DNA from: Mustelus asterias
Taxonomy: Eukaryota
Length of the DNA stretch: 64,000 bases
Assembly (NCBI RefSeq): GCF_964213995.1
Contig: NW_027590140.1
Coordinates: 372,001-436,000, forward strand
Direction: 5' to 3'
A program made the position numbers and the translations under genes. Of this stretch, positions 1-64,000 are shown piece after piece. The notes under the pieces are model-generated. The model worked only from the letters and a program-made list of their open reading frames with translations. It was not told the origin of the DNA and did not search any database. Positions within the stretch are counted from its first letter, which is position 1; every line of letters starts with the position of its first letter.

Positions 1-430
1 TTAGTTATGAGGAGAGATTGGGTAAACTGGAGTTGTTCGCACTGGAAAGACGGAGGATGAGGGGTGACCTAATAGAGGTGTATAAAGTTATGAAAGGCAT
101 AGTTAGGGTGAACGGTGGGAAGATTTTTCACAGGTCGGTGGTGACGTTCACGAGGGGTCATAGGTTCAAGGTGAGGGGGGGAGGTTTAACACGGATATCA
201 GAAGGACGTATTTTACACAGAAGGAGGTGGGGCCCTGGAATGCGCTGCTGGGCAAGGTGGTGGAGGCGGACACACTGGGAACGTTTAAGACTTATCTAGA
301 TAGCCACATGAACGGAGTGGGAATGGAGGGATACAAAAGAATGGTCTAGTTTGGACCAGGGAGCGGCGCGGGCTTGGAGGGCCGAAGGGCCTGTTCCTGT
401 GTTGTATTGTTCTTTGTTCTTTGTTCTTTG
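1..430 (+). mobile_element. CR1 LINE 3' fragment (ORF2 C-terminus + 3'UTR + (TTCTTTG)n tail)
   Basis: ORF 18-299 LFALERRRMRGDLIEVYK...TRGH is the CR1 ORF2 C-terminal motif; followed by GGGCCGAAGGGCCTGTT and a microsatellite tail. Confidence 0.93.
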
Positions 431-464
431 GAGCCACATTGAGTTTTGCAAGTTCCACTCAGTA

Positions 465-905
465 ATATAGAAACATAGGAATCAGGAGCTCAAAGAGGCA
501 AATTCAGCCCTTCGAGCCTGCTCCGTCATTCAATCAGATCATGGCTGATCTCTCCCTGGTGTCAAGTCCACTTCCCCATTGTTTCCTTAAAAAGAGGTCA
601 AGTCGACTTCCCCATCTGTTCCTCATTTCCCTTTAAACATTTTTTGAAAAAATCAGAAATATATCTATCTCCTTTTGAAACCATTCAATATTTCAGAACC
701 CACCGCGTTCTGGGGCAGCGAATTCCAGAGACTCACCACTCTGCGAGAACACTCTCTGCGAGAAGTACGACCTCCTCATTTCAGATTTAAATCCACCGCC
801 TCTCAATCTATACCTGCGTCTTCTTGTTCTACATTGCCCCATAGAGGAATCATTTGGTCGACGTGTATTCCATTAGTTCCCTTTAGACTTTTGTACACCT
901 CGATA
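465..905 (-). mobile_element. Old CR1 3' fragment
   Basis: Reverse strand gives the RVV.LWNSL-type motif and a CR1 3'UTR; paralogous to 20620-20910. Confidence 0.7.
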
Positions 906-1085
906 ACTTCAGCAACTTGTGAGACTATTTCACCTCGCTGTCGACTTCATGTCCTGGCAAATACAGTGGGTGTTGTCATTCGCTGAAAGAACCAAGTATG
1001 TCCCATCTAAACAGGATATTCTGAAGGAAATACTTGTCGCTGATGAAAATGATCTGAGATGAAAATAATAAGCAAAGAGATGTAT

Positions 1086-1386
1086 TTTAAAGTTTATTTA
1101 GTCGTGTGACAAGTCGGCTTGCATTAACATTACAATGAAGTTGCTGTGAAAATCCGCTGGTCACCACACTGGACTGCCTGTTTAGGTAATTAGCAGAAGA
1201 ATTAGCATAGCCAATCCAACTACCGTGCGCATCTTTGGACTCTGGGAAGAAACCAGAGCATTCGCAGGAAACCCACACAGAAACACGAAGAACGTGCAGA
1301 CTCCACACAGACAGTGATCCAAGCCAAGAATCGAATGCTTGTCTTTCGCACTGTGAGGTAACAGTACCAAACACTACACCACCGTC
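1086..1386 (-). mobile_element. HE1-type V-SINE
   Basis: Reverse strand carries the V-domain GTCTGTGTGGAGTCTGCACGTTCT...GTGGGTTTCC and a tRNA-derived head. Confidence 0.85.
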
Positions 1387-1456
1387 CCATAGGGTACGTC
1401 AGTTTAAAAATACAGTTCACCCGGTACCTTTGGAGTCCAGTGGTTTGTGTTCAGTA

Positions 1457-1565
1457 CCCCCCCCCCCCCCGCCTCCCCCCCCACCCCCGCACCCGCACCT
1501 CCCACCCCCGCACTCCCCGCCCCCCCCCCCCCCCCGCCTCCCCACCCCCCGCCCCCCACCCCCCG
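1457..1565. repeat. C-rich low-complexity tract
   Basis: About 110 nt, almost all C. Confidence 0.95.
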
Positions 1566-1834
1566 GGTTATGTTTGCTTTCAATTCCCGCTGAGGAAAAG
1601 AAGAATCATTTGCCGTTTCCAATTTTGAGGTTCATGGACAGGGTGAGCGGAAAGCACCTCTTCCCCTTGGCTGCGAAGTTAATCGTTGCTCTCAGCAAAC
1701 GGTTAAAAGTAATCTGATTTAAACTCTAATGTAAAGCAGATCAGCAAAATCAGCAGAGTGAAGTTTGCAAGATTACTTCAGAGCTGAAAATGTCAAGAAC
1801 AAACACAGAAAGAGAAGAACAGTGAGAGAATGCG

Positions 1835-2005
1835 ATGAGGTGGAGCTGCTGGCATTGTGGGGTGGGCACAGAAATAAATCTAATAACTCCAAGTTAAAGT
1901 ACAATAGGTTTATTCGGAATCAATCGCTCAAAGAAGCAGCGCTCCCTCAGCTGGTGATTCCAAATAAACCTGTTGGACTTTCACCTGGTTGTTGTGAGAC
2001 TTCTA
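1835..2005. mobile_element. Decayed inverted Penelope pLTR remnant
   Basis: Contains both AAGT..AA.AGGTTTATT and its inverse CCAAATAAACCTGTTGGACTTT, shared with the Penelope end at 24.5 kb. Confidence 0.7.
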
Positions 2006-2732
2006 AAAGTAATAGATTACAAATCGCTGAGGACAGCGATGGTGAAGCAAGGTAAAATCTGGAAGAGAATGGATCAGATTTCACCGTTTATACTGACACT
2101 GAATTGTAAAACTTTGAAAATTATCTCACTCTGTAATGAACAATATTTGGAAATATTTATGTCCGGTGTCGCACCCTCGGAACCAAACGTGATAACTGCA
2201 GTGGAGCGTTTGTTGTCATTATCTGAACACACTCAATTATGGATGATGACAAAATAACAAATAGAACGTGGATAAATCAAATTGTAAAACACGCTGCAAG
2301 ATGCTTGTCTGGGGGTTAGAGTTTGATACTTTCACTGCTGTTTTAATTGCAGGTCAGAAAATGAAGATTTATTGCTCTCGTCCAAACCGTGAAAATAAAT
2401 ATCGGATATTTCCTGGAAGAACAGAGAAAGCTCAGTCTCGCTTCGTGTCCGTCCTTTCTGAAGTGAAGACCGTGATCAAATTCAACAGGAAGTTTTATTT
2501 TCATTTCGCAGGAGATTGGGAAACAGGCAAGGTTAAGGTAGTTTAAATGGTGCCGACCCTTCACTGCAGCTCATTTTGTTTCAGACTGGAGATGGAATCT
2601 ATTTGTTACACAGTTCAGGATTACCAGATTCAGCGAAGGAGCAGATTCAAGCCTTCTGATGGCCTTTCCCAGCTCCGTTGCTTCTAATGTATTTCAGTAA
2701 CAATAACAGTAAATAACACACTTACCATGTTG

Positions 2733-2917
2733 TTTAGCGTGGCCGAGTGGTCTACGGCGCTGGACATAATACTCTAGTTGCTGCAATCTCTGGGATTGTG
2801 GTCGGTGCAGACTCGATGGGCCAAAGGGCCTCTTTCTGCACTGTAGGGTTCTATGATTCTATGATAATATAGAATCTTCATACTGCAGAAAAGTTTCTTC
2901 GAATCCCATCGTTGACA
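2733..2917 (+). pseudogene. tRNA-Leu pseudogene split by a CR1/SINE 3'-tail insertion
   Basis: 5' half TAGCGTGGCCGAGTGGTCTACGGCGCTGGA and 3' half TTCGAATCCCATCGTTGACA separated by ~120 nt of retroposon tail; paralog of 60528. Confidence 0.7.
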
Positions 2918-3467
2918 GAATTGTTGTTTGCTTTGGCCCTTGCAGCTGAAGATAAACAGCTCAGATTGAATGTAGCAGTGTGGGTGGTGTCGTTCCTGGT
3001 AGGAAAAAAGAGGAGGAACAGTGCCAATTAAACAGTTGTTGGGGTAATGGAGAATGTGTGCAAGGAGTGTAGTTGCTCCTATAGGGGGAACATACGGATA
3101 CACCGGCTGAATGACTGGCTGCCGATATAAGCAACAGTGAGACTGTATTCCCGGCCTAGGGGTTAAGCTCTGGATAAAAGCAAATTACTGCGGATGCTGG
3201 AATCTCTGAAAGTGAGTCATCTGGATTCGAAGCTACAGCTCTTTTCTCTCCTTACAGATGCTACCTGACCTGCTGAGGTTTTCCAACATTTTCTCATTTG
3301 GTTCCAGGGAGAAATGTGATGAATTTAGATTTTCCAAGTGAAGTTCAAATCCTGTCATGTACGCTTCCCATCATTCCTCATTGTGACTATGTTTTTAGGG
3401 AAAGTTATTTGAATTATAGCAATGGGTACGGAGATGATCATCTCATTACCAATGTGTCACATCAGCT

Positions 3468-3531
3468 TCCCTGAGAGCATAGTGACCAGGATTCGGCGCA
3501 GTGGCCCCACGTTCAATTTCCAGTCATGGAG
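3468..3531 (+). pseudogene. tRNA-Glu remnant
   Basis: TCCCTG..AGTG...AGGATTCGGCGC...GTTCAATTTCCAGTCA; anticodon arm deleted. Confidence 0.55.
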
Positions 3532-3789
3532 TCAATCATCTTTTGTTCAATTCTTCATTTATTGAAAACACGACTCACAGAGCCTGTGAAGGGAGAAACA
3601 AGGTTAATCTTCCAGCTGGATGAACTTGTATCAGAGCTGGAAAAATCAAAGGTGTAACATTAACAATAAACTCTGCAGAAGAGTCAGATGATACACACAC
3701 GACGCACATGTCAAATCTTGCCACTTTCAAGTTGCGTCTTTTAACTTGCTTCCCCTGTGACTGAGGGAAGTGCAGTTGACGTAGTTTGT

Positions 3790-4848
3790 TTTGTTTTAGC
3801 AAAGCACTGAGAAGGTCCCACAAGGGAGACTGATTGAGAATATAGAAGCACTTGGAATTCAGGAAACTGGGCGAGATGGATCGGAAAATGTCTTCATAAC
3901 AGGACACATAGGGTAGTGGTAGAAGTCCGTTCGAATTAATGGAGGTTAGAGCACAGTGGCCTACGAGAGGTTTCAGTGCTGAGACGCTTTTTGTTTGTTA
4001 CTTGCATAAATAATACAGACAATAAGTTGAGGGGAATTATAAGAAGTTTGCAGCTGGTACAAAGATTGTTGGCATGGTTAATATTGAAGACGAAAACCCT
4101 ATGTTAAAGGAAGATCTCGATAGGTTGGTCAGATGGAACGAACAGTGGCAGATGGTGTATTAACCAGATAAGTGCGAGGTGATGCACTTTGGGAGAAATA
4201 ATAACACCGGTGACTATTTAATGAATCGCAGGACATTAGGAAGCTCAGAGGAACATGTGGATTTGGAGTACTTATAAACTGATCCCTGAATTTGGCAGAG
4301 TAGCTGAATAGGAGAGCTACGACGGCATAAGGGACACTTGTTTTTATCAGTCGTGGCACAGAATATAAGGGCAAGGAATTAACGTTGGTGTTGTATAGAG
4401 CGGTGGTTAGGCCAGTGCTGGAGTACTGTGCGCAGTTCTGGCCAGCTCACTATAGGAAGGATATGATTGCACTAACAGGGGAACAGAGCAGATTCACCAA
4501 GATTTTTCCTGGGACGGAGCATTTGAGCGAAAAGGGGGAAGTGGATAGGGTTGGATTGTTTTCCTTTGAGCCGAGAAAGCTGAAGGAGTGCGGGGGCTGA
4601 TTGTGGCATATATGTTTGAGGTTCATGGACAGGGTGAAGGGAAAGCGGATCTTCCCCTTTGTTGAGATGTTAATCACGACGGGGCATAGTTTTAAGCTAA
4701 GGGGCTCGAGATTCGGCAGGTATCTTTTTCACGAAGAGGTTGTTGGAATGTGCAGTACAGCGCCTGGGAAGGTATTGGAGGCCGGAAAAATTACAAACTT
4801 TAAAAAGTGTCGGAATGATCACTTGAAAAATAATAGCATTCAAGGATA
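3790..4848 (+). mobile_element. Old degenerate CR1 ORF2 3' region (its tail resumes at 5588-5695)
   Basis: LYRAVVRPVLEYCAQFWPAHYRKD motif, with many stops and frameshifts. Confidence 0.85.
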
Positions 4849-5588
4849 GTGTTGAGTATAGGGCTAACGGGAGGACTTTGAATAGTGTGGAGGAGCAGAG
4901 GGATCTAGGTGTATGTGTGCATAGATCCCTGAAAGTTGGGAATCAAGTAGATAAGGTTGTTAAGAAGGCATATGGTGTCTTGGCGTTTATTGGTAGGGGG
5001 ATTGAATTTAGGAGTCGTAGCGTTATGTTGCAACTGTACACAACTCTGGTGCGGCCGCACTTGGAGTACTGTGTGCAGTTCTGGTCCCCACATTACAGGA
5101 AGGATGTGGAGGCTTTGGAGAGGGTGCAGAGGAGGTTTACCAGGATGTTGCCTGGTATGGAGGGGAGATCCTATGAGGAGAGGCTGAGGGATTTGGGATT
5201 GTTTTCGCTGGAAAGGCGGCGGCTAAGAGGGGATCTTATTGAAACATATAAGATGATTAGAGGTTTAGATAGGGTGGATAGTGATAGCCTTTTTCCTCTG
5301 ATGGAGAAATCCAGCACGAGGGGGCATGGCTTTAAATTGAGGGGGGGTAGTTATAGAACCGATGTCAGGGGTAGGTTCTTTACCCAGAGGGTGGTGAGGG
5401 ATTGGAATGCCCTGCCAGCATCAGTAGTAAATGCGCCTAGTTTGGGGGCGTTTAAGAGATCCGTAGATAGGTTCATGGACGAAAAGAAATTGGTTTAGGT
5501 TGGAGGGTCACAGTTTTTTTTTTAACTGGTCGGTGCAACATCGTGGGCCGAAGGGCCTGTTCTGCGCTGTAATGTTCTATGTTCTATA
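4849..5588 (+). mobile_element. Young 5'-truncated CR1 nested in the older CR1
   Basis: Open ORF 4878-5498 (EQRDLGV...LVRPHLEYCVQFWSP...RGDLIETYK) and a (GTTCTAT)n tail. Confidence 0.95.
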
Positions 5589-6339
5589 TGGGACACGTGC
5601 TAGAAAATGGGATTAGCGCGATGTTGGTGGCAGTTATTGTCGTTGCACACTCGATGGCCAAACCGTCTCTACTGCGCTGTACGACTCTATGACTAAGCAC
5701 AGTTCACAGTGAGGAGAAATGCAACATGTCCTCTGTCAGTGACCAACGCCTCTGCTGATAATCCGACCTATCAAGGAAAAAAAGGCACAACCAAACTGAG
5801 GAGAAACCGTGATAATGCGGGGATTGCGGGAAGGGATTCAAGTAACATAAAGTAAGAGACAAATGAATGGGGAAAGAAGAGCGAAAGAAAATAGGACAGA
5901 GATTAATATATCAAATGTTGAACTCAATTTTGATTTCTCCTGGCTTTAACGTGTCCCCTTTTCATTTGGTAATAAAGTATTACATTTCTCTTTCAGTTCA
6001 GATGAAAGGTCAGAGAGCTGTCACCTGATCATCTGTTTCTCTCTTCACAGGGCCAAGTCTGATCTGCTGGGGACATGAGATTCACAGTTTTACATTCCAG
6101 TCTGGTGTGGATTTTTAATGAGAAGCTCCTTTAATTGAGAAAAATAAATGCATATAGGATTCTGACTTGAAACAACATAAGCTGCACTCGTGAGTGAGAG
6201 AAACATTTTCAGATTTGACGATGTCCGTCAAACCGAGTTTAAAGAGTTAGGACGTTGTATTTGCATATTTTCAATCCACCAGAATTATTCCTGCATCGAG
6301 GGAATTTTACACTATTGAAACCAAAATATTGGTAGCCAT

Positions 6340-7340
6340 TCCAATTTCGGTTCAGTTGCAAACCGACCTCCTTGCACAGGTCCTGCCGTCTCCCAGAACA
6401 GTTCCAGAGCTCTGGAAGTCTGAAGACCTCACTTCTGCACCTATTCTCCAGACGTGTATTCTTCTGAAGTAACCACCTATTTCTACACTCACTGACACGT
6501 GGCACCGGAGTAATCCAGAGATTACGAACTTCTGTTTTTTATTTTTTATTTGATCTACTTCTTGGCTCCCTGAACTCTGCTTGCAGGATTTCCTCGCTTG
6601 TTCCATTATTTAGTTGAAATCAATACTTACCACGGTTTCTGTATGCCATCTCCACCCCCTCCACCCTCCCCTACCCCCTCCACCTTCAGAAAAAGCTGCA
6701 GCCGTTTACTGACATTCTGACCCTGGCACTAGGGAGGCAGCACACCATCCCAGAAATGTTAAGTCTTTTCTCCATAGGATTGAATCCCTCCCTCTATAGC
6801 AATGCCATTTTCCTCCTCCCCTATTGTGCAGCAGACCCATGCATGTTGCCACGACGTTGACTTTCACTGCTTTCCCCGGCACAGTCAGCCTCCCTCCCGC
6901 TCCACCGCGAAAGAATCAGTAGAGCAGTCCCCCTCCCGCTCCCCGCCCCCCCCACCCCCCTCCCCCACCACCCCCACCGCCCCCCCCCCCCCCCGCCGCG
7001 AAAAGAACAGTAGCCAAAACGTTAAAGCTGCCAGATGACCACAGGCCAGTCCTGAACTACCTTCCTTCCTCTACTCCGCCTCGTGGTCACCCATGGGCTT
7101 TCTGCCTTTTCAACCTTCACCTGCGGTGTGGTCACTTTCGGAACGTGTTATCGACGACTTACTCAGCCATGGGGATGCCCACATTGAATCTTCTCAGCCT
7201 CAGCTTCGAAATGTGGTTAGCCAGTTGCTACGTTTGGACACACTCCCTGAACACCTGGTCACTAGTGAAACCTGAAACTTGCACTGTTGCCATATCGAAC
7301 AGTCGTAGGTGCAAGCTCTCCTGCCATGACTACCCTTAAG
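6340..7340 (-). mobile_element. Decayed CR1 ORF1 (SGNH esterase) region
   Basis: Minus-strand translations MVCCLPSARV, VISGLL, PRVSECRNR...GLQLNR align with the ORF1 esterase at 51222-51617. Confidence 0.7.
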
Positions 7341-7391
7341 CCCATCCCTCTAGCCCCCAACCGCTCCAGACCCGCCTCCACCACCTGCCCA

Positions 7392-7425
<34 letters not shown>

Positions 7426-7617
7426 AAGCCGCAACACCGCACCAATTGGCTGCCTGAACACGTCAGAAAAGTTAGCTGGCAATCGCAGTTTGCATGTTGT
7501 GTATGGGATTCATGGTCATGTGTTGGTAAATGCGGTAATAGGACGTATCAAATTAATTGAATGTGCAGCGTACATTTCCATACAGTATAGAATTTGGACG
7601 TAATATCCAGTACAAAC

Positions 7618-7699
7618 ATGCCTTCTGATCCTCATTGTGATTGCTGGCCCAGAACAATATCCGCCAACCTATTACTTTTGCTCAGGATCCTTCAAACGA
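7618..7699 (+). pseudogene. Putative leader (L1) exon of the TCR V segment
   Basis: ATG at 7618 opens MPSDPHCDCWPRTISANLLLLLRILQT and ends at a phase-1 GTGAGT donor (7700) that is in frame with the V exon; ATA at 7657 may be a mutated original start. Confidence 0.65.
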
Positions 7700-8094
7700 G
7701 TGAGTATTTCGGGCGATTATCACCGTTTTATTTCATTGATGTTTTTCCGATTTTCCTCTAATATTTATTCCCCTCATTGGGGAGGTCTGGCTCCTCGAGT
7801 TTTGCCCTTGGACCAATGAATGCCCCGAGTCCATTTAATGGAAAATCAAACTGAACTATCTCAGTCAGAACGGCCGGTCTGGGGGAGGGATTTTGCTTCC
7901 CCGAGAAGGGTAGCCTTGGCTGATGAATATACCCAGAAGAACATTGCAATGTTAATAGTCTGGGGCCAGTTAGCTAAGGAAATAAATCTCTGAACATTCT
8001 CCCATTTTAATTTTTCTCACGGAATGCAGTCCATCGCTAAGTTTCAGTAGATTAGTGAATTTTAGTGAATTAGTGAAGAGCCCGCGTTATTATT

Positions 8095-8410
8095 TGTATA
8101 TCTGTCTAAGTGTGTTTTTTCCGTGTGTGTGTGTGCATGTGTGTCTGTCTGTCAGTCTGTGTATATGTTTTTGGCTGTGTGTCTGCGCGTGCCTGAGTAT
8201 GTACGGATGCCTTTGTTTGTTTGTGTCCCTGCGTTTTGTGAGTTTCTGTGCGTGTCTGTGTGTAACTGCACCTGTTTTTGTCTGTAGGAGGGAACCTATG
8301 TGGCGAAAGAGAGAATATATTTTTGTGATTGTCTGTGACAGACAGAGAGAGAGAGAGAAAATGTGTGTATTTTTGACTGTAAGAGTGTATGCGGTCGAGA
8401 GAGAGAAAAA
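8095..8410. repeat. (TG)n/(AG)n-rich microsatellite in the leader-V intron
   Basis: Degenerate dinucleotide repeats. Confidence 0.85.
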
Positions 8411-8489
8411 TTGTGCTCAAAACGTATTTCATTTTAAATCAAAAACACATCTAAGAGTTATGTTTGTCACATTCTGTTATTTTTTCCAG

Positions 8490-8796
8490 CGCAGAGCCAG
8501 CTGGATAAACTTTTCCAAAACCCCACAGTAGTAGCAGTGATTGAAGGGGGTACTGTAGTGTTGTGCTGTCACTACCCCACCACATACGCCGCAGCTTACC
8601 TATATTGGTACGTAGAGTACTCGGGATAGGCCTTCAGTAGATGCTGGTCAGACATACTGCTGGTAATGAAGAGAACGCGCCTACATTTGGAAAGCGGTAT
8701 TCTGCTGTACAGGATAAAATGAAAACAAACATCCTTTTGAACATCACAGACACTCAGATTTCTGACTCAGCCGTGTATTACTGCGCGGCGATGAAG
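8490..8796 (+). pseudogene. T-cell receptor alpha/delta-type V segment pseudogene
   Basis: Acceptor TTTTTTCCAG, then QSQLDKLFQNPTVVAVIEGGTVVLCCHYPTTYAAAYLYWYVEYSG* / frameshift / *MLVRHTAGNEENAPTFGKRYSAVQDKMKTNILLNITDTQISDSAVYYCAAMK. Has the Ig-V Cys, WY and DSAVYYC motifs; stops at 8627 and 8638. Confidence 0.88.
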
Positions 8797-8835
8797 CACC
8801 ACGTTACACAGAGCCTTAACACTCGTACAAAAACT
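8797..8835 (+). promoter_or_regulatory. Recombination signal sequence, 23-bp spacer
   Basis: CACCACG + exactly 23 nt + ACAAAAACT directly after YYCAAMK. Confidence 0.85.
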
Positions 8836-8974
8836 AACAGTTCCAGGTGATGTGTGACATTACACGCTCTTTCGGAGAATGTGCGCAGACGCGATGGGCC
8901 AATTGGCCATCATTTGCACTGCAGGGATTGCATGCATTCCATGGATCCCTAATTGTCCTGAAAGTAAATGGCTT

Positions 8975-9270
8975 GCTAATGGGTTGAGGGAGTAGTGTAG
9001 AGTCAATCAGGAGTCGCATGTCGGTCAGGTTAAGGAGAGATGGCGATGTCCTCGCCTGACGCCCTGAAGGACATTGCTGAGTAAATTAATTTTCCATGTC
9101 AAACGATGAAAATTCACGATCACCATTATTGATATTAATTTTCAATCACAGACTGTGTTAATTTAGCGTTTACCAGTTTCAAATGTTAGAATTGAATCAA
9201 TTGGTGTGGAAGATTACCGTGGCCCTCTGACTAATGCGCGGAGTGACATTGTCACATGCCCACTGTCTCC
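8975..9270 (-). mobile_element. Decayed tRNA-derived shark SINE
   Basis: GAGTCAA.CA...CCTGAAGGACATT; related to the 14920 element. Confidence 0.5.
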
Positions 9271-10875
9271 TCGATAAGGGAAGTTATTTTCGAGACATTG
9301 CAACAGTGACTGCATTGCGAAAGTACCAGATTGGCTGTCACATGCTTTAGGATAACTCGTGGTGCTGAAATGTATTTGTTTCCAGTTTCCAATTCTCCAA
9401 AATTGATAAGCTTTTAATGATTTATCTGAGGAATTTGCTGCTGATAATGAACACTATAAAGCGCTAAAAGTTTTTCTTCGTCTCGAAAGCTGACGTCACA
9501 CGAAGTGTTGGTGTTTCATATGCCCTGTTAAAACATTTCCCCTTCTCTGTTCTGATTTTGATTCGTCTACTTTATGTTTCAATTGCTTCAAATGGAATTA
9601 GATAATCTGATCATCAGAATGAATTTAGGAGCGGAAATCTGTGGTCTCAGTAGCATTTGCAGTAGCTGAATATTTTTCCATGAATCATCTTCAGCAGAGA
9701 ATTACACATCCTTACACTCGGTCACTGTTTCTATCAGGAGTTACATGGAGATGGGAAACTACCGTTAGAACCGGAAGTGCACATGTATCTGACTGAGGTC
9801 ACTGGGACCGCAACAGCCAATCTCAGGTTATGACAGCAGCGAGAAGCTCCGCCTCCCGACCTCGCTTTATAATAACGTTAGCGGTTAAACTGACAACGGT
9901 GCATTTTTTTTTCCTCAAGGAATCTTCATTCGGGTAAAGGTGACAGAGTGAGCATTTCATTCATTGGAAGACTGATTTTGCAAGTTATGGTCACAGCGAG
10001 GACGTAAGCTAAAAAAAAAACTCTGCTGAACAAGTGCTAACTGAAAGTTTAGCAGAATTGTCCATAAGTCAAACTAGAAACTTATAAATCCCTTTGAATG
10101 TGTGTAATATTAATCCCGGATTCTAAAAATCCTGCATGAACTAAACATTGATGAAAGATCCGTTATTTATAATATATTCCCTGCAAGTTATCAATGTGTG
10201 TCACATTCTGTGTTCGCTATGACGTACATACGACGTCAGTGAACTTCAATATATTGCTGTTAAACAAAAGGAATTCGAGTTTTCAGCAGTGTCAGTGATT
10301 ACTGTGCGTTCACACACACTCAGTGTGTGAATCGCGGCATTGTGCATTGATATCATTGAATGATAAATGTTACTTCCTTCTGAATATCATTATCCCGTTT
10401 GAAATTTCAATCTTTGCAGTTTGTGCATTTGGATCAGTTACTGTCCGATTGTCAGGAGACTGGTGGCTGTACCCTACGCCAAACACAGAATGTCATGACA
10501 TATGAGCGGGAGCAAGAGACACCGAGCCTCAATACTGGTAGAACCAGCGGTGACATATTGTCAGTGTCTGCAGGTTTCTAAGTAAATAGGCGTAAAGACA
10601 AACAACAATGTGGTTATTCGGTATCTGTGCAATGTTTGGAGCGTTTATTACAGGTAATTAATTTGAGTGCAATTTTGAACTAAACGTGAACAGTACTTGG
10701 GGTAAAACGTGAACACTGTGGGGTAAAATAGTAAAATCTACATGTTTAGATTTGTAAACGATACCATAATTTGGTCTTTCTATGTCAGGTTTCGTGAAAA
10801 TTGCATTGGCGTCGAATTTGCAGCCAACACGCCGTCACCCTGATTAAGGATGCCATGTTGATCGTTATTGTGTCA

Positions 10876-10949
10876 GTCGCTGTGGCACAATTGGTTAGCG
10901 CGTTCGGCTATTAACCGGAAGGTTGGTGGTTCGAGTCCATCCAGGGACG
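10876..10949 (+). tRNA. tRNA-Asn body with ATT anticodon (probable pseudogene)
   Basis: Full-length Asn sequence with loop CT-ATT-AA; mismatches in acceptor and D stems; T-tract downstream. Confidence 0.75.
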
Positions 10950-23419: not shown

Positions 23420-23975
23420 AAAAGGTAAGTGTCGATATTGAGCAGAGAATAGATGCGTTTGTGCAAGGAATGCATAAGCTGGGATGTCGGTGCAGGCAAT
23501 GATTGGAAGGAAAATTGCATTTCGGTCTTTACTAACGGCAGACTGGAGTCCAAGTATAACGAAGTGTTGCTGAAGTTGCACAAGGTTTTGTTGAGACCAC
23601 GTGTTGAATATTCTGTGCAGATATGATATTCACATTTAATAAAGGATATGTTTGCATTGGAAACGGTGCAGATAAGGTTCAGCAGATGATCCCTGGGATG
23701 ATGGAGTTGTCGTATGATGAGAGGCTGAGGAAATTGGGCTGGAAGTCTCTGGAGTTTGGAAGAATGAGAGGCGATTTCATTAAACCTACAAAAGTCTGAT
23801 TGGGTTTGACAGGGTGGAGGCTGAGAGAGTTCTTCTGCTTGTCCGGAAATCTAACCCACGGCAGTTCAGTCTCAGGAAAATGGGCTGATCATTTCGGCCT
23901 AAGAAAAGGCGAAATTACTTCACTGAAATGGTTGTGAATCTTTGAAATTCTCTATGCCAGACAGTTATGGAAGCT
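23420..23975 (+). mobile_element. Old CR1 ORF2 3' fragment (paralogs 42920-43560, 57080-57760)
   Basis: Degenerate LRPHVEYSVQ/RGD motifs. Confidence 0.7.
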
Positions 23976-24438
23976 TTTTTATTAACGTTCAGAGGCTTAT
24001 TAATGATAAAAGTGCCTGTCACTCACTTTGAGTGAATAATTAACAAGCTATTTTATTCAAATAGCCAAGAGCTTTAAGTAAACAAGTAACATGTTAATTA
24101 AGGTACGGTTCGACTGAAATGCAGTTCAAATAATACTAGGAACATTCATTAACAAAAAAACTGTAATAACAGAATTTCAGTCACTCTCAAAGAAATTATA
24201 CAAACAGCCTCGATGGGATTCAGAAGATTTTGGAGTTCTTCAGTAACTGTGCGGTGTCTGTAAGGTCTTTCTAACTCCGCATCCTTCTGTTAGATAGTTT
24301 TCTTAAGCGAATTTTAATCTGTCAGGGGTGGAGAGCTGCTGTAGAGGAAAATGTTTTTTTGACTGGCTGCCCTGGCCTCTGGAGATGGTCACGCAAGATA
24401 TTATCGAGTGATGACTGTTCCTCTGGCCTTTTCTTACC

Positions 24439-26540
24439 TGATGTGGAGATGCCGGCGTTGGACTGAGGTAAACACACTCAGAGTTTTAACAACACCAGGT
24501 TAAAGTCCAACAGGTTTATTTGGTAGCAAATGCCATTAGCTTTCAGAGCGCTGCAGCTTCGTCAGATGGAGTGGATATCTGCTCGCAAACAAGGCACACA
24601 GAGATAGAAAATCAAGTCACAGAATACTGATTAGAATGCCAATCCTTACAACCAACCTAGTCTCAAAGATACAGACAATGTGAGTGGAGGGAGCATTAGG
24701 CACAGGGTAAAGAAATGTATATTGTCTCCAGACAGGAGAGCCAGTGAGATTCTGCAAGTCCAGGAGGCAAGCTGTGGGGGTTAGCGAAAGTGTGACATGA
24801 ATCCAATATCCCTGTTGAGGCCGTCCTCATGTGTGCGGAACTTGGCTATCCATTTCTGCTCAGCGACTCTGCACTGTCGTGTTGGCCGCCTTGGAGAACG
24901 CTTACCCGGAGATCAGAGGCTGAATGCCCGTGACTGCTGAAGAGAACAGTCTTGCCTGGTGATTGTCGAGCGGTGTTCATTCATCCATTGTCGCAGTATC
25001 TGCATGGTTTCCCCAATGTACCATGCCTCGGGACAGCCTTTCCTGCAGCGTATCAGGTAGACAACGTTGGCCGAGTTGCAAGAGTAGGAACCGTGTAGCT
25101 GGTAGATGGTGTTCTCACGTGAGATGATGGCATCCGTGTCGATGATCCGGCACGTCTTGCAGAGGTTGCTGTGGCAGGGTTGTGTGGTGTCATGGTCCCT
25201 GTTCTCCAGAAGGTTGGGTAGTTTGCTGCGGACAATAGTCTGATTTAGGTTGTGTGGTTGTTTGAAGGCAAGAAGTGGGGGTGTGGGGATGGCCTTGGCG
25301 AGATGTTCATCTTCATCAATGAGATGTTGAAGGCTCCGGAGGAGATGCCGTAGCTTCTCCGCTCCGGGGAAGTACTGGGCGACGAAGGGTACTCTGTCCA
25401 CTGTGTCCCGTGTTTGTCTTCTGAAAAGGTCGGTGCGGTTTTTCGCTGTGGCGCGTCGGAACTGTCGATCGATGAGCCGAGCGCCATATCCTGTTCTTAT
25501 GAAGGCATCTTTCAGCGTCTGGAGGTGTCTGCTGCGATCCTCCTCATCAGAGCAGATCCTGTGTGTGTGGAGGGCTTGTCCGTATGGGATGGCTTCTTTA
25601 ACGTGTTTAGCGTGGAAGCTGGAGAAGTGGAGCATTGTGAGGTTATCCGTGGGCTGGCGGTATAGTGAGGTGCTGAGGCGAGCGTCCTTAATGGAGATGC
25701 GTGTGTCCAAGAATGCAACCAATTCCGGAGAGTAGTCTATAGTGAGTCTGATGGTGGGATGGAACTTATTGATGTCATCATACAGTTGTTTCAGTGATTG
25801 TTCACCACGAGTCCAAAGGAAGAAAATGTCATCGATGTATCTAGTGTATAGCATCGATTGAAGGCCCTGTGCAGTGAAGTCGTCTTGGTGGAAGCTGTGC
25901 ATGAAGAGGTTGGCATATTGAGGTGCGAATTTGGTCCCCATGGCTGTTCCGTATGTCTGGATGAAGAACTGGTTGTTGAAGGTGAAGACAATGTGGTCCA
26001 GGATGAAGCGGATGAGTTGTAAAATTGCATCTGGAAACTGGCAGTTGTCGGCGTTGAGCACTGAGGCCGTTGCAGCAATGCCATCGTCGTGGGGGATGCT
26101 GGTGGTAGAGCGCCGAGACATCCATTGTGACGAGGAGTGCTCCTGGTTCAACTGTTCCATGTGTGTTGAGTTTCTGTAGGAAGTCCGTAGTGTCGCGACA
26201 AAAGCTGGGGGTTCTTTGTACCATGGGTTTCAGGGTGCCCTCGACATAGCCGGAGAGGTTCTCGCACAGCGTCCCATTGCCCGATACGATGGGACGGCCG
26301 GGTGTGTTTCCCTTGTGTATCTTTGGGAGGCAGTAGTGATCTCCAACGCGGGGAGTACGTGGGCTGAGAGCACGGAGGGTGCTCTGAAGGTCCGGATCAA
26401 GGGTTTTGATCGGAGTGCTGAGTTGACGGGTGTGTTCTTTGGTCTGATCTGTGGGTAACTGTCTGTAGTGTTCCTCGTTGTTCAGTTGTCGGTACACTTC
26501 TTTGCAGTAATCCGTTCTGTTCAGTATGACAATGGCCTCT
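24439..26540 (-). mobile_element. Penelope-like element: RT + GIY-YIG, 5'-truncated, frameshifted, with 3' pLTR
   Basis: ORFs 25841-26497 (YCLPKIHK..PGRPIVS, TMDVSALY) and 24913-26160 (GTAMG, RYIDDIF, NVVYLIRC...YIGET). Confidence 0.93.
24533..24569 (-). ncRNA. Minimal hammerhead ribozyme motif in Penelope pLTR
   Basis: CCAT-CTGACGA-(stem II, mutated)-GAAA-GC-TA-ATGG; stem I CCAT/ATGG. Confidence 0.65.
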
Positions 26541-26634
26541 GAGTGCGGAATTGTCTCCTCAACTCAGTCCTAAATGGTTGACACACCATCCGGATAATGT
26601 GAGCCCAGTTCAAAGCACTCCAGACTCCAGCAAG

Positions 26635-26720
26635 AGGCGGGGGAGGAGTGGGGGTGGGGGTTGGACGGGGTGCTGCGGGGGCCGAGGGGGGGAGGGGCGG
26701 CGGCGGGGAGAGGGTCGGTG
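26635..26720. repeat. G-rich low-complexity tract (G4-capable)
   Basis: Multiple runs of 4 or more G. Confidence 0.8.
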
Positions 26721-27266
26721 GAAACAAGCTCTCAGCATGTACATTGTCAAACAGTCTCGCCGTTCCAGACTTTTCAATGGGATAACATTTCATTATTCCA
26801 AACCCCAGGGAGAACAAGGCAACAGCAATGAATCTCTCCTCCAAGGGCAACTGCCTCATCACAACAATCAATCCAGTGAATCTTGGTTACACAAACAGCG
26901 CGAGAATAGAGGGAAATAAGAGCAAAGTATGGAAAGTTGACAGAGGCACAAAGGGAGACTCAGACAGTGAAAGAGACTGATGTCGATATACAGAAACAAA
27001 GAGACAGATATAGACAGTGAGTGGGGGAGTCAGCCACATCCAATGAATGAATAACAATGTAGACAAAGCCAGCGGCCGGAGTCCAGAAGCATTGGGTCGT
27101 TGAATCGTTGACTCGGGACAAAGAGAATGTTCAACAGCATAGTCAACTTTTGAAAACATCTCGAATTCCTTGAGAGGCAGTTTCCCAAACCGGACCGTGA
27201 GTAAACTCACCCTGCCCTGTCCACGGCAAAGAAATGAGCAAGACTTCGCCATTGCGAACAACAACG

Positions 27267-27356
27267 GGGCTTGTCTGGGATTTGAACCCAGGGCCTCTCC
27301 CAAACTTGCAAATCATAACACACAAAGCGAGAATCATGTCCCTAGACCAACGAGCC
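27267..27356 (-). tRNA. Intron-containing tRNA-Pro body, anticodon reads TGT (probable pseudogene)
   Basis: GGCTCGTTGGTCTAGGGACATGATTCTCGCTT-TGT-G[TGTTATGATTTGCAAGTT]TGGGAGAGGCCCTGGGTTCAAATCCCAGACAAGCCC. Confidence 0.8.
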
Positions 27357-28467
27357 ACTGCTGCAAGATCGGCCCCAAGACAGATATTATATTTCCATAT
27401 CAATCTGATCTGACAACTGCAGTGCAAGTGGGAAAAACTCAGGAAGCCAGGCAGCATGTGCACACAGGGAAAGGAATCTCCTCTTACACCTTCATAACTT
27501 TTCTTTTCAACTGGTAAAGGTAGGAAATGTAGGAAGTTTTAAACAAGTGAAATCCAGGAGGTAGAAAGCATAACAACAGGAAAGGGCTCTGATAGGGTAC
27601 AATTCAGGAGTGATAAATGAACAAGTACTGTGTTGTCCATGGCCTGAGAGTGAGGAAAGCAGAGTATCACAGAATGTTTGCACCGCAGCATGAGACCATT
27701 CACAAGATCTTTGAAGCAGTCGCGTGTCCTGTGGATAATAGGGAGCCGTTGGGTGTACTGTACAGTGATTACACAGGAGCTGCAGTGATGAGGTTGGTGG
27801 ATTTTGGAAATTGAGAGGAACACATGAGCAGCTTGTGTGACTATTTCACCTCATTGCCGCTTTTATACGGCAGCGAAAAGTAATCGTTGTTGCCACTGGA
27901 TGAAGGACTAACTTATGTTCAACCTGAACAGAACATTTTGAAAGAGAGACTTGCCTCTGGTGGAAATAGATCTGAGATGAAAATAATGAAATATAAAATG
28001 AAGTAAATTAGATTAAACATCCAACGTATTAGAAATATTGGGACGTCCAACCTATTAGAAATATTGGGTTTACAGTAAGTGACATGAACTGATGCTGTGA
28101 TCGCAGATATAGAACTGGGACCACCATCACACCGAGTGAATCCGCTGTCTGTTTAAATGTTGATCAATGAAAACTTTTAATTATATTGCACAATGGAACA
28201 TACGGGAACTCAGTCAATAAGCACCTTTCACTCACAAATAACAGAAAAGGTCAATTTCATCTCGCAACTTTCAGCCTTTTGCCATCTTCTGTACATTTAC
28301 CATGAAGATTTATAAAGTAAGTGAATAGAGTTTGTGATGGTGAAAAAAAAAACGCGTTCACACCCTTGGGATACGGAAGCACAGTGACGCACACAGAGGA
28401 GCAAACATAAGTATAGACCACGCGAGACAGAGGACTAACGAGCGACAAAACGGGAGCGGAGCAGAAA

Positions 28468-28539
28468 GGGAATATAGCTTCGGGATAGAGCATTTGACTG
28501 CAGGTCACGACGTTTCTGCATTCAAATCGAATGCCTGCT
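28468..28539 (+). pseudogene. tRNA-Cys pseudogene
   Basis: TATAGCT...TAGAGCATTTGACTGCAG; 3' half decayed. Confidence 0.65.
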
Positions 28540-28931
28540 TCCGCGCTTAATTGCTTTTTTTTCAATTAAAACTGCCCTTCATTGACTGGAAAGTGCTTTG
28601 TGACGTCTGCAGGTCGGGATAGGTTCTATATAAATGCAATTATTTCATGATCTTCATTCCAAGTCCTCTGTTACTGAGCCCAGTCAGTGGGAACAGTCTG
28701 TCCCTCCCTGCTCTTTCAAACGGCCCTTTTCCATGTTAGGAGAAGGGATTAACCATTACACCACAACAACACTGTGGGGTAAAATAATAAAATATACATG
28801 TTTAGATTTGTAAACGATGCCATCATTTGGTCCTTCTGTGTCAGGTTTGGTGAAAATTGAATTGGCGTCTAACTTGCAGCCAACACGCTGTCACCCTGAT
28901 TTAGGATGCCTTGTAGGTTCCAGTTGTGTCA

Positions 28932-28948
28932 GTCTCTGTGGCGCAATT

Positions 28949-28981
<33 letters not shown>

Positions 28982-29005
28982 ATGGTTCGAGACCATCCAG
29001 GGACG
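28932..29005 (+). tRNA. tRNA-Asn(GTT), apparently intact
   Basis: Canonical body; T stem GATGG/CCATC fully paired; TTTT terminator follows. Confidence 0.92.
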
Positions 29006-31037
29006 GCGTTTTCAGTTTTTTTTCCACTCCATCTGCTTTCATTGTCTCTCGGTTTTTGAGTGTCACTGAGTCCTTGGGCAACATTTAAAAAAAAACTTAT
29101 CGTGTGTTTCTGCCTCTACTATTAGCCGACGTTAGTTTATTGAACATTTATCTCTGACATATTATTTGTAACAATTTATATATTTCAAAATTATTAAACT
29201 CAATAACTGAACTCGAAACTTTAACCTATGTTTGATCTTGGGTTTCCATTTTCCTGCCCATTCCTCTTCTTTCTCAGATAGATCAGGAATCTGTCTGTCC
29301 CAACCTGAAATGTGTTCATTGAGGGAAATACACAGCAAGTCGGCAAAGATCAGTGGAATGAGGACTGAGTTAAACTTTCACCAGAATGCTGCTTTTATAA
29401 TTGAAAAGTCCTGAGATTGAGAGCAGAGGGTTCACATTTGAGGCGTTTCAGTTCTTTGAGAGATGAATGCCTGCCGTGTTTTACAAGGTACGTTTTCACA
29501 GGATCAGTAATGATGAGGTTGGTGGGTTTTGGAAATTGAAAGTTACACGTGAACAGCTTGTGGGACTATTTCATTTATCATTGCCGTCTTGCCGTTTTAT
29601 GTTCTGATAAAACCTGTATTTATAATACAAGCATGAGATGGTGGAAATTCTCAGCAGGTTTGGCAGAATCTGTGCACACGCATCAAATTCTAAACACTTC
29701 CATGTGTCACCTGTGTTCCTGAAGTATACTGATCCTTGTGTTCAAAAAAAGTTGATAAAAACTTTTCAAAGCAGCTGCCCCATCTCTAAGTGTTATTAAA
29801 TATCAAGGAATCACATTATCTCACAGCCATGTGGCATTTACACTCCCCCAATGCTTGAATAATATTCTGCAACTGCATTCATGGAGAAAGAGATAAAATT
29901 CGGGACAAATGTTATTTTCTGAATCTTATGTTAGATCAATGACTCTGGCACATGGCTAAGGTTTGCAACCGAATTATATTTCAATAAAACAAGGATTTAA
30001 ATTGCAATCAGACTGCACGGTTTGATATTCTCGGCCGGTCACATTGGTCATGAGCAGAGTTTCTGGATTGTCGGAGTTAACATGTTCATTTCATATACGA
30101 TGAGTTCCCCGATTCAAAATAAGGTCGAAACATTATCGAAATTAATATTTTTTTGAATTTTCCCCGATTCTTGATCGCTGTTGCATATGAACTGGATTGG
30201 AGCAGACAAAATGTAAATTTGTTCTTTACCATTTATTGAAAAAGAATACCCTCAGCAAAGTCGCCGCTGGCATACTGTTGCTTTTCTGCTTCCACTGTCA
30301 CACTCACGATGCAGCTGATGCAGGCTAGATGGCTCAGCCATGGCAAATGAGTGATGTTCCGGTTCGACAATGGCAAAAGTGCCTCAGCAAGGTACTCTGG
30401 GCTTACATTTTCTGGTTAATGTTTCAGCCATTCATGACTGAGATATGGAGATATTTCTTCACTCCAAGGCTTGTGAATCTTTGGAATTATTTGACTTATT
30501 ATTGTCACATGTATTAGCATACAATAAAAAGCATTGTTTCTTGCGCGCTGTACAGACAAAGCATACCGTTCATAGAGAAGGAAACGAGAGAGTGCAGAGT
30601 GTAGTGTTACAGTCATAGCCGGGATGCTAGAAATTGAATTGAAGCATTGTGAGAGAGTTTAAAAGAGTTAGAATGAAGTTTTAGAAGCATAGAACGAGAG
30701 TAAAAGATAGAGTTAGAAGGTATGCTGGGCACAGCTTCCAAGAGTTCGCCTCGCTCGGACGCCATCTTGCATCAATTCTGTAGCGGCACAGAGGTTTGTG
30801 AATCTTCAGTTGATGAAGACTTTGAGGTGGAGAGTTGTGGGAATCTAAGTGAATGAAGGGCTGTTGGTATAAGCTGGGAAATTGGGATTGAGGCTGTGGA
30901 TCTGCCTTGATTCAGTCATGGAGGAGGCTCAATGGTTCATGTGACCCAATTCTACTCCATTGATGCTGTTCATTGGCAATACCAGATACGGCATCAATAG
31001 GTTCTGCTGGTACCATTGATGAGCTCAGGGCAGTAAT

Positions 31038-31237
31038 GATGTGGAGTTTCCGGCGCTGGACTGGGTTAGGCACAGTAAATAATCTCACAGCACCAGGTTA
31101 AAGTCCAACAGGTTCATTTGGTAGCACAAGCTTTCGGAGCACGCCCCTTCATCACGTGAGTCACCTGATTCGGACAGTGCTCCGAAAGTTCGTGCTACCA
31201 AATAAACCTGTTGGACTTTAACCTGGTGCTGTGAGAG
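31038..31237. mobile_element. Palindromic Penelope pLTR remnant (paralog of 12958)
   Basis: ~75-bp inverted arms CTCACAGCACCAGGTTAAAGTCCAACAGG... / ...CCTGTTGGACTTTAACCTGGTGCTGTGAG. Confidence 0.85.
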
Positions 31238-31408
31238 AACTGACTGGGCAGTGATAGTAGTTGAAGCGTGTGATCGAATCTCATCCAGTTCCTTAACTTT
31301 ATGAAATACCTTTGTTATCACACAAATTCCAACGGAACGCAAATGTAAATTATTGTTTGCAATTGATGGGTTTGTGGAACCAGTTTCCTTGAATCATTGC
31401 ATCGCAAT

Positions 31409-31480
31409 GTTTCTGTGGTGTAGTGGTTGTCACATTCGCCTTACACACGAAAGATCCCTGGTTTGATCGCGGCAGAAATA
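31409..31480 (+). pseudogene. tRNA-Val(TAC-reading) pseudogene
   Basis: Paralog of 13309; damaged anticodon stem and T arm. Confidence 0.7.
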
Positions 31481-31547
31481 CTTTCATCATAAACAGAAAA
31501 GGTTGGAAGGTCTAATGAGACATGACAGCATCTGTGGAGAGAGGAAA

Positions 31548-31588
31548 GAGCCAAATTTTCAAGTCTGGATGACCCTTCGTCAGAGCTC
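31548..31588 (-). ncRNA. Minimal hammerhead ribozyme motif, family 2
   Basis: GAGCT-CTGACGA-AGGGTC-ATCCA-GACTT-GAAA-AT-TT-GGCTC. Confidence 0.6.
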
Positions 31589-32649
31589 CGGACTCGAAAC
31601 GATGGCTCTATTCTCTCTCGACAGCTGCTGTCAGACCTGCTAAGATTTTCCAGCATTTTTCTATTTTTGTTTTAGGTTCCAGCATCCGCAGTATTTTGCC
31701 TTCACAAAAAAAAACAAAAGCTTTTAATTTCAGAGGGATTCGACTACTGGAATTATTTGCGCGTTTGTCACTAAACATGAACTGACCGACTGAGTATTCC
31801 TAGTATTTTCTGATTGTAAAGTGAGGAATCACTGAGCGAAAGGGAAAAAAAAGGATTTTTGTGATAGGGCACAAAGCAGGATGGATTACATGACACCATG
31901 AATGGTGGAAAAGACAACATCGAGGAAGTGATGGTGGAGCCTGGGTGGTCTAGTGGTTCAGAGTCAATGTTTCCATAGCTATGGCCCGGAATTGATGATA
32001 AACTGTTAACTAAACAGAGCACTTTGCTCAGCACGGACTGACTTTCTGGAGATGAAAGTATCTGAACATAAAGGAAGAAGGCATAATTTGCTTCAGTTGG
32101 TCATAAGATGTTAGAATGACTGTGTGACAATGTCAGTAGCAAAAGTGACTTGAAATGAAGCGGTGGAGACAGAGATGGTTATCAAAGAATTTCAAATCTC
32201 TAATATTAGCTTTCCTGGCATGCCGTGGTCAGGTTTCATCGCCATGTTCCACGTTGGAGTACCAGGCAAGTAGCGAATAACTTCTTATTTAACTCTTCAT
32301 TAAACGAAAGCACGCCTCACAGTGTCTGTTAAGGGAGAAACAAGATCAATCTTCAGCTGTATGAATTGTATTAGAGCCGGAAAAATCAGAGATGTAACAA
32401 TAACAAACTGTGAAGAAGAATGACACGGCAGACATTTATCACAAAAACAACTGACACACATGTCAAATTCTTCCTCTTTCAAGTCTCATCGATTGACTCC
32501 TTGTTCTCCACCTCGGATATTTCCACTTCCATCAAATATCACCCACCTGAAAATTCAATCTCTTCTTCGCTCCACTGATGATGATACACCAACTCCACGC
32601 TGGGCGCAGGAATTGGCTCCAATGCTCAGTGGTTGCATCAGTTGGACAG

Positions 32650-33363
32650 TTTAAAGTTTATTTATTAGTGCCACAATTAAGCTTACTTTAACACCGCAAT
32701 GAAGTTTCTGTGACAATTACGTCATCGGCAGAACCGGCACCTTCTCGGGTAAATTGACAGCTAATTTAGCATGGCCAATGGACCTAACCAGCACATCTTT
32801 CACTCTGTGGGAATAAGAAGGGGCACCCGCAGGAAACCCACGCAACACGGGGAAAGCATGCAGACTCTGCACAGACAGTAACCAATGCCGGGAATTGAAA
32901 CCGGGCCCCTGGCGCTGTGAGGCATCAGTGCCACCATGTTGCCCAGAAAGATCTTATCTTGTTCATAAACGGAGAAAGAGCAGACAATGTTTGTGAAGGT
33001 GACCTAGTTCATTTTTAATTGATTAGAAATGGATGTCGCTGCCGGCCAGCATTTATTGCCCATCCTGGTTGCCCTGGGACAGTTAGGATCAAACACTTTA
33101 CTGCAGCTCTGGAGTCAGTGTAGGCCAGGCCGGATAAGGGACGGCAGGTTTCCTTCCGTAAAGCACATTACCGAACTCAATGTTTGTTTTTCCGACAATC
33201 GACAATGGTTTCATGGTCATCAGTAGATTCTTAATTCCAGATAGTTTTTATTGAAAAACAATTCTACAACGTGCCGTGGCAGGATTCAAAAGCGGGGCCC
33301 CATAAAATTGGATGAGTTTCTGGATAAATAATCTCGCGATAATATCACCAGGCCATCGTCTTT
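32650..33363 (-). mobile_element. HE1 SINE + second SINE (paralogs of 14560-15257)
   Basis: Colinear with the unit A copies. Confidence 0.8.
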
Positions 33364-34023
33364 CCTAATATAAGCGTTTGTCTTGAGAGATTTGGGTGTG
33401 TTTGTACAAGGAACGCAGGAAGATAGCATGGTGGTGCAGCAAACAATAGGAAGGGAATAGCATTTTGGTTTTTATTGCCAACAGATTGCTGTAGAAGAAT
33501 AAAAACACCAATTTACATTTATACAGGGTTTTGTTGGGAGCAAGTGTGAAATATTCGGTGCAGTTCTGATATCGACAATGCTTTTTATTTTCGAAAAAGG
33601 CTACCCTTCCATCGGAGACGGTCCACTGGGTAGGTTCCTGTGATGAGAGAGTTCTCCTGGGATGAGAGGCTGTGTAAATTGTGCTGAAATTCCCTGGAGT
33701 TTAGAAGACTGAGAGACAATCTTATTGAACCTACAGAATACTGAGACATTGTTTCCCAGTCTCAGATGAGGACTCATCGGAGAACTGACACACAAACACA
33801 TCCAGCCAAGACTCTAATTCTTAACTTTAATTGCATATTTGAAATGAATATATATTATACCATGTGATATGGATGATATGAATATTCATTAAATAAATAA
33901 TGTTGACAACACCTGACAACAGTCGAGCGGCAACACTCGAGAAATATTTTTATTGTTGCCTCTGTTCACAAGCCGGAACTGCGCGACAATGAATGCTTAT
34001 GGGGAAAATAAAAGTACAACCAC

Positions 34024-34096
34024 CGCCTCTGGATGGTACTGAGCCACCAAACATTTGCTTAAAGTCGAACGCAATAACGAATTCCGCAATTAAGAC
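34024..34096 (-). pseudogene. tRNA-Asn pseudogene
   Basis: Paralog of 15915. Confidence 0.6.
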
Positions 34097-34479
34097 GAAG
34101 ACACTCTATATTAGGGTGTCAGCAAGTGCTGTTATATATCCAACCCCAATTTTCTTTTTTAAAAACATAGTCGAGAACTACAACATGACCACATCGTTTA
34201 CAATACTATGCAAACCCCTTTGACGACTTTACCCCCCACAGTGTTGCAGCGATTTAGGGGTTTCCCGCTTCTCCCAACATGGGAAAGGGCCGTTTGATAG
34301 AGCAGAAAGGGACAAACTGTTTCTATTGACGATTGTCAGTAACCAAAAATTGGGACTGAAGGTAATTTATGAAAGACAGAATTGTATTTATGCGACGCCT
34401 TTCCCGGTTGGTGGACGTCACAATGCGCTTTGCAGCCAAAGAAAGACAACCACAACTGAAACTAAGACAAAGACAAGGA

Positions 34480-34551
34480 CGGGGGCACTCGGAATTGAAC
34501 CGATGGCCGTTTGATCTGCAGTCAAATGCTCTACCACTGAGCTACACCCCC
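34480..34551 (-). tRNA. tRNA-Cys(GCA) variant (G73, T-stem mismatch)
   Basis: Paralog of 16375; discriminator base changed. Confidence 0.8.
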
Positions 34552-36838
34552 TCAGCTGTGAACTGATGCTCGGGATCCAGCATAGTCTTATTAAGTGGTG
34601 GAGGGGGTTCCAGTGGTCAGACTGCATCACGCTTTGTCTCAGAGTTACTGGTTTCTGAGTGAAGTCGGAGAGCTCAGCGTTTAAGTTAGCGAGATGTTTT
34701 CTTGTGATTTGGCTGAGATTTGGATCCAGGACGAGGAGATGTTTGTGTCAATCTAACCGATAAAATCAACCCCATTTGTCATGCAGATTTGAACTTGTAT
34801 CCCCATCTCTATTGGCAGCGCTTTGCAGCCTATCACTGTCCTTCACAATCTGTGTTTGTTCTTGAACTGTTGCCCATGTGACATTTCCAATTCGGACACA
34901 AAACTATAGATCTAACTCCATTGCTTCTGACAGAGCTGTTTTCGATCAGGAAACAACTCAGGTCTCTTACATGGATTATCAAAAACTTTAAATCTTAGCA
35001 TATTGAAGCCGATCAATGACCCTGAAAGCGCCAAATCCGAAGCACTGGACCACGAGGATTTCATTCTCCTGGTTCTCCCATAGACTGAATGCAGGAATTC
35101 CACAGTGCCAATTATTCACAGTCGCATTCTCCTTCCAGTCTTGTACACGTTGTTCAGCTTTGAAAGTATTCATCTTTTCACATTAGCTTCCAGTGTGATG
35201 AAAGCAGATCAGTGATGAGCTGAAGTTTTTCAACAGATTTACCACAATAAGGTTTATAACAAACATTACTCTTTGAATGTGGTGAGCTACAGTGAAATTT
35301 AATGCAGTAGAAGGTAACTCACTCATTCTGACAGTCGGTACCAGCAATTGCAATGTAAATATGATGTCGAGATACCGGGTTGGACTGGGGTGGGCACAAT
35401 AAGAAGACTCACAGCATCATGTTAAAGTCCAACAGGTTCATTTGCTCCGATAATAAAATCAATTTGCTTTATGTTATCAGCGCCCCGAAAGCTCCTGACT
35501 CCAAATAGACCTGGTGTTGTAAGACTTCCTTATGTAAATATGAATTGTTGTGGGTAATTGACAGGATTGTGGAATGGGGCAGATTTTTCCTTCTTCCTGT
35601 TCAACCTGCCACAAGCATCGCTCCCGTTTTCGACCAGGGAGCAATACCCACTCTCCTTAATTCATGTGTTGCACGAGAGCAATGAATCATCATTCCCTAA
35701 CCGTGAATCGAACCCAAACCATGGCAGTTAAAGAAGCGAATTCTATCGACGAAACCAACACGGAAATTGAAGTGACCTGAGCATTATTGAGCAATTGTGG
35801 GCGTGTGTGTGCGTGTGTGATTAGGGAGAAAGGTCACGTGCTCTCGGGTGATCCCTGCTGAGTGAAGCCTCCGATCTCTTTATCGCTGAGCGTTTTGTGT
35901 TCTTGAGAAATCGTCCTCTGGGGCTGATGCAATGAGGCCAGGAGAGTAACTCACTGCACCGTCCGCAATGTGATTGCGGTGCGATTTGCTGAAAGCTGTT
36001 AATTTTATAAAAATAATCTTTTTGCGAATTGTAAATGAAATGCCCTTCAGTACCCGGTAAGAATTCTCACAACACCAGGTTAAAGTGCAACAGGATTGTT
36101 TGAAATCACGAGCTTTCGGAGCGCAGCTCCTTCATCACTCACGCTGAGGATTCACCACATTTTTCTGTCTTTGAATGAAAGCAATAGATATCTCGTCAGT
36201 TCCCCGGTATCCTGAGTGTACGACACTGATTTCAACAGTACACTGATTTAAATGTTTGTTTTCAATGTGAAATTAAGTAGTTTGATTCCATGTGAAGGAT
36301 TTACATTTACACTCTTCCGGGAAGATTGTGACGTAGTGGTAAAATCAGTGGAGTATGAATCCTGTGGCCCAGTCTCACAGGTCACGATCCCACCACAGTC
36401 TAGAACTGAAACGGAAGTGAAAGCTAGTCTCAGTAATGAAGCTTTGTTTTCCGATTGTCATGAAAACACATCTTGCAGAAGGAAATCTGCCATCCTTCTC
36501 CTTTCTGGCCTCCATGGGACTCCAGAGGAAAGGCAATGTGATTGACTCTTAACTGCCCTCTGAAATGGCCCAGCAAAATACGCAGTTCAGTGGGAAATAG
36601 GGGTGGACAACAAATGCTGGCATTGACAATGAAATATATATTGCATTAGCAGCAGTTTAAGAAATGATTAATTCTCATTTTGTTTCATTTCATGTCAAAC
36701 AGGGTGACATATTCTGGTGTCTTAAGATTTAAAACCTCAACCTTTCAACTGTTCAAACAGGGAAGATTCAGTCAGAGAAAAGTAATCCACTGTGATCCAA
36801 AACTAGGTTTTTTAGTTGCTGCGAATCCCACCTCAAAA

Positions 36839-38189
36839 ATCCCATTTCTGGATAGAAATGGTTCGATCAATCAGACGCAGCATGGATACATGAGGGGAAA
36901 GTCGTGCTTGACGAACATGTTGGATTTTTATGAAGATGTGACTAGGGCGGTTGATGGAGGAGAACCGGTGGATGCGGTGTTTTTGGATTTCCAAAAGGCG
37001 TTTGATAAAGTGCCCCATAAAAGGCTGCTGAAGAAGATTAGAGCACACGGAGTTGGGGGTAGTGTGTTAAAGTGGATTGGGGACTGGCTATCCGACAGGA
37101 AGCAAAGAGTCGGAATAAATGGGTGTTTTTCCGGTTGGAGGAAGGTAACTAGTGGCGTGCCGCAGGGATCGGTACTCGGGCCGCAACTGTTTACCATTTA
37201 TATAGATGATCTGGAGGAGGGGACGGAGTGTAGGGTAACGAAGTTTGCAGACGACACAAAGATAAGTGGAAAAGTGAATCGTGTGGAGGACGGAGAAGAT
37301 CTGCAGAGAGATTTGGACAGGCTGAGTGAGTGGGCGAGGATATGGCAAATGGAGTATAACGTTGATAAATGCGAGGTTATACACTTTGGAGGAAATAATA
37401 ACAAATGGGATTACTATCTCAATGGAAACAAATTAAAACATGCTACCGTGCAAAGGGACCTGGGGGTCTTTGTGCATGAGACGCAAAAGCCCAGTCTGCA
37501 GGTACAACAGGTGATCAAGAAGGCAAATGGGATGTTGGCCTATATCGCGAGGGGGATAGAATATAAAAGCAGGGATGTCTTGATGCACCTGTACAGGGCA
37601 TTGGTGAGGCCGCAGCTGGAATACTGTGTGCAGTATTGGTCCCCTTATATGAGGAAGGATATATTGGCATTGGAGGGAGTGCAGAGAAGGTTCACCAGGT
37701 TGATACCGGAGATGAGGGGTTTGGATTATGAGGAGAGGCTGAGGAGATTGGGTTTGTACTCGTTGGAGTTTAGAAGGATGAGGGGGGATCTTATGGAGAC
37801 TTATAAGATAATGCGGGGGCTGGATAGGGTGGAGGCGGAGAGATTCTTTCCACTTAGTAAGGAAGTTAAAACTAGAGGACACAGCCTCAAAATAAAGGGG
37901 GGTCGGTTTAAGACAGAGTTGAGGAGGAACTTCTTCTCCCAGAGGGTGGTGAATCTCTGGAATTCTCTGCCCACTGAGGTGGTGGAGGCTACCTCGCTGA
38001 ATATGTTTAAAGCGCGGATGGATGGATTCCTGATCGGTAAGGAAATTAAGGGTTATGGGTATCAGGCGGGTAAGTGGTACTGATCCACGTCAGATCAGCC
38101 ATGATCTTATTGAATGGCGGGGCAGGCTCGAGGGGCTAGATGGCCTACTCCTGCTCCTATTTCTTATGTTCTTATGTTCTTATGTTCTT
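36839..38189 (+). mobile_element. Young 5'-truncated CR1 (RT domain to 3' tail), present only in unit B
   Basis: Open frame [41 protein letters not shown]; (TTATGTTC)n tail; empty site CCTCAAAACAG in units A and C; AAAA TSD. Confidence 0.96.
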
Positions 38190-38668
38190 AAAACAGAAAA
38201 TGTTGGAAGCACTCATCATCTTCAACAGCTTCTGTGGAGCGGGAAAGAGAGTGAATGATTCAGGTTGCTGACCTTTGACCCTAACTGGAAAAAAGTAGTG
38301 ATTGAATGGTTTACAAACAATTACAGAGTCAAGGAAAATAGAGAGGGAGAGGAGGAAAGAACAAACGGTCTTTTGATCGGATGGAAGGCTGGAGTGATTG
38401 AACTACAATGGAGATGATTATTGTTCCCACTGACACAATCTCGCAGATCTGGGTTTAAATCTCATAATAAATGAGAACAAAACCTCTCGCTGAGTTCAGC
38501 GCTAAACTCCCGCCTTCCAGTGAACTGGAGGCAGTTTTCAGTCACAAACCCACAACTCTGAGATGAACAACGCAGAAAGGAGAAAGACTCAGTTTGAGCG
38601 GTGACACTTCTGGAGGAACGGAGATCTGGAATTCACTCAGGAATGAGGCAAAGTTTAGAAATCAATGT

Positions 38669-38741
38669 CGCCCAACGTGGGGCTCGAACCCACGACCCTG
38701 AGATTAAGAGTCTCATGCTCTACCGACTGAGCTAGCCGGGC
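38669..38741 (-). tRNA. tRNA-Lys(CTT), intact
   Basis: Identical to 19191-19263. Confidence 0.97.
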
Positions 38742-39556
38742 ACACGTACTCGAATGCTTTCCATAACCTAAAATGCATGGAGACAAATACGGTTTTTCCA
38801 CCTGGTGTCTCAGCTTGTTCTGATTTCAAAGTTTACAATGAATCCACCGACAGAATCCCCAATTCCTATCCATTCATCTCAATCATTACTTACATTATTC
38901 ACATCTTCCAATTCTTAGCTTCACCTCTCCCAAATATTCCAAACTCCTCTTACGTCATTCACCTTATTTTTCTTTGTTCTTAATAATTTAGCCAGGGGTG
39001 GAGGGAACTCAACATTTACACTGTTCAACTGTTTCCCAGTTTCCGACTTTTCAACAAGATCACCTATGATTATTCTAAACTCCAGAGCGAGCAGACTCGT
39101 CCCACTGATTCTCTCCTCCCAGGAGAAACTCATAAATCAATCCAGTGAACCTCGGTTACACACAGACAGCTAAATAATGGACAGAGCAAGGAGCAAAAGA
39201 TGTCAACGTAATAAAAACATCGTCAGTGAGTCTGAGGGAGATATATAGAGACAATGAAAAACAGAAATAGCGAGTGCGGTACACAACCACAATCCAAGAA
39301 TGAATAACAATAATCACACAGCTAGCTGTCTCAACCAACAAACATGGGGTCCTCTAAACTGGTGAACAGAGATCAAGTGAATGGCCACAAGCATATTAAC
39401 CTTTTAATGTCTTGATTTTCTTGTGTGAGTGTTGTGTTGATAGATTGCCTGCTATCTGTGCTCAGGTTCTCAAACCAAATCCCACGTAAACCAATCCTAA
39501 CGTTTGCACTGAAAAAACCTATGACTTGTCCAATACGAAACAACAGCTGATTGAGT

Positions 39557-39646
39557 GATCGAGCCCAGCATGTGAACCAGCGATCGCTCACACGTTTGTG
39601 GATGTTTACGTCCCAGGCCCGAGTCATACCTCTCGCCCAACGAGCC
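39557..39646 (-). pseudogene. Intron-bearing tRNA-Pro pseudogene
   Basis: Paralog of 20091; 18-nt insert. Confidence 0.65.
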
Positions 39647-42600
39647 GCTGCTGAGGATGCTGTTCAATGAAAATATTTCCATTGGCATCCAAAGCTGCTC
39701 AGATTTCTGCAGTGAAAGGTGAAAATGCTGGAAAAAATCAGAAAGCCAGACAGCTTGTGTGCACAGGAAAACGAATCTTATATTTTAGCTCCATAAACTT
39801 TCATTGGGAATAACAGGGAATTTTGAGAAATGGAGGAAGTTTTAAACAAATGTTATCCAGCAGCATAACAAGAGGGTTTGAGGCCTCTTGCCGGGTGGAA
39901 ATCAGGAGAGATTAAATGAGGGAAACAAAGAATTTTAAAGTAATTACACCACAGAATGGGGCCATTCCTCAGTCCCTTACAGGACTCAGTTGTGTTGTGG
40001 ATGAAGGGGAACCTGTCGATGTAATGTACGTAGATTGCATTGGAGCCACAGTGATGAGTTGGGGGGTTTTGAAAATTGAAAGTTACACTTAGGAACATAG
40101 AATTAGGAGCAGAAGTGGCAAATTCACCCCTTCGAGCCTGAACCGTCATGCAATCAGTTCATGACTGATCTCTCCCTGTTCTCAAGTCCATCTCCCTACC
40201 TGTTCCAATATCCCCTCATCCCTTTAATTATCAGGAATATATCTGTCTCTTTCTTGAAATCATTTAATGATTCAGACTCAACCGTGTTATGGGGCAATGC
40301 ATTCCACAAATTCACGACCCTCAGTGAGAAGCAGTTCCTCCTCATCTCAGTTTTAAATCTACCACCTCTCAACGTATACATTTGACATGGTGTTCGCGAT
40401 TGCGCAGAAGAAAAAAGATTTCTTCAATCCTATTTAGAATTTTATACACCACGATCACTTCAGCATCTTGTGGGACTATTTCACCTGAATGTGGGTTTCA
40501 TTTCGTAGCAAGCACAATCGGTGTTGTCATTAGCTGAAGCAGTCACTTATGTTCCATCCAAACTGGACACATTAAGGGATATATGGTAAGTCATTTTGAA
40601 AAACACAGTTCACCCGTGGCCCTGGGAGTCCAGTGGGTTGTATTCAGTACTCCCCAGTGTTGTTTGTTTTCAATTCCCGCTCAGGAAACGATTATTTATA
40701 GCTCTCGGCAAACTATTAAAAAATAACCTGATTTACTATCTGATCGAAAGCAGATCTACCAATATCAGCCGAGTGAGTTTTGCAAGTCTACATCACAGCT
40801 GCAAATGTCACATGTGCAACAGGTCAAGAACAAACACAGTAGCAGAAAGATAGTGATAGGCTGGAAAGCGCTGAGAATAGAGATGGTGATGGAAGATAAC
40901 ATTTGGATGGTAAAAAGGTCAGATTTTGGCGTTCACACTGAATTATTCAACTTTTCCCTCACTCTGCAACGAAAATATTTGGGAAAGATTCTCTCTCGTT
41001 TCAAACAGTCGAAAGTGGAATTAATAACTGTAAGTGGAATGTCTGTTGTATGTTGTCACTGATTGAATGTATCAATGGGATGGAAACAGAAGGTGCCGTA
41101 TTGCAACAGAGACTTGCTTGTGGTGAATGTAGTCTGGCCTGGCGCGAAAAATAAAGCAATACATGCAGTGTGTGTAAAGCAAGTTGTAAAACAGGCGAAA
41201 AGCAGCTGGTCTGGTGGTTAGAGTTTGACACTTTCACTGCTGTTTGGATTGGTGGTCAGGTAATGGACATTTGTTGCTCCCATCCAAACCGTAAAAACAA
41301 ATGTCAGTTATTGCCTTGTGGAACATATAAAACACAATCTCGCCTCATGTCCTGAAGTGAAGACTGAGCAAATTCAACAGGAGGTTTTTTCTTGTCATTT
41401 CTGGCAGGATAGTGGGAACCAGACAAGGTTAAGGGCAGTTTAAATGATGCTGGTCCTTCACTGCAGCTCATTCTGTTTCTGACTGGATGTGATTCCTGCT
41501 TGTTACAGAGTTCAGGATCAATTGATTCAGTAAAGGAGCAGGCTCAAGCCGACTGATGGACTGTCGCAGCTCCATTGCTGCTAATTTCAATAACGATACC
41601 AGTAAAGGACACAGCTGCTTACATGGTAACGTAGCCGAGTAATCTAAGCCAGTGGCTGAAGGTCCAGTCTCTACGGAGTTGTTGTGTTCGACTGCAGCCA
41701 CTGCCAGAATGGGTTTGAGTTTTGGTCCCTGCAGTTGAAGTCCAGCATTTCAGATTGAATGCAAGAGTTTGTGCCGTGTCGTTTTTGGCATGAAGAAAGA
41801 GGGGCGATAGAGCAATGTGAACAGGTGTTGAGGTAAAGGAACGAGTGTGGAAGGACTGGAGCAAATTATCGTGGATTCTGGAATCGGAAACAAAAAGAGA
41901 AAATGCTGGAAAATCTCACCAGGTCTGGCAGCATCTGTAAGGAGTGAAGAAAGCTGACATTTCGAGACCAGATGACCCTTTGTCAAAGCTGGGAGGAGTG
42001 GAACTGCTCCGATAGAGAATATAAACGGGAACACCGGTTGAATGGCTGTCTGTCGAAATAAACAGCAGGATTGCAAACATTGAGACTGCAGTCCCGGCCC
42101 AGGGGATGGATTGGGATTTTCTAACTGAGGTTCAAATCCTATCATGTGCGCTTCCCGTCATTCCTCATTGTGACTTTTTTTTAATTGAAAGTTATTGGAA
42201 ATGAAGCAATGGGTGCAGAGATGATCAACTCACTCCATATTTGTCACATCAGCGTCACTGAGGGTCTAGTGATCAGCGTCGGCGCCGTGACGCGGTTTCG
42301 ATTCCCAGTCTCGGAGTGAATAAATTTTTGTTCATTTCTTCATTCAATAAAAGCAGCGTCCGTGAAGGGAACAACAAGCTAAATCTTCCAGCTGGATGAA
42401 CTTGTATCAGAGCTGGAAAAATCAGAGATGTAACATTAACGATAAACTCTGAAGAAGAACCACATGTCACACACAACATACATGTCAAGTACATACACAA
42501 TACACATGTCAAATCATGTCACTTTCAACTTCTGTCTTTTAACTTCCGGCTCTCCACCTCAGACATTTCCACATTCATCAAAAATCTCCGTCCTCAAACC

Positions 42601-42660
42601 CCATCCTGGTCCTCAATCCACGGATAATGCTGCACTTAGTGGCAGCTCCTTGCAGCATTT

Positions 42661-42733
42661 GGCTCCTTATCTCAGTGGTTAGAGCACTGGTCTTGTAAAC
42701 CAGGGGTCGCGAGTTCAATTCTCGCTGGAGCCT
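42661..42733 (+). tRNA. tRNA-Thr(TGT), near-intact
   Basis: Canonical except position 7 and G10>T in the A box/D stem. Confidence 0.82.
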
Positions 42734-43985
42734 ACGGGCAAAGTTTAGCTGATAGAAGCTGTCGGAAAGGGGAAGAGAGTCTAAAAGTCAAACAAGAGAT
42801 AAGTCGAGGTTCAGATCGGGTGTGATTTTGGAAAGCGAAAAGATATGTCCTTCTTCGGAAAAAAATCGAAAGAGCAGGACATATTTGAAGAGCTGAAATA
42901 GGTTAGTGTCGATATTGAGAATAGAATAGATGCATTTGTACAAGGAATGCATGAAGCTGGCATGTAGGTGCAGGCAATGATTGGAAGGAAACTTGCATTT
43001 TAGTCTTTATTGACGGCAGACTGGAGTCCAAGTATAACGAGGTGTTGCTGCAGTTGTACAGGGTTTTGTTGAGACCACATGTTGAATATTCTGTGCAGAT
43101 ATGATATTCACATTTAATAAAGGGTTTATTTGCATTGGAAACGGTGCAGATAAGGTTCAGCAGATGATCCCTGGGATGAGGGAGTTGTCGTATGATGAGA
43201 GGCTGAGTAAATTGGGCTGAAAGTCTCTGGAGTTTGGAGGAATGAGAGGCGATTTCATTAAACCGACACAAGTCTGATTGGGTTTGACAGGGTGGAGGCT
43301 GAGAGATTTCTTCTGCTTGTCGGGAAATCTAACCCACGGCAGTGCAGTCTCAGGGAAATGAGCTGATCATTTCGGCCTAAGATAAGGCGAAATTACTTCA
43401 CTGAAATGGTTGTGAATCTTTGAAATTCCCTATGCCCGACAGTTATGGAAGCTCCATCATCGAATACATTTAAGGTTGGGATAGACAGGTTTCTGGCCTC
43501 TCGGGGAATTCAGGGATATGGGGAGCTGGTGAAAAACTGAGTTGTACCCCAGGATCAGCCATAACAAGCTATTTTATTCAAATAACCAAGAACTTTAAGG
43601 AAACAAGTAAAACATGTTAATTAAGGTACTGCCCTTCATTGACTGGAAAATGCTTTGTGACGTCCGCTGGTCGGGATAAGTTCTATATAAATGCAAATAT
43701 TTCATGATCTTCAATCCTAGTCCACTGTTACTGAGCCCTGTCAGTGGGAACAGTCTGTCCCTCCCTGCTCTATCAAACGGCTGTTTTCCATGTTAGAAGG
43801 GATGAACCATTACACCACAACAACACTGTGGGGTAAAATAATAAAATATACATGTTTAGATTTGTAAACGATGCCATCATTTGGTCTTTCTGTGTCAGGT
43901 TTGGTGAAAATTGAATTGGCGTCTAACTTGCAGCCAACACACTGTCACCCTGATTTAGGATGCCATGTAAGCTCCATTTTTGTCA

Positions 43986-44002
43986 GTCTCTGTGGCGCAA
44001 TT

Positions 44003-44035
<33 letters not shown>

Positions 44036-44051
44036 ATGGTTCGAGACCATC
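43986..44051 (+). pseudogene. tRNA-Asn(GTT) lacking the 3' acceptor strand
   Basis: Identical to 28932 until ...GAGACCATC, then CAGGGACG is missing. Confidence 0.85.
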
Positions 44052-44686
44052 ACTTTCACTTTTTTTTCCTCTCCATCTGCTTTCATTGTCTCTCGGTTTT
44101 TGAGTGTCACTGAGTCCTTGGGCAACACTAAAAAAAAACTTATCGTGTGTTTCTGCCTCTACTGTTAGCCGACGTTAGTTTATTGAACATTTATCTCCAA
44201 CATCTTATTTGTAACAATTTATATATTTCAAATATTATTAAACTCAATAACTGAACTCGAAACTTTAACCCATGTTTGATCTTGGGTTTCCATTTTCCTG
44301 CACACTCCCCTTCTTTCTCAGATTTCTCAGGAATCTGTCTGTCGCAACCTGAAATGTGTTCAATAAGGAAAATACACAGCAAGTCGGCAAAGATCAGTGG
44401 AATGAGGACTGAGTTAAACTTTCACCAGAATGCTGTTTTTATAATTGCAAAGTCCTGAGATTTAGAGCAGATAGTTCACATGGGAAAGGGCTGTTTGATA
44501 GAGCAGATAGGGACACACTGTTTCCACTGACGAGGGTCAGTAACCAAAGGATTGGGATTAAAGACAATTAATGAAAGACCGACTTGTATTTATGTAGCGC
44601 CTTTCCCGGTTGCTGGACGTCACAAAGCGCTGTGCAGCCAATGGAAGACAGTTCCAATTGAAAAAAAAGTATCAGCTCGACAAGGA

Positions 44687-44759
44687 AGAGTGCATTCGGA
44701 TTTGAACCGAGGACCTCTGAGATCTACAGTCAAATGCGCTACCGCTGAGCTACACCCAC
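44687..44759 (-). pseudogene. tRNA-Cys pseudogene (anticodon GTA)
   Basis: Paralog of 16375 with multiple stem mismatches. Confidence 0.7.
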
Positions 44760-45984
44760 TCAGTCGCAAGCTGGTTCACGGGATCCAGCATATTCTTATT
44801 AAGTGTGGAGGGGGATCGAGTGGTCAGACTGCATCCCGCTTTGTCTCAGATTTACTGGTTTCTGAGTGAAGTCGGAGAGCTTCGTGTTTAAGTTACCGAG
44901 ATGTTTTCTTGTGATTTGGCTGAGATTTGGATCTCGGTCGAGGAGATATATGTGTCAAGCTAATCGATAAAATCTACCCCATTGTCATACAGATTTGTAT
45001 CCCCATCTCCCATCCCCAATAATGCAGCGCTTTGCAGCCTATCACGGCCTTTCACTATCTATGTTTATTCTTAAACTGTTGCCCATGTGACATTTCCAAT
45101 TCAGACACAGAATTATAGATCGAACTGCACTGCCTCTGACAGAGCTGTTTTCGATCAGGAAGCAATTCAGGTTTGTTGAACGGATTATGAAAAACTTTAA
45201 ATCTTAGCATATCGAAGCCGATCTATGACTCTGAAAGCGCCGAATCCTAACCACTGGAACACCAGAATTTCATCTTCCTGATTCTCCCAGAAACTGAGTA
45301 CAGGATTATGCACAGTGCCAATTATTCACGGTAGCAATCACCTTCCAATCTTGTGCACGTTGTTCAGCTTTGAAATTGTTCATATTTTCACATTCGCTTC
45401 CAGTGTGATGAAAGCGGAGCTGTGATAAGCTTAATCTTTTCAATAGATTTACTGCAATAAGGTTTATAACAAACATTACTCTTTGAATGTGGTGAGCTAC
45501 AGTGAAATTTAATGCAGCAGAAGGTAGCTCACTCATTTTGACAGGAGGTGCCAGCAATTGCAATGTAAATATGATGTCGAGATACGGGCGTTGGACTGGG
45601 ATGGGCAGAATAAGAAGACTCACAGCATCATGTTAAAGTCCAACTGGTTCATTTGCTCCGATAATAAAATAAATTTGCTTTATTTTATCAGCGCCCCAAA
45701 AGCTCTTGATTCCAAATCGATCCGCTGTTGTGAGACTGCTTAATGTAAATATTAATTGTTGTGGGTAATTGACAGGATTGTGGATTGGGGCAGATTTTTC
45801 CTCCCTGCTGTTCAACCTGCCACAAGTATCGCTCCCGTTTTGAATCAGGAAGCAATACCCACTCTCCTTAATTCATGTGTTGCACGAGAGCAATGAATCA
45901 TCATTCCCTAACCGGGAATCGAACCCAGACCATGGCATTGAAGGCGGCGAATTCCAACGACCAGACCAACAAGGAAATTGAGGT

Positions 45985-46100
45985 ACCCTGAGCATTTTTG
46001 AGCAAGTGTGCGTGCCTGCGTGTGTGTGCGTGCGTGCGTGCGTGCGTGGGTGGGTGCGTGCGGGTGGGCGGGCAGGCGGGAGTGTGCGTGCGTGCGTATG
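45985..46100. repeat. (GTGC)n-type microsatellite expanded in unit C
   Basis: Only ~20 nt in units A and B (17683, 35800). Confidence 0.85.
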
Positions 46101-47599
46101 TGGTTAAGGAGAAAGGTCTCGTGCTCCAGGGTAATCGCTGATGAATGAAGCCGTCGACCTCTTTATCGCTGAGCTTTTCGTGTTCTTGAGCAATCGTCCT
46201 CTGGGCTGATGCAATGAGACCAGGAGAGTAACTCACTGCACCGTCTGCAATGTGATTGCAGTGCGATTTGCTGAAAGCTGTTAATTTTATAAAAATCATC
46301 TTTTTGCGAATTGTAAATCAAATGCCCTTCAGTGCCCGGTAAGAATTCTCACAACACCAGGTTAAAGTGCAACAGGTTTATTTGGAATCTCTAGCTTTCG
46401 GAGCGCAGCTCCTTCATCACACACACTGAGCATTCACCACATTTTTCTGTCTTTCAATGAACGCAATCGATATCTCATCAATTCCCCGGTATCCTGAGTG
46501 TACGACACTGATTTCCACAGTACACTGCTTTAAATCTTTGTTTTCAATGTGAAATTAAGCAGTTTGTTCCATGTGAAGGATTTACACTTATACCCTTCGG
46601 GGATGATGGTGACGTAGTGGTAAAATCAGTGGAGCATGAATCCCGTGGCTCAGGCTCACAGGTCCCGATCCCACCACAGTCTAGATCTGAAACGGAAGTG
46701 AAAGCTAGTCTCAGTAATGAAGCTTGTTTTCTGATTGTCATGAAAACTCATCTGGAACTTTTGCAGAAGGAAATCTGCCATCCTTCCGCTTTCTGGCCTC
46801 CATTGGACTCCAAACTCAAGTCAATGTGATTGACTCTTCACTGCCCTCTGAAATGGCCCAACAAAATACGCAGTTCAGTGGGAAATAGGGGTGGATAACA
46901 AATGCTGGCATTGACAATGAAATATATATTGCATTAGCAGCATTTTATGAAATGATTAATTCTCATTTTGTTTCATTTCATGTCAAATAGGGTGACATAT
47001 TCTGGTATCTCATTATTTAAAACCGCAGCCCTTTAACTGTTCAAACAGGTAAGGTTCAGTCAGAGTAAAGTGATCCACTGTGATCCCAAGCAAGGTATTG
47101 TAGTTGCTGCAAATCCCACCTCAAAACAGAAAATGTTAGAAGCACTCATGGGCTTCAACAGCTTCTGTGGAGAGGGAAAGAGAGTGAATGATTCAGGTTG
47201 CTGACCTTTGACCCTAACTGGAAGAAATTTGTCATTTAATGGTTTTCAAACAAGGACAGAATCAAGGAAAATAGAGAGGGAGAGGAGGAAAGGACAAACG
47301 GTCTTTTGATAGGATGGAAGGCTGGAGTGATTGAATTACAATGGAGATGATTATTGTTCCCACTGACACAATCGCGCCGATCTGCGTTTGAATCTCACAA
47401 TAAATGAGAACAAAACCTCTCGCTGAGTTCAGCGCTAAACTCCCGCCTTCCAGTGAACTGCAGGCAGTTTTCAGTCACAAACCCACAACTCTGAGATAAA
47501 CAACGCAGAAAGGAGAAAGACTCAGTTTGAGTGGTGATGCTTCTGGAGGAACGAAGATCGGGAATTCACCCAAGAATGGGGCAAAGTTTAAAACGATGA

Positions 47600-47672
47600 C
47601 GCCTAACGTGGGGCTCGAACCCACGGTCCTGCGATTAAGAGTCTTATGCTCTACCGACTGAGCTCGCCAGGC
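47600..47672 (-). pseudogene. tRNA-Lys(CTT) mutated copy
   Basis: About 7 substitutions versus 19191, including anticodon stem and A9. Confidence 0.8.
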
Positions 47673-47774
47673 ACATGGATCAGGTTGGTTTCCATAACCT
47701 AAAATGTATGGAGACAAATGTTGTTTTTCCAACTGGTGTCGATACTTGCCCTGATTTCAAAGTTTACAATGAAT

Positions 47775-47918
47775 TTAAGACTTACCTGGATAGTCACATG
47801 AGCAGCCTGGGAATGGAGGGATACAAACGATTGGTCTAGTTGGACCAAGGAGCGGCACAGGCTTGGAGGGCCGAAGGGCCTGTTTCCTGTGCTGTACTGT
47901 TCTTTGTTCTTTGTTCTT
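47775..47918 (+). mobile_element. Very short CR1 3' insertion with TGAAT TSD
   Basis: Same 3'UTR and (TTCTTTG)n tail as 1-430; TGAAT at 47770 and 47919; empty site in units A and B. Confidence 0.9.
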
Positions 47919-48327
47919 TGAATCGACCTACAGAATCCCCAAGGTTCCTATCCCTTCCTCTCAATCATCAATTACATCATTCACATATTCCAAATCTTCG
48001 CTTCACCTCTCCCAAACATTCCGAACTCCTCTTACACAATTCACCTTTTTTTGTTCATAATAAACTAGCCTGGGGTGGGGGGAACAGCCTCTCAGCATGG
48101 ACACTGTCAAACTGTTTTCGAGTTTCAGACTTTTCAATAAGATCACCTCTGATTATTCTAAACTCCAGAGCGAACAGACTCATCCCGCTGAATCTCTCCT
48201 CCCAGGAGAAACGCAGAAATCAATTCAGTGAACCTCGGATGCACAGAGACATAGAACATAGAACAGTACAGCACAGAACAGGCCCTTCGGCCCACGATGT
48301 TGTGCCGAGCTTTATCTGAAACCAAGA

Positions 48328-51231
48328 TCAAGCTATCCCACTCCCTATCATCCTGGTGTGCTCCATGTGCCTATCCAATAACCGCTTAAATGTTTCTAAA
48401 GTGTCTGACTCCACTATCACTGCAGGCAGTCCATTCCACACCCCAACCACTCTCTGCGTAAAGAACCTACCTCTGATATCCGTCCTGTATCTCCCACCAC
48501 GAACCCTATAGTTATGCCCCCTTGTAATAGCTCCATCCACCCGAGGAAATAGTCTTTGAACGTTCACTCTATCTATCCCCTTCATCATTTTATACACCTC
48601 TATTAAGTCTCCCCTCAGCCTCCTCCGCTCCAGAGAGAACAGCCCTAGCTCCCTCAACCTTTCCTCATATGACCTACCCTCCAAACCAGGCAGCATCCTG
48701 GTAAATCTCCTCTGCACTCCTTCCAGCGCTTCCACATCCTTCCTATAGTGAGGTGACCAGAACTGCACACAATATTCCAAATGTGGTCTCACCAAGGTCC
48801 TGTACAGTTGCAGCATAACCCCACGGCTCTTAAACTCCAACCCCCTGTTAATAAAAGCTAACACACTATAGGCCTTCTTCACAGCTCTATCCACTTGACT
48901 GGCAACCTTTAGAGATCTGTGGATATGGACCCCAAGATCTCTCTGTTCCTCCACAGTCTTCAGAACCCTACCTTTGACCTTGTAATCCACATTTAAATTT
49001 GTCCTACCAAAATGAATCACCTCACATTTATCAGGGTTAAACTCCATTTGCCATTTTTCAGCCCAGCTTTGCATCCTATCTATGTCTCTTTGCAGCCTAC
49101 AACAGCCCTCCACCTCATCCACTACTCCACCAATCTTGGTGTCATCAGCAAATTTACTGATCCACCCTTCAGCCCCCTCCTCTAAGTCATTAATAAAAAT
49201 CACAAAGAGCAGAGGACCAAGCACTGATCCCTGCGGCACACCGCTAGCAACCTGCCTCCAATCCGAAAATTTTCCATCGACCACCACGCTCTGTCTTCGG
49301 TCAGACAGCCAGTTACCTATCCAATCGGCCAACTTTCCCTCTATCCCACACCTCCTCACTTTCATCATAAGCCGACCATGGGGGACCTTATCAAACGCCT
49401 TACTAAAATCCATGTATATGACATCAACTGCCCTACCTTCATCAACACACTTAGTTACCTCCTCAAAAAATTCTATCAAATTTGTGAGGCACGACTTGCC
49501 CTTCACGAATCCGTGCTGACTATCTCGGATTAATCCGCATCTTTCTAAATGGTCGTAAATCCCATCCCTAAGGACCCTTTCCATCAATTTACCAACCACC
49601 GAAGTAAGACTAACCGGTCTATAATTACCAGGGTCATTTCTAGTCCCTTTCTTAAACAGAGGAACAACATTCGCCATTCTCCAGTCCTCTGGCACCATCC
49701 CCGTGGACAGCGAGGACCCAAAGATCAACGCCAAAGGCTCTGCAATCTCATCCCTTGCCTCCCAAAGAATCCTAGGATACATTTCATCAGGCCCAGGGGA
49801 CTTATCGACCTTCAGTTTATTCAAAACTGCCAAGACATCCTCCCTCCGAACATCTATTTCCTCCAGCCTATTAGCCTGTAACACCTTCTCTTCCTCAAAA
49901 ACATGGCCCCTCTCCTTGGTGAACACTGAAGAAAAGTATTCATTCATCACCTCGCCTATCTCTACTGACTCCATACACAAGTTCCCACTACTGTCCTTGA
50001 CCGGCCCTAACCTCACCCTGGTCATTCTTTTATTCCTCACATAAGAGTAAAAAGCCTTGGGGTTTTCCTTGATCCGACCCGCCAAGGACTTCTCATGTCC
50101 CCTCCTAGCTCTCTTAAGCCCCTTTTTCAGCTCATTCCTTGCTAACTTGTAACCCTCAATCAAGCCATCTGAACCTTGTTTCCTCATCCCTACATAAGCT
50201 TCCCTCTTCCTTTTCACAAGACATTCCACCTCTTTTGTGAACCATGGTTCCCTCACTCGGCCATTTCCTCCCTGCCTGACAGGAACATACCTATCAAGGA
50301 CATCCAGTATTTGTTCCTTGAAAAAATTCCACTTTTCATTAGTTCCTTTCTCTGACAGTTTCTGGTCCCAACTTATGCCCCCTAATTCTTGCCTAATCGC
50401 ATCATAATTGCCCCTCCCCCAATTGTAAACCTTGCCCTGCCGTACGGCCCTATCCCTCTCCATTGCAATAACAAAAGACACCGAATTGTGGTCACTATCT
50501 CCAAATTGCTCTCCCACAACCAAATCTAACACTTGGCCCGGTTCATTTCCCAGTACCAAATCCAATGTGGCCTCACCTCTAGTCGGCCCATCCACATATT
50601 GTGTCAGGAAACCCTCCCGCACACACTGCACAAAAACTGCCCCATCCAAACTATTTGACCTACAAAGGTTCCAATCAATATTTGGAAAGTTAAAGTCCCC
50701 CATGACAACTACCCTGTGACCCCCACACATATCCATAATCTGCTTAGCAATTTCTTCCTCCACATCTCTATTACTATTTGGGGGCCTATAGTAAACTCCT
50801 AGCAACGTGACCGCTCCTTTCCTATTTCTAACTTCAGCCCATATTACCTCAGTGTGCAGATCCCCCACGAAGTGCCTTTCCGCAGCCGTTAAACTATCCT
50901 TGATTAACAATGCCACTCCTCCACCTCTTTTACCAGCTTCCCTACACTTAGTGAAACATCTATACCCCGGAACGTCCAACAACCATTCCTGTCCTTGTTC
51001 TACCCACGTCTCCGTAATGGCCACAACATCGTAGTCCCAAGTACCAATCCACGCCCCAAGTTCATCTACCTTGTTCCGGATGCTCCTTGCATTGAAGTAG
51101 ACACACTTCAACCCACCTTCCTGTCTACCAGTACCCACCCTTGACCCTGATACCTTCCCCAATACCTCACCACCCTCACTGACTTCTGGACTACAACTCC
51201 CTTTCCCACTCCCCTGACAATTTAGTTTAAA
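48328..51231 (-). CDS. CR1 ORF2: APE endonuclease + reverse transcriptase, uninterrupted
   Basis: YFNARSI, AITETW, MGDFN, LDLV, SDH (EN); [33 protein letters not shown] (RT). No ATG before the EN domain; start placed at the proposed slip site. Confidence 0.93.
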   Translation of the reverse strand, partial: FKLNCQGSGKGSCSPEVSEGGEVLGKVSGSRVGTGRQEGGLKCVYFNARSIRNKVDELGAWIGTWDYDVVAITETWVEQGQEWLLDVPGYRCFTKCREAGKRGGGVALLIKDSLTAAERHFVGDLHTEVIWAEVRNRKGAVTLLGVYYRPPNSNRDVEEEIAKQIMDMCGGHRVVVMGDFNFPNIDWNLCRSNSLDGAVFVQCVREGFLTQYVDGPTRGEATLDLVLGNEPGQVLDLVVGEQFGDSDHNSVSFVIAMERDRAVRQGKVYNWGRGNYDAIRQELGGISWDQKLSEKGTNEKWNFFKEQILDVLDRYVPVRQGGNGRVREPWFTKEVECLVKRKREAYVGMRKQGSDGLIEGYKLARNELKKGLKRARRGHEKSLAGRIKENPKAFYSYVRNKRMTRVRLGPVKDSSGNLCMESVEIGEVMNEYFSSVFTKERGHVFEEEKVLQANRLEEIDVRREDVLAVLNKLKVDKSPGPDEMYPRILWEARDEIAEPLALIFGSSLSTGMVPEDWRMANVVPLFKKGTRNDPGNYRPVSLTSVVGKLMERVLRDGIYDHLERCGLIRDSQHGFVKGKSCLTNLIEFFEEVTKCVDEGRAVDVIYMDFSKAFDKVPHGRLMMKVRRCGIEGKLADWIGNWLSDRRQSVVVDGKFSDWRQVASGVPQGSVLGPLLFVIFINDLEEGAEGWISKFADDTKIGGVVDEVEGCCRLQRDIDRMQSWAEKWQMEFNPDKCEVIHFGRTNLNVDYKVKGRVLKTVEEQRDLGVHIHRSLKVASQVDRAVKKAYSVLAFINRGLEFKSRGVMLQLYRTLVRPHLEYCVQFWSPHYRKDVEALEGVQRRFTRMLPGLEGRSYEERLRELGLFSLERRRLRGDLIEVYKMMKGIDRVNVQRLFPRVDGAITRGHNYRVRGGRYRTDIRGRFFTQRVVGVWNGLPAVIVESDTLETFKRLLDRHMEHTRMIGSGIA

Positions 51232-51617
51232 CCCCCCTGAAGAGCCGTAACAAATTTCCCTCCGAGGATATTGGTGCCCCTCTGGTTCAGGTGCACCCCG
51301 TCCTGTTTGTACAGGTCCCACCTTCCCCAGAACGTGTTCCAATTATCCACGTATCTGAAACCCTCCCTCCTACACCATCCCTGCAACCACATATTTAACT
51401 GCACTCTCTCCCTGTTCCTCAACTCGCTATCACGTGGTACCGGCAACGTACCAGAGATGACCACATGTTTCGTCTTGGCTCTCAGCTTCCAGCCCAGCTC
51501 CAGAAATTCCTGCTTTAAATCCCCGTCCCTTCTCTTACCTATGTCATTGGTACCAATGTGCACCACGACTTGTGACTGTTTCCCCTCCCCCTTCAGAATC
51601 TGGAAAACACGGTCTGA
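51222..51617 (-). CDS. CR1 ORF1 C-terminal SGNH esterase domain (5'-truncated)
   Basis: VVVHIGTND...DGVHLN motifs; ends QGGLN*. Confidence 0.9.
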   Translation of the reverse strand, partial: SDRVFQILKGEGKQSQVVVHIGTNDIGKRRDGDLKQEFLELGWKLRAKTKHVVISGTLPVPRDSELRNRERVQLNMWLQGWCRREGFRYVDNWNTFWGRWDLYKQDGVHLNQRGTNILGGKFVTALQGGLN

Positions 51618-52022
51618 GAATGAATGAAGACTGCAAGGATCAAAATCGGTCAACGTAATAAAAACACAGTCAGAGACACTGACAGATTCTGAGGGAGATA
51701 TATAGAGACAATGAAAAACAGAAATAGCGAGTGAGGTACACATCCACAACCCATGAATGAATAACAATATACACACAGCCAGCTGCCTGAACCAACAAAC
51801 ATGGGGTCCTCTAAACTGGTGACCAGAGATCAAGTGAATGGCCACAAGCATATTCACCTTTTAATGTCTTGATTTTCTTGTGTGTGTTGTGTTGATAGAT
51901 TGCCTGCTCTGTGTGCTCAGGTTCTCAAACCAAATCCCACGTAAACCAATCCCACCGTTTGCACTGCAAATACATTTACAAAACCTTTGACTTTTCCAAT
52001 ACGAAATGACAGCTGAATGAGA

Positions 52023-52111
52023 CCTCTTGCTTGGCCTGTGAACCCAGGACCTCTCGCAAGTTGGTGATGTTAACACCTTCAGCCCGAATCATACCCCTCG
52101 TCCAACGAGCC
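52023..52111 (-). pseudogene. Intron-bearing tRNA-Pro pseudogene
   Basis: 17-nt insert TGTTAACATCACCAACT before TGCGAGAGGTCCTGGGTTCA. Confidence 0.7.
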
Positions 52112-52881
52112 GCTGCTGGCGAAGTTGTTCAATGAAAATATTTCCATTGCCATTCAAAGCTACTCAGACTTCTGCAGTGAAAGGTGAAAATGCTGGAAAA
52201 CAAATCTCATATTTTAGCTCCATAATCTTTGATTACCACGGGGAATGGTTAGAAATGTAGGAAGTTTTAAAGAAGTGTTATCCAGCAGCATAACAAGAGG
52301 GGAGGCCTCTGGCCGGGTGTAAATCAGGAGATATTAAATGGGGGAAACAAAGAATTTTAAAGTAATGACACCACAGAATGGGGCCATTCCTAAGTCCTTT
52401 ACAGGACGCAGTTGTGTTGTGGATGAAGGGGAACCTATGGATGTAATTGGAGCCACAGTAATGAGTTGGTGGGTTTTGAAAATTGAAAGTTACACTTAGG
52501 AAATAGAATTAGGAGCAGAAGTGGGCTAATACAGCGCTTCGAGCCTTAACCGTCATGCAATCAGTTCATGACTGATCTCTCCCTGTTCTAAAATCCACCT
52601 CCCTCTCTGTTCCAATATCCCCTCATCCCTTTTATTATCAGGAATATATCTGTCTCTTTCTTGAAGCCATTTAATGATTCAGACTCCATCGCGCTATGGG
52701 GAAATGCATTCCAAAAATTCACGACCCTCTGCGAGAAGTAGTTCCTCCTCATCTTAGTTTTAAATCTACGGCCTCTCAACCTATACATTTGAGCTGTTCT
52801 TCTCGACTGCCCCATGAGAAGAAACATTTCGTCGACGTTCAATCTATCAATTCTTTTTAGAATTTCATATACCCCGATCAC

Positions 52882-54282
52882 TTGTGAGGCACGACTTGCC
52901 CTTCACAGATTCGTGAAGGGCAAGTCGTGCCTCACAAATTTGATTGAATTCTTTGAGGAGGTAACTAAGTGTGTTGATGAAGGTAGGGCAGTTGATGTCA
53001 TATACATGGATTTTAGTAAGGCGTTTGATAAGGTCCCCCATGGTCTGCTTATGATGAAAGTGAGGAGGTGTGGGATAGAGGGAAAGTTGGCCGATTGGAT
53101 AGGTAACTGGCTGTCTGATCGAAGACAGAGGGTGGTGGTGGATGGAAATGTTTCGGATTGGAGGCAGGTTGCCAGCGGAGTGCCACAGGGATCAGTGCTT
53201 GGTCCTCTACTCTTTGTGATTTTTATTAATGACTTAGAGGAGGGGGCTGAAGGGTGGATCAGTAAATTTGCTGATGACACCAAGAATGGTGGAGTAGTGG
53301 ATGAAATCATAGAAATCGTAGAAACCCTAGAGTGCAGAAAGAGGCCATTCGGCTCATCGAGTCTGCACCGACCACAATCCCACCCAGGCCCCACTCCTAT
53401 ATCCCTACACGTTTACCCGCCAAGGTGTTGTAGGCTGCAAGAGACATAGATAGGATGTAAAGTGGGCTGAAAAATGGCAAATGGAGTTTAACCCTGATAA
53501 ATGTGAGGTGATTCATTTTGGTCGGACAAATTTAAATGTGGATTACAGGTTCAAAGGTAGGGTTCTGAAGACTGTGGAGGAACAGAGAGATCTTGGGGTC
53601 CATATCCACAGATCTCTAAAGGTTGCCACTCAAGTGGATAGAACTGTGAAGAAGGCCTATAGTGTGTTAGCTTTTATTAACAGGAGGTTGGAGTTTAAGA
53701 GCCGTGGGGTCATGCTGCAACTGTACAGGACCTTGGTGAGACCACACTTGGAATATTGTGTGCAGTTCTGGTCACCTCACTATAAGAAGGATGTGGAAGC
53801 GCTGGAAAGAGTGCAGAGGAGATTTACCAGGATGCTGCCTGGTTTGGAGGGTAGGTCTTATGAGGAAAGGTTGAGGGAGCTAGGGCTGTTCTCTCTGGAG
53901 CGGAGGAGGCTGAGGGGAGACCTAATAGAGGTTTATATAATGATGAAGGGGATAGATAGAGTGAACGTTCAAAGACTATTTCCTCGGGTGGGTGGAGCTA
54001 TTACAAGGGGGCATAACTATAGGGTTCGTGGTGGGAGATATAGGAAGGATATCAGAGGTAGGTTCTTTACGCAGAGAGTGGTTGGGGTGTGGAATGGACT
54101 GCCTGCAGTGATAGTGGAGTCAGACACTTTAGGAACATTTAAGCGGTTATTGGATAGGCACAATGAGCACACCAGGATGATAGGGAGTGGGATAGCTTGA
54201 TCTTGGTTTCAGATAAAGCTCGGCACAACATCGTGGACCGAAGGACCTGTTCTGTGCTGTACTGTTCTAATTTCTAGTTCTA
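52882..54282 (+). mobile_element. 5'-truncated CR1, same subfamily as the 48.2-51.6 kb copy, with 5' hairpin and a nested tail insertion
   Basis: ORFs 52814-53449 and 53481-54200 are nearly identical to the C-terminal part of ORF2 at 48328. Confidence 0.95.
53305..53421 (-). mobile_element. Short SINE/CR1 3'-tail insertion inside the CR1
   Basis: ATCATAGAAATCGTAGAAACCC...CATCGAGTCTGCACCGACC interrupts the frame after GGVVDE. Confidence 0.8.
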
Positions 54283-56098
54283 AAAATTCCAGCATGTTGT
54301 GGGACTATTTTACCTCAGTGTCGATTTCATGTCCCAGCGAACTCAATCGGTGTTGTCATTAGCTGAAGCAGTCCATGTTCCATCCAAACTGGACATATTA
54401 AGTGATGTACGGTAAGTCAATTTGAAAAACACATTTCACCCGTGACCCTGGTTGTCCAGGGAGTTGTGTTCAGTCCCACCCCAGTGTTGTTTGGTTTCAA
54501 TTCCCGCTCAGGAAACAATTATTTATTGTTCTCGGCAAACTATTAAAAATAACCTGATTTGCTATCTGATCAAAAGCAGATCTACTAAAATCAGCCGAGT
54601 GAGGTTTGCAAGTCTCCATCACAGCTGGAAATGTCACATGTGCAACAAGTCAAGAACAAATATAGGAGCAGAAAGACAGTGATAGGCTGCAAAGCGCTGA
54701 CGACAGAGATGGTGATGTAAGGTAACATCTGGAAGGTAAATCGGTCAGATTTTAGCGTTCACACTGAATTATTAAACCTTTCCCTCACTCTGCAACAACA
54801 ATGTTTGAAAACGTTTCTGCCCAGTTTTGAACCGTCGGAAGCGAAAGTAATAACTGTGTGTGGAATGTCTGTTGTCTGTTATAATGGACTGAATATATCA
54901 CTGTGGTGGAAACAGAAGGTGCCATTTTGCGATAGAGACTTACTTGTGGTGAATCATCCAAACCATAAAAACAAATGTCAGTTATTGCCTGGTGGAACAT
55001 ATAAAACACAATCTCTCCTCGTGTCCTGAGGTGAAGACTGAGCAAATCCAACAGGACGTTTTCATGTCATATCTGGCAGTATATTGGGAACCAGACAAGG
55101 TTAAGGACAGTTTAAATGGTGCTGGTCCTTCACTGCAGCTGATTCTGTTTCTGACTGGATGTGATTTCTGTTTGTTACAGAGTTCAGGATGAATTGATTC
55201 AGTGAAGGAGCAGGCTCAAACCGACTGATGGCCTTTCTCAGCTCCTTTGCTGCTACTAAATTTCATTAACGTTTTCAGTAAAGAGCAGGATGGTCATGGG
55301 GTAGCGTGACGGAGCAGTTTAAACCAGCAGTTAGGTCCCATCTCTGTCTCAGCTGTGGGTTCAAATCCCGCCATTGCGAGAGTGGGCTTGAGTTTTGGTC
55401 TGTGCAGCTGAAATCCAGCAGTTCAGATTGAATGCAGGAGTTTCTGCCGTGTCGTTTTTGTCAGGAAGAAAGCGGAGACACTGACCAATGTAAACAGTTG
55501 TTGAGGTAAAGAAGCGCATGTGGAAGGAGTGGAGCAAATTATTGTAGATGCTGGAATCGGAAACAAAAAGGGAAAATGCTGGAAAATCTCATCAAGTCTG
55601 GCAGCATCTATTATGAGAGAAGAGAGCTGATGTTTCGAGTCCAGATCACCCTTTGTCAAAACTGGAAGGAATTGAGTTGCTCCGACAGAGAATACAAACG
55701 GGAACACAGGCTGAATGGCTATCTGCCGATATAACCACAGGATTGCAAACATTGAGACTGCAGTCCCGGCCCAGGGGTAGATTGGGATTTTTAAACTGAG
55801 GCTCAAATCCTGTCATGTCCGCTTCCCGTCGTTCCTTATTTTTATTGAAAGTTATTGGAAATGAAGCAATGGGTACAGAGATGATCAACTCACTGAAAAT
55901 CTCTCACATCAGCGTCTCTGAGGGTCTAGTGACCAGAATCGGCGCCGTGACGTCGTTTCAATCCCCAGTCACGGAGTGAATAACTTTTTGTTCAATTCTT
56001 CATTTAATGAAAACACGCCTCAGAGCGTCTGTGAAGGGAGCAATGTCTAAATCTTCCAGCTGAATGAACTTGCATCGGAGTTGGAAACGTCAGAGATG

Positions 56099-56590
56099 CA
56101 AGTCTAGGATGCCACCGGGACTTGATGGATTGAGTTATAAGGAGAGGCTGGATAGACTTGGACATTTTTCCTCTGGAGCGTCGGAGGCTGAGGGGTGATC
56201 TTATAGAGGTCTATAAAATAATGAGGGGCACAGATCAACTAGATAGTCAATATATTTTCCCAAAGGTAGGGGAGTCTAAAACTAGAGGGCATGGGTTTAA
56301 GGTGAAAGGGGAGAGATACAATAGCGTCCAGAGGGGCAATTTTTCACACAGAGGGTGGTGAGTGTCTGGAACAAGCTGCCAGAGGTAGTAGGAGAGGCGG
56401 ATACAATTTTGTCTTTTAAAAGGCATTTAGATAGTCACATGGGTACGATGGGTATAGAGGGATATGGGCCAAATGCGAGCAATTGGGATTAGGTTCGGGG
56501 TTTTGAAAAAAAAGGCGGCATGGACAAGTTGTGCCGAAGGGCCTGTTTCCATGTTGTTCACCTCTATGACTCTATGACTCTATGATTCCA
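56099..56590 (+). mobile_element. CR1 3' fragment
   Basis: LERRRLRGDLIEVYK; (GACTCTAT)n tail; splits GAGATG|TAAC seen intact in paralogs. Confidence 0.9.
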
Positions 56591-56823
56591 TGTAACAACA
56601 ACGAACAACTCTGAAGAAGAATCACATAACAAGCACAACATACATGTCAGATACACACACAGCACACATGTCAAATCATGTCATTTTCAAGTTGCGTCTT
56701 TTAATTTCCTGCTCTCCACCAAATCAAACTCTCCACCAGATCAAAAATCTCCGACCTCAAACACTATGCTGTTCCTCAATCCACTGATAATGCTGCACGT
56801 AATGTGAGCGACTTGCAGCGCTT

Positions 56824-56896
56824 GGCTCCGTAGCTCAGTGGTTAGAGCACTGGCCTTATAAACCAGGGATCGTGTTTTCAGTTCTCATGTCGACCA
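56824..56896 (+). pseudogene. tRNA-Thr pseudogene (anticodon TAT)
   Basis: 5' half intact, 3' half decayed. Confidence 0.7.
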
Positions 56897-58819
56897 AGCT
56901 TAGTTGAAAGAAGCTGTAGGGTCGAGTCCAACAGACTGCGAGACAAAACAGGAAGCTTTTATGAGTGAAGGGACAGATCAGGTGCCAACTTGAAAAGCGC
57001 AAAGATTTTCTTCGTAAAAAAAACAGAAAGAGTAGAATATATTTGACGAGCTGAAAAATATTAATGTTGATATTAAGAATGGAATAGATTCGTTTGTCCA
57101 AGGAATGCATGACGTGAGCATGTAGGTGCAGCAGATAATTGGAAAGGACATTACATTTTGGTCTTTATTGCCGGCAGACTGGAGTCCAAGAATAACGAGG
57201 TGTTTCTGCTGTTCCACAGGGTTAGTTGAGACCACATGTTGAATATTCTGTGCAGATGTGATAGTCAAGTTTAAAAAGGGATGTGCTTGCGTTGGAAACG
57301 GTAAAGAGAAGATTCACCAGATTGCTTCCTGGGGTGAGGGAGTTGTCCTGTGATGAAATTCTCTGGAGTTTAGAAGAATGAGAGGCGATCTCATTACACC
57401 GACACAGCTCTGAATAGGTTTGATAGGATGGAGGCTGAGAGATTGTTTTTTTTTCTGCTGGTCGGAGAATCTTACCCACTGTGGCATAGATAAGGTGCTG
57501 ATCATTTTGGGCTAAGATAAGGAGAAATTACTTTCCTCAAAGGGCTGAGAATCTTTGGCATTCTCTGTACCTGACAGTTCTGTACGCCCCATCATCGAGC
57601 CCATTTAAGGTTGGGATGAACAGGTTTCTGGTCTCTTGGGGAATTCAGCGATAAGGGGAGATGGTGGAAAAACTGAGTTGTAGCCCAAGATCAATCAAGA
57701 TGGTATTGAATTGCGGAACAGTCCCGATGGACTGAGTGGTCTGCTTCTTCTCCTGTTATTCATTTCATAATAAAAGCAGAAAGTGCTGAAAGATCTCAAC
57801 AGGGCTTGCAACAAATGTGGAGCAAGGTATAGAATTAAGTTTCCGAGTGCAATATGACTGTTTGCAAACCAGTAACTGATTGCGAGTTAGAGCAATTAGC
57901 ACAGCATCGAGAATGGGAATTGAATTGGATCCAGGCAGTGAAACGCTGAATTTAAACTGCCGCAGGATTTCTGTTGGAAAAATGTTCAGGAAAGTTGCTG
58001 CCAACTGAAAGGGAGGAGGTTTGAGAGCATCCTGCGCCAAATAGACTCCCTCTATTACTGGTTCTACTTATGTTCCCAATATTGATATACTTTGTGTCCT
58101 TCTGCATCAGGGAAATACTGTCCAAACTTTGCCAGTCTTGCTGATATTCACTAAATTGTCATACAAATCGATCGATGAATATTCATTTCAAATAAAACGA
58201 GATACATTGGATCATGCTGCTGTATATTTCCAACCTATTAGAAATATGGGATTCACAGTAACTGATAGAAATTGATGCTATAGTTGAAGATATATAACTG
58301 GAACGCAACATCACACCGAGTGAATCCACTGTCTGTTTAAATGTTGATCAGTGAAAATTTCAACCATCCACTGCTGTGTAACACACGGCCACTGAGTCAA
58401 ATAGCAATAGCCAGTCAAAAAAAGCCTGCATCAGTCAATCTTTCTCGCAACTTTCAAACTTGTTGTTATTCTCTGTACCATTTGCCTTGAAGTATATGAA
58501 TAAGTGAACGCAGTTTGTGATGGTAAAAAATGTGTTCACCCCCTCTGGGAACTGAATCACATTGATACACAGAGGAACACACACAGACACCGAGAGTGAC
58601 AGAGGGCGGACAAGACACAAACACCCATAGATCAAGGATGTCACCAACTGGGTTCAGTTTTCTTCCATTTCTGGCTGGGGCTTTGGTGAATTCTAGCTGA
58701 TGAACAGAAATGAAGGAATGCGAAGTGAAGCAGGAAAAACAGATGGGAATATTTGAAAGATTTTGATTCCATTGAAAGAATAATTAATTCTGCAGTCATC
58801 GAAAGGAATGAATGCCGGG

Positions 58820-58900
58820 CAGCGCATTGGGTGAGGTTCAAATCTCCGTGAGAAAACAATAATTTCAAATCCACCGCCTGAGCCGCTTGGCCTCCACTGC
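58820..58900 (-). pseudogene. tRNA-Ser(TGA)-like remnant
   Basis: Minus strand GCAGTGGAGGCCAAGCGG...AGGCGGTGGATTTGAAAT. Confidence 0.45.
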
Positions 58901-59062
58901 AACCGGTATCAATGTGTTCGTGTTACTCAGATCAAACCATTGAATAGTTACAGCAACAAAAGGGAACATTCTGTTCTAGAAGGTCACGCTGCACCTTTCA
59001 TCCCTCCTTTTTCCTTCCTTACAAAATGCCATTCGCTGAAAAGACAAACGAGCTGCACTTTT

Positions 59063-59144
59063 TGGCAGTGGTGGGATTTGAATCCACAGCAATTCAGATA
59101 TTGAAGCTTAAATTTAGCAATTAAGACCATGCGGCTCCGCTAAC
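59063..59144 (-). pseudogene. tRNA-Leu pseudogene
   Basis: TGGCAGTGGTGGGATTTGAATCCAC is the reverse of the Leu 3' end; 82 nt. Confidence 0.6.
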
Positions 59145-59427
59145 AGTCAAACGTAACTATTGCTCGGAATAATACCGGCAACGGGTTAGAATATAATTGA
59201 GATTTTGGATGGAACATTTTGCCCCTCAAGCCCCTCACAATATTTTGGAATCATAGCCAAGCAGTTGTTTTCCATCTGTTACATTTCCGACTTTTCCAGC
59301 TTTGATGAAGGATCCAGCTGGAAGATGAACTTTGTTTCTCTCTCCACAGACGCTGCCAGATCTGGTTTCATTCAATGCGGAATTCCTTTTCATGGTGTCA
59401 GTTCACACAGCAATACAAACGAGTTAC

Positions 59428-59499
59428 CCTCTGGCTGGGGATTGAATCCAGTCCATAGTGATGAACGTGCCGAATCCAAACCACTCGACCAGCAGGGAA
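59428..59499 (-). pseudogene. tRNA-Glu pseudogene
   Basis: GCCGAATCCAAACCACTCGACCAGCAGGGA. Confidence 0.6.
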
Positions 59500-60527
59500 G
59501 CTGACAGTGACTTTCCCAATCAGCGGATCTTCGTCATTTTAGCCATTCTCTTCCTTGTCTTCCGTCACACAATAGACAGGTTTCTCATTTTAAAAAAATA
59601 CTCTGCTTATTTCCACATTTGTCACCTGCCATCGAGACCATGGCCGTGAAGACGATGACTTTGCACCATTGGAACACCCGAGTTCCGCCATCACCAGCTC
59701 AATGTCGCCTTGTCTATCATTCCTTGTGTCAAATTATACATCCTCCCTCGTTTTCTGTGCCCAACCTTACCTTCTGCCCTTTTCAAGGAGTGACCCCTGA
59801 CTTCACAACTAGAAAATTCAGGGGAAACCCATCAGACTAATTAAAATTTGCAAATAAATGAATAATAGAACTGTTCCCTCAGTCTGCAATGAAAATGATT
59901 TGGGAAAACATTCTACCAGTTTCACGCCGTGGCAGGTGGACGCGATAACTGTCGTGGAATTATTCCTGTAATTGGCTGAACACTTCTCTGGTGTTGAAAC
60001 AGTAGGTGGCATTTTGCAGGAGAAGTTTGTGGTGCAAGTGGTCCGGCGTGGAAATTAAAATAACAAATGGATCGTGGGCAGAGCAAATTGTAAAACAAGC
60101 TGTAATCTGTTGGTCTGGCGGTTAGAGTTTGAAACTTTCACTGCTGTTTTGATTGCAGGTCAGGAAATGAAGATTTATTGCTCTCCTCCAATGCGTGAGA
60201 ACAAATATCAGTTATTTCCCGGCAGAAGGCACAAATCTCAGCCTCACCTTGTGTCCTGTCCTTTCTCAAGTGAAGACCCTGAGCAAATTCAACAGGAAGC
60301 CATATTGTCCTTTCTGGGAGACAGACGAGCTTAAGGACAGTGTAAATGGAGCCGGCCCTTCACTGCAGCTCATTGTGTTTCTGACTGGAGATGAGTTTTG
60401 TTTGCTACGCATTTCAGGATCATCTGATTCGGCTCCGATTTCGTCAGGGCCCATCCCAACTCCACGGAGTTTGATATATTTCAGTATTAATGCAATGAAA
60501 CTACATGATTATCGAGCCTTTCCGTGT

Positions 60528-60609
60528 GGTAGCGTGGCCGAGCGGTCTAAGACGCTGGATTTAGGCTCCACTCTCTCTCGAGGCGTGGGTTCGAATCCCA
60601 TCGCTGCCA
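60528..60609 (+). tRNA. tRNA-Leu(TAG), near-intact
   Basis: GGTAGCGTGGCCGAGCGGTCTAAG..CTGGATT-TAG-GCTCCA...GGGTTCGAATCCCATCGCTGCCA; a few stem mismatches; TTTTT downstream. Confidence 0.82.
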
Positions 60610-60694
60610 GAGTTGATGGAAGTTTTTGTCCTTGGAGCTGAAGTCCAACAGCTCGGGTTGAACGCAGGAGTCTGAGCGGTGTCGTTTTTGACAG

Positions 60695-61775
60695 ACGGCC
60701 TTGTACAGAACAGGATATTGCGCTTGACTCATCGATGGACAGTTCCGACACGCCACAGCAAAAAAGCGCACCGACCTCCTCAGAAGACACGTACGGGACA
60801 CAGCCCTCAGAGTGCCCTTCCTCCTCCAGTCCTGCCCCAGAGTGCAGATGCCAAGACATCTTATTCGGAGTGGAGAAGCTATGACATCTTCTTCGGAGCC
60901 TTCAGCGTACAATCGATGAAGACGAATATCACGCGAAGGCCATCTCCACGCCCCCACTACTTGCCTTCAAAAAACAGCGCAACCTCAAACAGACCATTGT
61001 TCGCAGAAAACTGCCCAGCCTTCAAGAGAACAGCGACCACGACACCACACAACCCTGCCACGGCAACCTCTGTAAGATGTGTTGGATCATCGACCCGGAT
61101 GCCACCATCACACGTGAGAACAGAATCCACCAGGTAGACGATACATACACATGCAACTCGGCCAACGTTGTCTACCTCATACGCTGCAGGAAAGGATATC
61201 CTGAAGCATGGTACATCGCCAAGACTATGCAGACGCTACGACAACAGAAGAATGGCAACCGCTCGACAATCACCCGGCAAGAGTATTCCCTCCCTGTCGG
61301 GGAACGCTTAAGCAGTCAAGGACATTCAACCACCGATCTTCGGGTAAGCGGTCTTCAAGGCGGCCTTCAAGACGCACGACAACGCAGTATCGCTGAGCAG
61401 AAACTGATAACCAAATTCCATACACGAGAACGGCCTCAACCGGGACCTTGGGTTCATGTCACACGACTTGTCACCCTCACCATTTGGCCTGGGTTTGCAA
61501 AATCCTACTAAATGGCTTGGCTTGAGACAATTCACACTGCTTTAACCTGTCATTGTCCCCGCTCTCCACTCGCATTGTCTGTACCTGTAAAGACTTGATT
61601 CGCTGTTAAGACACGCATTCCAACCATTATCTTGCAATTGAGTCTGTACCTTTCTATGCCCTGTTTCTGAACCCAACTCTCCACTCACCTGATGGAGGAG
61701 CAGTCCTCCGAAAGCTCGTGCGACCAAGTAAACTGATTGGACTTTAACCTGGTGTTGCGAGACTTCTTACTGTGA
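60695..61775 (+). mobile_element. Penelope-like element 3' fragment (GIY-YIG + pLTR)
   Basis: NVVYLIRCRKGYPEAWYI; same family as the 24.4-26.5 kb element. Confidence 0.9.
61686..61720 (+). ncRNA. Minimal hammerhead ribozyme motif in pLTR
   Basis: CAC-CTGATGG-AGGAG-CAGTC-CTCC-GAAA-GC-TC-GTG (one core substitution). Confidence 0.6.
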
Positions 61776-62295
61776 GGGAGATCAACAATGATTTTACTGA
61801 ATGGCGGAACAGGCCCGAATGAAGGAACAAATGGTCCATTGCAACACCTCTTCCCTATTCTCTTACGTTCTTCTGTTCAGCTCATTGTTCTGAGAACAGA
61901 TTCAAATGGTTCCTGCTACTCCCTCTGACGTCATGAATTGGAGACTGAAGACACTCGGAGCTGATTGGGTGAAATGTAGGATAAAGGAGCTGTGAGCTGA
62001 TTGGGTGTCTCCTGCTGGAAAGGAATGAACCTCTCACCATTGGGGCCGGATATTACTCAACATCTTCTGAACTCTGAACTGAAACAATTGAGCTTTAACT
62101 CATTGAGTTCCCTCAGACATTTGCTGGAGGAACGCTTTTTAATTTGGAAGTCCAAGATAAGTTGATACAACAGGTTGAAAGTAACGAGTCTGTTCTTGAA
62201 TTAAGTGGCATGGGTTCTCAATCTAACCATGCGAACCTTCAGCAGTGGAGTTGAGCATTGTAGTCAGGCCGATTGAGGGCGATATGCTGTCATTT

Positions 62296-62349
62296 GTTTC
62301 TCTACTGTAGTGCTTGTAAAGGACCGCGGTCCGAAACCGGGCAGAAGAA
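62296..62349 (+). pseudogene. tRNA-Val remnant
   Basis: GTTTC...TGTAGTG...CGAAACCGGGCAGAA with an internal deletion. Confidence 0.5.
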
Positions 62350-62419
62350 TATATTAAGGTTTTTCATGTCGGGTGAGAGAAATCTGAATGATTTCAGTTT
62401 GTTGCTGAACATTATCCGA

Positions 62420-63640
62420 ATCTCGATTCATATTATCTTTGCTTGACGTCGGCCTCAAATGCTTCCTGTAAAATAAATGCTGAATATTTTGGCGCACTGA
62501 CAGGAAATAAATGTTTCTATTTTGACAACATGCGCACATTAGCATTTCGTTCAGTCGACAACAGAATTTAATGGGTTAGTAGGTGCAGGCTAACGTAGTT
62601 AATCGCCATCTGAAACATGTCCAATGATAGTGTGTGCTCAAAAAGACAGATACAAGTGAAACTGCACGTGGGCATTGTCAGCTGTTCCTGAAGTGTAGTT
62701 GTTCTCACATTCGCCTCACACGCGAAAAGTCCCCGGTTCGAAACCAGGCAGAAACACTGTTGGATCGGTGTCATTAAGCAAGAGCAAAGTCTGCATGATG
62801 TAAGTTCATAGCTCAACCTCATGCGAATCCGATGTCACGGTCATGTTATATTTCCTTTGATCTCGGCCTCAAAAGCATTTAGGGAAGTCAGAAATGCTGT
62901 CTTTGAGGACGCAGGGAATAAAGAACTCCATTGTTTGTACACATATTCGCAACCCGTGCAGTCCACAAAATAATTTAATGGGTTTAGAGGTGCAGACTGA
63001 CGCAGTTAATCACCATCTGAAATATATCGATTAGTATTATGTGCTCATAAAGACAGACACAATTGAAACTGAAACTGAACGGGAGGAAATAGGCGCATTT
63101 CACAGAAGCACCTTTTAAAAATTGCTCTTCACAGTAAAGAAATAGTTAAAACCACTCAGACAAATGTGGAAATCGAGATTCAGTGCGGACCTCCTGGACT
63201 TCCGATAGATGGACGAGATTTATTATTATCATTATTATTATTATCATTATCTGAGCCTCGTGTTAAAGGCATGTTATCATTGCTCTGACAGGACCCTCAA
63301 ATGCTTTCTGTGAAATCAGAAACGCTTTTTCTTTTGACGCACTGACAAGAAAGTTCGATTTTGACACCGAGCACTTATTCGCATATCGTTCAGTCTACAA
63401 CAGAATTTAATGGGTTTATCGGTGCAGACTAATATGGTTAATCACCATCTGAAATATCTGACAGTAGTGTGTGCTCAAAAATATAGATACAAGTGATACT
63501 GTAAGTGAACTAGAGGAAATGGCGCACATTTCACAGAAGAATCTTTTTTAAAATCGTTTTTCGCCACTAAGAAACAGGAAAAACCACTCAGACAGATGAG
63601 GAAATCGAACCTCAGTGCGGATCGACTGGACTTTTCTGTA
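62420..63640 (+). repeat. Degenerate tandem repeat, ~410-430 bp, 3 copies
   Basis: AATTTAATGGGTT...GGTGCAG...GTTAATC.CCATCTGAAA at ~62565, ~62972, ~63404. Confidence 0.85.
62684..62756 (+). tRNA. tRNA-Val(CAC), mutated
   Basis: TTCGCCT-CAC-ACGCGAA arm and GGTTCGAAACC intact; A box and acceptor substitutions. Confidence 0.75.
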
Positions 63641-64000
63641 AAGGGCCGAAATGTATGCGTCTGAATACATCACGCCCATAATAAAAAAAACGGCTCAAGA
63701 GTCACTCACAGATAATTCTTAACTCTCTCCCATTTAGATGTGGTTGACTTTTAAAAAGCTGACTATGTCCAATCTTACAATTGCGATCTGTATTACCAGG
63801 TGACTCGATCCCTTCTGTTGGTCAGTTATAATTGCAAATCAGTGATGTTCAATTCCTGAGATATTCAATTCATAATGAAGACATATGTGTTAAATAATGC
63901 ATTGATACTAAATATTGAAACAAATACTGAGTACAATTGTACAATGAGCTTTGCCGAAGTGCCATCTGGACTCGAAACCTCAGCCATTTTGACTCCTTAC

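Follow-up and report, generated by a model that had tools for sequence, protein, structure and literature searches.

The TCR alpha/delta genes of elasmobranchs have been described as a translocon (Flajnik et al. 2025, PMC12227049), and in the literature compared here shark TCR genes are translocons, with only the antibody genes arranged in clusters. Great white shark and stingray have TCR V genes and pseudogenes dispersed among IgM clusters, on great white chromosome 27 over 8-17 Mb; in stingray and catshark one delta model is placed directly upstream of alpha, and one great white NAR-TCR entry is labelled germline-joined (PMC12227049, table S1). tRNAs are mentioned neither in the main text nor in the two supplements of that study (PMC12227049).

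Here we describe a V pseudogene in a 64-kb stretch of DNA from Mustelus asterias (hereafter the window), which is part of the unplaced contig C108. It is very probably a dead TCR alpha/delta V that is present in 25 copies and was carried along as a neutral passenger of segmental duplications within the shark IgH/TRA/TRD complex. The scattering of TCR V genes among shark IgH clusters is already known; what appears to be new is the amplification with tRNA units and a TCR-delta organised in many clusters.

Results

Anatomy of the V pseudogene

The initial annotation described a V architecture that is hidden from the ORF track, and all its elements were confirmed: a leader with a phase-1 donor, a V exon and a 23-RSS (Table 1). 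The leader is split by a phase-1 intron with GT donor and AG acceptor and is in frame with the V exon. Its ATG is likely ancestral, since 15 of the 23 copies in which a leader can be aligned retain it. The two frame pieces of the V exon match the Pfam V-set independently (E 1.8e-5 and 2.8e-7) and cover its positions 1-38 and 51-92. With the V profile of this study, which may contain family members, so that Pfam is the independent test, the pieces scored 47 and 31 bits versus at most 2.1 bits in 15 shuffled windows. The last Cys codon is 15 nt away from the RSS, a distance that is 12-15 nt in 42 other V genes. The two stops and the 1-nt frameshift noted earlier in FR2 are indeed present, and a functional V gene was rejected on these lesions.

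Table 1. Features of the V pseudogene and of its surroundings, in positions of the window.
Feature	Position	Strand	Remarks
Leader exon	7618..7699	+	82 nt, 27 codons + 1 nt, phase 1, open; ATG at 7618
Leader donor	7700	+	GTGAGT
Leader intron with GT/GA microsatellites	7700..8489	+	790 nt; AG acceptor 8488-8489, TTCCAG ending at 8489
V exon, TRAV/TRDV-type pseudogene	8490..8796	+	307 nt vs 308 in open copies
Conserved codons of V exon	Cys 8567, Trp 8606, Cys 8782	+	correspond to Cys23, Trp41, Cys104
FR2 lesions	8627..8640	+	TAG 8627-8629, 1-nt deletion ~8627-8630, TAG 8638-8640
RSS with 23-nt spacer	8797..8835	+	weak heptamer CACCACG; nonamer ACAAAAACT
Second heptamer CACAGAG, derived	8807..8813	+	13 nt from nonamer ACAAAAACT; in 3/25 copies
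Stranded leader exon of second V	10608-10653	+	15 codons + 1 nt, GT donor
Stranded leader plus first 46 nt of intron	10608..10699	+	V exon of second V gone
Breakpoint between V-array fragment and tRNA unit	10699..10715	.	12-nt insert with letters of both sides
tRNA array, ~18-19-kb units with LINE pieces	10876..62756	.	12 ARAGORN calls, 14 Rfam calls
Duplicated block: V, stranded leader, tRNA-Asn/Ile/Cys	1..17791	.	collinear, 92-96%, with C71 10.95 Mb

Further identities were considered and rejected. Non-rearranging VJ genes of the UrIg or NCR3 type have a J-like strand in the V exon and no RSS; they are excluded by the absence of an FGxG motif after the last Cys and the presence of an RSS. 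The supporting V-delta of NAR-TCR is preceded by a NAR V cassette, an arrangement that is visible in the gene models, and falls in a supporting clade; the window V has a leader of its own, falls in a separate clade and is not preceded by any NAR V over 64 kb. The second heptamer CACAGAG, which was overlooked in the earlier sequence-only reading and whose C at 8809 is the identical base in a contig of the DNA run X4, would give a 12-type RSS as in IgL-like V genes. This was rejected since the heptamer occurs in only three of 25 copies, has a spacer of 13 nt and lies 25 nt from the Cys codon. The top RSS-like score in the window belongs to CACAGTG-23-AAAAAAAAC at 57445-57483 (minus strand); no V adjoins this site, which is taken as a chance match.

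The V had also been assigned to the TRA/TRD type, and a quick protein tree and the PDB ranks support this type; a shark origin is supported by the gene models nearest to the TCR constant exon (see below). An open copy of the family (P0001) scores 65.7 bits against Pfam V-set, and TCR alpha chains rank first among its single-domain PDB matches. The best single-domain protein match is a gar Ig-domain protein (51%; HMMER, 1759 hits), and there is no close shark relative among the 150 best of these 1759 hits. No matches were obtained when the family V or an intact TRAV served as query in word-index protein searches. The tree was calculated without bootstrap from 73 V domains and 96 columns; 64 of the domains are from the assembly (86 minus near-duplicates) and nine are named ones. 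The window V family forms its own clade in it (SH-aLRT 99), inside a group (SH-aLRT 87) that holds a named hamster TRAV and bony-fish V domains; IgH V, NAR-TCR V and the one IgL V fall apart from it. Since the tree contains no labelled beta or gamma V, the exclusion of TRB and TRG rests on linkage and the PDB ranks.

A family of 25 copies

A DNA search of the assembly identified 25 matches with 83-100% identity on 17 contigs (25/25 candidates scored). The 20-Mb scaffold C71 carries six of them, C108 and C90 have two each and C75 has one; the remainder are spread over unplaced contigs. Altogether, the copies represent 18 distinct V+RSS sequences, which differ by up to 18%. All except one are disabled (24/25), by a frameshift, a stop, a lost ATG or a lost donor, and the lesions differ between family branches: frameshifts are found in L001-L007, L012, L021 and L023-L025, the ATG is lost in L008-L011 and the donor GT has become AT in L013-L021. 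The sole intact copy, L022 (C71, 19.22 Mb), kept ATG, splice sites and frame; it borders a V array and tRNA genes at a distance of 0.8 Mb from a TCR-alpha C gene. A TCR C gene is present on the contig of 11 of the 25 copies, 90 kb to 3 Mb away. A tRNA lies within 2.1-9.0 kb of the V in all nine contexts read (of the 25 copies), and a dense V array had two tRNA calls in 130 kb. The region is also represented, with many variants, in contigs of four public DNA runs, which come from three samples of one study. The copy that has diverged most is L024 (C75, 16.896 Mb). Its leader is deleted, and in 240 kb of C75, a separate scaffold of 19 Mb, it is the sole V, accompanied by 11 tRNA calls; provisionally, it is a probable true orphon.

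The window and its contig

The description of the V as lone was not confirmed. No second V exon, C exon, J or D segment was found in the 64 kb of the window, but the window contains the stranded leader of a second V (Table 1), the next V fragment follows just past the window end, and the V has 24 further copies. In sister copies (C71 15.27 Mb, C849 and C90) the counterpart of this leader is followed by a 94-95-nt intron and a V exon of another family. The isolation of the window V thus arose at a duplication breakpoint, where the leader of its neighbour was cut off and fused to a tRNA unit. The identical junction is present in four of four copies examined of the window clade (10 members). Movement by segmental duplication, as proposed earlier, is borne out by this shared junction and by the block that is collinear with C71.

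The tRNA array comprises tRNAs for Asn, Ile, Cys, Lys, Thr and Leu, and LINE reverse-transcriptase frames are scattered between them. The initial annotation saw tRNA-cluster sequence on both sides of the V. This is right for the downstream side, where every tRNA of the window is located; ARAGORN and Rfam detected none in window positions 1-8490, and the nearest upstream tRNAs are found only ~7 kb before the window start. The tRNA-Asn copy at 10876-10949 has the anticodon ATT in the window and at 668 kb of C108 and GTT in the C71 copies; ATT is a mutated anticodon of the window clade. An open frame of 1004 codons (48328-51342, minus strand), which encodes endonuclease and reverse transcriptase domains, is a young LINE, and an inverted 819-nt copy is present at 53463-54281.

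We read 484 kb of C108. Besides 23 other V exons or fragments, NAR-TCR-type V among them, this part of the contig contains four IgM-type C exons (520-523 kb) and a VH (507 kb). No J, D or TCR C was found in these 484 kb, and the place of the unplaced C108 in the complex therefore rests on its gene content. The window is a tRNA tract, with 22 calls at 341-469 kb of the contig. The nearest other V exons or fragments are located 64 kb upstream and 56 kb downstream of the window V, the latter being a fragment that begins 521 bases beyond the window end. With respect to the constant genes, the mapping suggested earlier shows no TCR C on C108, and the six family copies on C71 share this scaffold with three delta C and one alpha C. 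These data support a position of the window V inside the dispersed IgH/TRA/TRD complex; of the two options offered earlier, the dispersed edge of the TRA/TRD locus is the closer one, although the window does not lie at the edge. The initial annotation further stated that flanks consisting of a dense V array would make the V a routine pseudogene. This is half the case, as V genes resume 0.5 kb past the window and the dense array begins ~95 kb downstream. Both findings make the window V a routine pseudogene; taken by itself it is of interest only as a dated marker of the reshuffling of an antigen-receptor chromosome by tRNA arrays.

The V could instead be a true orphon that moved from the TCR locus into an unrelated tRNA array. 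We consider this very unlikely: the V does lie in a V-free gap of ~120 kb within the tract of 22 tRNA calls, on a contig without a TCR C gene, and the solitary copy on C75 has comparable surroundings, but C108 carries the many other V exons and fragments together with the IgM cluster, and six members of the family are on the scaffold that also has delta and alpha C genes. Only the C75 copy is orphon-like.

TCR-delta units and TCR-alpha loci

A motif search identified the TCR transmembrane exon 19 times, and two further matches look like chance. The first exon of delta C was found at 19 loci on the same contigs (L191-L209; 112/112 candidates scored), three of them on C71 (7.14, 11.04 and 12.27 Mb) and 16 on unplaced contigs. 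All 19 first exons are open and have AG and GTAAGT ends (14 distinct sequences), and the 12 transmembrane exons that were translated are open, too (12/12). The units are assigned to delta because D segments with 12/23 signals and few J segments lie upstream. J segments with a 12-RSS, located by script in fetched DNA, precede C in 12 of 12 units examined (of 19), with one to four J each; a search for J segments with the strict RSS+FGxG pattern gave 0 matches. Repeated units of V, D, J and C, as they define miniclusters, are thus present in the surroundings.

Altogether, 18 D elements were found, 17 of them on delta C contigs. Eleven are unrearranged, six are joined to V and one is joined to D (7/18 joined). 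The six V-D joins (L251, L257, L263, L264, L265 and L216-L218) represent four junctions. One of these is common to the three units on C96, C119 and C436, which combine a NAR-TCR V with a diverged C class, and is therefore likely germline. The join at 11.02 Mb of C71 is unique, and the sister units on C90, C110 and C111 keep that D unjoined. One pre-joined V-D on C71 uses a broken V, which belongs to a family other than that of the window V. Unique V-D joins could be somatic. In L259 (C138, 216-219 kb) delta J and C are preceded by an IgM-type VH and by an IgH-type D that has been joined to a delta D, which looks like a fixed IgH/TCR-delta hybrid unit.

The delta C loci form eight groups, 84-98.6% alike, and these differ in D segments and upstream genes. 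Some pairs are 99.5-100% alike, and such near-identical copies may be haplotype or assembly duplicates; the three collinear copies on C71 and the eight sequence groups set the lower limit. In short-read contigs of one sample, one delta C codon occurs in three variants, and the diverged class is present as well; the sample may be the assembled animal, and the result is not independent of that individual. The dN/dS of delta C exon 1 is 0.80, a value that decides nothing on use. The named proteins nearest to the TCR constant exon are Mustelus asterias gene models (81-97%). A word-limited search returned a single related protein from Heptranchias and another from Pristiophorus, which is weak evidence. 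Automated annotation labels the delta genes 'alpha chain-like', and a multi-cluster delta pattern could for this reason stay hidden in other sharks.

A second constant type, alpha, is present at 18.42 Mb of C71 and on C546 (57/57 candidates scored). Since it occurs twice, each time behind at least 32 J segments, there are two TCR-alpha loci (L171-L182, C71 18.37-18.43 Mb; L183-L185, C546); their C exons are 73% alike in protein. Delta C was absent from C546, and none lies closer than 6 Mb to the alpha C of C71 (112/112 candidates scored); the canonical TRA/TRD translocon, with one delta C upstream of the alpha J array, is accordingly not what we observe.

Other receptor genes were encountered in the same searches. 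One TRAV (L070-L075) is intact and has a leader, a CRE-like promoter site and a good RSS; there are 13 equal-scoring matches to it on 13 contigs, and its V exon is identical in the six matches read. C71 and many unplaced contigs carry dozens of equal-scoring C1-set exons, which are likely IgM clusters amplified on the same contigs. At 60.15 Mb of C13 (L186), an IgL V runs directly into a J-like FGGG motif; this is a germline-joined light chain of the kind known in sharks.

Divergence of the family and quality of the RSS

The pooled dN/dS of the V family is 0.95, and the mean distance is 0.094 in the exon versus 0.108 in the 3′ flank. By these measures the family evolves neutrally. In 16 of 17 comparisons with L022, dN falls short of dS, and in most it also falls short of the flank distance; weak selection may therefore have acted in the past. 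The RSS is almost unchanged across up to 0.26 dS, and we count this against the passenger reading. One stop is common to several branches.

For the evaluation of the RSS, 42 of 53 open V genes with a scorable RSS were used, after family members and poor matches had been dropped. Heptamer position 4 is A in 40 of these 42 genes and C, as in the window, in none. A loss of 3 nt inside a CACACTG-type heptamer would explain CACCACG. The heptamer is just as odd in the intact copy L022, and the founder may for this reason already have rearranged poorly. None of the 25 copies is rearranged. The window V makes no protein, and from its signal it probably is a poor RAG substrate. The earlier suggestion that it could still be cut by RAG is therefore weakened, although CAC and nonamer are retained as stated.

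The conserved signals bear on another alternative, namely that the copies have been kept for use, as RAG-cleavable decoys or as gene-conversion donors for the TCR-delta clusters. CAC and the 23-nt spacer are kept in 24-25 of the 25 copies, the V exon is still open in four of the 24 disabled ones, copies lie as near as 90 kb to delta C genes, the pre-joined V-D on C71 shows that a broken V, of another family, has been joined, and the stop shared between branches hints at exchange. A role of this kind is nevertheless very unlikely. Exons diverged nearly as far as their flanks with the dN/dS given above, the window RSS outscores only five of the 42 open V genes, and the family has no rearranged copy and contributes to none of the six V-D joins.

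Discussion

We regard the window V as a neutral passenger of duplications on the grounds of its anatomy and lesions, copy number, neutral divergence, the breakpoint and the linkage to V, NAR-TCR and IgM genes. The mechanisms of repair and exchange proposed below are deduced only from sequence. The founder V would have been located at the border of a V array and tRNA genes, as L022 still is. A repair event with a short templated insert may then have removed the next V and attached the tRNA-Asn/Ile/Cys unit; templated inserts at breaks are the pattern of polymerase-theta end joining. Unequal exchange between tRNA/LINE units could subsequently have spread the block of at least 17.8 kb, and the branches would have decayed separately. 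That process of duplication is likely to have copied entire D-J-C(delta) units as well.

From the arrangement of these genes, we lean slightly towards a wider interpretation. TCR-delta would have left the single-translocon plan in this shark, with duplications driven by tRNA/LINE arrays giving rise to 8 to 19 working D-J-C(delta) miniclusters that lie apart from the two TCR-alpha loci and owe their specialisation to the genes upstream of them (IgH-like V, IgM VH or NAR-TCR). V-D and IgH-D/delta-D joins would have been fixed by germline RAG activity in seven of 18 D elements, and the window V would serve as a tracer of the process. If this is true, a multi-cluster delta with several recent independent germline joins means that the switch to the cluster plan is possible for a TCR locus; allelic and locus exclusion with many delta C genes becomes testable, and the locus is a living counterpart to the way in which marsupial TCR mu arose.

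It is extremely unlikely that the multiplicity (25 V, 19 delta C and two alpha C) is mostly false duplication in the assembly, to which the location of most copies on unplaced contigs and several pairs 99.5-100% alike would point, since the V copies diverge up to the 18% reported above, the eight delta C groups have different D segments and upstream genes with three copies collinear on C71, the two alpha C exons are no more than 73% alike in protein, and three codon variants plus a diverged class occur in one sample, possibly the assembled animal.

In the literature searched (titles and abstract beginnings), multi-cluster TCR-delta in sharks or tRNA arrays in the complex are absent. Several TCR constant genes were reportedly described in the horned shark in the 1990s, which may bear on novelty.

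The passenger reading and the multi-cluster delta can be set against four described systems. As far as described, the elasmobranch complex resembles the one reported here in that its IgM clusters are interspersed, across megabases, with TCR V genes and pseudogenes of either orientation, together with NAR-TCR cassettes; it differs in that here one V has been amplified 25-fold along with tRNA units, and the 19 copies of delta C lie apart from alpha (PMC12227049). The opossum TRMV-OR2 orphons share with the window V the non-functional V with RSS, LINE-like repeats and copies made by duplication, whereas the window V is on a contig full of receptor genes, and only the copy on C75 fits the comparison, provisionally (PMC2275272). 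Shark Ig miniclusters (PMC2193156, PMC6795676) and marsupial TCR mu (PMC2275272) consist, according to these reports, of repeated V-D-J-C units, some pre-joined in the germline and some with IgH-like or double V domains, as the delta units do; unlike them, the units described here have an ordinary TCR-delta C, with one to four J found per unit and a large shared V pool nearby. Newts are described as having delta outside alpha, two alpha loci and more than one delta C, which is the same in our shark, whereas they have at most two delta clusters on another chromosome, in contrast to up to 19 on the chromosome of alpha and IgM here (PMC12698447).

Follow-up and report, generated by a model that had tools for sequence, protein, structure and literature searches.

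Probable intron-bearing tRNA-Pro and tRNA-Arg-TCG gene families in the genome of the shark Mustelus asterias

Most of the tRNA-Pro gene copies that we found in Mustelus asterias, with anticodons AGG, CGG and TGG, and nearly all of the tRNA-Arg-TCG copies bear short inserts that are likely ordinary introns of the TSEN/RTCB type and predicted to be spliced, and judging from gene sequence we put the probability that they form a functional family at roughly 0.78. The initial annotation of the window (the whole stretch of 64,000 nucleotides analysed here) had proposed that this lineage has or had a spliced tRNA-Pro family; the genome-wide data support the proposal and sharpen it to 'likely has', where splicing is a step that we infer. 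They also go beyond it, in that the family spans three anticodons, makes up most of the Pro copies found, and is paralleled by Arg-TCG.

In the proposed pathway RNA polymerase III would transcribe these genes from their internal A and B boxes, starting a few bases upstream and stopping in the T-rich trailer. Bases 32-35 would then pair with intron positions -3 to -6, with intron bases -2 and -1 and base 38 bulged out as three unpaired nucleotides, TSEN would cut both sites, and RTCB would join the exons into a tRNA identical to the product of an intronless gene. The large clusters that house the intron genes contain several isotypes and are inferred to change continually as copies are duplicated and decay; in the weakest and frankly speculative step, drawn by analogy with zebrafish, they might be active mainly in the germ line or oocyte.

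Decayed tRNA-Pro copies in the window

The window belongs to a tRNA cluster of several isotypes, made of duplicated blocks, within a 3.68 Gb genome, and it contains the four minus-strand Pro bodies with 17-18 nt inserts just where the initial annotation placed them. The copy at 27267-27356 is a decayed gene of the TGG 18-nt class with its anticodon changed to TGT, and its 18-nt insert (27303-27320) has a G at -3 and an A at -4 able to pair with U32 and U33. Compared with one of the genome's own intronless Pro genes, which serves as the reference for all four counts given here, it has 8 exon changes; these include G19A, C40G and G68A, which damage the fold (G19 and the pairs 30:40 and 5:68 are lost), and C50T and G64A, which compensate each other. 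The other three are heavily decayed paralogs: one at 20091-20180 with anticodon GGG, 17 exon changes and an 18-nt insert at 20127-20144; its segmental duplicate at 39557-39646 with 22 changes and an 18-nt insert at 39593-39610; and one at 52023-52111 with 18 changes, an altered anticodon loop (AAG) and a 17-nt insert at 52059-52075, the boundary of which is the least sure of the four because the loop is altered. Two diverged copies begin the insert with TGTTA, as quoted earlier, and the decayed look reported for the copies corresponds to 8-22 exon changes. Where the insert begins with T, 37/38 and 38/39 are both compatible placements; classes elsewhere in the genome start the insert with C, G or A, which fixes the site at 37/38, one base 3' of the anticodon, as originally described.

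These four copies are pseudogenes, decayed members of the intron-bearing Pro family, and they lack the intact mature tRNA domain that is present in that family. With introns enabled, ARAGORN recognises the 27267 gene, puts an 18-nt intron behind the anticodon and, as this reads TGT, takes the gene for Thr; in the window it misses the remaining three Pro copies even at lowered thresholds, and an Rfam tRNA scan of the window (E<=0.01) reports none of the four.

The four copies are paralogs in duplicated blocks with alignable flanks and do not represent independent events. A block with Lys-CTT, the Pro copy and Thr-TGT (18716-23975, no strand assigned) is 92.6% identical to 38187-43453, and further identities link 19684-20985 with 51607-52873 (82.6%) and 20155-20452 with 27331-27620 (66.8%). 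We also note an 8-kb duplicate (10712-18722 and 28768-36838, 89%) in which the Ile-TAT (13309) and Val-TAC (31408) genes called by ARAGORN are paralogs with changed anticodons, as are Asn-ATT and Asn-GTT, and a long inverted repeat of ~1.25 kb (48252-49515 and 52904-54276, 96-97% identity) around the block with the 52023 copy. Just outside the window on the same contig lie a TGG intron gene with a truncated 3' end, 0.6 kb ahead of the window (L060, C108:371384), and a perfect AGG intron gene ~8 kb past its end (L090, C108:444025).

The intron-bearing families across the genome

A search with the 27267 gene gave 392 candidates; the best 40 were scored, and some of these combine perfect exons with the anticodon TGG. 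Exact matches to motifs that stop at base 37 number 159 in the whole genome for TGG and 122 for AGG, CGG and GGG, figures that count exact motifs rather than genes, miss diverged copies and may include redundant small contigs. The size of the family excludes chance, since the exact-pattern searches returned 59, 159 and 122 matches and the reversed-pattern controls 0. Among the matches listed, the motif runs directly into exon 2 in 7/100 for TGG and 5/100 for VGG, all 12 on large scaffolds, and exact intronless junctions in the whole genome likewise number 12 (7 TGG, 4 AGG and 1 CGG), confined to C3, C4, C10 and C17. The intron genes are found on C71, C85 and many small contigs, so that the two kinds of gene stand as clusters versus solitary genes. 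In a sample of 132 distinct copies with both exons readable, chosen around search matches and not at random, 115 have an insert of 9-21 nt (18 nt in 75) and 17 have none.

The inserts fall into the classes TGG-18 (two subfamilies), TGG-13, AGG-18, AGG/CGG-14, CGG-18 and GGG-11, the last two decayed. Perfect exons occur in both TGG-18 subfamilies, TGG-13 and AGG-18, and AGG-14 comes within one change. The original proposal had turned on the existence of high-scoring intron-bearing Pro genes and on a constant insert position. At the loci examined there are 20 intron-bearing Pro genes with exons identical to an intronless gene, L090 among them, and the insert varies in length (11-20 nt) at a constant position. 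A T4 run lies within 60 nt of only 10 of the 20 perfect intron genes, which counts against function. Several further features of these clusters may be recorded. The GGG class with its 11-nt insert consists of amplified, decayed copies at L081, L082, L088, L094 and L160 (C85, C102 and C130); L049 and L058 (C71 and C106) are tandem intron-gene pairs 1.4 kb apart, and in L049 one gene of the pair has switched from TGG to CGG with the TGG-type intron retained. Among contigs from four DNA runs compared with the trailer-side flank of L061, those of one run (related organism) cover the flank in short pieces and those of the other three show no coverage.

The decay of many copies raises the question of whether the clusters are now silent heterochromatic arrays, once functional, in which copies appear intact owing to recent duplication or gene conversion, with all proline tRNA made from the few intronless genes. 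Most cluster copies are indeed damaged (exons are perfect in 17/80 and carry at least 10 changes in 20/80), 87 of 393 exon differences are CpG transitions, perfect intronless genes with clean T-runs exist for TGG, AGG and CGG, and in zebrafish embryos most clustered tRNA genes are methylated, closed and largely inactive (PMC11574265). We nevertheless consider this explanation unlikely, as perfect exons persist in several classes with flanks diverged to near background: in 12 representatives the exons are 99-100% identical, which follows from their being picked for intact exons and has as its point that each class still holds such exons, and most inter-class flanks are near the shuffled background of 50 +/- 5.5%. 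Two further observations that speak against silent arrays, the uneven drift of intron bases and the retrocopy-like inserts, are described below.

The preferred reading of spliced, functional introns draws on the pairing between anticodon loop and intron. The Pro introns themselves are short (mostly 13-18 nt) and poorly conserved, at 28-83% alike between class representatives. We compared 43 genes with <=2 exon changes, which hold 33 distinct introns that are relatives in about five classes and not independent trials. The initial annotation had called for a search for intact copies and an anticodon-intron pair, and both are found, with U32 facing a purine at -3 in 33/33 of these near-intact introns and in 49/50 when up to 6 exon changes are allowed. 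Pairs 32:-3, 33:-4 and 35:-6 are possible in 33/33 distinct introns, 34:-5 in 29/33 and 36:-7 in 2/33, and at least two of the four pairing columns break when the register is slid by one or two. Intron position -5 tracks anticodon base 34, with U34 opposite A or G in 19/21 and A34 opposite U in 10/10; C34 is paired with -5 in 0/2 near-intact CGG genes. In 20 TGG-18 genes picked on exon 1 only, pairs of genes differ on average at 12% of exon 2 positions, 13% of helix bases, 34% of intron-loop bases and 62% of the bases in the 2-nt intron part of the bulge; helix bases are held as bulge bases drift, which speaks against silent arrays.

This pattern matches the rule described for eukaryotic tRNA introns, in which a pyrimidine at 32 pairs with the purine at intron position -3, counted back from the 3' splice site, and the pair is prolonged into a short helix (PMC10275265; PMC8479045), and this supports an ordinary tRNA-intron reading. 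The Pro family has the features of a TSEN-type intron gene, namely a single insert at 37/38, a pair between base 32 and a purine at -3, and an intact mature domain. The predicted bulge-helix-loop, with 32-35 paired to -3 to -6, is seen in the minimum-energy fold of the intact L024, which forms the helix and 3-nt bulge unaided, and is absent from the minimum-energy folds of L078 and L110. In comparison with shuffles, precursor folds show no clear advantage (z -1.3 to -1.9), and we rejected folding energy as evidence.

A second isotype shows the same arrangement. Genome-wide, 83 of 84 matches to the Arg-TCG motif have an insert, the sole intronless gene being on C24, and inserts of 13-20 nt at 37/38 were read at L107, L110, L112, L121, L170, L178 and L180 (C72, C75, C85 and others). 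These genes have C32, with G at -3 in 8/8; bases 34, 35 and 36 pair in 8, 7 and 7 of 8, and 33:-4 is U.U in 8/8. In a census that covered 76 stretches of ten kb, the usual intron genes, Arg-TCT and Ile-TAT, turned up together with Arg-TCG genes with inserts, and the Asn, Gln, Gly, Lys, Thr, Trp, Val, Ser, Leu-CAG, Leu-TAA and Arg-ACG genes were intronless. No gene for Tyr, Leu-CAA, His, Asp, Phe, Ile-AAT or Arg-CCG was encountered in those stretches, and an Arg-CCG version of the Arg motif gave 0 matches. We considered and rejected G37 as a common cause of the introns, as Arg-ACG and Leu-CAG genes with G37 are intronless, and also an anticodon shift from a known intron family, as the bodies are purely Pro or Arg-TCG. 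In intact copies the Pro exons are identical to those of an intronless Pro gene in this genome, and the Arg-TCG exons are nearly so to those of the intronless Arg-TCG gene.

Because many of the clusters are assembled on small contigs without a placement and some copies hardly differ, the copy counts may be too high. That the families as a whole are an assembly artefact, or a chance insertion amplified by one duplication, is a very remote prospect, given that at least five diverged classes exist in three anticodons, that a second isotype has such inserts too and that many large scaffolds carry copies; an artefact would at most affect copy counts.

Dispersed copies and candidate retrocopies

Outside the clusters, 26 of 41 dispersed copies have the 5' end of a SINE within 70 nt downstream. 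Among intron-bearing dispersed copies the proportion is 23/32, versus 0/91 for cluster or source copies; 3 of the 23 are on cluster contigs and were classed as dispersed after their structure was seen, and large scaffolds alone give 20/29. The SINE beside many of these loci we take to resemble the shark HE1 element. Most dispersed copies have 0-7 nt of leader in common with their best source, with L134 (a leader of 18 nt) and L138 (a trailer of 80 nt) as exceptions, and the longer trailers reach as far as the T-run of the source or stop slightly short of it (50 nt in L036 and 54 nt in L063). The copies fused to a SINE or LINE therefore look like template-switch retrocopies of precursor RNA, which would imply germ-line transcription, and those with perfect exons (L063, L064 and L129) imply that such transcription was recent, the other point against silent arrays. 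SINEs landing behind real dispersed genes were considered and rejected, as the upstream flanks do not match the families.

Chimeras formed by template switching between U6 and LINE RNAs are known, together with retropseudogenes of pre-tRNA (PMC4476161). The shark copies are like the U6/LINE chimeras described there in that an RNA polymerase III transcript is fused 5' of a retroelement, and unlike them in that the fused transcript is a pre-tRNA, trailer included, and in that a full-length SINE is the usual element.

Intron retention in these copies bears on a further alternative, that the genes are transcribed and mostly left unspliced, serving as non-coding tRNA-like RNAs or as a source of fragments, or behaving as passengers in the manner of SINEs. 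The intron is kept in 32/33 dispersed copies traced to, or resembling, intron families, and the terminators are weak, both as this alternative would have it. Retrocopies made in the nucleus are, however, expected to catch precursors, as the human pre-tRNA retropseudogenes show (PMC4476161), the conserved pairing is the one that TSEN requires and shifts with bases 32 and 34, and one dispersed copy, L031, looks spliced. Taken with these points, mostly unspliced transcription seems improbable.

In L031 exactly 18 nt are absent, 43 nt of TGG-18 trailer are kept, and a reverse-transcriptase-like frame follows, which from its translation and from recall we presume to belong to a LINE. It may be a copy of a spliced precursor, as a single case that lies 5.5 Mb from intronless genes able to have converted it; the best 40 of 435 candidates contain no second intronless copy with this type of trailer. 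Two further features mark the same locus: a 354-bp inverted duplicate (L031:805-1158 and 1521-1872, 96% identical), the start of which coincides precisely with the 3' splice site at base 38, and a hairpin of 35 bp, which ends at the 5' end of the tRNA. They might record a cleaved precursor, or they might be due to chance.

Seven dispersed intronless Pro copies (L032, L074, L140, L141 and L203-L205) have their likely source on the same scaffold, 0.15-4.5 Mb away, an assignment based for most of them on short flanks; this suggests that retro-chimeras capture tRNA precursors near the site of transcription. L205 and L131 are tRNA-tRNA fusions, in which a short-trailer Pro copy runs directly into Leu-TAA-like or Arg-ACG-like tRNA sequence.

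Relation to known systems and implications

The intron-bearing tRNA families of human are Tyr-GUA, Ile-UAU, Arg-UCU and Leu-CAA (PMC10275265; PMC8479045), in agreement with the set of Tyr, Ile, Leu-CAA and Arg-TCT given as standard in the initial annotation. The shark genes are like these families in having one short intron at 37/38, a pyrimidine at 32 facing a purine at -3, a bulge-helix-loop, and intron sequences that vary among members. They are unlike them in isotype, as Pro (with three anticodons) and Arg-TCG are not listed for human in those two papers. The closest parallel for a mixed family is Arg-UCU, with four intron genes and one brain-specific intronless gene in human and mouse (PMC10485636). 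There too one tRNA comes from intron-bearing and intronless genes, with a possible tissue split, whereas the shark has hundreds of clustered intron copies and about a dozen dispersed intronless ones.

An intron-bearing tRNA-Pro exists in yeast (Pro-UGG). Introns of 24-34 nt are present in 8 of 19 Pro loci in a metagenome scan, all in bodies that are not of animal type; none of the 19 combines an animal-type body with an intron, a result uninformative on vertebrates. These non-animal introns share isotype and position with the shark genes but have other acceptor stems and are longer and unrelated, and we see no evidence of common descent.

In zebrafish, large clusters have been linked to maternal-type tRNAs and solitary genes to somatic-type ones (bioRxiv 10.1101/869651). 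The shark resembles these maternal and somatic sets in having large clusters and few solitary genes for one anticodon, and differs in that the clustered set is marked by an intron, whereas the preprint reports no sequence signature. By this analogy one may entertain a two-tier supply, in which hundreds of clustered germ-line genes that need splicing are complemented by about a dozen intronless somatic genes, for both Pro and Arg-UCG. We hold this only tentatively and think it doubtful as a whole. Intronless genes exist for all three Pro anticodons, and the intron genes are therefore not needed, which counts against the preferred reading.

Our search of full-text papers found no report on introns in tRNA-Pro or Arg-TCG genes of sharks or other vertebrates. 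GtRNAdb may already list such introns, because elephant-shark tRNA predictions exist (PMC8450103); a term search of the supplements of PMC8450103 and PMC9858662 found no fish or shark tRNA tables. On the best reading, what is known here is the mechanism, and what would be new is the vertebrate repertoire, with two isotypes outside the human and mammalian set.

On the practical side, gene finders mis-call such genes (ARAGORN names intron-bearing copies as Thr, Ala, Gln, Phe or Arg). The intron also makes it possible to tell whether reads come from the clustered genes or from the solitary ones. Intron bases that switch with anticodon bases 32 and 34 provide a natural covariation test of the TSEN recognition rule, and the families offer a natural system for the open question of how eukaryotic tRNA introns are gained, kept and lost (PMC4090602). 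Should the two-tier supply be real, TSEN would act as a gate on the decoding of proline codons in the egg and the early embryo. The introns would then stand either for a gain within vertebrates that was extended to three anticodons or for an ancestral condition that mammals have lost. On the basis of human and mouse, four families of intron-bearing tRNAs are usually listed for vertebrates. If a jawed vertebrate does have two further families, spread over many diverged classes and accompanied by intronless twins, the set would not be a fixed one.

What the first reader, a model, noticed from the sequence alone, without database searches (positions are those of the whole stretch)
51195..51240. 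In-phase U_UUA_AAC slippery heptamer joins CR1 ORF1 to an ATG-less ORF2: candidate programmed -1 frameshift
Seen (minus strand): ORF1 ends CAG GGG GGT TTA AAC TAA. ORF2 is open in the -1 frame across this point (GGG TTT AAA CTA AAT TGT) and has no Met until well inside the endonuclease domain. The heptamer (51225-51231) is in the X_XXY_YYZ phase and is followed by a G-rich tract (CAGGGGAGTGGGAAAGGGAG). Known: UUUAAAC is the coronavirus -1 slip site, whereas the studied LINEs (L1, SART1) use termination-reinitiation. Inference: this LINE may make an ORF1-ORF2 fusion in a gag-pol-like way.
Basis: partly seen in the sequence, partly recalled or inferred. Interest (0 to 1): 0.72.

Follow-up and report, generated by a model that had tools for sequence, protein, structure and literature searches.

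The report
Ribosome slip site in CR1 LINEs
An abundant vertebrate jumping gene (a CR1 LINE) ends its first gene on a seven-letter slippery sequence kept by all eight sister families examined, and its second gene continues one base back with no start codon ahead of the enzyme, so ribosomes likely slip back one base to make a fused protein, as retroviruses do.

Summary
Observation confirmed. A young, 5'-truncated CR1 LINE (51619-48249, minus strand) ends its esterase ORF1 with TTA AAC TAA. ORF2 (967 codons) is open in the -1 frame, and its first ATG lies mid-endonuclease. The signal is conserved. All 8 CR1 families sampled from this shark-like genome (ORF1 tails 37-76% identical) keep T TTA AAC + stop, while only 1 of 12 other invariant degenerate codons is fixed. 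Linker lengths differ but always keep the -1 frame. Published CR1 consensuses from crocodilians, a frog, bony fish and cartilaginous fish carry the same site. Three distant metagenome relatives use G_GGA_AAC, another classic slip site. No start codon is shared, although 2 of 8 families have TAATG and one has a later ATG. No stem-loop was found, only a conserved G-tract. Best reading: programmed -1 frameshift giving an ORF1-ORF2 fusion (about 0.8, untested). I did not find it described for CR1 in ten paper searches. A -1 shift is stated for Dictyostelium TRE5-A/TRE3-A. This scan noted the same feature before in other genomes.

The parts
48249..51619 (-). 5'-truncated copy of a young esterase-type CR1 LINE
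   Evidence: 99.2% identical over 3372 nt to a family copy that has a complete ORF1; loose ends at 51619; 1314 first-look candidates in the genome
51222..51619 (-). C-terminal remnant of ORF1 (SGNH/GDSL esterase); the full family ORF1 is 308 aa
   Evidence: Pfam PF13472 E=2.8e-12; P0022; tblastn to residues 172-308
51225..51231 (-). U_UUA_AAC slippery heptamer in ORF1 phase (codons Leu-Asn)
   Evidence: sequence; 8 of 8 family representatives; 114 of 128 anchored places
51228..51234 (-). overlapping second canonical heptamer G_GGU_UUA, one codon upstream
   Evidence: present in 6 of 8 representatives (codon columns)
51222..51224 (-). ORF1 stop codon directly after the heptamer (TAA or TAG, so the -1 frame reads CTA)
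51197..51216 (-). G-rich tract; the first GGGG starts 9-13 nt after the heptamer in the 11 loci measured; candidate stimulator, no stable fold
51099..51221 (-). variable linker between the slip site and the endonuclease, frame-preserving across families
   Evidence: stop-to-anchor distances 116, 128, 137, 140, 167, 182, 218, 233 nt, all in the -1 frame
48328..51231 (-). ORF2 in the -1 frame: APE endonuclease + reverse transcriptase, 967 codons from TTT; first ATG at 50736-50734
   Evidence: Pfam PF03372 and PF00078
48249..48327 (-). 3' UTR ending in short TTCTATG repeats, no poly(A)
   Evidence: sequence; element end

Best explanation
The site is likely a programmed -1 ribosomal frameshift that would join the CR1 ORF1 protein to the endonuclease-reverse transcriptase, much as gag is joined to pol. 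Shown: an in-phase heptamer plus stop, a -1 frame open from the heptamer, no start codon shared among families, and codon-level conservation. Inferred: most ribosomes stop at the TAA and release the 308-aa ORF1 protein. A minority with tRNA-Leu on UUA and tRNA-Asn on AAC re-pair on UUU and AAA, pass over the stop (now read as CUA) and make a fusion of about 1270 aa. The stimulator is the weakest step: possibly pausing at the adjacent stop plus the G-tract, rather than a local stem-loop. This copy lacks the ORF1 start and is a relic carrying the family signal.
For: (1) 8 of 8 family representatives (last 59 ORF1 codons 37-76% identical; mean synonymous identity 0.58) have T TTA AAC + TAR. TTA is 18 of 155 Leu codons and AAC 30 of 65 Asn codons in these ORF1s, and 1 of 12 other invariant degenerate columns has a fixed codon. 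(2) Linker lengths differ in all 8 families yet keep the -1 frame. In four families the ORF2 frame is shut by a stop 22 nt before the ORF1 stop, and in family E 10 nt before it, so entry must be at or after the slip site. A second family has copies open for 1006 codons from the site. (3) The ORF2-frame codon overlapping the stop is ATT, ATA, ATG, ATG, GAA/GTA, GAG, GAT or GTT, so no initiator is shared. (4) By my reading, 17 of 23 TTTAAACTA hits in the visible 400 nt of published consensuses are ORF1 ends (PMC13343379 supplement). (5) Distant relatives use another known shifty heptamer: L131 G_GGA_AAC TAG with EN and RT in -1, L132 the same site, L134 one codon before its stop (heptamer list in PMC5009743). 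(6) Of 84 ORF1 tails among 50%-cluster representatives, 44 end LN and 9 end GN. The residue before LN can end in T in 43 of 44 (p=0.006, rows not independent), and all 9 GN follow Gln. (7) In the AlphaFold model the last helix ends at residue 302, before Leu307-Asn308.
Against: No translation data. No stable local structure downstream (z from -0.8 to +1.5 in 5 copies of 4 families) and no conserved long-range partner. Families B and G have TAATG, the SART1-type stop-start. Family E has an in-frame ATG 137 nt after the stop, and L131 has Met just before its endonuclease. 7 of 8 representatives have an ATG or near-cognate codon within 6 codons of the site. Families share ancestry, G and H are single copies, and the B and C representatives are broken downstream. 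27 of 84 homologous ORF1 tails do not end in Asn, and L136 has ORF2 in +1 without a heptamer. L1 and SART1 use reinitiation (PMC2881922, PMC3708506).
Confidence: 0.8

Rival explanations
1. Termination-reinitiation, as in SART1 and L1: ribosomes stop at ORF1 and restart ORF2 at an AUG or near-cognate codon at or just after the stop.
For: TAATG in families B and G, ATT/ATA overlapping the stop in A and C, TTG/ATT within 5 codons in D, E and F. It is the established route for L1 and SART1. It also explains the frame-preserving linker.
Against: The overlapping codon is GAA/GTA, GAG, GAT or GTT in 4 of 8 families and the position of candidate starts is not fixed. It does not explain the fixed T TTA AAC codons or the switch to G GGA AAC.
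Confidence: 0.13
2. The motif is conserved for another reason, such as a C-terminal Leu-Asn protein need or an RNA/DNA element like a branch point plus acceptor (CTAAT...CAG), and ORF2 comes from a spliced or separate RNA.
For: Terminal Asn is invariant in 35 of 35 aligned ORF1s; CTAAT and CAG are present in family A.
Against: A protein need would not fix the codons or the preceding base. CAG is missing in families D and E, and CTAAT lies only about 8 nt from it. A 1757-nt contig from a run guessed to be RNA crosses the junction without a gap (weak, contigs only). Leu-Asn lies beyond the last helix in the model.
Confidence: 0.05
3. Chance or inherited relic with no current function.
For: Canonical heptamers occur at about 0.6% of codons; the families share ancestry.
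Against: Neighbouring synonymous sites are largely scrambled while these seven bases are not, and the site is present in a very young family (copies about 99% identical).
Confidence: 0.02

Closest known systems
Esterase-ORF1 (canonical vertebrate) CR1 LINEs (PMC13343379; PMC4120745)
   Same: SGNH esterase ORF1, APE+RT ORF2, short repeat tail; published consensuses carry the same junction
   Different: Term searches of these two main texts found no 'frameshift' or 'overlap', so I found no statement there of how ORF2 is translated
Dictyostelium TRE5-A and TRE3-A
   Same: APE-type non-LTR elements said in a review figure legend to require a -1 frameshift for ORF2 (PMC5911963)
   Different: Unrelated ORF1 and a different host. 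The primary papers were not read, so the strength of that evidence and the slip site were not checked
Viral and retroviral -1 frameshift sites (U_UUA_AAC, G_GGA_AAC)
   Same: Both heptamers are listed among the most shifty in mammalian ribosomes, and IBV uses U_UUA_AAC (PMC5009743); same short-ORF / fused-polymerase logic
   Different: No pseudoknot or stem-loop was found; the stop follows at once, then a G-tract; the element is a non-LTR retrotransposon
SART1 (UAAUG stop-start) and human L1 (AUG-independent initiation)
   Same: Bicistronic LINE RNA with ORF2 starting at the end of ORF1; TAATG occurs in 2 of 8 families
   Different: They make a separate ORF2 protein by reinitiation; here no start codon is shared and a slip site is conserved

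Membership tests
Canonical vertebrate CR1 LINE | ORF2 with APE endonuclease and RT | tested here: met
   PF03372 and PF00078
Canonical vertebrate CR1 LINE | Esterase-type ORF1 | tested here: met
   PF13472; homologues named from sharks, rays, snake, turtles and anole
Canonical vertebrate CR1 LINE | Short repeat tail instead of poly(A) | tested here: met
   TTCTATG repeats at the 3' end
Canonical vertebrate CR1 LINE | RT groups in the CR1 clade in a tree | not tested
   No RT tree built; assignment rests on architecture and on junction likeness to rows labelled CR1
Programmed -1 ribosomal frameshift | X_XXY_YYZ heptamer in the upstream ORF's phase | tested here: met
Programmed -1 ribosomal frameshift | Downstream ORF open in -1 from the site | tested here: met
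   967 codons here; 1006 in family E
Programmed -1 ribosomal frameshift | Conservation beyond amino-acid need, with exchange between shifty heptamers | tested here: met
Programmed -1 ribosomal frameshift | 3' stimulatory structure a few nt downstream | tested here: inconclusive
   No stem-loop above shuffles and no conserved long-range helix; pseudoknots were not modelled; a conserved G-tract sits 9-13 nt downstream
Programmed -1 ribosomal frameshift | Transframe product measured | not testable with these tools
   Needs a reporter, ribosome profiling or mass spectrometry
SART1-type UAAUG termination-reinitiation | AUG overlapping the ORF1 stop | tested here: not met
   Absent in this family (TAATT/TAAAT); present in 2 of 8 representatives

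The most novel reading that the evidence does not exclude
Esterase-type CR1 elements, the dominant retrotransposon of most vertebrates, have made their polymerase as a gag-pol-like ORF1-ORF2 fusion by -1 frameshifting since before sharks and tetrapods split. The shift is driven by a stop codon plus a G-tract rather than a folded stimulator. Distant relatives reach the same fusion with G_GGA_AAC or, in L2-like elements, by UGA-CUA readthrough, so recoding would be a main route of LINE ORF2 expression.
Probability: 0.55. Interest if true: 0.88.

Novelty: new variant of a known kind. Interest (0 to 1): 0.72.

Why it matters
How LINEs translate ORF2 is an open question, answered so far only for L1 and SART1 (reinitiation). 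A conserved -1 slip site makes a short, direct test for the CR1 group, reported to cover 22-34% of shark and ray genomes (PMC13343379). If true, the reverse transcriptase would be tethered to the esterase ORF1, whose zebrafish counterpart dimerises and binds lipids (PMC3905857). The ORF1:ORF2 ratio would be set as in retroviruses, CR1 ORF2 annotations that start at an internal Met would be wrong, and the G-tract could be a natural unstructured or G-quadruplex stimulator, which the 2016 review says was not known.

Tried and rejected
Local folding of 60-150 nt downstream in 5 copies of 4 families: no signal; G-quadruplex mode picked only weak two-tier or distal quadruplexes. Long-range pairing of the G-tract: the one recurrent partner (7 of 11 loci) is the C-rich codons of the conserved KSPGPD motif, without consistent pairing, so rejected. 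Viral-contig scans found nothing. The broad alignments were too diverse for the larger collections, so the one metagenome scan used invertebrate-like ORF1s only and no tetrapod DNA was fetched; genome contigs was not scanned. Of 21 metagenome loci, only 4 had an APE domain visible after the stop (L131, L135, L136, L150); most others had no ORF2 next to them or ended at the contig edge. No RNA holder is on record, and contigs cannot show expression. Supplement searches for other heptamers or TGACTAG gave no junction-level hits in the rows shown (not all places viewed). Kojima 2005 and Alisch 2006 were not held; Haas 1997/2001 and Kajikawa 1997, the first full-length CR1 descriptions, were not read and may mention the overlap.

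Full report
Observation. The window's minus strand holds TTTAAAC at 51231-51225 followed by TAA at 51224-51222. It closes a frame that matches the SGNH/GDSL esterase family. The -1 frame is open from 51342 to 48328 and encodes an APE endonuclease and a reverse transcriptase. Its first ATG is 488 nt past the stop, at codon 166, inside the endonuclease match. The element spans 51619-48249, is 99.2% identical to a copy with a complete ORF1, and has lost the first ~170 ORF1 codons. The genome is 3.68 Gb. The closest named vertebrate ORF1 homologues are from sharks and rays, so the host is inferred to be a cartilaginous fish. The family is young: 30 of 30 fetched copies have the same junction and 29 differ from the window at one base in 321. 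They count as one observation. The full ORF1 is 308 aa.

Sister families. Searching the genome with divergent ORF1 proteins gave 152 loci and 143 distinct places; at least one duplicate remained. Of these, 128 could be anchored on the DGxH motif and fell into 8 clusters; 15 had no anchor and were dropped. TTTAAAC lay at the expected position in 114 of 128; the rest were decayed, shifted by an indel or mis-anchored. The queries carried the terminal residues, which can favour Leu-Asn but not particular codons. One real copy per family was compared. The last 59 codons are 37-76% identical in protein, and identical residues share a codon 58% of the time. Of 12 invariant degenerate columns outside the site, 1 has a single codon. 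At the site all 8 have T TTA AAC and TAA or TAG, although TTA is only 18 of 155 Leu codons and the residue before Leu varies (Gly, Ser, Thr). The modal distance from stop to endonuclease anchor is 116, 128, 137, 140, 167, 182, 218 or 233 nt, always in the -1 frame. In families C, D, F and G the ORF2 frame is usually closed 22 nt upstream of the stop, and in E it opens one codon before TTT. Two E copies are open for 1006 codons from the site. Families G and H are single copies, and the B and C representatives are broken downstream.

Start codons. The ORF2-frame codon overlapping the stop is ATT (A; AAT in the window), ATA (C), ATG (B and G; ACG in two B-type copies), GAA/GTA (D), GAG (E), GAT (F) or GTT (H). 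An ATG precedes the endonuclease in 3 of 8 families (B and G at the stop, E at +137) and in L131. It does not in A, D and F, in most C copies checked, or before the premature stop in H. Near-cognate codons lie close to the site in 7 of 8, at differing positions. Reinitiation therefore cannot be excluded for single families, but it gives no common rule.

Other animals. Profile search found 7035 relatives. Among the best representatives, 84 of 148 had a short tail after DGxH: 44 end Leu-Asn, 9 Gly-Asn, and 57 end in Asn. The residue before Leu-Asn is one that can end in T in 43 of 44, and all 9 Gly-Asn follow Gln, as U_UUA_AAC and G_GGA_AAC would require. Named members ending ALN/TLN come from a snake, snapping turtles and an anole; one ending VSN comes from a sea cucumber. 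The metagenome scan returned 21 loci. L131 ends CAG GGA AAC TAG with endonuclease and RT in the -1 frame. L132 ends GCG GGA AAC TAG and L134 has G GGA AAC one codon before its stop; both contigs end right after. L136 has ORF2 in +1 with no heptamer, and L135 and L150 have it in frame behind TGA CTA. In Supplementary Table 2 of PMC13343379, where only the first 400 letters of each row are visible, TTTAAACTA occurs 23 times. By my reading 17 are ORF1 ends, in rows coded AllMis, CroPor, AquCat, AmiCal, LatCha, CalMil, AldAff, HypSab, PriPec, ScyCan and SquAca. I read these codes from memory as alligator, crocodile, bullfrog, bowfin, coelacanth, elephant shark, a teleost, rays and sharks. An independent search on DGxH codons hit 6 rows; the 5 that show the junction all have the heptamer, and all 5 are among the 17. 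No full denominator could be had.

Stimulator. Folding 60-150 nt downstream gave z-scores from -0.8 to +1.5. A GGGG run begins 9-13 nt after the heptamer in 11 of 11 loci measured, including L131, and a G-run shows in most of the crocodilian rows. No conserved long-range partner was found. The tract could be coding (Gly-x-Gly), a protein-binding site or a weak quadruplex; this is unresolved. The ORF1 model (mean pLDDT 66) puts the last helix at 289-302, leaving Leu-Asn outside it. One contig from a run only guessed to be RNA crosses the junction without a gap.

Mechanism. Shown: site, phase, frame, conservation and exchange of heptamer. Inferred: tandem slippage of tRNA-Leu and tRNA-Asn, a fusion of 308 + 965 residues, and ORF1 excess set by the slip rate. 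Speculative: stimulation by the adjacent stop and the G-tract. Confidence 0.8; reinitiation 0.13.

Literature. Ten searches found no paper proposing frameshifting for CR1; the library lacks most subscription papers. Seen as passages only: PMC5009743 (shifty heptamers; LINE ORF2 by unusual initiation; no natural G-quadruplex stimulator known; first 300,000 characters held); PMC3708506 and PMC2881922 (SART1 and L1 reinitiation); PMC5911963 (TRE5-A and TRE3-A said to need a -1 shift); PMC13343379 (and supplement rows); and PMC3905857, PMC4120745, PMC5006619, PMC2734521, PMC11835228. The original CR1 papers were not seen. Six earlier notes of this scan report the same kind of junction in other genomes; they are not counted as evidence.

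Verdict. A real, deeply conserved recoding-type signal in a known transposon family, most likely a programmed -1 frameshift. It is a new variant of a known kind and can be tested with a short reporter.

Noticed in passing
L135 (ORF1 match 464-1315) and L150 (555-1310), metagenome loci: Esterase ORF1 ends in TGA CTA and an APE-like frame continues in the same frame without a nearby stop. UGA-CUA is recalled as a readthrough context, so these L2-like elements may fuse ORF1 and ORF2 by readthrough.
   Followed up: partly
L136 (ORF1 match 409-900): ORF1 ends GTT TAG C, with endonuclease and RT in the +1 frame, open across the stop; no -1 heptamer.
   Followed up: no
window 10876-60610: 12 tRNA or tRNA-like genes (Asn, Ile, Cys, Lys, Thr, Leu). 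A Cys-Lys-Thr series recurs at ~16.4-23.3 kb and ~34.5-42.7 kb, suggesting a duplicated tRNA cluster.
   Followed up: no
window 52904-54283 (+): A second, shorter and rearranged copy of the same CR1 family in opposite orientation, about 96% identical.
   Followed up: no
window 6347-6748 (-): A diverged esterase ORF1 remnant, 34% identical, from another LINE family.
   Followed up: no
L091-L110 and L061-L090, G-run after the stop: The G-run varies by one base in some copies and throws ORF2 out of frame; the commonest length keeps the -1 frame.
   Followed up: partly
L002 and L011, 5' of ORF1: The family 5' UTR contains tandemly repeated blocks of variable copy number.
   Followed up: no
P0006, P0029: Shark-like CR1 ORF1 proteins are deposited under bacterial names (Proteus, Pseudomonas), probably host contamination.
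   Followed up: no
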